In this document: piece after piece, positions 1 to 32,824 of the stretch
Layout of the letters: each line of letters begins with the position of its first letter
Numbering within the stretch: the stretch's first letter is position 1
DNA from: a virus
Length of the DNA stretch: 32,824 bases
IMG/VR virus record: IMGVR_UViG_3300010970_000108
Coordinates: 1-32,824 of that record
Reading direction: 5' to 3' (one strand)
Translations under genes and position numbers: made by a program
Notes under the pieces: model-generated
The model's database searches: none
What the model saw: the letters and a program-made list of their open reading frames with translations, nothing else
Told to the model about the DNA's origin: nothing

Positions 1-55
1 ACTTCTCAAGTGCAGTCATTTCTTCAAAAGATTTTACCTTCTCTTTAGGTTGCTC
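1..55. repeat. 55-bp direct terminal repeat, left copy (identical to 32770..32824); marks circular closure of the contig
   Basis: Bases 1-55 are letter-for-letter identical to the last 55 bases. A minus-strand ORF stays open and in frame across the junction. Confidence 0.97.
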
Positions 56-511
56 AATGCTATTATTGGCAATAGTTTCAACTAATGAAAACATTTGCTT
101 CAATGATTCAGATTGAGTTGCGATTAACTTCGCTTGTGCATCGATTGTTTTCTTTAAATCAACAATGTCTTTGTTAACCTCGGACATCTGCAATGGAAGT
201 TTCTTCATTTCTTCAGGAACTTCTGCAACAACTGCTTCTTTCTCAACACCAACGATTAAGCCTTTAGAAACTTCAATCTTTGTTCCATCTTCAAGCAAAT
301 GATACCCATCGGGTGCAGGCTCTCCATTTAGTTGAACCTGTCCACCGATTTCGACCTTATCGATACTTACGATAGTGCCATCTTTCAACTTGTAGTCTGC
401 GAATACTTGACCTGCTCCAACTGGTGTTGGTACTGGTACTGGTAATGGTTGCTCAGGCATATCTCCGAACAACATGTGTTTTATCTTTTCTACCGCTTCT
501 TTAGGTGACAT
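1..511 (-). CDS. Putative scaffolding protein, N-terminal ~170 codons; the gene wraps the contig junction and ends at 32747
   Basis: ATG at 511. I checked the frame codon by codon and found no stop down to base 2. It continues through 32769 to a TAA at 32749..32747. The N-terminus is Pro-rich and the C-terminal half is coiled-coil-like (KDIVDLKKTIDAQAKLIATQSESLKQM). It lies between the protease-like and capsid genes. It is missing from the ORF track because it runs off the edge. Confidence 0.5.
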   Translation of the reverse strand, partial: MSPKEAVEKIKHMLFGDMPEQPLPVPVPTPVGAGQVFADYKLKDGTIVSIDKVEIGGQVQLNGEPAPDGYHLLEDGTKIEVSKGLIVGVEKEAVVAEVPEEMKKLPLQMSEVNKDIVDLKKTIDAQAKLIATQSESLKQMFSLVETIANNSIEQPKEKVKSFEEMTALEK

Positions 512-533
512 AATAGTTCTTTATTTATTATAG

Positions 534-1268
534 TTAATTATCGAAATTTGTTTCACTTAGAATCGAAATAATTTGTTCCATTTGTTCTTCGTACTTGTCC
601 TTACTTCTCATCCCGAAGTTGCCTTCAACCGAAAAACCCTTTACCGTACCATCTTTAATCAAGTCCCATGCTTTGTCATTGTCGACATACATTGAACCAA
701 ACAAGCTACCATCTGCAAGGTCTTCAAAGCCTTTCATTGGCATTATACCACGTTCCTTATCAGATTGGAATATCTCAAACAAAGTAACTCCTGATAATTG
801 CATATCTGAATCGTGCATTAAGTTTACATTGTTTTGGAATCCTTTCTTAGCCATCTTAATAGCTATTTTCTTAATGGTTGCAGGACTGAAAAATACTTCG
901 TACTCAAACCCATCGGCATCAACTCGGTAAATACGTTGATTAGCCACCATTAGAGGACCGCTTATAATACGTTGTTCTTCATCTTGGATGGCGAAAGTTA
1001 CTGGCTTTACTGCGAAGTGTTCATTCCAAAGTGAATTGCAAATGGCAACTGCTTGCTCAGATTCCTTGCCTTCATTAATCACATAACTTATACACCTTGG
1101 CAAGAACTCCGTTTTGTGTTCGCCTTTGGATGGATTGATGAACTCTTCCCCAAACTTCATAAAGTCTTTCTTGATAGCTGGCTTGTCAACCAACGCAATA
1201 AAATCAACCATCAAATCTGAATCATCCGATTCATCGATAAGCATTTCGTAAACTGGTAATTTCTTCAT
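534..1268 (-). CDS. XkdF-like putative prohead serine protease (Peptidase_S78_2-like)
   Basis: 244-aa ORF. Motifs ALVDKPAI, NLMHD and KGFSVEGNF resemble PBSX XkdF-type proteins as I recall them. It sits directly upstream of the scaffold-like and capsid genes. Confidence 0.6.
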   Translation of the reverse strand: MKKLPVYEMLIDESDDSDLMVDFIALVDKPAIKKDFMKFGEEFINPSKGEHKTEFLPRCISYVINEGKESEQAVAICNSLWNEHFAVKPVTFAIQDEEQRIISGPLMVANQRIYRVDADGFEYEVFFSPATIKKIAIKMAKKGFQNNVNLMHDSDMQLSGVTLFEIFQSDKERGIMPMKGFEDLADGSLFGSMYVDNDKAWDLIKDGTVKGFSVEGNFGMRSKDKYEEQMEQIISILSETNFDN

Positions 1269-1278
1269 ATTATTTGTT

Positions 1279-3003
1279 TTATCCGAGCCTTGCTGCTCTT
1301 TGCAACCTGACTTGTCTTTCGTTAGAATTATTTATGTCTGCCTCTAAAATAAATGCTCTATTAACTCCGCCTGCTGCTGCGTTGCCGATGTTTTGAATTG
1401 ACCTTGCATTAAGTTCAGTACCCATTTGTACTGGAAGAACTGGTGCGCTTGCAGTCATTGAAGGCGTAGAACCATCCGCAACACTACCGCCACCCTTAGC
1501 AGATGGAATCTTTGTGCTAACAATCTTCTTAACATTCAACATACCTGCTGCAATGGTTGCTGCTGCCGCAATCGGTCCGAAAACACCACCCTGGGCAATT
1601 GCTTTACTCGCACCCTCATAGGTATTCATTACCGCAGTAGCAACTGCAATCGATTTGCCAGCAACGGAGTTCTTATCAACCAATCCGCTAAGGGTATCAA
1701 GTGTACCCATTGCAAGGTCTTTCTGGGCTTCTTGTTGCGCTTCCTTTGCTTTGCTAACTGCATAATCAGATTGAGCAATAGCATTGTTAGCTTGAAGGGT
1801 TTGTTCTGCTACTGCTATGGTAGTTTGACCACGTGCAACAAGTCTATTTTGAAAATCCTCGTCATCTTGTTTCTTTGTGGCTGCCTTCTCTTTATCAATG
1901 TCCTCTTGTGATTTTGATAAATCATCTTTGCGCTTTTTTGCTGCTGCGGCTTCATCTTCTATCTTTTGTGCCTCTGCTTTCCTTGCTTCTTCGGCTTCCT
2001 TCGATGCCTTCTCCCTTTGTTCTTTCCTTATCCTTGCAAGTTCCTTCTGCTTGTCTTCTTCACGTTTCTTTTCTGCTAAATCAAAGTTGATTCTTTCTAC
2101 TTGCCCCTCAACATTGATTTTGTTAATCTCATTCTTTGCTTCAGTTGCGCCTTTGGAATCAGTATCTTTAATCTCTTTCCAATACCTGATATTTGCATTT
2201 GCTTTTAAAGCCCTATACCTTTGCTCAATCTCAAAGATTTCTTTCTCGGTTGCTCCCTTTTGCCTTGCCCTTGCTAAGTCTAATTGCTCAGATGTTTTAA
2301 GAAATTCAAGTTCTGCATTTAAAGCCACCTTTGCACCTTCAAGTATTGTTTTATTCAACGCATCTTGCGCCTCTTTAGCTTTCTCTGCTGCTGATTGATA
2401 CGATTGAAATGCTGAATACAATTCACCCAATGCTACAATTAACAACCCGATTCCCGTTGCTGCAATGGCAGTTTTCAGAACCTTAAATGATACCGATGTA
2501 GTTTCAACCGCAAAACCAAACAACTTCATGGCTCCTGCTGCTGCCTTGTTTGCTAAATCATTCAACTTGATAAATACCGTGCTTTGCTGGATAACTGCGC
2601 CTAATTGCTTGAATGAATCTACGCTTTCACCTACATTCTGCAAGCCTTCACTTAATGCCATTGCAGAATTGACCTTCAATAAAGTTGCTTCAACCTCTTT
2701 TGATTCAACCCCTACCAATCCGATAGCACCCTGAACCGCAGCGAATCCACCTGCCGCACCGCTTAAGGCAGCCGTTAAAGACTTGAATTTAGCATCAGGA
2801 TTAAACGCATCAACCAACGCTTTCGCATCTCCGATTCTATCCTTTAAATCCGCTGCCCTCTTTGCTGCTTCAATGGCTTGCACCGATGTTGCTCCGAACT
2901 TATCCGCTAAGGCTTGAACATCATTTTGTGCTTCCTTAAGTTGTTGTTTCAGCGTGCCGATATTCTCGACTTCAATCTTCGCTTTTATATTTATGTCTGC
3001 CAT
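1279..3003 (-). CDS. Tape-measure-like or internal virion (ejection) protein
   Basis: 574 aa. Ala/Gly-rich hydrophobic stretches (LSGAAGGFAAVQGAIGLVG, GVFGPIAAAATIAAGML) flank a long K/E-rich coiled coil. This composition is typical of tape-measure or ejection proteins. Confidence 0.45.
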   Translation of the reverse strand: MADINIKAKIEVENIGTLKQQLKEAQNDVQALADKFGATSVQAIEAAKRAADLKDRIGDAKALVDAFNPDAKFKSLTAALSGAAGGFAAVQGAIGLVGVESKEVEATLLKVNSAMALSEGLQNVGESVDSFKQLGAVIQQSTVFIKLNDLANKAAAGAMKLFGFAVETTSVSFKVLKTAIAATGIGLLIVALGELYSAFQSYQSAAEKAKEAQDALNKTILEGAKVALNAELEFLKTSEQLDLARARQKGATEKEIFEIEQRYRALKANANIRYWKEIKDTDSKGATEAKNEINKINVEGQVERINFDLAEKKREEDKQKELARIRKEQREKASKEAEEARKAEAQKIEDEAAAAKKRKDDLSKSQEDIDKEKAATKKQDDEDFQNRLVARGQTTIAVAEQTLQANNAIAQSDYAVSKAKEAQQEAQKDLAMGTLDTLSGLVDKNSVAGKSIAVATAVMNTYEGASKAIAQGGVFGPIAAAATIAAGMLNVKKIVSTKIPSAKGGGSVADGSTPSMTASAPVLPVQMGTELNARSIQNIGNAAAGGVNRAFILEADINNSNERQVRLQRAARLG

Positions 3004-3004
3004 A

Positions 3005-5023
3005 TTAGTAGATTCGATTAATTATTTTGAGTAAAGAAACCTTACAAGTATCTTCATTACTTGCGTTGAAATCTTCTATCTTGTTTATCCGATATAAAAC
3101 GCCGTCAATCCATATCAACTTGCTAAAATCCAACTGATACACATCTTTGAAGTTCAGTTTCATGGTACAAGTCAGGAGCCTTGAATCCTTATCGGTTATC
3201 TCGGCTAAGTAACTGCTCCAATAAGTATTAAATAAGTTCTGACCAGTATACAAGGTTGGTTCGTAGTATAGTTCAAACGGCACGCCAAAGTTTATATCAA
3301 AGGTTGGATTGGTAGGGTCGTTTAAATGCCCAGCATAACCGTATGCAGTATAACTTGCTAAGGTTGTGCCTTCGTTCTTCAATGCCCATGACCCCACAGT
3401 TAACTTCTTCGCCTGCATTATCCTAATAACCGAGTCCATCTTATCTTCTTTGGTATTCTCGTTACTCAGTTTGTAGATGGCAGTATAAATTTTATCCGTA
3501 CCAGTTAGTTTAACTAATGGCGAAGATGCAAAGATGATGTCCACCGCAGTAGTATCTTTGGCGAATTCGTATTCACTATCATAGATATAATTCCCATAGT
3601 CATCATTGAATTTCTTGCGATAGTTATCGTTATAATAGTCATTATCAGAACGATATTTATACTGATAGTACCTTGAATTTAATTCACTCATAGGCTTAAC
3701 TCGCATAGGTGATGCTCGATCAACCTTCAAGGACCAATCAACCGCAGTCGCATCATTGTAGAAATCAACGAATGGCTGAACTTTTAATTTTTTGTTCTCC
3801 TCATAATCTTCGAATACGTACAAGTTGAACATCTTACAAATAGAACTGAAGAAGTCCTTTTGAAGTATACCCTTTGGAATGGTATCATTTAGTACAATCG
3901 TATCACCATAACCTACTTCAACTTGCCCAGGAGTCTGCAACATGATTTCAAACAATCCGCCAGTTACATCATAATCTCCAACGTTTGCAACTGCATCAAC
4001 ATAAAGCACATCACTTGTGTTAAGTGTAATATTTGATACATCTAAAGTCAAACTAAACGCTTCAGGTGTTGAAGTAATTGCAACCGATGCCGAACTAATG
4101 ATGGTTGAATTCTTGATAAGGTTTAAAGTGAACGTGTTTAATACGGGGTCGATTGTGTTTATTTGACCTGATACATACAAAACAATATTAACCACTACCG
4201 ATGCGCCACCATAGGTAAACTGGTCATTAGTTCCGTTAGGTGTGAAACTACCAGTTTGTGAAATTGTCATTTTCACATTATCGGCTGAAGTATAATTGTA
4301 AGCCGTTGGAGCAGCTACAAATGCCGTAGTGTTGTTAGTGTAAAGTTTCTGCGCATTGTTTGGAATGATAAGCCTATCGAATAGCGATGTAGCCAACAAA
4401 GGAAAATCCCATGTATACCCTGATGCCTCAACCATCTTTGTAAGATATTCCTTAACATACAATGCAGGGCGGAATGTCTTGAAATCGAAGTCTACTTTAG
4501 CCGTTGAACTTTGTCCGTAGTCAATCAATGGATAGTAAACCCCTGAGCCTGCAATTGTATTCCAACTTCCTGAAATGGTAGTTTCATTATAGGTTTGATT
4601 TGCTATCCCCATGTCTAAGGCTTCCAACTTGTTATTACCCAATGCAGAAACAAAGCCTCCCAGCTCTCCAAATACTGCGCATTCGAATTCTATGAACCCA
4701 TCAATGACAACTATCTCAAGGATTCTGAAGATACCTTTAAAGACTTGCAAGTTATCAGCAAATATTATCGCCTGAGCCGAGATGGCAGCATTGAAATTAA
4801 TCCCACTATTACTTACGGCAGGATTGTAGTCATTGGCAGAATTGATGTTAAATATATTCCCAAAGATAACATTATTGTTCTTGGTACCTGGAATGATTAT
4901 CGTTTTGCTGAACATTGTATTCTTTGCCCCGAAGTCCTTAATATCATCAATCGACATCGTAAGCAATGTACTAAATGACTGGTCCACATCAACCTTCTGA
5001 TTCTCAACGTAAAGTTCTATCAT
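3005..5023 (-). CDS. Virion structural protein, probable tail/baseplate component
   Basis: 672-aa ORF rich in N/T/S/Y, in the structural operon. ATGA-type overlap with the upstream gene. No catalytic motifs recognised. Confidence 0.35.
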   Translation of the reverse strand: MIELYVENQKVDVDQSFSTLLTMSIDDIKDFGAKNTMFSKTIIIPGTKNNNVIFGNIFNINSANDYNPAVSNSGINFNAAISAQAIIFADNLQVFKGIFRILEIVVIDGFIEFECAVFGELGGFVSALGNNKLEALDMGIANQTYNETTISGSWNTIAGSGVYYPLIDYGQSSTAKVDFDFKTFRPALYVKEYLTKMVEASGYTWDFPLLATSLFDRLIIPNNAQKLYTNNTTAFVAAPTAYNYTSADNVKMTISQTGSFTPNGTNDQFTYGGASVVVNIVLYVSGQINTIDPVLNTFTLNLIKNSTIISSASVAITSTPEAFSLTLDVSNITLNTSDVLYVDAVANVGDYDVTGGLFEIMLQTPGQVEVGYGDTIVLNDTIPKGILQKDFFSSICKMFNLYVFEDYEENKKLKVQPFVDFYNDATAVDWSLKVDRASPMRVKPMSELNSRYYQYKYRSDNDYYNDNYRKKFNDDYGNYIYDSEYEFAKDTTAVDIIFASSPLVKLTGTDKIYTAIYKLSNENTKEDKMDSVIRIMQAKKLTVGSWALKNEGTTLASYTAYGYAGHLNDPTNPTFDINFGVPFELYYEPTLYTGQNLFNTYWSSYLAEITDKDSRLLTCTMKLNFKDVYQLDFSKLIWIDGVLYRINKIEDFNASNEDTCKVSLLKIINRIY

Positions 5024-6162
5024 TGAAATTGTGTTTTAGTGGTGTTACCGAATTCAACATCAAGAGTTAAGTTAATCAACCCATCGACAATGTGTTCTTT
5101 AAATTCGTAGTTTGTCGCTGATACTACCACTGGGTACAATGTGCCTGCATCCTCAATGAAAACTTGAGGTGATGTTACCAACTGCGCAAGCCATTGATAC
5201 TCGGCATCAGATAGCCAATCCGTATTAATACGTAGTCTTTCTTTAATTCTTCCTGCAAACTCAGTCTTTTGTTGGTACATGGTACTTCCTGATTTCACAC
5301 TAACAACCCCAGCACCACTAACACGATATCCTAATTGATTGTATGCTTTGCGTTCAACATCAAAAAAACGCTTTGATACCTTGTTAAATACCATTGACTC
5401 GTAACCGCCTAACTTGTTCAGGAAGTGTGCAGTGTAATTGCGATACATCCCAGTACAAAGAATATTGACATTATAAGTAACCCCACCGAATGCCACAGTG
5501 TAAGATGTTGATGATGAAGTAAAGTTTCCAGCGTAATCTACATTTATCGCACCTGGTGAGATATTAAGAATCTGCAAAGTATTGGCTGCGGTTGGTGTGA
5601 TTGTCTTAGTCCTTGTGGAAGTACCACCAGTAATGACCACATTAAATGATGCGGTTGTTTCGCTAAAGTATGGGATGAAGTAGTTAGCATTAGCGAAAGT
5701 TAAGTTTATCGTTGTCGGTCTATCCGTTGCAGGTACATCATCATAATTTCCCAAAATCGTAAAGTCATTGATTCTGCCGTTGTAGTGGTTGAAGTAAGTC
5801 CTTGTGGAATCAGTTAATACAACTGCGCCAACCGTACCTGAATATTCTTCCCTGATCTTGATGACTACCGATAAAGACCATGATCCTTCACCAAGTTCTT
5901 GAGCCAAAATGCCAGTTCCCGTTGGTGCTAACTGAACCGCCACGTATTCACGCACTACGTTAGAGAAGTCCATAATCCCACGATTAGTTGTAGGATTCGG
6001 AAAGTATTTACCAGTGAATTTCAATGCGCCATTAATCCAAACTTCACCAACATATTTATAATTTGGATATGTTGTAGGATTAGCAGCATGTGCATCGTAA
6101 GCCACGTAAACTAACGAGTCATTTACTGATGAATATACTGGAGGAGTTGATTCAAATGTCAT
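5020..6162 (-). CDS. Virion structural protein, role unknown
   Basis: 380-aa ORF coupled by 4-nt overlaps to both neighbours. T/N/G/Y-rich beta-type composition. Confidence 0.3.
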   Translation of the reverse strand: MTFESTPPVYSSVNDSLVYVAYDAHAANPTTYPNYKYVGEVWINGALKFTGKYFPNPTTNRGIMDFSNVVREYVAVQLAPTGTGILAQELGEGSWSLSVVIKIREEYSGTVGAVVLTDSTRTYFNHYNGRINDFTILGNYDDVPATDRPTTINLTFANANYFIPYFSETTASFNVVITGGTSTRTKTITPTAANTLQILNISPGAINVDYAGNFTSSSTSYTVAFGGVTYNVNILCTGMYRNYTAHFLNKLGGYESMVFNKVSKRFFDVERKAYNQLGYRVSGAGVVSVKSGSTMYQQKTEFAGRIKERLRINTDWLSDAEYQWLAQLVTSPQVFIEDAGTLYPVVVSATNYEFKEHIVDGLINLTLDVEFGNTTKTQFQ

Positions 6163-6779
6163 GGATATAAATTATTTATAATGTCAATTTTAGTTGCTAT
6201 TGCTAACTCACTTTCAATGTATGAGTTAATTTCATCGGTTGCATCACGCCAAAAGTGTGTGGGCTTGATACCACTACGTTTAATCCCAGCAGCAACCGAA
6301 AGGATGGTTTTTGTTTCAAGTGATTTCATCTTCATACCTCTGCGTTCTCTTGGTGTAACTCCAACCTTCACATTTCTTGCCGATTGTCCTTCACGATTAA
6401 TCCACTCCTTAAGTGAATTGTACATCTTAGTTCCTTCCTTGGTTCCCTTTGTCTTGAACTTAAACCTACTACCTCTATCAATTTTCCAACCGTTTACACC
6501 TTCGTCTTGATATGTCGCGTAGTCAGGTGCAGTGATACCGATAGAATAACCAGTATCGGTCTTTGTTATCTGCGTAGCTTGAATGTCATCAATCATGCTA
6601 CCACTTGAAACAACATCTTTATTTGTTGCGCTTTCATGTAGTAGTCCAACATAGGCAGCAGCAATGTTGACTAACGTATTTTCAATGTCTGATAAATTAA
6701 CCGCCTGATAATCATCACCATCCAAAGTATTCAAGTCAATGAACCCACTATCAACCGCTTCGTGTTGTGCTTGTGTCAT
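6159..6779 (-). CDS. Structural protein with weak HK97 gp10-like (head-tail joining) resemblance
   Basis: 206 aa. Segments APDYATYQDEG and KPTHFWRDA recall the HK97 gp10 family pattern. The call is weak. Confidence 0.3.
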   Translation of the reverse strand: MTQAQHEAVDSGFIDLNTLDGDDYQAVNLSDIENTLVNIAAAYVGLLHESATNKDVVSSGSMIDDIQATQITKTDTGYSIGITAPDYATYQDEGVNGWKIDRGSRFKFKTKGTKEGTKMYNSLKEWINREGQSARNVKVGVTPRERRGMKMKSLETKTILSVAAGIKRSGIKPTHFWRDATDEINSYIESELAIATKIDIINNLYP

Positions 6780-7432
6780 TTGTTCAAGTATTTTTGATAG
6801 GATTGCTCACTTTTTAGATATGCCAACGCATTAAATGCCTGAATTATCGGAAGGTCATAGGCTTCATCTAACTTGATGCCTTCATATTGCGCAACTTCTC
6901 TTGCTGAATAAATCCATCCGTATTGTTCAATAAATGGATGAGGTTTTTCCATCTTGCCATCATCCTCAACAACTTCATCCGATTCGAATAAACCTTTGTA
7001 AGATGCCAACAACTCAGCAAATGATTGTAGGAAGGTCGTATAGTCGCTTAGCAAGTGCCTAACGTTCTTTTTGAGTAGTAAGTCTGCTTTAACCTTATGC
7101 GGTCTTGAATCGTTCCATATTGACGCACAAACAAGGTGCATTGAATCAATCTCGCCCTGCTTTAAAAAGTGCTGAACCTCGATGAATTGCCCAAATGAGA
7201 TAGCGTAAGCATCCGTTTGTAGTTTAATGCGACCTAATAATGGTTTGCTATTTAGTTTCTTGAATTCCTTGGTAACCTTATTCGAATACTTGATGAACTT
7301 TTTTGGTTGCATATTATCAACTTCATCATAAGATAGCCCCCACATATCGCAAACGATTAGCGCAATTTGCACAACCTCGTCAGTTTCTTGATGGTAAAAT
7401 GATGCTATCCTTTGGTATTGCGCAAGGTTCAT
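6776..7432 (-). CDS. Hypothetical protein, first gene of the structural operon
   Basis: The ORF track starts it at 7507. That extension runs through the terminator hairpin, its U-tract and the promoter-like motif. The ATG at 7432 (MNLAQYQ...) lies just downstream of them, so I prefer it. Confidence 0.45.
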   Translation of the reverse strand: MNLAQYQRIASFYHQETDEVVQIALIVCDMWGLSYDEVDNMQPKKFIKYSNKVTKEFKKLNSKPLLGRIKLQTDAYAISFGQFIEVQHFLKQGEIDSMHLVCASIWNDSRPHKVKADLLLKKNVRHLLSDYTTFLQSFAELLASYKGLFESDEVVEDDGKMEKPHPFIEQYGWIYSAREVAQYEGIKLDEAYDLPIIQAFNALAYLKSEQSYQKYLNK

Positions 7433-7435
7433 ACT

Positions 7436-7465
7436 TATATATAGTTGATTTTGAAGTTTTGTTTC
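7436..7465 (-). promoter_or_regulatory. Candidate phage late promoter, copy A: GAAACAAAA-N11-ACTATATATA
   Basis: On the minus strand, GAAACAAAA (7465..7457), an 11-nt spacer, then ACTATATATA (7445..7436), ending 3 nt before the ATG at 7432. The same two blocks with the same spacing occur at 30921..30950. Confidence 0.5.
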
Positions 7466-7466
7466 T

Positions 7467-7498
7467 AAAAAAAAATCCCCGATGTAGAAACAACGGGG
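7467..7498 (-). terminator. Intrinsic terminator after terL
   Basis: Minus strand reads CCCCGTTGT-ttct-ACATCGGGG (9-bp stem, one mismatch), then A plus nine T. It lies 30 nt downstream of the terL stop. Confidence 0.75.
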
Positions 7499-7527
7499 TA
7501 GTACCATATAACCAACACTAATAACAA

Positions 7528-8721
7528 CTAATAATCTTCATCTGCAAAACTATACTCGCCTGAGTTCTCATACTGGCTCAACTTATTCAATCCCACATAT
7601 CTAAGGCAATCAATCGCATGATTCATCACATCTTCAGGTGCATTTAACGCTTTGCCTTCCCTATCCTTTGCCCACTTATACTGCCTTAGTTCCTTTATCA
7701 AATTTAGTGAATTTTTCGTTACCACTATGTCATATTGTTGCAATCGGTCTATTGAAGCCTTAACTGAATCACCTCCCTTTCTTGCCGCTTCAACATAAAA
7801 GCCAGCATTCGTAACATCTTGAATTGATTTAGGTTCAGAAGAATCAGCCACAATACATTGTGAAGTGCTAACGCCTAACTGTTTCAACATTGCCACTATG
7901 TCGGAATTTAACATTCCAGTTTTATAAAATAGTTCATTCACATAAATTTTGCCATTATACCTATATGTTTCAATAAATGCACTCGGATCATTAGTGAAAC
8001 CCCAATCCAACCCGTATGAAATAAACTCCGCTTCCTTCGGGATGGCATCACATTGAACCCAGTTGTTGAATACTACACCTTCCAAAGAACCTATCTCACC
8101 CAATCCATAAACACGATACCAATTAGTCCAGAATCCACTGCCTTGGTCTGCTTTCTGCTTTGCCTTATTAATAAAGTTCAAAGCCGATTCAGGGCAAGCC
8201 TCATTATCAAGGTAGTTGATTATCAGGAAGTCAACATCAGAATCATTTATGAGTTCATCATGAAACCAAAACGGATTTGTAGGATTCCAATCTAAGTAAA
8301 CACCTTTCTTTGTCCTTGATGCTAACTCCGTATAACTATGGAAGTTCATGTTATTAGCTTCATTCATATAAAGCCAATCACGTCTTGCACCACGTAGTTT
8401 TGCATCGTTATCAGCACTAAAGAACTCTATTTGAGAACCATTTGCAAAAGTATATTTGAAATCCGTAGCGTTCCACCTATCATCGAAGAATCTCCCAGTT
8501 TCAACCATGATTTTCTTAAAGTCCTTCATTGCACCACGTTTAAGATGTGGGATTGATTCAGCGACAACACTAATTTCAGATAATGGTATTTCAGATGCAA
8601 TATCTATTAATATGGGAATTATCGCAAATGTCTTTCCGGCACTGCTTCCGCCCTGTACCCCACGGCAAAACTTTTTAAGTTTGAGTATCTTGTTTATTGC
8701 GGTTGTACGGATAAACATCAA
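7528..8721 (-). CDS. terL: Terminase large subunit (PBSX/XtmB-like family)
   Basis: 397 aa. N-terminal Walker A GGSSAGKT. Size and layout fit PBSX-type large terminases. It overlaps a small-terminase-like gene upstream by 4 nt. Confidence 0.85.
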   Translation of the reverse strand: MMFIRTTAINKILKLKKFCRGVQGGSSAGKTFAIIPILIDIASEIPLSEISVVAESIPHLKRGAMKDFKKIMVETGRFFDDRWNATDFKYTFANGSQIEFFSADNDAKLRGARRDWLYMNEANNMNFHSYTELASRTKKGVYLDWNPTNPFWFHDELINDSDVDFLIINYLDNEACPESALNFINKAKQKADQGSGFWTNWYRVYGLGEIGSLEGVVFNNWVQCDAIPKEAEFISYGLDWGFTNDPSAFIETYRYNGKIYVNELFYKTGMLNSDIVAMLKQLGVSTSQCIVADSSEPKSIQDVTNAGFYVEAARKGGDSVKASIDRLQQYDIVVTKNSLNLIKELRQYKWAKDREGKALNAPEDVMNHAIDCLRYVGLNKLSQYENSGEYSFADEDY

Positions 8722-9161
8722 TCGTGTTTCACATCAGGGAATAACTTCTGCTCTACCTTAACATCATTCTGTACTTTCTCAACAAGTCCATTTAAACGCT
8801 GAGTAATCGAAGGATTGTAGATGCCTGCCATACCACCAGCTATTTGATCCTCACGTATAATTCGCTTAATGCGTGAACAGATATTCGAATATTCCTCATA
8901 ATTACCCTTTGTATTGCAGAAATAATCATCAGTATCTTTTACAATTCCCTTATGAAAACAATAGTTTGAGAATCCTTCTAAGGTTAAAGGTTTTTCTTTA
9001 GGTCTTTCCACTTGTGTTGCCATTGCTCCAACCCAATCACGCACATGAAAAGGTTTAGCCTTAACCGTTTCAACATACTCTTGAAATAACTCGTACATTT
9101 TCTCAGGTGATTCAATGTATTTATTGCTTTTTGTTAGAGGTGTTTTCTTTTTTTGTGGCAT
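8718..9161 (-). CDS. terS: Terminase small subunit (putative)
   Basis: 147 aa, immediately upstream of and overlapping terL. Basic N-terminus, then YIESPEKMYELFQEYVE...KPLTLEGFSNYC, which is typical of small-terminase DNA-binding domains. Confidence 0.55.
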   Translation of the reverse strand: MPQKKKTPLTKSNKYIESPEKMYELFQEYVETVKAKPFHVRDWVGAMATQVERPKEKPLTLEGFSNYCFHKGIVKDTDDYFCNTKGNYEEYSNICSRIKRIIREDQIAGGMAGIYNPSITQRLNGLVEKVQNDVKVEQKLFPDVKHD

Positions 9162-9354
9162 TGTCTAAACGGTTTTTATTTGTATCTACAAACTTTACAA
9201 TATAGTTCACACAAGACTGGCATCCTTTCCAGGCGAAATCTCCATTCGGTGAAATCTTCTGCGCCAATGCTACTAACTCATTCATCTCGTTTTCACTTGG
9301 ATGAACATCGATTCCGAGCCTGACTCGTTCAAATAAATAATCAAAGTGTTTCAT
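9121..9354 (-). CDS. Hypothetical protein
   Basis: 77-aa ORF between the sigma-like gene and terS. It overlaps both (14 nt and 41 nt). Contains a CQSC pair. Confidence 0.4.
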   Translation of the reverse strand: MKHFDYLFERVRLGIDVHPSENEMNELVALAQKISPNGDFAWKGCQSCVNYIVKFVDTNKNRLDNATKKENTSNKKQ

Positions 9355-9814
9355 TTATGTAAATTTTAATTTTCTTCTTAGCTTTTTTAACCATCTGAAA
9401 TATTGTTGAATAAGGAATCCCAGTAATCTCACCGACCTTTCGATATGTTTTATGCTCTGCATATAGTACAAGAACCTTCTCGCTAACCCAATTCAATTTA
9501 TTCAAAGGTACGATTATTTGTTCTTCTTGTTCTTCTGATGGATGTACAAAGTCATTAGTCAACACCTCACGCATTTTAATGCGGTTAAATTCGGAGTTCT
9601 GCCAAGTTACCATGTTGTACATCATCTTAACCACGTAACCGATAAAACGACCTTCAGAATGCAATTTAATAATAACCGATTCATCCTTGTTAAGTAATTC
9701 TAAAAAACAATGTTGAAGTAAATCATCCTGCAACTCAGTTGGCTTTATTCTCGACAAGCATTCCCTAAGTTCATCACTTCGGTAAAGGTCCTCGATAATT
9801 TGCCTTGCAGTCAT
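9341..9814 (-). CDS. Phage-encoded sigma-70 family (ECF-like) sigma factor
   Basis: 157 aa with a two-domain layout. Region-2-like: DDLLQHCFLELL...FIGYVVKMMYNMV. Region-4 HTH-like: KVLVLYAEHKTYRKVGEITGIPYSTIFQMVKKAKKKI. It aligns by eye with RpoE architecture. Confidence 0.65.
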   Translation of the reverse strand: MTARQIIEDLYRSDELRECLSRIKPTELQDDLLQHCFLELLNKDESVIIKLHSEGRFIGYVVKMMYNMVTWQNSEFNRIKMREVLTNDFVHPSEEQEEQIIVPLNKLNWVSEKVLVLYAEHKTYRKVGEITGIPYSTIFQMVKKAKKKIKIYINETL

Positions 9815-9818
9815 TGAA

Positions 9819-9826
9819 CAAAGTTA
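9819..9826 (-). promoter_or_regulatory. Possible Bacteroidota -7 box (TAACTTTG) upstream of the sigma gene
   Basis: Minus strand reads TAACTTTG-TTCA-ATG, which matches TAnnTTTG. It is only 4 nt from the ATG, so it would give a leaderless transcript or may be coincidental. Confidence 0.25.
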
Positions 9827-9840
9827 CTCATAGTTTATAC

Positions 9841-10188
9841 AAAGTAAAAAAGTAAAAGTAAAATCAACTTACATAGAAATATACATAAATACTATTGTAT
9901 TTACTATATATATAATGTTTTTTATATTCCTAATGTTTTTCTTTACTAATTTACTTTCACTAAAAAAACGGTTTACTTTTTTACTTTGTTCATTTTTGCC
10001 GTGTTAACTATTTAGAAATCAATTAGTTAACTATCATTTTAAAAGTAAAATAAAAGTAAAATAGTAAAAAAATAATTTTACTTTGGCTTTACTTATTTAC
10101 TTTTTTGCTTAACATATTACAATTTTTTCTAATATCAAATTTTGAAAGTAAATTTTTTATTTTACTTTTTTACTTTTGAATTTACTTT
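9841..10188. repeat. Array of 8-mer AAAGTAAA / TTTACTTT repeats in alternating-orientation clusters; candidate origin iterons or regulator-binding array
   Basis: Exact forward copies start at 9841, 9849, 9855, 10042, 10053 and 10145. Exact reverse copies start at 9950, 9972, 9980, 10077, 10096, 10161, 10169 and 10181. Near copies at 9942, 10061 and 10088. Two GTTAACTAT direct repeats (10003, 10026) sit in the centre. This is the largest non-coding tract in the genome. Confidence 0.8.
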
Positions 10189-12462
10189 CTAAAGCATTTT
10201 TTGGTATGAACCATGACCTAATCTATCAAATAAATCATTACTATTTTTTAACCACATCTTTATTGTAGGGCCTTTAACATTATATTTTGCACCAATTTCA
10301 ATGGCAGTCTTTGTGCTGAATGCTTCCGTTAGTTCTTTATAGATATTAAGATAAGGTTGTTTTAATTTATCCAAAGGCGTTTCAGGACTGAGTATCTTCA
10401 ATGCCTTTAGCATATTTCCTAAGAAGTATTCCGTTAACCTGATGGCTCGTTCTACTGCTGATTGTTGAACCACGTTTGATCTATTATCCAAATCATCACA
10501 ACATTGTAAAATGAGTGCAAACCTTAAACAATAGGCTTGATACTTGGCAATTATACCCTTTGCATTCTCATCTTGCGATTTATTATAATACAAGTTTTTA
10601 TAATCATGCCATGACTTGTAAAGTGTTAAAGCATCACTACTTAATGTGTACTTGTCTTTAATATCGTTATCCCTAAATATCAATAGTTTATCAAAAATTC
10701 TATGAACTTGTTCCTTAATATACTCAGGACAACTAATGATATCAAATGATGGCTTTGGTTCTGATTCAGGAAACACAAATAAAAATCTATGATAGAACCC
10801 GTTGAACTGGTTATCATTCTGCGAAAGAATATCCATGATACCTGGTTGAATACCGCCAACGATTCCCATTGAATAGTCGATAACTTTTCTATCATCTGCT
10901 GAAATCCTTTGCTGGAATACCGTTTCACTTGACCACATTTGTAGCCATTTTTGATTATCATCACCAGGTTTATATTGGCTCATTCGCTTTATGAATCCAG
11001 CAAGTTCATCGGCAACCAAACAACAACCTTTAGTATTGTATTGCAAAACATTAACAACCGTTTCCATTGTTGCATCATCAATAATCATCTGACTTAATAT
11101 TGGCTTGATAGGTAATGGCTTGTTTTTATCTTTCTTATCAACCCTTAGTAGTTCTTCGCTATATGATGCAACTTTCTTTCTATATGCCTTGTAATTTTCA
11201 TCATCAATGTTTTTTAGGTAGTTGTAAGCAATTCCCATCGCAGGACTCTTACCACCTCCAGCATGAGCCACAATAGCCATGTATAAGTTTGTGCGTAGTT
11301 TGTAACCTTGCAAGGCTTCAAGGTAACAAGTATTCCCGATGGCGGTGCTTAATGCCGAAAGCATAAACCCTGCAATATATTCGTTTTGGATTCGATGGCT
11401 CTTAATGTAATCTTCTATCTCCTTCGGGAAGATGTCATAAGGAAACAACATCCTATCTTTCAATATTGGTTGATGCTCAATAGGTTTTTGGTTTATTTCA
11501 ATTCCAATACTATCAGCAATACATTGAATTTCATCTAATGTTTTTTTCCAATCTTTGCCATTCTTATAATAAATTATCCTTGATGGTGTTAATACCCATG
11601 ACCTATCTCCGTTACCTTTGGCATCTGCCCATGATGGAAATCCTTGTAATGATGTTGTAAATAACAATACCTTGCGTGAACTGAAATAAACTTTAGCTGA
11701 GTAGTTAGTAAGTGAACCCCTGCGCAAGTAAGCAGTAAATTTATCCTTTGATTTATATCTGAAATCCTTTGATTCATACAAACTCATTTGATTAAGCATC
11801 TCATCGAATGCCTCATCAGTTATTTCACGATCAAACAATAAACAACTATTTTCATATTGTTGCGGATATTCAACTGGGTAAAAAGTATTATTGATTTCTT
11901 CCTTGTACTTATTGAATAAACTACCCGTACTGATTAACAAATCGTATTCATCATCAGTTAGTTCTTCCAAATCCTCAAAAGAATTATGAAACATATCGTA
12001 GCCAGGTGTAGGGCTGCAATAAGACAACAACCCACCAGTATAGACTGCAATCACTTCTTTACCCGATTCACTTGCTGCCAAAGATATCTTATGTGTAAGT
12101 TTTGGGTATTTGATGTAAACATGAAAGCCTTTGTTTCTTGTGGATTCAATGCAGACTTTCCTTAGTACATCAGGATTAGTGGCTTCAACTATATTGAACC
12201 AATCGTTAAACGATACCGTTCCATCTTCGTTCTTAGTATCAAAGTCAATTGTACCAAATGGAGGAAATAGTTTAAGTGCAATTCCGTTTGAATTATCGAT
12301 TAAGTCAATCCATTTTTCTAAGGTTGTTTCATTCCATTCAGATTCTAAAATAGTTGAATGCGCAATGATATGGCTTGATGCAACTTTACTGCTTGAATCC
12401 CATTTGATGGGTAAAGGCTTTAACCCTAATTTTACCAGTTCTTTAAAGATGTTGATGTTCAT
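10189..12462 (-). CDS. Replicase: N-terminal primase-polymerase (Prim-Pol) fused to a DUF3987/D5-like P-loop helicase
   Basis: 757 aa. Prim-Pol motifs GTIDFDTKNEDG (DxD) and NKGFHVYIKY. Central Walker A AHAGGGKSPA, in a context typical of DUF3987 helicases. Confidence 0.7.
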   Translation of the reverse strand: MNINIFKELVKLGLKPLPIKWDSSSKVASSHIIAHSTILESEWNETTLEKWIDLIDNSNGIALKLFPPFGTIDFDTKNEDGTVSFNDWFNIVEATNPDVLRKVCIESTRNKGFHVYIKYPKLTHKISLAASESGKEVIAVYTGGLLSYCSPTPGYDMFHNSFEDLEELTDDEYDLLISTGSLFNKYKEEINNTFYPVEYPQQYENSCLLFDREITDEAFDEMLNQMSLYESKDFRYKSKDKFTAYLRRGSLTNYSAKVYFSSRKVLLFTTSLQGFPSWADAKGNGDRSWVLTPSRIIYYKNGKDWKKTLDEIQCIADSIGIEINQKPIEHQPILKDRMLFPYDIFPKEIEDYIKSHRIQNEYIAGFMLSALSTAIGNTCYLEALQGYKLRTNLYMAIVAHAGGGKSPAMGIAYNYLKNIDDENYKAYRKKVASYSEELLRVDKKDKNKPLPIKPILSQMIIDDATMETVVNVLQYNTKGCCLVADELAGFIKRMSQYKPGDDNQKWLQMWSSETVFQQRISADDRKVIDYSMGIVGGIQPGIMDILSQNDNQFNGFYHRFLFVFPESEPKPSFDIISCPEYIKEQVHRIFDKLLIFRDNDIKDKYTLSSDALTLYKSWHDYKNLYYNKSQDENAKGIIAKYQAYCLRFALILQCCDDLDNRSNVVQQSAVERAIRLTEYFLGNMLKALKILSPETPLDKLKQPYLNIYKELTEAFSTKTAIEIGAKYNVKGPTIKMWLKNSNDLFDRLGHGSYQKML

Positions 12463-12665
12463 AATTCGTTGTTTATTGCCTTAGCAATTTTAGACATGGA
12501 TTCTTGAAACTCACCATCTTGTCTTAAAAAGATTGCAATTTGATTTAAACTTTCTGCTTTCCAAGTTTGGATTGCTAATTTAAAGCATTCAGCCAAAGGT
12601 AACTTAGTAATTTTTTGAATTTAGATTGCATCGTGTTGCAATCCATCAAGTATAGATTTACGCAT
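12459..12665 (-). pseudogene. Small ORF interrupted by an in-frame TAA (MRKSILDGLQHDAI*IQKITKLPLAECFKLAIQTWKAESLNQIAIFLRQDGEFQESMSKIAKAINNEL)
   Basis: Hand translation: ATG at 12665, TAA at 12623..12621, then the frame stays open for 53 codons to a TGA that overlaps the replicase ATG (ATGA). No ATG follows the stop until 12 codons from the end. Confidence 0.4.
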
Positions 12666-12671
12666 AAAGAT

Positions 12672-12719
12672 AAAAAAACCTGATTAGGTTCACGCGTGCC
12701 GGCAATCCCCCAATCAGGT
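12672..12719 (-). terminator. Intrinsic terminator after the VRR-NUC gene
   Basis: Minus strand reads ACCTGATTGGG ... CCTAATCAGGT (10 of 11 positions paired, about 20-nt GC-rich loop), then seven T. It lies about 50 nt downstream of the stop at 12772. Confidence 0.55.
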
Positions 12720-12771
12720 ATATAAAATGATTTAATTGTAATTATCCGGCACGATAACTATTACTGCAAAT

Positions 12772-13188
12772 TTACAACAAATTATCGTATAACATAAAAA
12801 ACTCATCAACACTTGAACAAAATTCATAAATTCCGAAAGCCTTGCGTTCCTTGATTTGCTCTGCAAGTTGAAACTCTGATGGCTTGTCCCTACCGACCTT
12901 AATTTCAATCATTACTGATTTTCCTTTAACGGTAGCGGATATGTCCGCAGTTCCTTTCCTTGTGCTTGACTTTATCCATTTATCACCGACCTTGCGACCT
13001 GATACGTTAATTCTTGTTGCTCGATGTCCGAGCCAGTTCAGGTAGTTACAAATGAACGTAGTCAAGCCATTCGCCTTAGTAACCACTGGCATCTTCGGTT
13101 CAGCGTAGAATCCATCTTTAAACGCAGTCGGGTAGTTTTGGGCAAACCATATTTTGTGGGCTGCTGAGTAGCGTGCTTTATTTGTCAT
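12772..13188 (-). CDS. VRR-NUC / PD-(D/E)XK family nuclease (possible junction resolvase)
   Basis: 138 aa. GTADISATVKGKSVMIEIKVGRDKPSEFQ fits the D...E-x-K...Q signature of VRR-NUC nucleases. Confidence 0.55.
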   Translation of the reverse strand: MTNKARYSAAHKIWFAQNYPTAFKDGFYAEPKMPVVTKANGLTTFICNYLNWLGHRATRINVSGRKVGDKWIKSSTRKGTADISATVKGKSVMIEIKVGRDKPSEFQLAEQIKERKAFGIYEFCSSVDEFFMLYDNLL

Positions 13189-13486
13189 TCAACATAGTTT
13201 TAATTTTCTCAAGATAAAGGCTCAAATCCATTGCTTCTTCCTGCGCATGATTAATCCAATCAAGCAAGTTTAAATCTTTGCGGTCCAAAGTTGTCTTGTA
13301 CTTCTTGATTCCTAATTCAGAACGTTGTTTGTACTTTTCGATTAGTGATTCAAGGATTGAGTCTTGTTGTGTCAAAATAGTATTTATTGCCTCGGTTAAT
13401 ACTTTAGGTTCGAGCATTGAAATTTCATCTCCTAATCTCCATAGTTGATAATGTCTTAAAATATTTGTTGCTTCTTGGTATGTCAT
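13178..13486 (-). CDS. Hypothetical protein
   Basis: 102-aa helical ORF overlapping both neighbours. No diagnostic motif. Confidence 0.4.
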   Translation of the reverse strand: MTYQEATNILRHYQLWRLGDEISMLEPKVLTEAINTILTQQDSILESLIEKYKQRSELGIKKYKTTLDRKDLNLLDWINHAQEEAMDLSLYLEKIKTMLNDK

Positions 13487-13683
13487 TTTTTATAAGTTTT
13501 ATTGTAGTAATCTTCAAAATCTTTATAGTTACTACCGTAATCAAGTCCATCCATCCAAGCATTTTCACATTCTTCTTTGTGCTTTTCTTTAGCTTGTTGA
13601 ATCATTTCAAGTTCATCCTTCATTAAAGGTATTCCACTTTCTTCTAATTTCTCAACTAACCATTCTACCGATGTTTGTGCCAT
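13483..13683 (-). CDS. Hypothetical protein (start moved to internal ATG)
   Basis: The track ORF starts at 13779, but its first 32 codons overlap another small ORF and look like an F/Y/K-rich artefact. MAQTSVEWLVEKLEE begins at 13683. Confidence 0.35.
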   Translation of the reverse strand: MAQTSVEWLVEKLEESGIPLMKDELEMIQQAKEKHKEECENAWMDGLDYGSNYKDFEDYYNKTYKK

Positions 13684-13694
13684 GTTATTATTTT

Positions 13695-13814
13695 TTATAA
13701 AATACCTTTTTGAACTAAATTTAATATTATCATTGAACTTATACCACCTATAAAAAAACCTAAAATAAAGCCATTCCAATAATATTTATTTTTATTATTG
13801 TTTCTCGAACTCAT
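13695..13814 (-). CDS. Possible 39-aa membrane peptide
   Basis: Hand-translated MSSRNNNKNKYYWNGFILGFFIGGISSMIILNLVQKGIL, with one hydrophobic helix. Below the ORF-track size cutoff. Confidence 0.25.
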   Translation of the reverse strand: MSSRNNNKNKYYWNGFILGFFIGGISSMIILNLVQKGIL

Positions 13815-13950
13815 AAATCATTTTATTTATTTGGTTATTAATTAATTCCCATTCTAACAAGGTTAATGGTTTTTTACTTTGTAACTGAAAAAATATATTC
13901 CAGTATTCTTGTCCTTGTTCTAAGTTAATTACTTGTTCTTGTATTTTCAT
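13795..13950 (-). CDS. Possible 51-aa protein
   Basis: Hand-translated MKIQEQVINLEQGQEYWNIFFQLQSKKPLTLLEWELINNQINKMIYEFEKQ. It fills an otherwise unannotated gap and starts 2 nt after the upstream stop. Confidence 0.3.
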   Translation of the reverse strand: MKIQEQVINLEQGQEYWNIFFQLQSKKPLTLLEWELINNQINKMIYEFEKQ

Positions 13951-13951
13951 A

Positions 13952-14299
13952 TTATATAATTTTATCATCCTTAATTAAAACCTCTACCGTCTTCCCTGCT
14001 AAGATATCCTCTATCATATCCTCTAACATTTGCCTTTGGTCTGGATTCAGCAATGCTACTCGTTCGGTGATGGCTGGAACGCTGAACGCATCCGATTCGA
14101 TTTCATACTTTATACCTTTGCGAACCTCATCATCAAAATGAGGATAGGTTATAATATCCTTGAATATCCACTTCACTCGCCTTGAGTAGTCGCTGAAAAC
14201 AACTGCACCCCGTGTATTAGGTGCAGCCCTGATGAAATCTTGCATGAATTCATTTGCAAGTTTAAGATGTTGGATGGCTTGTACTATGTTGCTTCTCAT
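13952..14299 (-). CDS. Hypothetical protein
   Basis: 115-aa ORF whose start codon shares 1 nt with the methyltransferase stop codon (14299). No motif recognised. Confidence 0.4.
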   Translation of the reverse strand: MRSNIVQAIQHLKLANEFMQDFIRAAPNTRGAVVFSDYSRRVKWIFKDIITYPHFDDEVRKGIKYEIESDAFSVPAITERVALLNPDQRQMLEDMIEDILAGKTVEVLIKDDKII

Positions 14300-15309
14300 T
14301 AGAATAGTGTTGTTTGTTTAATTGATTCGTTAGCAAATCTTAAATGAGCATCTTTAAGATTAATTATAGCTTGCTTAAAATAACTATCCTTTAATTCTAC
14401 TCCAATGGCTTTTCTTCCCAATGATACGGGACTATAAACTTCTGAACCTACTCCCATAAATGGCGTTAAAACAACTTCATTAGGATTAGAATACAATTCT
14501 ATTATTCTGTCAATTATATCTAATTGTAAAGGATGTACATGCTTCTCATCATCTTCTTCTCTGCTATCTCTAAAAGGTAAAATATTATCATTTCTAATAT
14601 CATCCCAAACCGATGATGCGTAACGTTGCCAGATAATTTGACTTAATTTATTAGTTAAATGGTTCTGATCTAAATTATCGCTATCAGCATATTTTATTTT
14701 AATATGTTCCCAGTTACCATACTTTTTTTCCATTGCAGGTAATAACGGTGTTTCTCCGTAATATCTTTTGAATCCTTTTGGATTAGTAACTTTTACTTTG
14801 TTTTCTCCAATTTTTTTAAATACTAACAAATAATCAGGAATTGCAGTAAAACACATTGTTGAGTCCTCAGCTATATTTTTATGCATCAAACTTCTAACCA
14901 TAGTCCTCATTCTAACTTCCAAAGGTTCTTTCCAAATTGTAATACGATTGTGTAAATTAAATCCGTACTTTTTATGTAATGCAATTATTTCATGAGGAAA
15001 GTCATACAATATATGAGCAGTTGTATCAGTTAAAATATCTTGACAATGAACTACATTAATTCTTCCAGGTTTAGTAACTCTTGCCATTTCAGCAACTAAA
15101 TACTCATACTGATTCATAAATTCTTCTTTAGAATTGCAATTACTAAAGTCTTTTTCAGAACTAGAATAATTATATAGTCCTGCAAATGGAGGAGAATAAA
15201 CTGATAAGTCAATAGAATTGTTATCCAATGTACTTACTACATCCATGCAATCACCGTTATAAATTGCATAATTTTCTGTAATTAACTGATCTTTTACTTT
15301 GTTTAACAT
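14299..15309 (-). CDS. DNA methyltransferase, N6_N4_Mtase family (beta-class amino-methyltransferase)
   Basis: 336 aa. Catalytic motif IV SPPF (IDLSVYSPPFAGLYNY) is N-terminal. AdoMet motif I (VLTPFMGVGSEV, preceded by HPLQLDII) is C-terminal, which is the beta-class order. Confidence 0.8.
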   Translation of the reverse strand: MLNKVKDQLITENYAIYNGDCMDVVSTLDNNSIDLSVYSPPFAGLYNYSSSEKDFSNCNSKEEFMNQYEYLVAEMARVTKPGRINVVHCQDILTDTTAHILYDFPHEIIALHKKYGFNLHNRITIWKEPLEVRMRTMVRSLMHKNIAEDSTMCFTAIPDYLLVFKKIGENKVKVTNPKGFKRYYGETPLLPAMEKKYGNWEHIKIKYADSDNLDQNHLTNKLSQIIWQRYASSVWDDIRNDNILPFRDSREEDDEKHVHPLQLDIIDRIIELYSNPNEVVLTPFMGVGSEVYSPVSLGRKAIGVELKDSYFKQAIINLKDAHLRFANESIKQTTLF

Positions 15310-15319
15310 GTTGTTGTTT

Positions 15320-16678
15320 TTAAAATTTAGGTTTTATTATTTCTTTTGTAAATTCTTTTTTTGACAAATCAACTAATCCGTTGATATTGCTTTGAATTAA
15401 ATTATTGAACTCAATAGCTTTGTTAGTTTTGTAAAGTAAAGTATCAATTACTCTTTTTTGTCCATCAGATAAAACTAAATCAACCGTTACTTTTTTAGTT
15501 TGTCCAAACCTCCAAAACCTTCTAATTGATTGATAATATTGTTCATAACTCCATGTAGGAAAATAAACCGTATGGTTACAATGTTGCCAATTTAATCCGA
15601 ATGATGTTATTTTTGGCTTAGTTATAATTCTTTTGATATTTCCATTTGCAAAGTTTAACAAAATATCTTCTTTTTTTTCGATTGTCATACCTCCTTTTAA
15701 TTGAACTGCATCTTTATCAAGCTCGTTTAACAAGTCGCCTTCATCATTAAAATTGCACCAATAAACTGAAGTTTTGTCTTTTGTCAATTCAACTGCTTTT
15801 TCACATCGTTGATTGAATGTAGATTTTTGTTCCTCTCTAACTTCACTCATTGTTTTTGCAATTCCGTTAAAAAGCATAATTTGATTATTAATTATCCAGT
15901 TATTTTCATTTTTAACGTAAACTTTATTTTCAATCAGTTCAGGTAAAAAATATTTTTCATCAGAAAACCCAAGATCACTAGGTTTTTTAACTGATATGCT
16001 CCATTGATTGAGCCAGCTAAAGAACTCATTTTTTGCATGAGGTTTTAAATACCATTTTGTTCCAATGTCCTGAGGTCTAACATTGTTTTCATTATTGGCA
16101 AAAAATTTAGTTAGCATATCCATATATGGAAAGTACCCTAACGCTTCACTGCTTGTACCAAATTCAACGTAATCATTCGGCGCTGGTGTTGCAGTTGATA
16201 AAAATCTGTAAGGAATTTTTTTCATGAATGAGGTAACTGCCCATTTTGTTTTTCCATCGAAATTTTTAAGTATTGAACTTTCATCTAAAATAATACCTAC
16301 AAAATCATTTTCGTTAAAATAATGCAATCTTTCGTAATTGCATATAACTATTTTTTTTGTATGCTTACCATCTTTTGAATACTCAATGTCATCAATTCCA
16401 AGTTTTTGTGCTTCTAAAATAAATTGAAAAGCTACTGCCAAAGGTGTTAAAATAAGTACCTTTTTGTTTGTATGCTGAATTACGTTTTTTGCTATTGATA
16501 ACTGAATCAATGTCTTGCCTAATCCAGTATCCGCAAATATTGCTATCCTTCCCTTTTTAATTGCTTTTTCAATTATGTATTTTTGAAAATCAAATGCAAT
16601 GTCAGGAAAATATTTTGCATCAAATCCACTATCACTAAGTGAATGTTTTTTGTTTTCTAAAAATTCGTTGTAGTTCAT
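15320..16678 (-). CDS. SNF2/DEAD-like superfamily 2 helicase
   Basis: 452 aa. Walker A ADTGLGKTL, motif II DESSILKN, and a C-terminal helicase region (FGLNWQHCNHTVYF, RFWRFGQTK). Confidence 0.75.
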   Translation of the reverse strand: MNYNEFLENKKHSLSDSGFDAKYFPDIAFDFQKYIIEKAIKKGRIAIFADTGLGKTLIQLSIAKNVIQHTNKKVLILTPLAVAFQFILEAQKLGIDDIEYSKDGKHTKKIVICNYERLHYFNENDFVGIILDESSILKNFDGKTKWAVTSFMKKIPYRFLSTATPAPNDYVEFGTSSEALGYFPYMDMLTKFFANNENNVRPQDIGTKWYLKPHAKNEFFSWLNQWSISVKKPSDLGFSDEKYFLPELIENKVYVKNENNWIINNQIMLFNGIAKTMSEVREEQKSTFNQRCEKAVELTKDKTSVYWCNFNDEGDLLNELDKDAVQLKGGMTIEKKEDILLNFANGNIKRIITKPKITSFGLNWQHCNHTVYFPTWSYEQYYQSIRRFWRFGQTKKVTVDLVLSDGQKRVIDTLLYKTNKAIEFNNLIQSNINGLVDLSKKEFTKEIIKPKF

Positions 16679-16694
16679 TTGTTGTTGTTATTTA

Positions 16695-16717
16695 AGCCCT
16701 GACCATTTGCCAGGGCT
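16695..16717. other. GC-rich hairpin between the SSB-tail gene and the helicase gene
   Basis: AGCCCTG (16695..16701) pairs with CAGGGCT (16711..16717). No U-tract follows on the transcribed minus strand, so it is not a canonical terminator. Confidence 0.3.
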
Positions 16718-16731
16718 ATTGGTTTTTCTAA

Positions 16732-17004
16732 TCAGAATGGTAAACTTTCAAAATTATCAGTCCTCGGTGCATCCTCTTGCTTAGGTGCGTTAAAGGTTAA
16801 TACTTTCCCAGCACCTACATAAGACTTCGCTTCCTTGGCTTCCCTTTGCTCTTTGGTTGGATTCATGTACACGGTGTGTGTGTTGTCGAACTTGTCTTTT
16901 TCTTTGCGTTCAACGATGCAGAACTTCGAATACACTTTACCGTTGTTGGCTTTCTTGCGACTCCATTCTGGAATGTCAGATAAACATACATCTATAACTA
17001 TCAT
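16732..17004 (-). CDS. Small protein with an SSB-type C-terminal tip (ends FESLPF); putative ssDNA-binding or SSB-mimic protein
   Basis: 90 aa. The acidic/hydrophobic C-terminus DNFESLPF resembles the D-(I/L)-P-F tip of bacterial SSB. It sits in the recombination module. Confidence 0.3.
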   Translation of the reverse strand: MIVIDVCLSDIPEWSRKKANNGKVYSKFCIVERKEKDKFDNTHTVYMNPTKEQREAKEAKSYVGAGKVLTFNAPKQEDAPRTDNFESLPF

Positions 17005-17045
17005 AATAAATCAGGGTATCGGTTGCCTGAGCCGTTGTTGTTAAC

Positions 17046-17615
17046 TTAATAAAATTCAGTTGGAATTCCTAATTTCAAAACTTGTTCTTCCCACCATTCA
17101 ACATCTTGCTTTACAACTACCCTCTCCGTATGCCTTGTTTTTGGATTCACTCTGATGATGATTCCAATCTTGCATTGAGTTGCTAAGCAATACCCAGTTA
17201 ATTGCTTGTCATATCCGAAGTAAGGTATTGACTTTGCTAATGGCATTTCTGATATCTTCAAATCTACTACAACCTTGCCACATCGCACCATGTCTATTCT
17301 GCCACGATACGGCATTTTAAAGCCTTCATGTTCGAAGTCAGCGGTTACACTTAACTCAGTATCAACAAAGGGCAGAACTCCACCAATGACATCGTATGCA
17401 GCCTGAGCAATGGGTACAATTAATTCCCTGCGTTCATGCTTGTAGGTGTGAGGTTCTAACAAGTAATTATGTACTTCAGTCCCTATTTGCATCTTATACG
17501 TTTGCTTGAATGGCTCAGAGTCTGAGTTCTTAATTGATGAATAGGAATAACCTTCTTTGAACTGGTATGTATCAAAGTCAATCCCCTTGTATAATTGAAT
17601 GTTAGTTACTTGCAT
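17046..17615 (-). CDS. PD-(D/E)XK exonuclease (RecB/YqaJ/Cas4-like recombination exonuclease)
   Basis: 189 aa. GTEVHNYLLEP, GRIDMVRCGKVVVDLKIS (D...D-x-K) and QLTGYCLA match the PDDEXK_1 pattern. Confidence 0.65.
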   Translation of the reverse strand: MQVTNIQLYKGIDFDTYQFKEGYSYSSIKNSDSEPFKQTYKMQIGTEVHNYLLEPHTYKHERRELIVPIAQAAYDVIGGVLPFVDTELSVTADFEHEGFKMPYRGRIDMVRCGKVVVDLKISEMPLAKSIPYFGYDKQLTGYCLATQCKIGIIIRVNPKTRHTERVVVKQDVEWWEEQVLKLGIPTEFY

Positions 17616-18637
17616 ACTTCTTCAGTTTCAAGGTTACTGAATGTTTCACCAGTTTCGCTGATATGCTTTGCCAAGGCTTCTGCCATTTGTCCTATGGATA
17701 ACTTCGCCCATGACTTGACCTTAACATACTTGTTTACGTGTTGCCAGTTCTTAATGAAATTAGTCATTACCGCCATTGCCCATGCTTCAGATTCAATGAC
17801 AACAATCTTAATTTCACGCTTAACTTTAGGAGTATCAACGATTAATGTTTCGGATTGCGCTATCAAGGTATTTATGGCTAAGTCTGCTTTGAGTTCTTGT
17901 TCTGCTTGTGCAACTCGAATGCGTTGTTCTTCTTCAAGTTTCTCGATTGAATTGAAATCGTGAGCATACATTTCGAACTTCACCGCAACCAATTCTTGAT
18001 AATATGCAAGGTCATTGCTTGGCTCGTACTTGTCAATACTATGGAAGATGTCCAATGCTTCTTGGTCGGTGATGAACATACGGTTAAACTTTACAAAAGT
18101 TGATAGTTCAATTTTAGCCAATATGTTAACCATGTCATCAACCATGTGAGGAACATTGTCGACTGGTAGTCTTGCTTTAATGCAGTTGATGTAACTTGAA
18201 TCTATCATCTTTTGAAGGTTGCTTCTATACTCATGTGCGATTCTTGTCCACTCATTAACAATGTGGGCCTTGTACATTGCCACTTCGTTGGCGTGAAGTT
18301 GTTGCTCCTTGGCTTCAGACTCAATGGCTAAACGCTTGGCAAGTTCAAGTTTAGTTGCATCATCAATCATGGCTGCCATGCGCTTTTCAAACTCCATTGA
18401 AGGTGAATAAAGTTTGTCATCAAGCATCTTTGTAAATTCCAAACGTTTGCGCTTTGCTTCGCTTAGGTTAAATTTTGCATTTCGTAAGTTTGCCTGCATC
18501 CGTTCCAATGGTAAGTCTTGAATGTCCTTTAATTCCCCTTGGCAGGCTAATTCATCAAGTCTTAAACGGTCAAATAGATCAATTCTAATTTCGGCTAACT
18601 TAAGCCATCCTTGTTGGATTGTTGTTAATTGGTTCAT
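17606..18637 (-). CDS. Hypothetical helical protein of the recombination module
   Basis: 343-aa, largely coiled-coil ORF between the annealase and exonuclease genes. Its position recalls DUF1351-type phage proteins, but I see no diagnostic motif. Confidence 0.35.
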   Translation of the reverse strand: MNQLTTIQQGWLKLAEIRIDLFDRLRLDELACQGELKDIQDLPLERMQANLRNAKFNLSEAKRKRLEFTKMLDDKLYSPSMEFEKRMAAMIDDATKLELAKRLAIESEAKEQQLHANEVAMYKAHIVNEWTRIAHEYRSNLQKMIDSSYINCIKARLPVDNVPHMVDDMVNILAKIELSTFVKFNRMFITDQEALDIFHSIDKYEPSNDLAYYQELVAVKFEMYAHDFNSIEKLEEEQRIRVAQAEQELKADLAINTLIAQSETLIVDTPKVKREIKIVVIESEAWAMAVMTNFIKNWQHVNKYVKVKSWAKLSIGQMAEALAKHISETGETFSNLETEEVCK

Positions 18638-18649
18638 GGTAGTTGTTGT

Positions 18650-19348
18650 TTATAGTTCGAAATCTGATTCGGTAGTTGTTGCAGGTGTAAACATGGCTAT
18701 CTGCTCGTGTGTTAATTCCACGTTTGCCAATGCCCAGTCTTTAACCAAGGTAACACCATCCTTTAAATATTCGCCAGCGTGAATTTTTTGCAACATATCA
18801 TTAAACTGCACTTCATTCAATACACGTTTCTTCGGTGCTGGTGTTGGTACTTCAACCGCTTGAACATCTTCCGTAATGGCTTCCTTCATTGTATCAGTTT
18901 CAGATTCATCTAAGATACCAAGACCACAAATAGACAAAGTAACTCTGCGCTTTGCTTTAGTTTCTGCCTTCATTAATGCGTTAGCAAGTGCATCACCTTT
19001 AAGATTGCTTATAGTTACTGCACCAGTGCTTGTATCAACTTTACCATTTTTATCCATTGCTTTAGCAGTTACCACATAAACATCTTCAATCTTTTGAGAT
19101 GCGATATCAGTAATTGAAACTCCATGAATTTTGCGAAGTTGCTCGGTGCAATCCTTAGTTGCATAAAGTTTCTCTTTACCTTGAAACTTGATAATCTGAA
19201 AAGGTTGCGTTAATGGATTCAATCCTAAAGACTGGCAAAATTGAGTATAATAGTTTACTCTTTGTTCTTTAGACATCTGACTAATATCACCATCCAATAC
19301 AAGTTTTTGTATTACTGATGAATCATTCTTGGTTTGTAGTTGGTTCAT
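18650..19348 (-). CDS. Single-strand annealing protein (RecT/Red-beta superfamily)
   Basis: 232 aa. CQSLGLNPLTQPFQII and MKAETKAKRRVTLSICGLGILDESE resemble conserved RecT/Bet-like blocks. An exonuclease gene lies nearby. Confidence 0.55.
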   Translation of the reverse strand: MNQLQTKNDSSVIQKLVLDGDISQMSKEQRVNYYTQFCQSLGLNPLTQPFQIIKFQGKEKLYATKDCTEQLRKIHGVSITDIASQKIEDVYVVTAKAMDKNGKVDTSTGAVTISNLKGDALANALMKAETKAKRRVTLSICGLGILDESETDTMKEAITEDVQAVEVPTPAPKKRVLNEVQFNDMLQKIHAGEYLKDGVTLVKDWALANVELTHEQIAMFTPATTTESDFEL

Positions 19349-19367
19349 TGTTGTTTTTTTGTTGAAA

Positions 19368-19838
19368 TTATAAAATATTTAATCTTGCAAATTCTTTGTG
19401 ATAAACTTCTGCATATTGATTATATGCAAATGCAGCTCTAATTGGTTCTTTATATGAACCTATGTACTTTCTTTTTCTATTTATCGTAATTGCAGCTACA
19501 TAAGTATCATATCTTTTATCATAAGAAATTCCTTTATAACGTGATTTAGAATAATTTTTTCCTTTGGCATTTAAAGAATTTTCTGATTTAGTACAACTTC
19601 TTAAATTATCAATACTGTTATTTTGTTTATTTCCATCTTTATGGTCAATCACATCAGGGAAATACCCATTAAATAAAAAGTAAATTAATCTATGTTCTTT
19701 GTAATATTTATTATCTATACCAATATGAATGTACCCATCACCATTAATAGTACCAGCTTTTTTATTATTTTTATTTCTATATAAAGAACAATCTTTATAA
19801 GTAAATAATTCTAATATTTTTTCTTTTGTAATCTCCAT
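19368..19838 (-). CDS. Free-standing HNH homing endonuclease with a C-terminal AP2-type DNA-binding domain
   Basis: 156 aa. HNH_3 signature IDHKDGNKQNNSIDNLRSCTKSEN, followed by the AP2-like YKGISYDKRYDTYVAAITINRKRKYIGSYKEPIRAAFAYNQ. Confidence 0.8.
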   Translation of the reverse strand: MEITKEKILELFTYKDCSLYRNKNNKKAGTINGDGYIHIGIDNKYYKEHRLIYFLFNGYFPDVIDHKDGNKQNNSIDNLRSCTKSENSLNAKGKNYSKSRYKGISYDKRYDTYVAAITINRKRKYIGSYKEPIRAAFAYNQYAEVYHKEFARLNIL

Positions 19839-20003
19839 TTAGCTGATTTTTAAAGTTGGTAAAATAAGTGTGCGCACTGCATTGGTTAATGAGCCATGAA
19901 CTTTCAAGATAGCTTTCTTTTCGTTATCTTTAAGATAGGCTGATACCAGTTTTAGTCGGTCAGATTCAGGAATAGTCTTTCGACCTACTTTTTGTTTTTC
20001 CAT
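19839..20003 (-). CDS. Small basic protein, first gene of the leftward early operon (possible DNA-binding regulator)
   Basis: The ATG at 20003 (MEKQKVGRKTIPESDRLKLVSAYL...) lies 22 nt downstream of a TAnnTTTG box. The track start at 20078 would include the promoter. Confidence 0.4.
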   Translation of the reverse strand: MEKQKVGRKTIPESDRLKLVSAYLKDNEKKAILKVHGSLTNAVRTLILPTLKIS

Positions 20004-20025
20004 TGTTAATAGTTTTGTTGAATTG

Positions 20026-20033
20026 CAAATATA
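20026..20033 (-). promoter_or_regulatory. Bacteroidota-type -7 box TATATTTG (leftward early promoter)
   Basis: Minus strand TATATTTG matches TAnnTTTG. It is 22 nt upstream of the ATG at 20003, in the only divergent intergenic region. Confidence 0.45.
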
Positions 20034-20092
20034 CATAATTAATTGAAATAAAAAATATTTTTTAAACTTGATAAACATATTGTTTTATTTAT

Positions 20093-20100
20093 TATCTTTG
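20093..20100 (+). promoter_or_regulatory. Bacteroidota-type -7 box TATCTTTG (rightward early promoter)
   Basis: Plus strand TATCTTTG matches TAnnTTTG. A CTTG lies 22 nt upstream as a possible -33 element. The ATG at 20120 is 19 nt downstream. Confidence 0.45.
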
Positions 20101-20119
20101 AATCCTAAATAACAACACA

Positions 20120-20272
20120 ATGACTAAATGTAACTGCCCAAAACAATCAACTAACTGCCTACAATGTGAGGCAGTAGCTTTCTTTTTTCGCCATCAGTTT
20201 TTAATTGTATCAATAATAGTTTTAACCCTTCTTGTCCTATGTGGTCAAGTACAAGACAATGAAACAAGATGA
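20120..20272 (+). CDS. Possible 50-aa Cys-rich membrane peptide
   Basis: Hand-translated MTKCNCPKQSTNCLQCEAVAFFFRHQFLIVSIIVLTLLVLCGQVQDNETR. Its TGA overlaps the next ATG (ATGA). Below the track size cutoff. Confidence 0.35.
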   Translation: MTKCNCPKQSTNCLQCEAVAFFFRHQFLIVSIIVLTLLVLCGQVQDNETR

Positions 20273-20613
20273 TAAATGCAAGAGTAATTCCAGGGCTGAA
20301 GTTCAAAGCCGTTAAAATTCAAAGAGTAGTTTCAATGGATGCAATTATAAAAGTAGTTTGCGAGCATTATGAAACCGATATAACTGCACTACGTAAGCAG
20401 AACCGAACAAGTAGAACCGTTCAAGCAAGGTATATTTTGTTTTATTTATTACGCAAACATACTGATATGTCATTGGTTGATGTTGCAAATTACTTTGCTC
20501 CTGGCATCAAGGACCATTCAACCGTTATACATGGCGTAAGGTTCATTGAAGGTCAACTTAACGCAAAGCATGATAACTCAATTAAAGTCATAATGAATGA
20601 AATTTACATCTAA
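20269..20613 (+). CDS. DnaA C-terminal (domain IV) HTH-only protein
   Basis: 114 aa. RTVQARYILFYLLRKHTDMSLVDVANYFAPGIKDHSTVIHGVRFIE matches the Bac_DnaA_C pattern (R..A..YL.R..T..S...IG..F...DHSTV.H). No AAA+ domain is present. Confidence 0.7.
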   Translation: MINARVIPGLKFKAVKIQRVVSMDAIIKVVCEHYETDITALRKQNRTSRTVQARYILFYLLRKHTDMSLVDVANYFAPGIKDHSTVIHGVRFIEGQLNAKHDNSIKVIMNEIYI

Positions 20614-20679
20614 ATGGATTCTCTGCCGTGCTTGTCGGCACTATTTCACCATAACAATTAAAACTAAAAAATCAACACT

Positions 20680-20994
20680 ATGTCCAAAATGCAAAGCAGT
20701 AAACTAAAAAAAGATGTTTGGATGGACCTACTCACTAACGAACGTTATCGAATCCTCGGTCAAGTAATTGATGGTATGATATACCATTATGAATGTGTAA
20801 ACGAAGTAAAAGAAATGCTCCAACGTTGGGATGAAAACGGTTTCTTAAGATCTATCATCATGCCTGATAATGAACCTGATAATATGTGTACCAGTTGCAA
20901 TGGTACTGGCGAAGGTTCTCATCCTGATTCTACTTGCTGGCATTGCAGCGGTGATGGTGCTATCATCCCTAAAACTTATGACTATGAAGGGTAG
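20680..20994 (+). CDS. Protein with a DnaJ-type CxxCxGxG zinc-finger pair
   Basis: 104 aa. The C-terminus carries CTSCNGTG and CWHCSGDG. Confidence 0.5.
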   Translation: MSKMQSSKLKKDVWMDLLTNERYRILGQVIDGMIYHYECVNEVKEMLQRWDENGFLRSIIMPDNEPDNMCTSCNGTGEGSHPDSTCWHCSGDGAIIPKTYDYEG

Positions 20995-21070
20995 AGTAAA
21001 TGCACTTGTAGTCATTATCAGTATCTTATTTTGGTACATTATTTATAAACTAATCACATTCATATTATGA
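20984..21070 (+). CDS. Possible 28-aa membrane peptide
   Basis: MKGRVNALVVIISILFWYIIYKLITFIL. Its stop overlaps the next ATG (ATGA). The longer track ORF 20870..21070 is in the same frame but overlaps the zinc-finger gene. Confidence 0.25.
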   Translation: MKGRVNALVVIISILFWYIIYKLITFIL

Positions 21071-21270
21071 ACACCTCAAGCATTCACGAATACATAGAAC
21101 GCAATCAGGCTCGTAAAATATTACGAGCCAAGTATTCAAATGGACAAATGTATTATTTCCATCAAGGTACTTGGATAACACAACTCCAGTACAATAAACT
21201 TTATCCGCATTACAATTTTCTTAGAAATAGTAACACGGTAAATAATTGCGATAAAACTAAAATAGCATAA
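21067..21270 (+). CDS. Hypothetical protein
   Basis: 67-aa ORF coupled to its neighbours. No motif. Confidence 0.4.
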   Translation: MNTSSIHEYIERNQARKILRAKYSNGQMYYFHQGTWITQLQYNKLYPHYNFLRNSNTVNNCDKTKIA

Positions 21271-21271
21271 T

Positions 21272-21604
21272 ATGTACGAATACGAAGCAGAAGTAATCCG
21301 AGTAATAGATGGTGATACCATTGTATTACGCATTGATTTAGGATTTAAACTTAGTTGGAAAGTATCTTGCAGGCTTCACGGGATCGATTGCCCTGAACTA
21401 CGAAGTAAGTCAGCATCTGAACGAATAGCAGCTAAGGCAGCAAAGGACTTTACTCAAGGTGAATTACCAATCGGTTCAACCGTGTTAGTGTACTCCGTTG
21501 AACTTGACAAGTATGGCAGACCTTTAGTAGATATCTTTTACGGTGATAAGCACCTGAATGAAGAACTTGTATCAAATAACCATGCTAAATTATACATGAT
21601 ATGA
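21272..21604 (+). CDS. Staphylococcal-nuclease-like (thermonuclease/SNase fold) nuclease
   Basis: 110 aa. VIRVIDGDTIVL, CRLHGIDCPE and DKYGRPLVDIF match the SNase pattern (DGDT ... RL.GID.PE ... D.YGR.L). Confidence 0.7.
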   Translation: MYEYEAEVIRVIDGDTIVLRIDLGFKLSWKVSCRLHGIDCPELRSKSASERIAAKAAKDFTQGELPIGSTVLVYSVELDKYGRPLVDIFYGDKHLNEELVSNNHAKLYMI

Positions 21605-21909
21605 ATAGGTATAAAATAATGGTCTATACTATACAAGGTCAGCAGTTGTTTTTCTGCCACTGGAAAATGGGAACTAACTACCACACACGAATGGTAAGTA
21701 ACCGAGGTGACTCGATATGGTACACCGATAAAGATATTGACTACGTTGAACATTTTTTAAAAACAAACATTGAGAAACTCGAAGTTAAAACCTACACAAT
21801 ATCACCCGCTACGCACAAACCTGATAAGACTCAGGCACGACAACGAAATGACTCAGTTGTGTTTCGGGGAGATGCTCGGCATATCGAAAGGTATGGTTCA
21901 ATCTTATGA
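21601..21909 (+). CDS. Hypothetical protein; its 3' third overlaps the XRE frame and is probably not all coding
   Basis: 102-aa ORF. The last ~45 codons overlap 21770..22000 and translate to an R/D/T-rich, low-complexity tail. Confidence 0.35.
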   Translation: MNRYKIMVYTIQGQQLFFCHWKMGTNYHTRMVSNRGDSIWYTDKDIDYVEHFLKTNIEKLEVKTYTISPATHKPDKTQARQRNDSVVFRGDARHIERYGSIL

Positions 21910-22000
21910 AGATGGCAGAGCCGAGCCATCAATAGCAACTTTAAAAAAGATAGTTGATGTTTTCGGGATTGATGATTTGTATTTATTCTTATATCAGTAA
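21770..22000 (+). CDS. XRE-family (Cro/CI-type) HTH protein
   Basis: LRTNLIRLRHDNEMTQLCFGEMLGISKGMVQSYEDGRAEPSIATLKKIVDVFGI is a canonical HTH_3 domain. The only start that keeps helix 1 is a TTG at 21770. Confidence 0.65.
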   Translation: MRNSKLKPTQYHPLRTNLIRLRHDNEMTQLCFGEMLGISKGMVQSYEDGRAEPSIATLKKIVDVFGIDDLYLFLYQ

Positions 22001-22011
22001 AATGTTTAATT

Positions 22012-22242
22012 ATGAATAATCAGAGAATGCAATTATTTATTGTGAAATATTCAATAAATTATCCGTCAGGGAAAAAATGGGTTACTGAAAGAAAAGCCTA
22101 TGGTATAACAAAACTTGGAGCAATAGATGTAATTAAATGGATACATAGCAATAAAGACATATCTATTATTTCAGTAGAGCCTACTTATGAATATTCAGCA
22201 TTGGCAGTTTTTGGTGATAATCATACCGTTGGTGAACGTTAA
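22012..22242 (+). CDS. Hypothetical protein, last gene of the plus-strand cassette
   Basis: 76-aa ORF followed by a strong terminator. Confidence 0.4.
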   Translation: MNNQRMQLFIVKYSINYPSGKKWVTERKAYGITKLGAIDVIKWIHSNKDISIISVEPTYEYSALAVFGDNHTVGER

Positions 22243-22265
22243 TTGACCTTTACTTGTTCTTATAC

Positions 22266-22294
22266 GCCAGTAGTTAACACTACTGGCTTTTTTT
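22266..22294 (+). terminator. Intrinsic terminator ending the plus-strand cassette
   Basis: GCCAGTAGT-taac-ACTACTGGC (perfect 9-bp stem), then seven T. It lies at the convergence point with the endolysin gene. Confidence 0.85.
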
Positions 22295-22778
22295 ATATCC
22301 TAACAAACCCATGCTCATCTACCTTTCCTGCCTGATGCAAGGCAAGTAACTGCCTTACTGAATATCCCAATGTCTTTTGAAAATGAGGAGCATCTCTAAA
22401 TTTCCAATCAATCCCTGCTTCCCATCCGAACTGCTTAAATATATGGACTACTTCAATCCAGTCTGCTTTGCCATCGGCATCAAAGTCTTTCCCCGTATCC
22501 CAACTTGCAGCACCATTTGCAATCAAAACAATATCAACCGCCATGCCATAATTATGGTAGGATAAACCTGCGCGAGCATTGCTAACTACCTTACCTGGCT
22601 TTGTTCTGCCTTGAGCATATATTGCATCTTGCTCTGCAAATGTCCTCAAGGTATAAGTGAATCTGCAAATTGCCCTACCGCTTAATGCTTCGCAAATCTC
22701 CTCATATATCTCCATCACTTCATCCCTTAACTTTGGGTGAAGTAATTTTATCCTATCTAAAGTAACCTGGTCTTTCAT
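22293..22778 (-). CDS. Endolysin, peptidase M15 family (L-alanyl-D-glutamate or VanY-like zinc peptidase)
   Basis: Zinc-binding motifs SYHNYGMAVD and DAPHF. The layout resembles the T5-type endolysin. The ATG at 22778 overlaps the upstream stop (ATGA), so I prefer it to the track start at 22832. Confidence 0.8.
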   Translation of the reverse strand: MKDQVTLDRIKLLHPKLRDEVMEIYEEICEALSGRAICRFTYTLRTFAEQDAIYAQGRTKPGKVVSNARAGLSYHNYGMAVDIVLIANGAASWDTGKDFDADGKADWIEVVHIFKQFGWEAGIDWKFRDAPHFQKTLGYSVRQLLALHQAGKVDEHGFVRI

Positions 22779-23116
22779 ACACAAAGTATTATAATAACTA
22801 AAAATATCATATAGTAAGCAAAGTATCCCCACTCCTTTTGGAAATCATAGCTTAACCTATCTACTATGCTTGTGGTTGTACTACTGATGTAATCAAATGG
22901 CAAACCACGAAATACGTTCAAACCCGTATCAAAAACTATCCTCCTTAAGGCTAACATCCCAATAGGATAACTCCATGATATAAAAAATGTTGGTGCAATC
23001 AACACGCAGTAAACAAGTGCGTTAACCCCATGCTTTATGTGGATTCCACGCTTAATCTTCCAGGCATCTATTTTCGCCAACACTAAGTTCAGAACTATGT
23101 ATAGTGAAATTATCAC
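22775..23116 (-). CDS. Membrane protein of the lysis cassette
   Basis: 113 aa with several hydrophobic helices (LYIVLNLVL, ALVYCVLIAPTFFI, YYMIFLVIIILCV). Confidence 0.4.
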   Translation of the reverse strand: MIISLYIVLNLVLAKIDAWKIKRGIHIKHGVNALVYCVLIAPTFFISWSYPIGMLALRRIVFDTGLNVFRGLPFDYISSTTTSIVDRLSYDFQKEWGYFAYYMIFLVIIILCV

Positions 23117-23418
23117 GCCTCGCTAATTGCTTCAAATGCAATGCCTAAACTCAAGATTAACATCATTATCAATACCCCAAGAAACACATTATAAGCCTTA
23201 TTTCCATCATTATCAGTTTCACTGAAATAATGTATATCAATTTTTCCCACCATAAGCCAAGCAGACAAGAATGCAAATACTGGAGTAACTGCAAATGGTA
23301 GATATTTGTAACCGTTTAATATCAGATCTACATAATGCCTCCAAAATCCTATCTGCCCAAGTGTTCCAAGTAAAAAACCAATGGCAGTAAAGATGCCAAC
23401 TTCTCTTAATTTTTTCAT
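23113..23418 (-). CDS. Membrane protein of the lysis cassette
   Basis: The ATG at 23418 overlaps the upstream TGA (ATGA). About three predicted TM helices. Confidence 0.4.
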   Translation of the reverse strand: MKKLREVGIFTAIGFLLGTLGQIGFWRHYVDLILNGYKYLPFAVTPVFAFLSAWLMVGKIDIHYFSETDNDGNKAYNVFLGVLIMMLILSLGIAFEAISEA

Positions 23419-23855
23419 CTTAGTTTTATTATGATTAAAAATATAATAACTCCTAACGCAATTATAAACCAATATAAACGGCTTGTTGCGTCTTGCTTAT
23501 GTTGTTCTGATTGCTTAGCAATATGCTCGATATCCGCTTGTAATTGCCTTACACGAGCATTGTCTACAATGACTGAACGAAGTGTATCATGAATGGTAAA
23601 AGTTCTCGTGAAGTTCTTGGTTTCCCAAAGTGTTATGTATGCAGTATCATTGATAATTGTGGTATCTGAGTAGACCTCTATCAGTGAGTCGACCATGACT
23701 ATGGTATCAGACTTCACAATTACCAATGTATCATTTGTACATCTGCCTTGCCGAATAACTTCCTTTGCAACCTGGTCAAACTTCTTAGGATCCTTAAGAA
23801 CTTGTTTAACCGGATTGCAACCGAATAGCAATACTATGAGCAATAACTTACGCAT
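23415..23855 (-). CDS. Putative unimolecular spanin (N-terminal lipoprotein signal plus C-terminal TM anchor)
   Basis: MRKLLLIVLLFGC gives a lipobox-like LFGC. The C-terminus LYWFIIALGVIIFLIIIKLR is a TM helix. It sits in the lysis cassette. Confidence 0.5.
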   Translation of the reverse strand: MRKLLLIVLLFGCNPVKQVLKDPKKFDQVAKEVIRQGRCTNDTLVIVKSDTIVMVDSLIEVYSDTTIINDTAYITLWETKNFTRTFTIHDTLRSVIVDNARVRQLQADIEHIAKQSEQHKQDATSRLYWFIIALGVIIFLIIIKLR

Positions 23856-24081
23856 CCTTCTTCAATAATTCACCTTTGCTATTGGTGAATAAGTTCTTCG
23901 TGATGTAAGATACTCCTGCCGTAATTCCAATCATTGCAAACGCTTTCAAATCAACCAAGGATGGAAATAAGCCAGTATTTAGGCTGCTTACAACCGCACT
24001 AAGGAAAGCAGTAAGGAAGGCAATTAGAAAGCCATTTAAGGCATCTCTGAGGTTCAAACTGAACAACGCTGAAAAGTTCAT
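23848..24081 (-). CDS. Putative holin
   Basis: 77 aa, two to three hydrophobic helices, charged C-terminus (KGELLKKDA). Upstream of the spanin and endolysin genes. Confidence 0.45.
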   Translation of the reverse strand: MNFSALFSLNLRDALNGFLIAFLTAFLSAVVSSLNTGLFPSLVDLKAFAMIGITAGVSYITKNLFTNSKGELLKKDA

Positions 24082-24082
24082 A

Positions 24083-24298
24083 TTATTTATTTATTTGTTT
24101 CTCAATATAGAATCCGATGATAGTGGCAATGATACCCACAATACTCCAAACAATCTTGTAAATATGCTTTCGCCAATCTTCCAACGAAGATACACGCCCA
24201 TTCGTCTTGGTTGTTTGAATTAGAATCGCATCCAACTTATCATCGAATTTCTTGTCCATTGCTTCGATTCTATCCACTATGAATTGTAAACTATCCAT
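24083..24298 (-). CDS. Small single-pass membrane protein (holin/antiholin candidate)
   Basis: 71 aa. Soluble helical N-terminus and a C-terminal TM (IVWSIVGIIATIIGFYI). Confidence 0.35.
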   Translation of the reverse strand: MDSLQFIVDRIEAMDKKFDDKLDAILIQTTKTNGRVSSLEDWRKHIYKIVWSIVGIIATIIGFYIEKQINK

Positions 24299-24431
24299 CT
24301 ACTTCTTGTGTTTCTTGTGTTTCTTTTATTTTCTCACCGATTGCTTGGTTGATTTCTTGCAGTTTCTTTTGATGATACTCAATAGTAGCAAGACAATCAT
24401 AAGCAGCCGATTTCAATTCTATCAAAGTCAT
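24291..24431 (-). CDS. Possible 46-aa protein
   Basis: Hand-translated MTLIELKSAAYDCLATIEYHQKKLQEINQAIGEKIKETQETQEVDG. Its start lies within the 18-nt element shared with gene 31008..31520. Confidence 0.35.
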   Translation of the reverse strand: MTLIELKSAAYDCLATIEYHQKKLQEINQAIGEKIKETQETQEVDG

Positions 24432-24443
24432 AGTTGTATATTT

Positions 24444-24737
24444 TTACAAAATTACTAAATTGAGTTCACTTGCAACCCAATTATAAATCCATTCGTTTAT
24501 ACTCATTGCAGGTTGGTCTCCCCAGTTAATATAGTCTTGACCACTAATGGAAGTATTCCCTTGAGCCACCGATTCACCTGCAACTTCATTACCTTCTGCA
24601 TCTTCAACCTTAGTGAATAGTTGCCAGTAGTTTGTAGCACTTGATTCGTAGTTGTCGTTAATGCCCGTTACTTGTAAAAACTCTGCCGTCTTGCTTACTC
24701 CGTTTGTCCATATTTGGACTGGTTCGATTTGTTTCAT
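24444..24737 (-). CDS. Hypothetical protein downstream of the tail fibre (possible fibre accessory or chaperone)
   Basis: The ATG at 24737 lies 6 nt after the tail-fibre stop. The track start at 24785 overlaps the fibre gene. Confidence 0.35.
   Translation of the reverse strand: MKQIEPVQIWTNGVSKTAEFLQVTGINDNYESSATNYWQLFTKVEDAEGNEVAGESVAQGNTSISGQDYINWGDQPAMSINEWIYNWVASELNLVIL
24447..24454 (-). promoter_or_regulatory. Possible Bacteroidota -7 box TAATTTTG ahead of the lysis cassette
   Basis: Minus strand reads TAATTTTG, then 15 nt, then the ATG at 24431. Confidence 0.3.
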
Positions 24738-24742
24738 ATTTA

Positions 24743-26935
24743 TTAAATTGATGTGATTGTTTCCCAAGCCGTAGTGTATACGCAAAGTTTGTTTAATGTT
24801 GTATCATAAACCATAAGACCTGCAACTGGTGATATTGCATTTTTTTGAGTAGTAGTAACTCTTGGTGGTCTAAAACCTTTTGTAGTTGAATTAAGGGATA
24901 ATAAAACTCCTGCTCCAACAGTTGTATCTGCTGTACCACTATATATTGATAAACCACCACCACTCGTAGCACCAGTTAAAACTACAGAACCACTATATAG
25001 ATTTAAAAAATTTTTCTCTAATCGTGTACCATATCCTTCATCATCTGTAAATGCTCTTGCTGCTAATTGTCCGCCAACTCTCATTATAGAAGAACCAACT
25101 TGACTATCAATTCCAACAGCAAGTGTACCACTAAAAAAACTTCTTGAGTTTCCACCAGTTGCATAAATAGCATAAGGATTTCCACCAGTTGCAGTAAATC
25201 TTAAACCAATATTAGTTACTCCAGTAAATGCTCCATTAGTAAATGTTGGTGTAACATCCAAGCCAACTGTAACATCATTATTTGCAGATGCAACTAATGT
25301 AGGTGTGTAGTTAGCACCTCTTGCTATTGCACTTGCAGCCGTAGTAGAACCAGTTACTGTTAACGCCCCACTCACCCTTGCAGTTCCGTTGACATCTAAT
25401 AGGTATGTTGATTCGGAAGTTGTTCCCAACAATAAACGACCTGCTGCCGTAAATCTATTAGTATGTGTTGAACCAATGAAATCTAAAGTGAATCCACCTA
25501 ATGTTAATGCCCTTGCACTTGTGAGAGTACCACTTGCATTATATATATTCGTTCCACTATATTGTGGTATGTTCAACGTAGCACCCACCAACGTAGCAGC
25601 ACCACTTGTTCCCGTAGTTGTAAGGGTTAAGGCTGCTTGTGGAGTATAACCCAACACCCCACCGATTGTATTTTTACTCCATAGGTTAGTTGATGAGTTC
25701 CAAAACAAGCCATCATTGTTGGCAGGTGATTGTGCAGATACGTTATGAAGTTCATCCATTTCATAACCGTTCTGAATGCGAACCTCAATGCGACCTTGTG
25801 TAGGATGGCTACGTGTTACTACCCCGATATAAACTAAATGATTAGGAGCATACTGCTTAGTAGTTGTATAAGCGCCTGCAACCGTTGAACTTAAGTATAA
25901 TTGATCCCCATCAGCAAATGCAGATGTATTTAACCCATCCAAATCACCAACCGCAACAACATAACCATTTGAATTGTTGCTTATATCTGCTTGAATAATT
26001 CCAAACGTTTGAGCCGATGTTGCATCTCCAGTAGCAAGTGCTTTGGTAACCGTTGGCTTATTTCCACTTGCGCCGTTTATGTATACAACCGTTCCTTTTG
26101 TTAATGTTGCCCCAGTTACATTTCTTACTTCACGCACTAATGTACCTGATTGACCTGCAATCGGGAAAGCAACCAATGAGCCATCCCCTGCGACATATTG
26201 CGTTGTATCTCCAGTTGGTGTTGTGCTTAATGCTCCGTTTGTATCACTTAAAACGATTCTTGTGCCAGTTCCTTGTAGCCTGGATAGTATGGTACTTGTT
26301 GCATCATCTCTGAATCTGATGTTTCCTTGTCCATCTGCAAGAATGATGTTGTTAGACAAACTTGCAACGCCTACATTGATTTGAGCGCCTATTAAAGTAT
26401 TATATGAACCACTTGTTAATATCCCTGATGTTACAATGCCGTAGCCTATTTGTGTATTATATGAACCGCTTGTTAATCGATTCAAACTATTTATACCTAT
26501 CGCAGTATTGCCAGTATTAGCACCAGTGGTTAAGTTTGCTAATGTTGTGGTTCCTATTGCCGTGTTGCCTATTCCATCAACATCTTGCGCCATTGATAGG
26601 TAGCCGATTGCAGTGTTCCAATTCCCAGTAGAATGTAATTTTAGAGAATTATATCCAATGGCAGTTGATGCAGTAGCACTAGTAAAAGACAATCCTGCTT
26701 GAACTCCTGATACTGTGTTAAATGCTAAACTACCATTTCCCTTACCAACGGTTAAACCATTAACTGTTAAATCATAAGCACCCAAGTTAACAGCACCAGT
26801 TGCGCCTGTGTAGGGAACTAATGGTAATTCTGCAAAGGTTGTTTTATATGAAGTTCCAGTGCTCGGGTCACCAACTAATGCTAAATCAGTACCTACCGCA
26901 GTCCTTGTACTTAACTGATTAATTTTTTTATTCAT
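24743..26935 (-). CDS. Tail fibre / receptor-binding protein with NTAIG-type repeats
   Basis: 730 aa, G/T/S/A/N-rich. Repeats read STAIGYNSL, NTAIGYLSM, NTAIGTTTL, NTAIGINSL, NTQIGYG and NTLIGAQ. The conserved-looking C-terminus is GFRPPRVTTTQKNAISPVAGLMVYDTTLNKLCVY. Confidence 0.7.
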   Translation of the reverse strand: MNKKINQLSTRTAVGTDLALVGDPSTGTSYKTTFAELPLVPYTGATGAVNLGAYDLTVNGLTVGKGNGSLAFNTVSGVQAGLSFTSATASTAIGYNSLKLHSTGNWNTAIGYLSMAQDVDGIGNTAIGTTTLANLTTGANTGNTAIGINSLNRLTSGSYNTQIGYGIVTSGILTSGSYNTLIGAQINVGVASLSNNIILADGQGNIRFRDDATSTILSRLQGTGTRIVLSDTNGALSTTPTGDTTQYVAGDGSLVAFPIAGQSGTLVREVRNVTGATLTKGTVVYINGASGNKPTVTKALATGDATSAQTFGIIQADISNNSNGYVVAVGDLDGLNTSAFADGDQLYLSSTVAGAYTTTKQYAPNHLVYIGVVTRSHPTQGRIEVRIQNGYEMDELHNVSAQSPANNDGLFWNSSTNLWSKNTIGGVLGYTPQAALTLTTTGTSGAATLVGATLNIPQYSGTNIYNASGTLTSARALTLGGFTLDFIGSTHTNRFTAAGRLLLGTTSESTYLLDVNGTARVSGALTVTGSTTAASAIARGANYTPTLVASANNDVTVGLDVTPTFTNGAFTGVTNIGLRFTATGGNPYAIYATGGNSRSFFSGTLAVGIDSQVGSSIMRVGGQLAARAFTDDEGYGTRLEKNFLNLYSGSVVLTGATSGGGLSIYSGTADTTVGAGVLLSLNSTTKGFRPPRVTTTQKNAISPVAGLMVYDTTLNKLCVYTTAWETITSI

Positions 26936-27923
26936 AAATATATTTATCTGAATCGTTTATTAAGAAATACTGTCCATCATCCCAAAGCAAGAAGTTTCCT
27001 GCATCCAATGGAACTTGACATTTATTCGCATCGAACCTCGCACCAATCTGAACCGTTACTGAAACACCAGCACACAAGTCTTGAAGTTCATAGTCATTTA
27101 CCGACATTGTGTATTCGGTGTTCAACTGCCATGCAAATCCATTGTAGTTTAACATTGCGATGAAATCCTGAGCAACTGAACTCATATCCGATTTGACTTC
27201 CCATTCGTTTTGCAATGCGTTGTTTGAAATGTCCAACAAATCAAAGAAGTAAAATGTAAATTGATACTTCGCAAGCCTATCAGTTAATGATATGTTTCCA
27301 CTCCTATTTAGTTCTGCAAAGCAAGCTGGATATATTACATCTTCAGAATCTAAAAACTCATCAAAGTCACCTAAAAAATAGTGATTGATTTGTTTGTGCG
27401 AAAGTGCCAATGTTTCAAGCCTTGTGATTATTTGCTTTAATGTTAAATTAGAATCCGTATAATCAGCGAAAGCATACTCAGTAGGGACCTGGCATCTATC
27501 CGCATCGAATTTACTACCGATTGTAACATCAACTTTTATACCTCCGCAAAGGTCTTGAAGTTGATATTTTTTGATTTCAATATTATACGAATCGTTTATT
27601 TCCCAATCGGTGTAAGTTGTATCATAAATCAATGCTAAGTAATCTTGTGCAATTTGCGTTAAATCACTTGATATTTCCCATTGATTCTGCAAAGCATTAT
27701 CAGAAACATCAAGCAAGTCTAAAACGTAAAAAGTAAAATTATAATTCGTTACTCGATTCGTTAGGTTGATGGAATTATCAGGCTTTAACTCTGCAAAGAT
27801 TGCAGGGTAAACCACATCGGCATCATCCAAGAACTCATCAGCAGCACCACAAAAAAAGTGGTTAACTTGCCGATGACTTAGAGCCAGTTCCTCTAACCTT
27901 GATATGATTTGTTTTAGCGTCAA
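26928..27923 (-). CDS. Tandem-duplicated two-domain virion protein (neck/tail adaptor candidate)
   Basis: 331 aa. Residues ~1-147 and ~160-306 are homologous (TLKQIISRLEELALSH vs TLKQIITRLETLALSH; both end CQVP). The track start is a TTG. Confidence 0.5.
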   Translation of the reverse strand: MTLKQIISRLEELALSHRQVNHFFCGAADEFLDDADVVYPAIFAELKPDNSINLTNRVTNYNFTFYVLDLLDVSDNALQNQWEISSDLTQIAQDYLALIYDTTYTDWEINDSYNIEIKKYQLQDLCGGIKVDVTIGSKFDADRCQVPTEYAFADYTDSNLTLKQIITRLETLALSHKQINHYFLGDFDEFLDSEDVIYPACFAELNRSGNISLTDRLAKYQFTFYFFDLLDISNNALQNEWEVKSDMSSVAQDFIAMLNYNGFAWQLNTEYTMSVNDYELQDLCAGVSVTVQIGARFDANKCQVPLDAGNFLLWDDGQYFLINDSDKYIYE

Positions 27924-27977
27924 CTTTTGCGAAATATATTTTTAATTTATCGAGATTCTTTTTGTTAGTTTTCTTGC

Positions 27978-28577
27978 TCATATATAATATGGGTCATTAG
28001 AATTGTATCCCGCAGGCGGTCGATTGTTCAATGAATAATCATCCCTTGGTGCTTCGGTTTCGTTACCCAAAAATATTGGATTAGTATAGGATGTCCTATC
28101 AGGATAAACCGTATCAACCCCAGCAACGAAAGTAAAGTATTCAGGGAATAAGGCATTACCATTTTGTATCAGATACATTCTTGCACGCTTGCTATAATGT
28201 TCTGCCCTTGATTTATATTTAGCTACAATCGAATACATTTCACTCATTGATGGTTGTGTAGCGTTATCAACTGTTTTCTGAGAAACTCCCTTGTTCCAAA
28301 ATTGATAATTAAGTCCTTCGGGTAATTCAGACATTACATAATTACAAACCGCCATCACAAGGTAATCATCAACCAACGTTTTGTAATTGCCAGTAAGTGT
28401 ATTTGCTGCAATATCTGCAAGTATCTTGTTAAACAAAGTTGAACCAAGCAACGGCATGATGTAAAGGTCCTGAACTGCTTTAATCTCAGGATATATAAGT
28501 TTATCATCTACATTATCATGCAATGACATTCTTTCTTTGATGACGGAAGGCAGTATTATATATGTTACGGTAGCCAT
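27978..28577 (-). CDS. Hypothetical virion protein (head-completion/connector candidate by position)
   Basis: 199-aa ORF whose start codon shares 1 nt with the portal stop codon (28577). Confidence 0.35.
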   Translation of the reverse strand: MATVTYIILPSVIKERMSLHDNVDDKLIYPEIKAVQDLYIMPLLGSTLFNKILADIAANTLTGNYKTLVDDYLVMAVCNYVMSELPEGLNYQFWNKGVSQKTVDNATQPSMSEMYSIVAKYKSRAEHYSKRARMYLIQNGNALFPEYFTFVAGVDTVYPDRTSYTNPIFLGNETEAPRDDYSLNNRPPAGYNSNDPYYI

Positions 28578-30571
28578 TACTTTTGTTTTTTAATTACTAT
28601 GTGCTTTACCCACTCATGTCTACATTGATATTCAATCACTCCGTTATTGTTCCAAAATCCACCACATCTTTTAAATACTGAATACCCTACACGTTGAGAA
28701 ATATCTTGAATGTTTTTAATACTCCATACTTTACCAGCCTTGCTAAGTTCAACCAACTTCACACAAAACTTTCTTGATGTTGGTAACAAGTCTTTGCCTT
28801 CTGCAATACTCCGCTTCTCATAGGTATAAACTACCTTAATTTCAGGCAGTTGCTTCGGTGGAATCCTTTCAGTAACCTTGCGGATAGTACCATCTAATTT
28901 AATTGCACCATTCTTAATAAGGTTAGTTATTATATCAGTTACAATATATCTTTCAAGTTTCAAAGCTTCTGCAATCTGATTGTTATCAAGTTCAGGTTGT
29001 TTTTTCAACAACTCTAAAATATTCATTTCTCTTTCGGTGTAATCTGCGAAGGATTCGTGAACTACGAAATCATCATCCGAGCCATCATAAGAAGATGAAC
29101 TAATGATGTCAAACTCATCTCTATTGTATCCGCACTCGGCAAACATATTCGCCAGGTATTCATCATCATCTTGTGCGCTGAATTGTTCTTCAACACCTAA
29201 GTATTGATTAATTTGCTCAGTTGTAAACCCATACGCTTGTAACTGAATTGCAGCTTGATTTTTCGATAGTTTACCTTGTGTGAACAAACGTACTATACGC
29301 AATAAGTTTTGTTGCTGCCTGCCGCTTATATTGACCAAGGCATCATTTCCTTGTTGGGCTTGTAGTTGTTCTGCTTGTGGTTCGTACTTACTAATATCAA
29401 TTCCCAACTTTTCAAGAACCCAAGCACGAGGTAAAAGTTCTTTAAAGTCCAAAGGATTGAGTTCAATACCTACTGGAACAATATCTTTTATCTTATATTC
29501 TACATCAATTCCTGCAACCCTTGAAAAATACTTTACAAGTGTTTCAATGTTTCTTTGCTTGTAATTAACGTAAGTACTTTTGAAGATTTCAAATGCAGTT
29601 TTTAGTTCAGTTGCGCCACCTAATTTGCCCTCTTGTTGGATGGCAAATAACATTCCGTTAGTTACGTTATGACCAGTTATAATGTTGTTGGTAATGAGGT
29701 TATCAACTTGGGTAAAATCTTCCTTAGTCATATCACTTGCACCCAAGTCATCAATGGTCGGCTTCTTTGCAGGATCATTGTTGAAGGCAATTAATAACTT
29801 CTTACCTTCCGCACCAGTAGCAGCATTTTCAAGCCTTGCTTGTATGCCTGCCTTCTTTTTTTCATCAGGTTCACCGTTGTAGAAGTTGATGAACTTAGAT
29901 GCACTAAACCCAGTCTTAGCATTGGTTAATGTATGCCTACTTACCTCGATATCAGATTCGATGTAGTTAGCAGCAGCAACCCAAGTAGGCAATGCGTATG
30001 GTGCTTTTCCGCAACGATATTCTTTGTAATAAAATATTGATGTTTCCTTTATTGTTGGATGGAATGCTGGGTATTCTTTCTCAGCCTTAACTAAGTTATT
30101 CTCCCATTTCTTTTTATAATAAAAACAAGTGTTGTGTTCGTTAGTCCTTATCTTATCGTAGGCAATATGGTAGTAATTGTAACCACCAATAAGTTTAGGT
30201 ATGACTTGAAAATAACATCCTCCAAAGTTTTCAATATCAAGGCAAGCCATTTTAATCAACTCATCCCAAGTTTGTTTCTCGTTGGCTTTTTTCAAGAACA
30301 ATTCACCTTGTGGATCTTCAGAACTTAAACCATTTCCTAATATGTAAACGCACTTACCATTAATGATTGCGTTATGCTTTGCAGATTTGTTGTAAAGCCA
30401 TAACAAGTAAGTAGGATAATCGTTTCTATCACCGAAGGGAATATAATCGTATCCTCTTTTTTCTTGCATTGTAGGAATACGTGAATCTGCAAATTCCATG
30501 CTTGAAACTTGCATAATATCACCTTGATTGGTATTAACCTGCGTATCCTTTATATTGAGTCGTTGGCGCAT
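28577..30571 (-). CDS. Portal protein with a long C-terminal extension (acidic linker, winged-helix-like segment, Cys/His MuF-like tail)
   Basis: 664 aa. The N-terminal ~400 aa look portal-like (YPTYLLWLYNKSAKHNAIINGKCVYILGNG). The C-terminus has NILELLKKQPELDNNQIAEALKLERYIVTDIITNLIKNG and GGFWNNNGVIEYQCRHEW. An alternative start at 30514 avoids overlap with the upstream gene. Confidence 0.6.
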   Translation of the reverse strand: MRQRLNIKDTQVNTNQGDIMQVSSMEFADSRIPTMQEKRGYDYIPFGDRNDYPTYLLWLYNKSAKHNAIINGKCVYILGNGLSSEDPQGELFLKKANEKQTWDELIKMACLDIENFGGCYFQVIPKLIGGYNYYHIAYDKIRTNEHNTCFYYKKKWENNLVKAEKEYPAFHPTIKETSIFYYKEYRCGKAPYALPTWVAAANYIESDIEVSRHTLTNAKTGFSASKFINFYNGEPDEKKKAGIQARLENAATGAEGKKLLIAFNNDPAKKPTIDDLGASDMTKEDFTQVDNLITNNIITGHNVTNGMLFAIQQEGKLGGATELKTAFEIFKSTYVNYKQRNIETLVKYFSRVAGIDVEYKIKDIVPVGIELNPLDFKELLPRAWVLEKLGIDISKYEPQAEQLQAQQGNDALVNISGRQQQNLLRIVRLFTQGKLSKNQAAIQLQAYGFTTEQINQYLGVEEQFSAQDDDEYLANMFAECGYNRDEFDIISSSSYDGSDDDFVVHESFADYTEREMNILELLKKQPELDNNQIAEALKLERYIVTDIITNLIKNGAIKLDGTIRKVTERIPPKQLPEIKVVYTYEKRSIAEGKDLLPTSRKFCVKLVELSKAGKVWSIKNIQDISQRVGYSVFKRCGGFWNNNGVIEYQCRHEWVKHIVIKKQK

Positions 30572-30914
30572 ATCCTTGTTTTATTAAGTTGTTCTCAGGT
30601 TGTAGTAGCATCTTGCCACATTCAACCATGTTAAGTCCTGATGGATCTAAATTACTGCTTGATGATTGCTCATAAACCTCGTAACTAAATTGTCCTGCTT
30701 GTGCAGATGCAAATAAAGTAACGGTGTTAAATGAAAATATATTTATTCTTGTTGGGTATTCTGATGTATCAGAAGTAGAATTTACGTTGATCTTGTATTG
30801 TACTTTAGTTGATACATTGGTAAACACAAATAAATAATACGGATTCGTTAACGTTGTTGATTCCGTTAACGTTACCAAAGTATCTGATTGACTATTTATC
30901 GTGTATAGTAGCAT
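30534..30914 (-). CDS. Hypothetical virion protein
   Basis: 126-aa ORF immediately downstream of promoter-like motif copy B. Confidence 0.4.
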   Translation of the reverse strand: MLLYTINSQSDTLVTLTESTTLTNPYYLFVFTNVSTKVQYKINVNSTSDTSEYPTRINIFSFNTVTLFASAQAGQFSYEVYEQSSSSNLDPSGLNMVECGKMLLQPENNLIKQGYAPTTQYKGYAG

Positions 30915-30920
30915 TCTATC

Positions 30921-30950
30921 TATATATAGTGAAAATCACGTTTTTGTTTC
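30921..30950 (-). promoter_or_regulatory. Candidate phage late promoter, copy B: GAAACAAAA-N11-ACTATATATA
   Basis: On the minus strand, GAAACAAAA (30950..30942), an 11-nt spacer, then ACTATATATA (30930..30921), ending 6 nt before the ATG at 30914. It directly follows a terminator, as copy A does. Confidence 0.5.
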
Positions 30951-30954
30951 AAAT

Positions 30955-30982
30955 AAAAAAACCCAGTATAGAAATACTGGGC
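30955..30982 (-). terminator. Strong intrinsic terminator after gene 31008..31520
   Basis: Minus strand reads CCCAGTAT-ttct-ATACTGGG (8-bp stem), then seven T. Confidence 0.85.
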
Positions 30983-31007
30983 TTCAAATAACAACAACTG
31001 TTTTTTA

Positions 31008-31520
31008 TTAAGTTAGCAAAGTTGCTAAGGTAGTATCATCAACCTCATAAGCAAGGTTCTTTTCATCTCCTTCGAAAGTCAACTCATAACCATTTCTATC
31101 AGCAAGAACCTTTCCAGTCTTTGCAGATGCAGTGGTAAGAGTCAACCCATAGTCAGAACCGTACATCCAATTAGTTGAATTCTCATCAACAAAGATAAAA
31201 ATCAACCTATTTTGTGCAAGTAAGAATAATTCATTTCTTACTGCAACGGTCATTTTATTAATTGGGAATTTAATTGTCTGCTTATTGCTAAGTGTTCCCA
31301 TTTCACGAGATGCCGTAAGGGCTTCATCACCTTCGCCAGTGTGGGCAATTAAATTATATTTCTTAAAAACTTTTGTGGATGCCTTAGTGATTGCAGTTAC
31401 AACTCCAGCAGATTGAGTAAAGGAAGTTACGTTCTCGAATTCGATAACATAAACCTCTTTCATCCCCCCGTAGTTCAATCTACAATCTAAGTTATATCCT
31501 TGCGTTAAAGCACAAGCCAT
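31008..31520 (-). CDS. Abundant virion protein candidate (tail tube or head decoration), function unknown
   Basis: 170-aa ORF directly after the capsid gene. It is bracketed by a hairpin upstream and a strong terminator downstream. Confidence 0.35.
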   Translation of the reverse strand: MACALTQGYNLDCRLNYGGMKEVYVIEFENVTSFTQSAGVVTAITKASTKVFKKYNLIAHTGEGDEALTASREMGTLSNKQTIKFPINKMTVAVRNELFLLAQNRLIFIFVDENSTNWMYGSDYGLTLTTASAKTGKVLADRNGYELTFEGDEKNLAYEVDDTTLATLLT

Positions 31521-31538
31521 AGTTGTATATTTTTAATA

Positions 31539-31563
31539 AGGGCAGATATTAACTATCTGCCCT
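31539..31563 (-). other. Perfect 10-bp hairpin after the capsid gene, without a U-tract
   Basis: AGGGCAGATA (31539..31548) pairs with TATCTGCCCT (31554..31563), with a 5-nt loop. The downstream minus-strand sequence is TATTAAAAAT, not a T run. Confidence 0.5.
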
Positions 31564-31574
31564 CGTTAGTAATC

Positions 31575-32573
31575 TTATCCGATGTAAAGAACGTTTGTTG
31601 CTTGTCTTGCAACGTGCGCTGCTATAGTGAAAATTGTTTTTACGAACATATCTTCACGATTGTTAGCAATCTTGTTGATTTCCATTCTATTGATATCAGC
31701 AACCAAATCAGTAGCCCATATCAAGTTAGAAGGCAAAGCAACGATGATAACATTCTCAGACAATGGAACAAATTTAATCTCAATTCCGTTGTAGAAGTAT
31801 TTATCGGCTTTGATATCCACCGCAAACAAATCACGATAAGTTGCACTAACATTGTAAATGTTAATCAACTGCTTATGTGAGTAAGGAGCATAGATATAAG
31901 GCTTTTCAGTTTGTGCCAAAACTACGGCTGGTAGTGCAGTATAGCACTTTGCATACTCGGCAGCTATGTTGCTCGATGAGATAGTCGTTCCCGCAACTTT
32001 AACACGCAATCCGAGTGCGCCATTGTTGTAGAGCATCTTAGCAACTACGCCATCAATTTGTCCAGCAGTTTGAGCAGCAGACCAAGTTTGTTCAGCAGCA
32101 CCTATTGCAGTGTTTGCAGTACCTGGAGTCAATGCAGCGATAGCAGTTTTGGTTGCTGAAGTAATACCAGTCCAAAACTTTACTTCTGAATCACTTGAAA
32201 TTTCACGACCATAACCAGCCATAACAGTTCTTTCAAATTCAGAACTCATGACTTCCCAAGCACCTGGACGCATAGAACGCTTAAACCTTGAAGGACGCAA
32301 AGTGTTTGGATCAAATTCTTGGTAGTACATTACTTTTGTTGGAGTCAACGCAACATCGGTAAATCCTAAAGTTCCACTTGAACTTGGCGCACCACTTGCG
32401 AAGGCTTGCATAGCCACGATGTTCGCAGTTTCAGTAATGATTGTTTCGTTTTTTACATCAGTTTCAAAAGAAACTAAGTTTTCAGAAACTGTCTTGTTTT
32501 CAAAAAGTAATTCCTCAAGAACTGGCTCGAAGGCTTTGCCCCTGATGTCAACTATTGTAGCAGATATTGCCAT
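31575..32573 (-). CDS. Major capsid protein (HK97-fold candidate)
   Basis: 332 aa, A/T/G/S-rich. It lies downstream of the protease-like and scaffold-like genes. Size is typical of HK97-fold capsid proteins. No search was possible. Confidence 0.6.
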   Translation of the reverse strand: MAISATIVDIRGKAFEPVLEELLFENKTVSENLVSFETDVKNETIITETANIVAMQAFASGAPSSSGTLGFTDVALTPTKVMYYQEFDPNTLRPSRFKRSMRPGAWEVMSSEFERTVMAGYGREISSDSEVKFWTGITSATKTAIAALTPGTANTAIGAAEQTWSAAQTAGQIDGVVAKMLYNNGALGLRVKVAGTTISSSNIAAEYAKCYTALPAVVLAQTEKPYIYAPYSHKQLINIYNVSATYRDLFAVDIKADKYFYNGIEIKFVPLSENVIIVALPSNLIWATDLVADINRMEINKIANNREDMFVKTIFTIAAHVARQATNVLYIG

Positions 32574-32574
32574 T

Positions 32575-32745
32575 TTATTTTTGTTTTAATTGTTTAGATT
32601 CTTTTATTTCTTCCACACCATCAGGGAACTTTGCTTTCAAATATTCCAAAGATTCTTGTGATAATTTACTTTCGCTTGTCAATGCTTCGGCATCTTTGCT
32701 TATGCCAAATGGATATAACTTCACACCTTCTTTTATTCTCAACAT
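32575..32745 (-). CDS. Small K/E-rich protein upstream of the capsid gene
   Basis: The ATG at 32745 lies 1 nt after the TAA of the wrapping scaffold gene. The track start at 32778 is a TTG that overlaps that gene in another frame. Confidence 0.4.
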   Translation of the reverse strand: MLRIKEGVKLYPFGISKDAEALTSESKLSQESLEYLKAKFPDGVEEIKESKQLKQK

Positions 32746-32746
32746 C

Positions 32747-32824
32747 TTAGTTACATTTTTGCGCTCTGAACTTCTCAAGTGCAGTCATTTCTTCAAAAGA
32801 TTTTACCTTCTCTTTAGGTTGCTC
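32747..32824 (-). CDS. C-terminal fragment of the junction-spanning scaffold-like gene (same gene as 1..511)
   Basis: In frame with 1..511 once 32770..32824 is equated with 1..55. It ends ...TALEKFRAQKCN with a TAA at 32749..32747. Confidence 0.5.
   Translation of the reverse strand, partial: EQPKEKVKSFEEMTALEKFRAQKCN

Follow-up and report, generated by a model that had tools for sequence, protein, structure and literature searches.

A putative phage-encoded ECF-like sigma factor and a bipartite promoter-like motif co-varying with it in a small uncultivated phage, probably of Bacteroidota

Which sigma factors direct RNA polymerase to the structural genes of a small, uncultivated phage with a genome of roughly 32.8 kb? 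An earlier note on this DNA had proposed a self-encoded late-transcription circuit, consisting of a phage sigma gene and a bipartite motif at two gene starts. Here, we present a computational follow-up covering the sequence anatomy of the complete 32,824-nt stretch (the window) as well as conservation and covariation among related metagenomic contigs. The first 55 nt of the window are identical to its last 55 nt, and thus the window represents a complete circular contig. This genome recurs in JGI sample 3300010966. The host probably belongs to the Bacteroidota. Scans for Rfam families and tRNAs gave no match in the window, and positions 6000-14000 showed no megablast match to cultured phages. 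The results point to a two-tier cascade that we consider quite probable, in which host sigma-A would read the sigma operon and the phage sigma would drive three late operons, whose mRNAs would be leaderless or nearly so.

The relevant features are collected in Table 1. The ORFs following the sigma ORF overlap in the order 77-aa ORF, TerS, and TerL, and therefore the sigma gene heads the packaging operon, in agreement with the earlier note. In relatives, an equivalent hairpin with a T-run is located at the end of the sigma/terminase operon, with different stem sequences. Late operon 1 extends from the 218-aa gene to an XkdF-like prohead protease gene at 534-1268. Downstream of the 177-aa scaffold-like gene come a 56-aa ORF, a putative capsid gene (332 aa), and a gene of 170 aa.

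Table 1. Features of the sigma/terminase operon and of the predicted late promoters (positions in the window).
Feature	Position	Strand	Description
Host-type Bacteroidota sigma-A -7 box (predicted promoter)	9819..9826	-	TAACTTTG; 4 nt before the sigma start codon
Putative sigma gene	9341..9814	-	157-aa divergent ECF-like sigma: region-2-like N-domain, disordered linker, region-4 HTH
77-aa ORF	9121..9354	-	no function assigned; always between sigma and TerS, overlaps both
Terminase small subunit (TerS)	8718..9161	-	PF16677, E 6.4e-10; phrog_606
Terminase large subunit (TerL)	7528..8721	-	PF17288/PF04466; last gene of the sigma operon
Intrinsic terminator	7467..7498	-	hairpin + U9; closes the sigma/terminase operon
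Predicted late promoter, site 1	7436..7465	-	GAAAC(-35)-N16-CTATAT(-10); A of the ATG at motif position 34
218-aa gene	6776..7432	-	first gene of late operon 1; identical start in JGI gene calling
Predicted late promoter, site 3	525..554	-	GAAACAAAT-N11-ACTATAATAA; -35 half overlaps the final protease codons
177-aa scaffold-like gene, 5' part	1..511	-	continues over the circular junction to 32747
Intrinsic terminator	30952..30985	-	RNA fold; closes the scaffold/capsid operon
Predicted late promoter, site 2	30921..30950	-	as site 1 except for the spacer; A of the ATG at motif position 37
126-aa gene	30534..30914	-	opens late operon 2, which extends to about 22293 and includes the 664-aa portal-like gene and tail genes

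The motif GAAACAAAA-N11-ACTATATATA is found exactly twice, at 7436-7465(-) and 30921-30950(-), and has no additional match in the window even if three mismatches are allowed. Its chance expectation is 0.06, and two copies occurred in none of 100 shuffles. The half-sites of both copies are identical and the spacers differ at about 8 of the 11 positions. As described before, each copy directly follows a terminator composed of a hairpin and a U-tract, with folds of -12.2 kcal/mol (z -2.6) and -16.0 kcal/mol (z -6.4). The distance to the start codon is 3 nt for the ATG at 7432 and 6 nt for that at 30914. The number of two gene starts given in the earlier note was nevertheless too low, since a weaker third copy, GAAACAAAT-N11-ACTATAATAA, is located at 525-554(-). 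It is separated by 13 nt from the ATG at 511, with the scaffold and capsid genes downstream. A relaxed search of the genome with a position weight matrix (PWM) delivered these three sites only, all on the coding strand. Site 3 reaches a score of 13.6, compared to shuffle maxima with a mean of 7.4 and a largest value of 14.7. A fourth match (32550-32583) has a score of 9.8, which lies inside the shuffle range, and overlaps the start codon of the capsid gene; it was rejected. The motif precedes only the operons for head, portal, and tail proteins and is absent from the replication region (10189-20078) and from the plus-strand block. The PWM scan revealed no copy upstream of the sigma gene, nor did another sequence emerge as a candidate target of the phage sigma. 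The proposed late circuit can be upheld for the structural operons but not for the packaging genes, which would be co-transcribed with the sigma gene and are not placed under the motif.

Two exact copies behind two terminators could also be explained by duplication of a terminator-plus-spacer cassette or by a chance repeat, in both cases with no regulatory role. The loops of the two terminators indeed resemble each other (TTTCTA). However, we regard this explanation as highly improbable, because the spacers have diverged around identical half-sites and because site 3 has no terminator in front of it; furthermore, the positions are conserved across relatives while the half-sites are lineage-specific. 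A function of the motif as a pac site was rejected likewise, since a third site exists and the spacers vary.

Around 100 related metagenomic contigs contain a bipartite motif at the same three orthologous sites, with conserved half-sites, variable spacer sequence, and a rigid spacing of 16 nt. In 186 kb of the closest relatives, GAAAC-N16-CTATA was matched 27 times against 0.43 expected matches. All 27 match the coding strand and coincide with the three orthologous sites, and none lies inside another gene, which contradicts a random occurrence within genes of related phages, a possibility raised by the earlier note. Site 1 is kept where TerL is about 66-90% identical, and sites 2 and 3 persist down to about 40% identity of the 664-aa portal-like protein. 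Where extra genes have been inserted after TerL, the motif remains with the downstream gene. At site 3, the protease codons overlapped by the -35 half change along with the motif.

Each lineage possesses its own version of the motif, which is used at all three sites of a genome, namely GAAAC/CTATA in lineage A, GAAAC/CCAC(T/A)TA in lineage B, (G/T)CAAC/CCACA in lineage C, and CAAC/ATACAAT in lineage E. Lineages C and E have a region-4 helix-turn-helix (HTH) with 85-88% identity and a common -35 half-site, whereas their N-domains are only 42% identical and their -10 half-sites are unlike. Lineages B and C are 70% identical in the region-2.3/2.4-like segment and have a common -10 half-site, whereas their recognition helices are 40% identical and their -35 half-sites are unlike. 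These comparisons, which comprise few independent lineage contrasts and involve physically linked sigma genes and promoters, support a modular tracking of the phage sigma by the motif versions, region 4 with the -35 and the region-2-like segment with the -10 half-site. A counter-example is given by lineages A and B, which both have GAAAC, yet their recognition helices are only 33% identical. The distant lineages D and F retain the synteny of a sigma gene upstream of TerS and have bipartite motifs of their own, ending 3-5 nt before ATGs. Judged by its restriction to three orthologous gene starts, its coding-strand orientation, and its co-variation with the sigma domains, the motif appears to behave like a promoter.

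The evidence for a sigma factor differs between the two domains of the 157-aa protein. Region 4 passes the Pfam threshold (Sigma70_r4_2, 26.8 bits vs a cutoff of 25.7, E 4.1e-6), and the C-domain alone matches TIGR02937 with an E of 1.7e-6. The match to Pfam region 2 that would go along with the sigma assignment of the earlier note was not obtained; Sigma70_r2 does not match the protein and matches just 1 of 69 family members. The N-domain alone has TIGR02937 as its sole NCBIfam match (E 0.025). Over residues 17-151, the same sigma70-ECF model aligns with an E of 7.7e-10 and 38.6 bits, below the cutoff of 42.9. Comparison of the family profile with B. subtilis SigW by hhalign resulted in a full-length, co-linear alignment over 148 columns (E 7.9e-6, probability 83.8%), in which DDLLQHCF is paired with EDIAQEAF and YVVKMMYN with WLYRIATN. 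The protein contains the region-2.2 motif D-L-x-Q-x-x-F and the 2.3/2.4-like motif Y-x-x-K/R-x-x-x-N. In addition, a weak match to PHROG 1740 "sigma factor" was obtained (E 1.3e-6).

The AlphaFold model consists of two helical bundles, hence two domains lacking regions 1.1 and 3, connected by a low-confidence linker (residues 85-99). Its region 4 superposes on that of sigma-E with 1.3 A over 51 columns. With the full model, the top Foldseek matches are nearly all ECF or other sigma factors, none of them significant (E 0.028 or worse), and with the N-domain alone, region 2 of sigma-E ranks first without significance (E 1.5, TM 0.43). SigW, sigma-E, and M. tuberculosis SigH rank best in the profile and fold comparisons. 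A search of the PDB with a profile built from close homologues delivered only HTH noise. The family comprises 407 representatives. Pfam sigma domains are matched by 4 of 69 representatives, and standard annotation mostly misses the family because it is so divergent. Cultured phages have no homologue of this family; tblastn against 50,697 phage records yielded no match at E <= 0.01, and a scan of 185,579 reference genomes returned one weak match (21% identity) in a Polyangia MAG and no prophage host. Taken together, the data support a divergent two-domain ECF-like sigma, the support for region 2 lying at the profile level only.

Alternatively, the protein might be a DNA-binding late activator of the RinA/ArpU/LtrC type, which binds the bipartite site and recruits the host holoenzyme. 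Such regulators control morphogenesis genes and, as for rinA, their genes are located directly upstream of terS (PMC3152322), which is also the position observed here. Moreover, only the HTH domain passes a curated threshold by itself, the evidence for region 2 in the N-domain is weak, and an activator with two DNA-reading parts would lead to the same covariation. We nonetheless consider an activator unlikely. The alignment to ECF sigma models and SigW is co-linear over the full length, including the region-2.2 and 2.3/2.4-like motifs, and no RinA or ArpU family is matched in Pfam, NCBIfam, or PHROGs at E <= 1. The sites lack a host -7 box for the holoenzyme; spaced and positioned relative to the ATG like -35, -10, and +1 elements, they resemble promoters rather than operators. 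Finally, the targets here are located downstream of terL, and terS and terL are co-transcribed with the regulator, in contrast to the RinA/ArpU/LtrC systems.

As to the host, several indications favor the Bacteroidota. The closest cultured relatives by TerL are Flavobacterium phages. In the annotation around the FpV9 terminase, no arrangement of sigma or terS like the one described here is present. Only 1 of 43 genes has a Shine-Dalgarno-like motif, and the leaders are A-rich. A TAnnTTT(G/A) box precedes the sigma gene in 30 of 32 distinct relatives; in 27 of these, 3-5 nt separate it from the start codon. The -7 box of the host type spans -12 to -5 and is followed by 4-5 nt to the transcriptional start (PMC6847099, PMC9723704). 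By this geometry, TAACTTTG is predicted to be the promoter of the operon comprising sigma, the 77-aa ORF, TerS, and TerL, giving a leaderless mRNA. Of host mRNAs in Bacteroidota, only about 5% are leaderless (PMC9723704). The start codon of the sigma gene is GTG in many relatives. GTG is a poor leaderless start in E. coli, and such starts in relatives count against the leaderless reading. The switch from host to phage sigma postulated by the earlier note appears plausible with regard to this box. The assignment of TAnnTTTG boxes to early promoters in that note found less support, as 47 boxes occur in the genome against 48.6 expected and TTTG-N17-23-TAnnTTTG is not enriched genome-wide either, so that early promoters can be argued case by case only and individually placed boxes alone are convincing. 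In relatives, TTTG-N21-TAnnTTTG promoters precede inserted genes. The TAnnTTTG box is absent from all three late sites.

This leaves the question of whether a host sigma might read the motif, either an alternative ECF sigma or, in a host outside the Bacteroidota, a primary sigma of the sigma-70 type, with the phage sigma having its targets elsewhere. The type A sites loosely resemble TTGAAA-N18-TATAAT, which would make a sigma-70-like reader possible if the host inference were wrong, and host identity is indeed only inferred. Furthermore, AAC at -35 is generic among ECF sigmas (PMC5758882). We judge this alternative to be decidedly unlikely, since the TTG of the -35 region is not conserved, TAG, GTG, and CAG being found there besides TTG, and since lineage-specific versions at three dispersed sites track the domains of the phage sigma, for which no alternative target motif was found. 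Compared with the canonical sigma-70 promoter, type A has TATAAT at -10 while types B and C have CCAC. Sites of the sigma-70 consensus type are not enriched (62 vs 62.7 expected; 49 vs 60.7 expected), and a generic sigma-70 promoter scan did not flag the motif sites. The host indications favor the Bacteroidota, whose sigma-A does not use TTGACA/TATAAT promoters (PMC6847099).

In the cascade that we infer, sigma activity, binding to core polymerase, start sites, and timing are all predicted from sequence. Host sigma-A RNA polymerase would start at the -7 box in front of the sigma ATG and transcribe the sigma gene, the 77-aa ORF, TerS, and TerL up to the intrinsic terminator. The minimal two-domain sigma would then bind host core RNA polymerase, its C-terminal region-4 HTH reading GAAAC(AAA) at -35 and its N-terminal region-2-like domain reading CTATA(A/T)T at -10, exactly 16 nt downstream. 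Initiation at the three predicted late promoters would jointly cover all head, portal, and tail genes. Given the short distance between promoter and start codon, late mRNAs with hardly any leader are probable. From the start codons at motif positions 34-37, mRNAs of sites 1 and 2 are expected to begin at the AUG or 0-4 nt before it, which fits the leaderless mRNAs of the earlier note; at site 3, a leader of about 10 nt is predicted.

If true, this would be the first regulatory scheme described for a widespread family of uncultivated ~32-kb phages with a probable host in the Bacteroidota, comprising a host-driven sigma operon and then three sigma-dependent late operons; the literature searches yielded no publication dealing with this phage family or with sigma factors of Bacteroidota phages. 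From the constant distance of promoter and start codon, leaderless late mRNAs are predicted. The lineage-specific half-sites and domain-swapped sigmas would constitute a natural test of modular -35/-10 recognition, and the pairs could become orthogonal expression parts in Bacteroidota, where promoters of the E. coli type fail. More speculatively, and with slightly less than even confidence, the family could represent a collection, formed in nature, of minimal sigma factors and their promoters that are orthogonal to one another and suited to Bacteroidota. Recombination would have exchanged sigma-2 and sigma-4 modules between lineages, and the three late promoters of a genome would have been re-tuned half-site by half-site accordingly. 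Both tiers would deliver leaderless mRNAs, with the host -7 box 4 nt before the sigma start and the phage -10 elements 6-7 nt before the late starts, and key phage transcripts would then be translated without the unusual, Shine-Dalgarno-independent 5'-UTR signals of the host.

Among known systems, the cascade would be a well-supported new example of a phage strategy exemplified by gp36 of phiEco32, a phage-encoded two-domain sigma for the middle and late genes of a coliphage (PMC12276001). Both are small proteins with a sigma-2-like N-terminal and a sigma-4-like C-terminal domain, both use host core RNA polymerase (predicted here), and both have an own promoter consensus at later genes, early genes being read by the primary sigma of the host. 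They share no detectable sequence similarity, and their hosts differ, E. coli on the one hand and probably Bacteroidota on the other. The phiEco32 promoters are dominated by AATGTA at -11.5, in contrast to the strict pair of -35 and -10 elements here. In addition, phiEco32 needs the co-factor gp79, of which no counterpart was found here; the neighboring 77-aa ORF may be a cofactor and has no family match in Pfam, NCBIfam, or PHROGs. A zinc-binding anti-sigma function of this ORF is unsupported, because it has one CxxC and no HxxxCxxC motif.

With ECF (group 4) sigmas such as B. subtilis SigW and E. coli sigma-E, the protein has the sigma-2 and sigma-4 architecture and the size in common. Promoters of ECF sigmas are characterized by stringent sequences and a rigid spacer (PMC6411747), and their -35 elements contain AAC, as in TGAAAC for sigma-W (PMC5758882); the stringent consensus, the rigid 16-nt spacer, and GAAAC correspond to this. 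This agrees with the ECF -35 core that the earlier note saw in GAAAC. The -10 half-site is TATAAT-like (CTATAAT), and CTATAAT, CCACAAT, or ATACAAT take the place of the CGT type known from the SigW promoter TGAAAC-N16-CGTA. Further differences are the lack of an autoregulatory promoter (a host -7 box precedes the sigma gene) and of a recognizable anti-sigma, the score below the TIGR02937 cutoff, and the missing Pfam region-2 match.

As with T4 gp55 and SPO1 gp28/gp34, a phage sigma would redirect host core RNA polymerase to late promoters. The T4 late promoter is TATAAATA. Its A/T-rich, TATA-like -10 element is similar to the one found here (PMC2988020). T4 gp55 has no region 4 and depends on gp33 and the sliding clamp, whereas a region-4 HTH is present in the 157-aa protein. 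T4 late promoters lack a -35 element, whereas both half-sites are conserved at the three sites described here.

Strong comparative evidence backs the interpretation of an earlier note that this phage carries its own sigma factor and matching late promoters. The first 55 nt of the window are identical to the last 55 nt (1-55 and 32770-32824, an exact terminal direct repeat), and the contig is therefore circular and complete; it measures 32,769 bp and has 36% GC. Nearly all of its genes are located on the minus strand.

Genes and regulatory sites of the circular contig, in minus-strand order from the primase-helicase gene, followed by further elements
Feature	Position	Strand	Remarks
DUF3987 primase-helicase gene	12462-10189	minus	first in minus-strand order
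Intergenic region, 375 nt, AAGTAAA iterons	9815-10188		between primase-helicase and sigma genes
157-aa ORF (sigma)	9814-9341	minus	followed by overlapping 77-aa, TerS and TerL ORFs, to 7528
77-aa ORF	9121-9354	minus	overlaps sigma and TerS
Terminator, then motif copy 1 (site 1)	7436-7465 (motif)	minus	after TerL
218-aa gene and others, as far as XkdF-like prohead protease	1268-534 (protease)	minus	after motif copy 1
Site 3	523-556	minus	13 nt ahead of the ATG of the scaffold-like gene
177-aa scaffold-like gene	511-1, continuing 32769-32747	minus	spans circular junction
332-aa putative capsid gene, then 170-aa gene		minus	after scaffold-like gene
Terminator, then motif copy 2 (site 2)	30921-30950 (motif)	minus	after 170-aa gene
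126-aa gene, 664-aa portal-like gene, tail genes	down to 22293	minus	after motif copy 2
664-aa portal-like gene	28577-30571	minus	
Host-type box TAACTTTG	9819-9826		before sigma gene
Strong terminator (hairpin plus T7)	~12675-12715	minus	upstream of primase-helicase gene
Host-type -7 box TACCTTTG	12594-12601		after this terminator, before primase-helicase gene
Host-type box	20093-20100		before plus-strand block

Judged from profile and structure comparisons, the 157-aa protein is a divergent two-domain ECF-like sigma factor. The assignment made in the earlier note is solid for region 4, where Pfam Sigma70_r4_2 scores 26.8, slightly over its gathering score of 25.7; region 2 is supported at the profile level only. 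PHROG 1740 (“sigma factor”) matches with an E-value of 1.3e-6, and the sigma70-ECF model TIGR02937 aligns residues 17-151 with profile positions 16-163 of 165 (E 7.7e-10), at a score of 38.6 bits that lies under the cutoff of 42.9. When the protein was split, TIGR02937 matched the C-domain with E 1.7e-6 and the N-domain with E 0.025, the latter being the sole NCBIfam match of this domain. A HMMER search of 1.84 billion cluster representatives gave 407 relatives of 150-200 aa; among 69 sampled, four match Sigma70_r4_2 and one matches Sigma70_r2. The family profile is co-linear with SigW of B. subtilis (hmmsearch E 0.002; hhalign probability 83.8%, E 7.9e-6, 148 columns); in this alignment, DDLLQHCF falls on the region-2.2 motif and YVVKMMYN on the 2.3/2.4 helix. 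In the structure predicted by AlphaFold (pLDDT 74.5), a disordered linker connects two helical domains. In Foldseek searches of the PDB, about 30 of the top 35 hits of the full model were ECF or other sigma factors, at E 0.028 or worse, and sigma-E region 2 ranked first for the N-domain alone, without significance. A 189-aa homologue in a related locus (L053, 66-635) has an inter-domain linker lengthened by an insertion of about 32 aa. The adjacent 77-aa ORF is found in all sigma-bearing lineages with 42-89% identity; its product, which has no family match and one CxxC only, may act as a cofactor of sigma or as an anti-sigma.

The exact bipartite motif described at two post-terminator gene starts, GAAACAAAA-N11-ACTATATATA, was confirmed before the 218-aa gene (site 1) and the 126-aa gene (site 2), ending 3 nt before the ATG at 7432 and 6 nt before the ATG at 30914. 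Two exact copies compare with a chance expectation of 0.06, no shuffle yielded two, and no extra site exists in the window even with three mismatches. Each copy is preceded by a hairpin and U-tract, with RNA folds of -12.2 kcal/mol (z -2.6) and -16.0 kcal/mol (z -6.4), respectively. A position weight matrix (PWM) scan, as proposed in the earlier note and built from sites of the closest relatives, recovered both copies (scores 31.9 and 24.6) and added site 3 (13.6), which reads GAAACAAAT-N11-ACTATAATAA. The next hit scores 9.8, and the maxima of shuffled sequences have a mean of 7.4 and reach 14.7 at most. Taken alone, site 3 is marginal, yet relatives conserve it.

For the comparison, about 100 IMG/VR loci, among them near-full-length relatives of 32-33 kb, were retrieved by searches with the sigma, TerL and the 664-aa protein. 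Throughout these loci, a bipartite motif in constant register precedes each orthologue of the 126-aa, 218-aa and scaffold-like genes, except that L053 has no recognisable motif ahead of its 218-aa gene orthologue. All sites of one genome carry that genome's version: GAAACAAA-N13-CTATA(A/T)TA in type A, to which the window belongs, GAAACAAA...CCAC(T/A)TA in type B, (G/T)CAACAA...GCCACA(A/T) in type C and CAACA...GATACAAT in type E (L054), as well as AAACAAAA-N12-GTCTTATA (D1), TGTAAA...TATAT (D2) and TTTGACCA-N16-CTAT(T/A)TA (F) in more distant lineages. Rather than occurring at random frequency inside genes, which the earlier note had named as a counter-argument, GAAAC-N16-CTATA was found 27 times in 186 kb of type-A loci against 0.43 expected, each time on the coding strand and at one of the three orthologous sites. 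Spacer positions are conserved to only 31-75%. Where genes have been inserted after TerL, the motif still directly precedes the 218-aa gene orthologue, and at site 3, where the -35 half overlaps the final protease codons (E-T-N), these become S-T-T where the motif becomes TCAAC; the motif itself is therefore under selection. The stretch from the TerL terminator to the late promoter is an insertion hot-spot (L013-L015, L019, L022, L024, L033, L035, L042, L048), and one of these loci (L014, 11261-11374) contains an unusually long tRNA-like gene of 114 nt which matches the Rfam tRNA model with 45.6 bits and is not called by ARAGORN.

Sigma homologues are encoded upstream of TerS in every lineage whose contig covers that region, those of group D being detected at profile E-values of 1e-5 to 1e-10, and sigma and promoter covary in a modular way. 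Types C and E have a near-identical region-4 HTH (TGIE(Y/F)SGICKTI; 85-88% identity) and N-domains of 42% identity; they have the -35 half-site CAAC in common and different -10 elements. Types B and C, in turn, have in common a region-2.3/2.4-like segment (NMVRWER(G/S)SF; 70%) and the -10 half-site CCAC, while their recognition helices are 40% identical and their -35 elements are GAAAC and NCAAC. Linkage alone does not readily account for three dispersed promoters that switch together with the corresponding half of a chimeric sigma. The covariation is based on few independent contrasts, though, and as a further caveat types A and B have the same GAAAC despite 33% recognition-helix identity; both contain TGIP(Y/H)x(S/T)(I/V)(F/Y).

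The host is probably a member of the Bacteroidota, because only one of 43 window genes carries a Shine-Dalgarno-like sequence, A makes up about 65-75% of positions -14 to -9 of gene starts and G is nearly absent there, genes inserted in relatives have Bacteroidota-type promoters (TTTG-N21-TAnnTTTG), and the closest TerL relatives from cultured phages belong to phages of Flavobacterium psychrophilum (50% identity). Such start regions have been described for Bacteroidota (PMC6847099). The host-type element TAnnTTT(G/A) stands directly ahead of the sigma start codon in 30 of 32 distinct relatives, at 3-5 nt in 27 of these and at exactly 4 nt in 19; the window reads TAACTTTG-ttca-ATG. As the sigma-A -7 box spans -12 to -5, 4-5 nt from the transcription start (PMC6847099, PMC9723704), the sigma mRNA is predicted to begin at its own start codon. 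Further plausible boxes precede the primase gene and the plus-strand block; TAnnTTTG is not enriched over the window (47 found, 48.6 expected). Together with the terminator ahead of it, the box before the primase-helicase gene points to a replication transcript of its own, driven by the host, whose leader would measure about 130 nt. The 375-nt region upstream of the sigma gene, in which AAGTAAA/TTTACTTT repeats are packed on both strands and which also contains TATATATATA (9903-9914), is probably the replication origin. Relatives have other iterons at this place (gaactttt, gtaacttt, ggtgtatttgg, tgttataaca), apparently following primase type. A conserved GTTTCAG(C/G)C block about 60-80 nt upstream of sigma, absent from the window, occurs within the iteron region of many lineages (L001, L003, L005, L008, L022, L024, L031, L043, L054).

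With positions numbered from the G of GAAAC (position 1), the -10 half-site begins at position 22 and TATAAT spans positions 23-28. The start codon has its A at position 34-35 (type A) or 33-35 (type C) for site 1, 34-37 for site 2 and 43-44 for site 3. In the sigma-70 family, transcription starts 6-8 nt after the -10 hexamer, which places +1 at about 34-36. The ECF scaffold is consistent with this distance (PMC6411747). The leaderless or near-leaderless mRNAs proposed in the earlier note are accordingly predicted for sites 1 and 2 (leaders of 0-4 nt), whereas site 3 would give a leader of about 10 nt. The distance from motif end to ATG is also tight (3-5 nt) in lineages D and F. Leaderless mRNAs are a minority of 5.5% in F. 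psychrophilum (PMC9723704).

The closest functional analogue is gp36 of phiEco32, a two-domain phage sigma that serves middle and late genes (PMC12276001), which differs by a single-element promoter and a partner protein, gp79, and has no detectable homology to the window sigma. The present system resembles cellular ECF sigmas in its architecture and in having AAC at -35, where sigma-W uses TGAAAC (PMC5758882), and also in its rigid spacer and its stringency (PMC6411747). In contrast to these sigmas, the phage system has a TATAAT-like -10, no autoregulation and no recognisable anti-sigma. RinA/ArpU activators are likewise encoded upstream of terS (PMC3152322), and the 157-aa protein matches neither family. 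From these comparisons, the system is probably a new, previously unannotated case of a phage-encoded sigma plus cognate late promoters, which stands out by its probable Bacteroidota host, modular sigma-promoter co-evolution and predicted leaderless transcripts. Among the late genes, the 664-aa protein matches portal PHROGs in its N-terminal half and MarR/winged-helix models at residues 512-560 (PF01047, E 1.2e-5), an odd pairing for a virion protein.

Follow-up and report, generated by a model that had tools for sequence, protein, structure and literature searches.

A probable iteron-type replication origin adjoining a primase-helicase gene in the genome of a metagenomic phage

Introduction

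The closest described systems to the locus analysed here are the replication modules of the SaPIs, the pathogenicity islands of Staphylococcus aureus. The C-terminal winged helix (WH) of the SaPI Rep or PriRep protein binds iterons situated immediately downstream of rep, and the SaPI origin carries these iterons on both sides of an AT-rich centre, in opposite orientations (PMC9371898). SaPI5 encodes a Rep with a fused primase, and the Rep of the SaPIbov1 type is a superfamily 6 helicase (PMC9371898). Because the SaPI Reps are mutually unrelated in sequence (PMC9371898), sequence homology among Reps marks sub-families of this design and not the kind itself.

Two further systems join several replication activities in a single protein. 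The alpha protein of P4 combines a primase, a helicase and a C-terminal winged-helix origin-binding domain in one polypeptide, and pRN1, which encodes a superfamily 3 helicase, has its origin directly downstream of the replication gene, in the form of a 100-nt stem-loop without iterons (PMC4234260). The helicase family relevant to the present locus is DUF3987, whose members have been described as MCM-related replicative helicases, often fused to an AEP primase and equipped with a C-terminal wHTH (PMC4889955); for one DUF3987 protein, helicase activity on DNA has been demonstrated (PMC11724360). Iteron-containing plasmids, a more distant comparison, have been reviewed (PMC4980987).

The DNA considered here, referred to as the window, is the complete 32,824-nt sequence of the virus record IMGVR_UViG_3300010970_000108 of IMG/VR. 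An earlier note on this DNA had pointed to an array of octamers at 9841-10188 and had proposed that it was an iteron origin next to a replicase gene or, equally, an operator array controlling a sigma-factor gene. The analysis reported below indicates that 9841-10188 is probably the replication origin of the phage, recognised and opened by the adjacent 757-aa protein.

Results

The window represents a whole phage genome. Its first 55 nt (1-55) are identical to its last 55 nt (32770-32824); the assembly is therefore circularly closed and corresponds to a complete genome of ~32.77 kb. All genes around the array are on the minus strand, in the order replication genes, 757-aa gene, array, sigma gene, 77-aa ORF, small (TerS) and large (TerL) terminase subunits and structural genes, with the TerS gene ~650 bp downstream of the array. 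The array occupies an intergenic tract of 374 bp (9815-10188; 17.6% GC) that extends from the replicase stop to the sigma start. The earlier note had described this as the only long non-coding tract, of about 370 bp; its length and borders were correct, whereas its uniqueness was overstated, since 12463-12771 (~309 bp) is also ORF-poor and contains no ORF of at least 50 aa. Within this second tract, upstream of the initiator gene, lies a terminator-like hairpin followed by a T run (12680-12745, minus strand; CCTGATT...AATCAGG TTTTTTT). The relatives L096 and L100 have an 86-aa ORF at this place, overlapping the initiator start codon, of which the window retains no intact counterpart of 50 aa or more.

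The octamer AAAGTAAA (reverse complement TTTACTTT) is present in 14 exact copies in 9841-10188. Six of these are on the plus strand (9841, 9849, 9855, 10042, 10053 and 10145) and eight on the minus strand (9950, 9972, 9980, 10077, 10096, 10161, 10169 and 10181). Three near copies (9900-9907, 10061-10068 and 10088-10095) are one base off and retain the GTAAA core, giving a total of 17 iterons arranged in four clusters in the direction of the genes. The exact positions that the earlier note had reported, with six forward, eight reverse and at least three near copies, were all recovered, and the clusters of alternating orientation were found as it described them.

Whether the octamer exceeds the background of so AT-rich a sequence had been left by the earlier note as a matter for counting, and it does so at both scales examined. 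Across the whole window 22 copies of AAAGTAAA are observed, compared with 4.4 +/- 2.0 in shuffled sequences, and the 8 exact copies outside the array are scattered singles. A local null model of 1000 dinucleotide-preserving shuffles of the 374-bp tract alone yielded a mean of 0.55 and a maximum of 5 copies against the 14 observed; even the best count reached by any 8-mer in these shuffles had a mean of 2.7 and a maximum of 6. A search for the densest 8-mer clusters over the whole closed genome revealed no second repeat cluster. The inverted repeats of the tract arise from opposed iterons and not from any single long hairpin, and an Rfam search of 9500-10500 returned no match and no sign of a known RNA element.

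Read in the direction of the genes, the array has a clear internal order. Cluster 1 (10145..10188, minus strand) begins 1 nt past the stop codon of the 757-aa gene and comprises three forward iterons (10181, 10169, 10161) and one reverse iteron (10145); relatives have a counterpart at the homologous position. In cluster 2 (10042..10103, minus strand), forward iterons at 10096, 10088 (near copy) and 10077 face reverse iterons at 10061 (near copy), 10053 and 10042. A central spacer element follows (10003..10034), in which two copies of GTTAACTAT, at 10003 and 10026 as the earlier note had stated, also form the dyad TTAACTA-N13-TAGTTAA. This spacer overlaps a dyad-like block that is conserved in the relatives, ATTGAT..ATCAA..GTTA, the conservation being partial in an alignment of 11 lineages. 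The three forward iterons of cluster 3 (9950..9987, minus strand; 9980, 9972 and 9950) are aimed at an AT-rich tract (9863..9941; GC 13/80), a candidate DNA unwinding element, across which they are opposed by the three reverse iterons of cluster 4 (9841..9862, minus strand; 9855, 9849 and 9841). The AT-rich tract itself contains TATATATATA at 9905-9914, the one degenerate iteron at 9900-9907 and, at 9924-9941 on the minus strand, a conserved non-iteron block, GAAAAACATTAGGAATAT.

In relatives of 66-100% identity the latter block takes the form GAAAAACAT[TA]AG[GA]ATAT (9924-9941), just before a (TA)n tract, and the central ATTGAT..ATCAA..GTTA element is conserved there too. The two non-iteron blocks, 9924-9941 and 10003-10034, could be host-factor sites or a promoter.

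Duplex stability was computed from nearest-neighbour energies in windows of 40, 60, 80 and 100 bp across the 32.8-kb genome. With all four window sizes the least stable duplex of the genome falls within 9853-9952, between clusters 3 and 4, and the 40-bp minimum reaches -37.1 kcal/mol, where the mean over the genome is -50.4 +/- 3.8. No inflection at the array was seen in the cumulative skew of GC or AT over the genome. The earlier note had looked to such an inflection as a sign of an origin, and this part of its programme proved uninformative because the genes on either side of the array are co-oriented.

The segments 19757-19856 and 20027-20128 also belong to the genome's least stable duplexes, ranking behind the array. 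This boundary region (19757-20128) separates the early minus-strand genes from a small diverging plus-strand cluster, which opens with the gene for a 114-aa protein (20269-20613, plus strand) that matches DnaA domain IV (Bac_DnaA_C, 2e-19). Like the small HTH proteins of the phage, this protein is a conceivable alternative reader of the repeats; its homologues occur in few loci only and are too divergent, and the related contigs too short, for a co-variation comparison. A 156-aa HNH endonuclease is encoded at 19368-19838 on the minus strand (HNH_3, 1e-15; weak AP2 match, 8e-4), and HNH_3 genes recur in the related locus L098.

The gene that ends at the array (10189..12462, minus strand) encodes a candidate initiator of 757 aa, composed of an AEP primase-polymerase, an MCM-like AAA+ helicase (DUF3987, superfamily 6) and a C-terminal winged helix. 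The protein matches Pfam DUF3987 at 3e-45 as well as PHROG helicase/primase families. A structural model was generated with AlphaFold2 using 58 homologues (pLDDT 84). In Foldseek searches its N-terminal third retrieved pRN1 ORF904 and the prim-pol of phage NrS-1 and its middle part MCM helicases; the end forms a small alpha/beta domain. The homologue alignment identified as invariant the residues D73/D75/H114, the Walker A motif GGGKS (402-406) and the Walker B motif DE (485-486). Searches of PDB sequences with phmmer and with the 58-sequence profile gave nothing relevant and no SaPI Rep chain.

The C-terminal winged helix (residues 704-757; 10192..10353, minus strand) was defined from an AlphaFold2 model of the last 82 aa (pLDDT 83), in which the elements follow the order a1-b-a2-a3-beta hairpin. 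The predicted recognition helix is a3, residues 731-740 (GPTIKMWLKN; 10243-10272, minus strand). The fold matches of this domain are all winged helices and are led by the human MCM8 WH domain with a probability of 0.97, at E-values that are weak, as expected of such a small domain.

To place the array in a family context, 100 loci were gathered from viral and metagenomic contigs, whose encoded homologues share 30-91% identity; relatives were scanned with a back-translated NGFYHRFLF pattern. GenBank phages gave no match to 9000-13000 in Megablast, and in tblastn only remote ones, at no more than 28% identity and none from a cultured relative. Two of the related contigs are MAG contigs without host information.

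In 50 non-redundant loci, the 8-mer most clustered within 450 bp was sought over the whole locus with no prior assumption about its position. The top cluster was located at the primase-helicase stop in 42 of the 50, with its first copy between -175 and +79 nt of the stop and a span of 250-400 bp, so the conservation among related phages that the earlier note had named as a check on its proposal is indeed present. This position at the stop codon is kept across relatives of 44-100% identity. The layout stop-[F F (F) R]-[F F (F) R]-[F F]-(TA)n-[R R (R)] recurs in ~35 lineages despite changes of motif, with the (TA)n tract at the same place in most lineages.

The exceptions are of several kinds. 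In L004, L033, L008 and L010 the array lies 650-1170 nt downstream, behind one or two inserted genes, and so stays beside the downstream block and away from the initiator gene. In L005 and L045 other repeats outrank an array that does adjoin the stop codon, and L057, a fragment of the contig represented by L033, stops short of the array that L033 shows. Gene order differs in L056, where an array with a (TA)10 centre is found just upstream of a small HTH gene and the primase-helicase gene, with a methylase gene directly after the array and the packaging genes far off.

Several other features were observed among the relatives. At least 10 lineages carry one exact copy of their own iteron within the WH coding sequence, 79-129 nt (26-43 codons) before the stop (L040, L013, L044, L023/L043, L029, L080, L028, L090, L072, L077, L042 and L041). 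By chance this would be expected in ~2.5% of loci; the window, L001 and L098 have no such copy. L013, L096, L097, L100, L055 and L007 show a short G+C-rich segment and then a T run within the first 25-30 nt after the stop, ahead of the first iteron, for example CCCCAAGAGGGGTTTTTTT in L013 and GCGGCTTTTTTT in others; these segments are terminator-like and absent from the window. In locus L005, 10 kb upstream of the initiator gene, GCGCAAACCTTG is repeated 13 times in tandem at 100-300, every 15 nt. This sequence reads as a probable coding pentapeptide repeat, A-N-L-x-x, and has no relation to the origin array.

The iteron itself varies between lineages, in more than 20 motif variants that include AAAGTAAAA, AAAGTTACA, AAAGTCAAA, AAAGTAACA, AAAGTTGCAAA, AGTATAACA, ACTTATGCAA and GCGTAACAAA. 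The pair L001 and L002 is the most direct comparison; these two loci and L066 differ chiefly in the cassette of winged helix and array. Their arrays align base for base, and every homologous copy reads AAAGTTAC in L001 and AAAGTAAA in L002, as in the window. Their 757-residue proteins differ at 32 positions, 9 of which are concentrated among the final 32 (expected 1.35, P=5e-6), and the L001 changes in the modelled recognition helix include M736N, K739S and N740R.

Comparison over the first set of loci yielded a simple rule. If helix position 1 is assigned to the Lys conserved in K-M-W-L (K735 of the window's protein), an Arg at position 6 of the helix is paired with C at position 8 of the iteron and an Asn there with A, so that Arg accompanies AAAGTAACA-type and Asn AAAGTAAAA-type repeats. 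The rule was fixed beforehand from the first loci and held in five of five further loci (L066, L096, L097 and L098, Arg with AAAGTAACA; L100, Asn with AAAGTAAAA). Over all lineages, Arg occurs with C in 28 of 28 cases and Asn with A in 9 of 9. An Arg contacting the G of a C:G pair and an Asn contacting A are the usual chemistry of such readings. A tree restricted to residues 1-690, which leaves the WH domain out, requires at least four concordant switches of helix and iteron; one of these falls in a distant clade, where L090 differs from its sister L039.

Physical linkage must be weighed against this functional reading. The DNA of the L001 and L002 genes is a mosaic, with 96-100% identity over codons 300-600, 78-93% in the N-terminal and 82-90% in the C-terminal part, which indicates recent recombination within the initiator gene. 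As the WH codons run directly on into the DNA of the array, one recombined segment could carry both with no functional link needed. Linkage is nevertheless disfavoured as the whole explanation: copies within an array change alike while the spacers drift, those of L001 and L002 being only 80% identical, and the pairing recurs in a distant clade. The C-terminal domain is predicted to be specific for its own iterons, with strong indirect support from the co-variation, which the linkage of adjacent DNA confounds.

Downstream of the array, the gene for an ECF-like sigma factor of 157 aa (9341..9814, minus strand; Sigma70_r4_2 match, 4e-6) opens the packaging and structural block and lies outside the origin. 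The sequence TAACTTTG (9819..9826, minus strand), a candidate promoter box of this gene that ends 4 nt before its ATG, matches the Bacteroidota -7 box TAnnTTTG. It is kept in L001 and L002, and cluster 4 is ~15 nt upstream of it. From these features TAACTTTG may, tentatively, be the sigma-gene promoter, abutting cluster 4. TAnnTTTG precedes only 2 of the 38 minus-strand genes of the window genome, and since it is so rare before genes, the inference of a Bacteroidota host from this box was dropped. A scan for sigma-70 promoters and intrinsic terminators gave results not above chance.

Discussion

The array has the anatomy of an origin because many short sites converge on an easily melted tract directly after a helicase gene. 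The proposal of an iteron origin beside the replicase, made in the earlier note from the window, is strengthened by the position of the array, its layout, the stability minimum and the co-variation of helix and iteron across relatives. The events at such an origin would presumably be iteron binding, ring loading, melting and origin firing. The winged helix of the 757-aa protein would read the iterons through its recognition helix (residues 731-740); the many bound subunits would form helicase rings on either side of the AT-rich tract, which would melt; and the primase domain would then synthesise the first primers.

The array is best read as an origin of the SaPI Rep/PriRep design, and hence of a known kind. 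As in the SaPIs, the predicted initiator is a self-loading helicase that doubles as initiator, a hexameric-type AAA+ protein with a C-terminal winged helix, and the iterons are directly downstream of its ORF, 1 nt away in the window and beside the stop codon in 42 of the 50 non-redundant loci. The AT-rich centre is flanked by at least two opposed iterons per side, here those of clusters 3 and 4, and specificity, type-specific in the SaPIs, would be so here too. The differences are in detail. The 757-aa protein has no sequence similarity to the solved Reps (phmmer, 58-sequence profile, PDB), and it belongs to a complete 32.8-kb phage, whereas the SaPIs are satellites. Its iterons are 8-9 nt long, compared with 5-6 nt in the SaPIs; there are 17 in four clusters instead of 6-12; and two internal converging clusters are added on the gene-proximal side.

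The other single-polypeptide systems share some of these traits. P4 alpha has the same succession of primase, helicase and WH in one polypeptide together with octamer repeats, which are recognised by its winged helix. Its primase is of the Toprim/DnaG type and its helicase of superfamily 3, in contrast to the AEP and MCM-like domains here, and P4 needs two separate regions in cis, ori and crr, where the present locus has a single array. The closest N-terminal structure is that of pRN1 ORF904, which also has the order prim-pol, helicase, winged helix and a downstream origin. That origin is a stem-loop devoid of iterons, unlike the 17 short repeats described here, and the helicase of ORF904 is of superfamily 3, not MCM-like. 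Lambda O with ori-lambda and the iteron plasmids (RepA, pi, TrfA) likewise have iterons beside an AT-rich unwinding region; their initiators, however, are not helicases and recruit host DnaB, and their iterons are of 17-22 bp and mostly direct repeats. In lambdoid phages and plasmids the iterons are linked to the DNA coding for the domain that reads them, and specificity is movable as one cassette.

Three other explanations of the array were considered. It could be an operator or enhancer of the late block (sigma, terminase and structural genes), bound by a phage regulator or by the same winged helix and without origin function, which we regard as unlikely. This idea draws on the location of the array at the junction of replication and late genes in most lineages, on its staying with the downstream genes in L004, L033, L008 and L010 despite insertions after the primase-helicase gene, and on the ~15 nt that separate cluster 4 from TAACTTTG, the box ending 4 nt ahead of the sigma start codon. 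That the sigma factor itself reads the repeats is excluded: the L001 and L002 sigma factors differ at 2 residues and have an identical region 4, yet their repeats differ. The array also persists without a following sigma gene in L003, L098, L055 and L056, in the last of which it is upstream of the replication operon, and 17 sites converging on the least stable DNA after the gene of a self-contained initiator-helicase constitute an origin architecture. Control of the sigma gene, which the earlier note had rated on a par with an origin, therefore finds no support as the primary function of the array, which may still affect the sigma promoter secondarily.

A packaging site (pac) bound by TerS is a much less probable explanation than an operator. 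Such sites can hold short repeats, as in P1 and SPP1, and the array is indeed upstream of terS-terL in the window and directly followed by terS in L098. The distance from array to terS nevertheless ranges from 0.1 to >5 kb, and several loci have no terS within 4-8 kb, whereas the distance to the primase-helicase stop is constant. The window and L007 both have AAAGTAAA, yet their TerS proteins are only 43% identical; in L056 the array adjoins the primase-helicase operon and is followed by a methylase gene; and the repeats track the WH helix of the primase-helicase. The third explanation, that the array is a functionless low-complexity product of chance or slippage in an AT-rich spacer, is excluded. 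The low GC content of the tract (17.6%) and the AT-richness of the motif speak for it, but the 14 copies far exceed the 5 that 1000 local shuffles gave at most, position and layout are conserved in relatives of 44-100% identity, and in related lineages the same substitution is found in every copy.

The preferred reading as an origin may be extended to the timing of late genes. Because the last three iterons (9841-9862) are ~15 nt upstream of the candidate sigma promoter box, occupancy by the initiator, or firing of the origin, might control when the sigma factor is made and thereby tie late transcription to replication, an extension that we consider rather improbable. If it were true, the WH and the origin would form a cassette, swappable between relatives, that sets both replicon identity and a developmental switch.

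An origin and its initiator can in this way be assigned to a large phage family known from metagenomes only, with >190 homologous initiators and no cultured relative. The self-loading initiator-helicase design of the SaPIs and P4 would thereby be extended to the AEP-primase/MCM-like fusions of complete phages, without introducing a new principle. With more than 20 matched pairs of helix and iteron and a simple rule (Arg-C:G, Asn-A:T), the family offers material for work on DNA reading by winged helices and on the diversification of replicon specificity, and it may be a source of mutually orthogonal small replicons.

Follow-up and report, generated by a model that had tools for sequence, protein, structure and literature searches.

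The window analysed here is a stretch of 32,824 nucleotides (IMGVR_UViG_3300010970_000108:1-32824) from an uncultivated phage whose complete, circular genome measures 32,769 bp (~32.8 kb). Positions 20120-22242 hold ten tightly packed ORFs on the plus strand, designated o1 to o10, in line with the nine to ten small proteins counted in a first-pass annotation of this DNA. That annotation had also singled out this segment as the only plus-strand block. Indeed, outside 20120-22242, homology-supported ORFs of at least 70 aa are all encoded on the minus strand, and both GC skew and AT skew change sign only within 20001-22000. On one side of the cassette the late (lysis) genes end, and on the other the recombination/replication operon begins. 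ATGA overlaps, which had been said to chain its genes, occur at o1/o2, o5/o6 and o7/o8, but at the remaining junctions neighbouring ORFs either share 17-140 nt or are separated by 1-11 nt.

Upstream of o1, a divergent promoter region (20004-20119, both strands) carries TAnnTTTG boxes and a central palindrome. On the plus strand, the -7-type box TATCTTTG (20093-20100) is found 19 nt upstream of the o1 ATG; on the minus strand, the -7-type box TATATTTG (20033-20026) lies 22 nt upstream of the ATG of the opposing gene. The palindrome AAAAAATATTTTTT, which has an A/T core, occupies the middle of the region. Both TAnnTTTG boxes and the A/T core of the palindrome are kept in eight relatives. The strict Bacteroidota pattern TTTG-N17-21-TAnnTTTG has no match in the divergent region; in relatives, a TTTG is positioned 15 nt upstream. 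TAnnTTTG boxes are also present upstream of other operons. The opposing minus-strand gene (19839-20003) is the first of the divergent early (recombination/replication) operon and codes for a small protein of 54 aa (MEKQKVGRK...) that may be a regulator. All relatives have it as a called gene of 51-62 aa with 50-96% identity, and it showed no match in Pfam, PHROG or PADLOC.

Downstream, the perfect terminator noted previously was confirmed at 22266-22294 (plus strand). It consists of GCCAGTAGT-TAAC-ACTACTGGC followed by T7, with a perfect 9-bp stem that includes five GC pairs, and the same stem is kept in seven relatives (L136, L138, L139 and L142-145), where the stop codon of o9 falls in the loop. 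The conserved divergent promoter region and the conserved terminator delimit the ten ORFs as a discrete, divergently transcribed operon, as had been proposed. The cassette is one compact transcription unit, running from a promoter with a host-type -7 box to a conserved intrinsic terminator.

A Shine-Dalgarno core was found in 0 of 38 genes and leaders are A-rich; since TAnnTTTG boxes are present as well, the host type appears Bacteroidota-like, in keeping with the earlier assignment of the phage. Scans of ORFs longer than 130 aa against PHROGs and Pfam, in which several large ORFs had no family match at all, detected no integrase, partition or plasmid-replication gene in the complete genome. 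Two scans of 185,579 species genomes, one with o4 and one with DnaA_C, revealed no prophage, integrated or plasmid copies. We infer that the phage is virulent (lytic) and infects a Bacteroidota-type host. Because the genome lacks an integrase and no prophage copies were found, the cassette is not a lysogeny module, a point on which the first-pass annotation was right. A nucleotide search of GenBank phages returned no relative, only short matches to endolysin and HNH genes, and the analysis defines a previously unannotated phage lineage of ~32.7 kb.

A DnaA domain IV protein

ORF o2 (20269-20613, plus strand) encodes 114 aa that match PF08299 (Bac_DnaA_C) with E = 2e-19 and 69.7 bits, against a threshold of 31.5. 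Residues 21-102 align with residues 374-453 of E. coli DnaA in structure 1J1V and thereby with the whole of domain IV. In alignments to 1J1V, 1L8Q and 3PVP, equivalents of the DNA-contact residues R399, R407, D433, H434, T435 and H439 are conserved, and the contact residues are mostly invariant across 21 homologues. Searches for an AAA+ domain III, a domain I or a further Pfam domain in o2 were negative. Since the protein has only 114 aa, of which residues 21-102 alone match DnaA, and no further Pfam domain is present, o2 is a domain-IV-only protein, as had been recognised in the first pass, and not an initiator. We also detected a weak match between o2 and phrog_30669, annotated as 'replication initiation protein'.

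The whole phage genome contains one consensus DnaA box (TTWTNCACA). When one mismatch is allowed, five boxes are observed against 12.4 expected under an order-1 background, but an order-3 background, with 3.1 +/- 1.7 boxes expected, leaves no significant depletion (P = 0.18). The strong depletion indicated by the order-1 model was dropped, as it vanished under the order-3 model and in a motif-permutation control. The idea that DnaA boxes are targets within the phage was likewise set aside, since they are not enriched in its genome.

Other genes of the cassette

ORF o1 (20120-20272, plus strand) encodes 50 aa with a CxC-x6-CxxC motif, a hydrophobic helix and a conserved tail, GQVQDNETR. It is 69-96% identical in L136, L139, L146, L171 and L175, and a different hydrophobic peptide of ~30 aa stands in its place in L138 and L142-145. 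A hairpin with a T-run lies inside o1 at 20154-20175; Rfam identified no RNA family within the window. ORF o3 (20597-20707, plus strand), which shares its first nucleotides with the 3' end of o2 and its last with the 5' end of o4, encodes a CxxC...CxxC zinc ribbon of 36 aa with a weak match to Zn_ribbon_8. Nine sequences share its four Cys and the stretch ILCRACRH[YR]FTIT[IV]K, and identity is 75-86% in all relatives. Gene callers use the alternative frame of this region to extend o4 in relatives; in the window that frame has two stop codons.

In the 104-aa product of o4 (20680-20994, plus strand), a three-helix domain at the N terminus is followed by two CXXCXGXG motifs. This protein had been described as a DnaJ-type zinc finger, which holds at the level of the motif only, because o4 scores 18.1 bits against DnaJ_CXXCXGXG (PF00684), below the threshold of 32.7. 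There are two repeats, not four as in DnaJ, and no match to a J domain. C70, C73, G75, G77, C86, C89, G91 and G93 do not vary among 36 sequences, and the pair of motifs could form one zinc centre. In an AlphaFold2 model, helices at residues 11-52 reach a pLDDT of ~90 and the zinc finger is poorly modelled. Compared with the PDB, this model gave no significant match; the only fold matches, all weak, were to Anti-TRAP. A profile search of 1.84 billion representatives returned only uncharacterised small proteins and zinc-finger segments, and matches in PHROGs and Pfam were all weak, most of them to families without a known function. Uncharacterised proteins of 55-100 aa that consist of the N-terminal domain on its own also exist.

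Two short genes follow on the plus strand. The 30-aa hydrophobic peptide o5 (20978-21070) has no family match in Pfam or PHROGs and is 47-97% identical in most relatives; like the 36-aa o3, it is tiny yet conserved. ORF o6 (21067-21270; 67 aa) is 64-98% identical in relatives, missing only from L138, and 31% identical in the distant L173. Neither o6 nor o1 matched a family in PHROGs or Pfam.

The predicted SNase-like nuclease was borne out in o7 (21272-21604, plus strand), a minimal staphylococcal-nuclease-like protein of 110 aa. It matches PF00565 (SNase) with E = 5.6e-9 and 36.9 bits, against a threshold of 21, and phrog_452 ('endonuclease') with E = 1e-25. Relative to the S. aureus nuclease, the equivalents of five catalytic/Ca2+ residues (D21, R35, D40, E43 and R87) are intact, T41 is changed to C and the C-terminal helix is absent.

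ORF o8 (21601-21909, plus strand) encodes 102 aa, with a beta-beta-beta-alpha-beta domain (residues 1-70) followed by a disordered tail; in the predicted model pLDDT exceeds 90 for residues 1-70 and is below 50 for residues 76-102. No PDB entry matched this model significantly, and BFVD gave only weak matches to uncharacterised phage proteins. Its matches in PHROGs and Pfam are likewise weak and confined to families of unknown function. Identity is 40-94% in all close relatives.

ORF o9 (21770-22000, plus strand) overlaps the final 140 nt of o8 in the +1 frame and encodes the XRE/Cro-type HTH protein that had been anticipated, matching HTH_3 (PF01381) with E = 1e-8 and 35.4 bits against a threshold of 23. 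At ~65-76 aa it is Cro-sized, and the ORF ends six residues past the HTH_3 match (residue 70 of 76); no CI-type C-terminal oligomerisation or peptidase domain was found. It is conserved in all close relatives (54-92% identity) with the same o8 overlap every time, and within that overlap the pattern of substitutions fits the codon phase of o9. No ATG would take in helix 1, and translation likely starts at the TTG at 21770. Because o9 lacks a conserved ATG and a T6A5 run marks the frame boundary, we considered an o8-o9 frameshift fusion. We judged this less likely: the -1 frame stops within a few codons, the o8 frame is open in all eight sequences, and in every relative a TTG precedes helix 1, at one or other of two sites. 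Two conserved genes of the cassette, the o3 zinc ribbon and the o9 HTH within the 3' end of o8, escape the gene callers.

The last ORF, o10 (22012-22242, plus strand; 76 aa), is inserted between o9 and the terminator. It has no homologue in any relative and no PHROGs or Pfam match. A copy of the o9 3' end (CTTTACTTGTTCTTATAC) is duplicated between o10 and the terminator.

Conservation of the cassette

The same cassette slot is present in about ten related metagenomic phages, relatives being detected only by exact-protein look-ups and profile scans. In all of them o2, o3, o4, o8 and o9 are kept, and the core that is co-inherited within the lineage consists of o2, o3, o4, o5, o6, o8 and o9. Genes are gained and lost at three cargo slots, one at the SNase position and one at each of the 5' and 3' ends. 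The nuclease gene o7 is present in the window, L135-137, L139-141, L171/172 and L175 and absent from L138, L142-145 and L169; in L171, tRNA genes occupy the 3' slot. A distant relative with the same backbone (L173/L174) retains only o4 and o6 and has no o2, and o4 is the most persistent gene of the slot. Gene-sized cargo slots are thus documented within an otherwise stable operon. Synteny, which the first pass had proposed to test, therefore extends to most genes, but not to the SNase, which is missing from a whole sub-lineage, or to o10, found in the window only. These gene contents do not support the view that the four recognisable domains form one system.

We also looked for the gene combination beyond this lineage. 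Among 75 loci with distant DnaA_C genes, made up of 53 viral contigs and 22 metagenome contigs, and at three isolate-phage loci, there was no homologue of o3, o4, o6 or o8. The first scans of viral contigs gave a similar result, in that none of 133 loci with DnaA_C or RecT-like homologues contained another cassette gene. Since DnaA-domain-IV-only proteins elsewhere never accompany other genes of the cassette, we regard it as a lineage-specific accessory operon with flexible slots rather than a multi-domain system. It is with moderate confidence that we propose such an operon, carried by a virulent 32.8-kb phage of a Bacteroidota-type host, as the explanation of the locus.

Stand-alone DnaA domain IV proteins and phage replication

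Small DnaA-domain-IV-only proteins are common in uncultivated phages. The matches in the 53 viral contigs are almost all small DnaA_C-only ORFs (52 of 53 in IMG/VR contigs are shorter than 200 aa), and those in the 22 metagenome contigs are mostly full-length bacterial dnaA genes. A full-text literature search found no functional study of phage proteins of this type. In Pelagibacter phage HTVC203P, the DnaA_C-only protein gp22 is annotated 'DNA replication initiation' and belongs to a replication/recombination module. The 153-aa DnaA_C-only protein of Leeuwenhoekiella phage Arctus_1 also belongs to such a module, immediately after a DNA replication protein. Helicase or primase homologues lie downstream of the DnaA_C gene, and on its strand, in L011 and L033-035.

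These gene neighbourhoods make a replication-control module a serious rival to the accessory operon. Under that explanation o2 would be an origin-binding or initiation accessory of the phage that recruits or displaces host DnaA at phage DNA, with its small neighbours assisting primase-helicase initiation. The weak phrog_30669 match and the position of the cassette next to the recombination/replication operon fit such a role, as do three one-mismatch DnaA boxes at 10248-10492 beside a conserved iteron field at 9815-10188. However, these three imperfect boxes are within coding sequence and only two recur in L138; the candidate origin repeats, AAAGTAAA, do not resemble a DnaA box, and the genome has a single consensus box. 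In addition, o2 has neither an AAA+ nor an oligomerisation domain, and L173/L174, with the same backbone, does without o2. Overall, we consider replication control rather unlikely.

Proposed roles of the cassette products

In the accessory-operon model, host RNA polymerase would transcribe the cassette early. Early timing is put forward because of the promoter boxes, which are also found upstream of other operons. The products would act separately, as small DNA-binding or protein-binding factors. With the box-reading residues kept and the AAA+ domain missing, o2 would be expected to fill TTATCCACA-type DnaA boxes without opening DNA. DnaA boxes are practically absent from the phage, so that targets of o2 would be host sites, such as oriC and the DnaA regulon, and its presence there would block or divert host initiation. 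The single consensus box in the phage genome thus makes a host-directed competitor plausible, and we tentatively suggest, as a minority possibility, that o2 is a DnaA-box competitor acting against the host. ORF o9 would be a Cro-like regulator of phage promoters. Where present, o7 would have Ca2+-type nuclease activity and serve to supply nucleotides or to break down host nucleic acid.

A regulatory switch offers another explanation of the cassette. Situated between lysis and early genes and facing the opposite way, the cassette is placed and oriented like a lysogeny module, and could be the counterpart or remnant of a lysogeny or immunity module. Its XRE-type HTH, found in all close relatives, and perhaps o2 would then repress the divergent early promoter to provide temporal control, a carrier state or superinfection exclusion. 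The divergent promoters do share a conserved central palindrome, and four relatives have their sole DnaA box within the promoter of the cassette, a hint of self-regulation and not of host targeting. The window's own promoter, however, has no DnaA box. The HTH gene is the last of the core and not the one closest to the promoter, and its product of ~65-76 aa has no oligomerisation domain. Taken with the lack of integrase, partition and plasmid-replication genes in the complete genome and of integrated or plasmid copies among the 185,579 species genomes, these observations make a switch or immunity function improbable.

Anti-defence loci typically contain small, fast-turning-over genes in a flexible slot beside an early promoter, and gain and loss at three slots recalls such loci, but inhibition of host defence systems by one or more of o4, o6, o8, o10 and the SNase is the least probable explanation, given that the core genes are inherited stably and not patchily, and that neither PADLOC, which gave generic SNase and HTH models and no defence-system protein for the cassette, nor the Pfam and PHROGs searches matched a known defence or anti-defence family beyond those generic domains.

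The accessory-operon model leaves room for a broader proposal, which we offer as a speculation that is rather unlikely to hold. Stand-alone DnaA domain IV proteins, with the 114-aa o2 as a minimal example, might constitute a widespread class of uncharacterised phage factors that occupy host DnaA boxes without oligomerising or unwinding DNA, and so switch off or redirect both host chromosome initiation and the DnaA regulon during infection; here, an early operon would supply the factor along with zinc-binding partners. If this were true, it would represent a new and simple route to halting host replication, in which the DNA-reading head of the initiator has been copied without its engine. If the competitor idea fails, the cassette is an ordinary block of small phage genes.

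Comparison with known systems

Host-takeover and early modules of virulent phages, such as that of SPO1, are compact sets of small genes with a host-type promoter and little or no annotation. The cassette shares with the SPO1 module its compact run of small genes, host-type promoter and scant annotation. It differs in being transcribed against the rest of the genome and in ending with a regulator-type HTH. The zinc-finger protein o4 has two invariant copies of the CXXCXGXG motif of DnaJ and Anti-TRAP, joined to an uncharacterised three-helix domain.

Compared with the complex of E. coli DnaA residues 374-467 and a DnaA box (1J1V), o2 covers the whole domain with conserved contact residues. DnaA itself has ~450-480 aa against the 114 aa of o2, which lacks domains I-III and with them the ATPase, oligomerisation and the helicase-loading surface; its basic N-terminal extension of 20 aa is peculiar to this phage family. 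The closest parallels are other phage-encoded stand-alone domain IV proteins, including phrog_16091, HTVC203P gp22 and the Arctus_1 protein. Phage proteins of this kind are 25-48% identical to o2 and usually have 140-180 aa with an extra N-terminal region. Unlike o2, they are encoded on the same strand as replication genes, and none is accompanied by o3, o4, o6 or o8. Finally, YqaH of the B. subtilis skin element and YfdR of an E. coli cryptic prophage are, like o2, small phage-derived proteins for which interference with host replication initiation has been proposed. Both of these proteins bind DnaA itself, whereas o2, which has no sequence relationship to either, would act as a mimic of DnaA's DNA-binding domain, in competition for the DNA sites.

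The plus-strand cassette lies in a complete phage genome

The first 55 bases of the window are identical to its last 55, indicating a circle of 32,769 bp, and the window is thus a complete phage genome. A public assembly of run SRR5433230 contains an identical contig. Apart from the cassette at 20120–22242, all homology-supported genes lie on the minus strand. These encode the terminase small and large subunits, prohead protease, a sigma-70 region-4-like protein, portal, tail-associated proteins, an M15 endolysin, an HNH endonuclease, an SNF2-type helicase, a DNA methyltransferase, a primase-helicase and a PD-(D/E)XK-like nuclease. Only in the cassette region do the GC and AT skews switch sign, in keeping with its earlier description as the only plus-strand block. 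No integrase or partition gene was found in the complete genome, and no copies of cassette gene o4 or of the DnaA_C family of o2 were found in the 185,579 species genomes scanned. We conclude, as the first-pass annotation had supposed, that the cassette is not a lysogeny module, though it occupies the position of one. Not one of 38 genes carries a Shine-Dalgarno core, and A accounts for 51% of leader bases; together with TAnnTTTG promoter boxes, these sequence features fit a host of Bacteroidota type.

The cassette comprises ten small ORFs (o1–o10; 9–10 had been predicted), mutually overlapping or almost contiguous. The proposed chaining by ATGA overlaps holds at o1/o2, o5/o6 and o7/o8, but the other junctions show other overlaps or near-contact. 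The limits assigned to the block, a divergent promoter region and a perfect terminator, stand. A TATCTTTG box lies 19 nt ahead of the cassette start, and TAnnTTTG boxes at both divergent promoters are conserved among relatives; a strict -33/-7 promoter pattern had no match in the divergent region. The 3' end is a hairpin with a perfect 9-bp stem and a run of seven T behind it, conserved in relatives (L136, L138, L139 and L142–145), where the o9 stop codon falls within the hairpin loop. Within o1 (20154–20190) is a further hairpin (ACTGCCT…AGGCAGT) with a T-rich stretch behind it; relatives with extra 5' ORFs have, immediately ahead of o1, a separate conserved hairpin and T-run (GGCAGATCCTYAAAACTGCC-T5). 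Such hairpins might serve for attenuation or internal termination, or else reflect a coding coincidence.

A stable core with variable cargo

Of the four recognisable domains reported, Bac_DnaA_C (o2), SNase (o7) and HTH_3 (o9) exceeded the Pfam threshold, but the DnaJ-type zinc finger of o4 (20680–20994) did not (18 vs 32.7 bits) and amounts to two invariant CXXCXGXG motifs. In o4 these follow a three-helix domain belonging to a widespread family of stand-alone 55–100-aa proteins without annotation. The SNase (21272–21604; E = 5.6e-9) retains residues D21, R35, D40, E43 and R87. The zinc-ribbon gene o3 (20597–20707; 36 aa) has been missed by annotation pipelines: its product has four conserved Cys and a near-invariant ILCRACRH[YR]FTIT[IV]K in nine sequences, and gene callers in relatives extend o4 upstream, where o3 lies, in a frame that has two stops in the window. 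No informative sequence match was obtained for o1 (20120–20272), o5 (20978–21070), o6 (21067–21270) or o10 (22012–22242), nor, by sequence or by fold, for o8 (21601–21909).

GenBank phages included no relative of the window phage. Exact-protein look-ups and profile scans yielded about ten distinct metagenomic relatives, several on contigs of 32.4–32.7 kb, with a common layout: the late and lysis genes run towards the cassette, and a conserved small gene and a recombination/replication operon run away from it. When each cassette protein was searched against the relatives' loci by tblastn, o2, o3, o4, o8 and o9 were found in all close relatives and o5 and o6 in most, so that much of the set is co-conserved; the SNase, however, is restricted to one sub-lineage and o10 is exclusive to the window. 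The SNase sub-lineage is the one with o1; in the other, a different hydrophobic mini-peptide replaces o1. Where the SNase is missing, o8 directly follows o6. The relatives' 5' end carries extra unrelated ORFs, then the conserved hairpin and T-run. L173/L174 (32.4 kb), a phage that shares the backbone but is less closely related, retains only o4 and o6 in the slot and lacks DnaA_C, o8, HTH and SNase. Its replication region carries, on the opposite strand and outside the cassette, an o3 homologue of 66% identity (L174, 380–481, minus strand), which argues that these mini-genes move between modules.

At the 3' slot, the end of o9 is duplicated on either side of o10 (at 21975–22000 and 22243–22265; the copies read …TTATTCTTATAT… and …CTTGTTCTTATACGCCAGTAGT), which marks o10 as newly inserted after the HTH gene and ahead of the terminator. 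In the close relative L171, tRNA genes replace o10. At 10495–10810 of this locus (NCBI GCA_050655915.1, contig JBMFGH010001726.1), ARAGORN called one unambiguous tRNA gene, whose anticodon loop is unusual, and a second tRNA-like match of 129 nt.

We also surveyed 75 distant DnaA_C loci, comprising 53 viral contigs, nearly all encoding DnaA_C alone in a small ORF, and 22 metagenome contigs (mostly with full-length bacterial dnaA), plus three isolate-phage loci. None carried homologues of o3, o4, o6 or o8. The gene set is thus inherited together within a single lineage and does not recur as a multi-domain system. Together with the SNase distribution, this rules against the combination of four domains being one system. 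The cassette falls among the known blocks of small accessory genes in phages and is not a new system; the best-supported reading is an accessory operon in which a host-type promoter drives a stable core with three cargo slots. Its main points of interest are an overprinted HTH gene and a testable hypothesis for o2.

An HTH gene overprinted on o8

The HTH gene o9 (21770–22000; HTH_3, E = 1e-8) is likewise missed by annotation pipelines. It runs in the +1 frame over the final ~140 nt of o8 (21770–21909) in every relative, with equivalents of the dual-coding overlap in L136, L138, L139, L142–145 and L171. Substitutions within the overlap track the o9 codon phase (variability 0.44, 0.28 and 0.20, with the maximum at o9 third positions), and the o8-only and o9-only stretches each show their own phase. 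The o8 frame is open across the overlap in 8/8 sequences; the third frame has 3–8 stops. Since an AlphaFold2 model of o8 gives a confident 70-residue domain and a disordered tail, a folded HTH is overprinted on an unstructured tail. No ATG is conserved at the o9 start; a TTG precedes helix 1 in every relative, in either of two positions. A T6A5 run (21753–21763) lies at the frame boundary, and an o8–o9 frameshift fusion is possible.

A hypothesis for o2 and its possible binding sites

The o2 protein (20269–20613; E = 2e-19) aligns with the whole of DnaA domain IV and has no AAA+ domain. Equivalents of E. coli R399, R407, D433, H434, T435 and H439, the DnaA-box contacts in structure 1J1V, are kept, most being invariant in 21 homologues. 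A single consensus DnaA box (TTWTNCACA) occurs in the phage genome; allowing up to one mismatch gives five, against 12.4 expected. Since the genome is nearly without consensus boxes, the binding sites of an o2 with canonical specificity would lie on the host chromosome, and o2 might act as a DnaA-box competitor, as the first-pass annotation had proposed. This reading is tentative. The box scarcity is not significant against an order-3 background; DnaA_C-only genes of isolated phages sit in replication and recombination modules; and in four relatives the only consensus DnaA box lies inside the cassette promoter (L136 3590, L139 9515, L142 3100, L146 823). That box, TGTGGAAAA or TGTGTAAAA (differing only at the degenerate consensus position), sits a few bases ahead of the -7 box and belongs to a second promoter variant; the window's variant lacks it. 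A replication-accessory role is slightly less probable than competition, a regulatory or immunity role is improbable, and an anti-defence role, which had also been raised, is the least likely of these.

Three of the genome's five one-mismatch boxes (TTAACCACA, TTATCCAAA and TTATCCAAA) lie on one strand, ~118 nt apart, at 10248–10492, within the 3' end of the primase-helicase gene. Two recur in L138, perhaps because the coding sequence is conserved. Beside them is a 374-nt AT-rich non-coding gap (9815–10188) between the primase-helicase and sigma-70-region-4-like genes. It holds 14 of the 22 exact genome-wide copies of AAAGTAAA/TTTACTTT, in both orientations, besides degenerate copies, and all 14 recur at equivalent positions in L138 (918–1291). 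This iteron field may be an origin of replication or a control region for late promoters. The first gene past it, just ahead of the terminase genes, encodes a protein of 157 aa that matches Sigma70_r4_2 (9341–9814, minus strand) and through which the phage may regulate late transcription.

Comparison with known systems

Stand-alone phage DnaA domain IV proteins are already represented in databases (PHROG 16091; HTVC203P gp22) and are common, 52 of 53 viral DnaA_C matches being shorter than 200 aa; full-text literature searching turned up no functional work on these proteins. YqaH and YfdR, the known antagonists of DnaA derived from phages, differ from the proposed competitor in that they target the DnaA protein, not its DNA sites.
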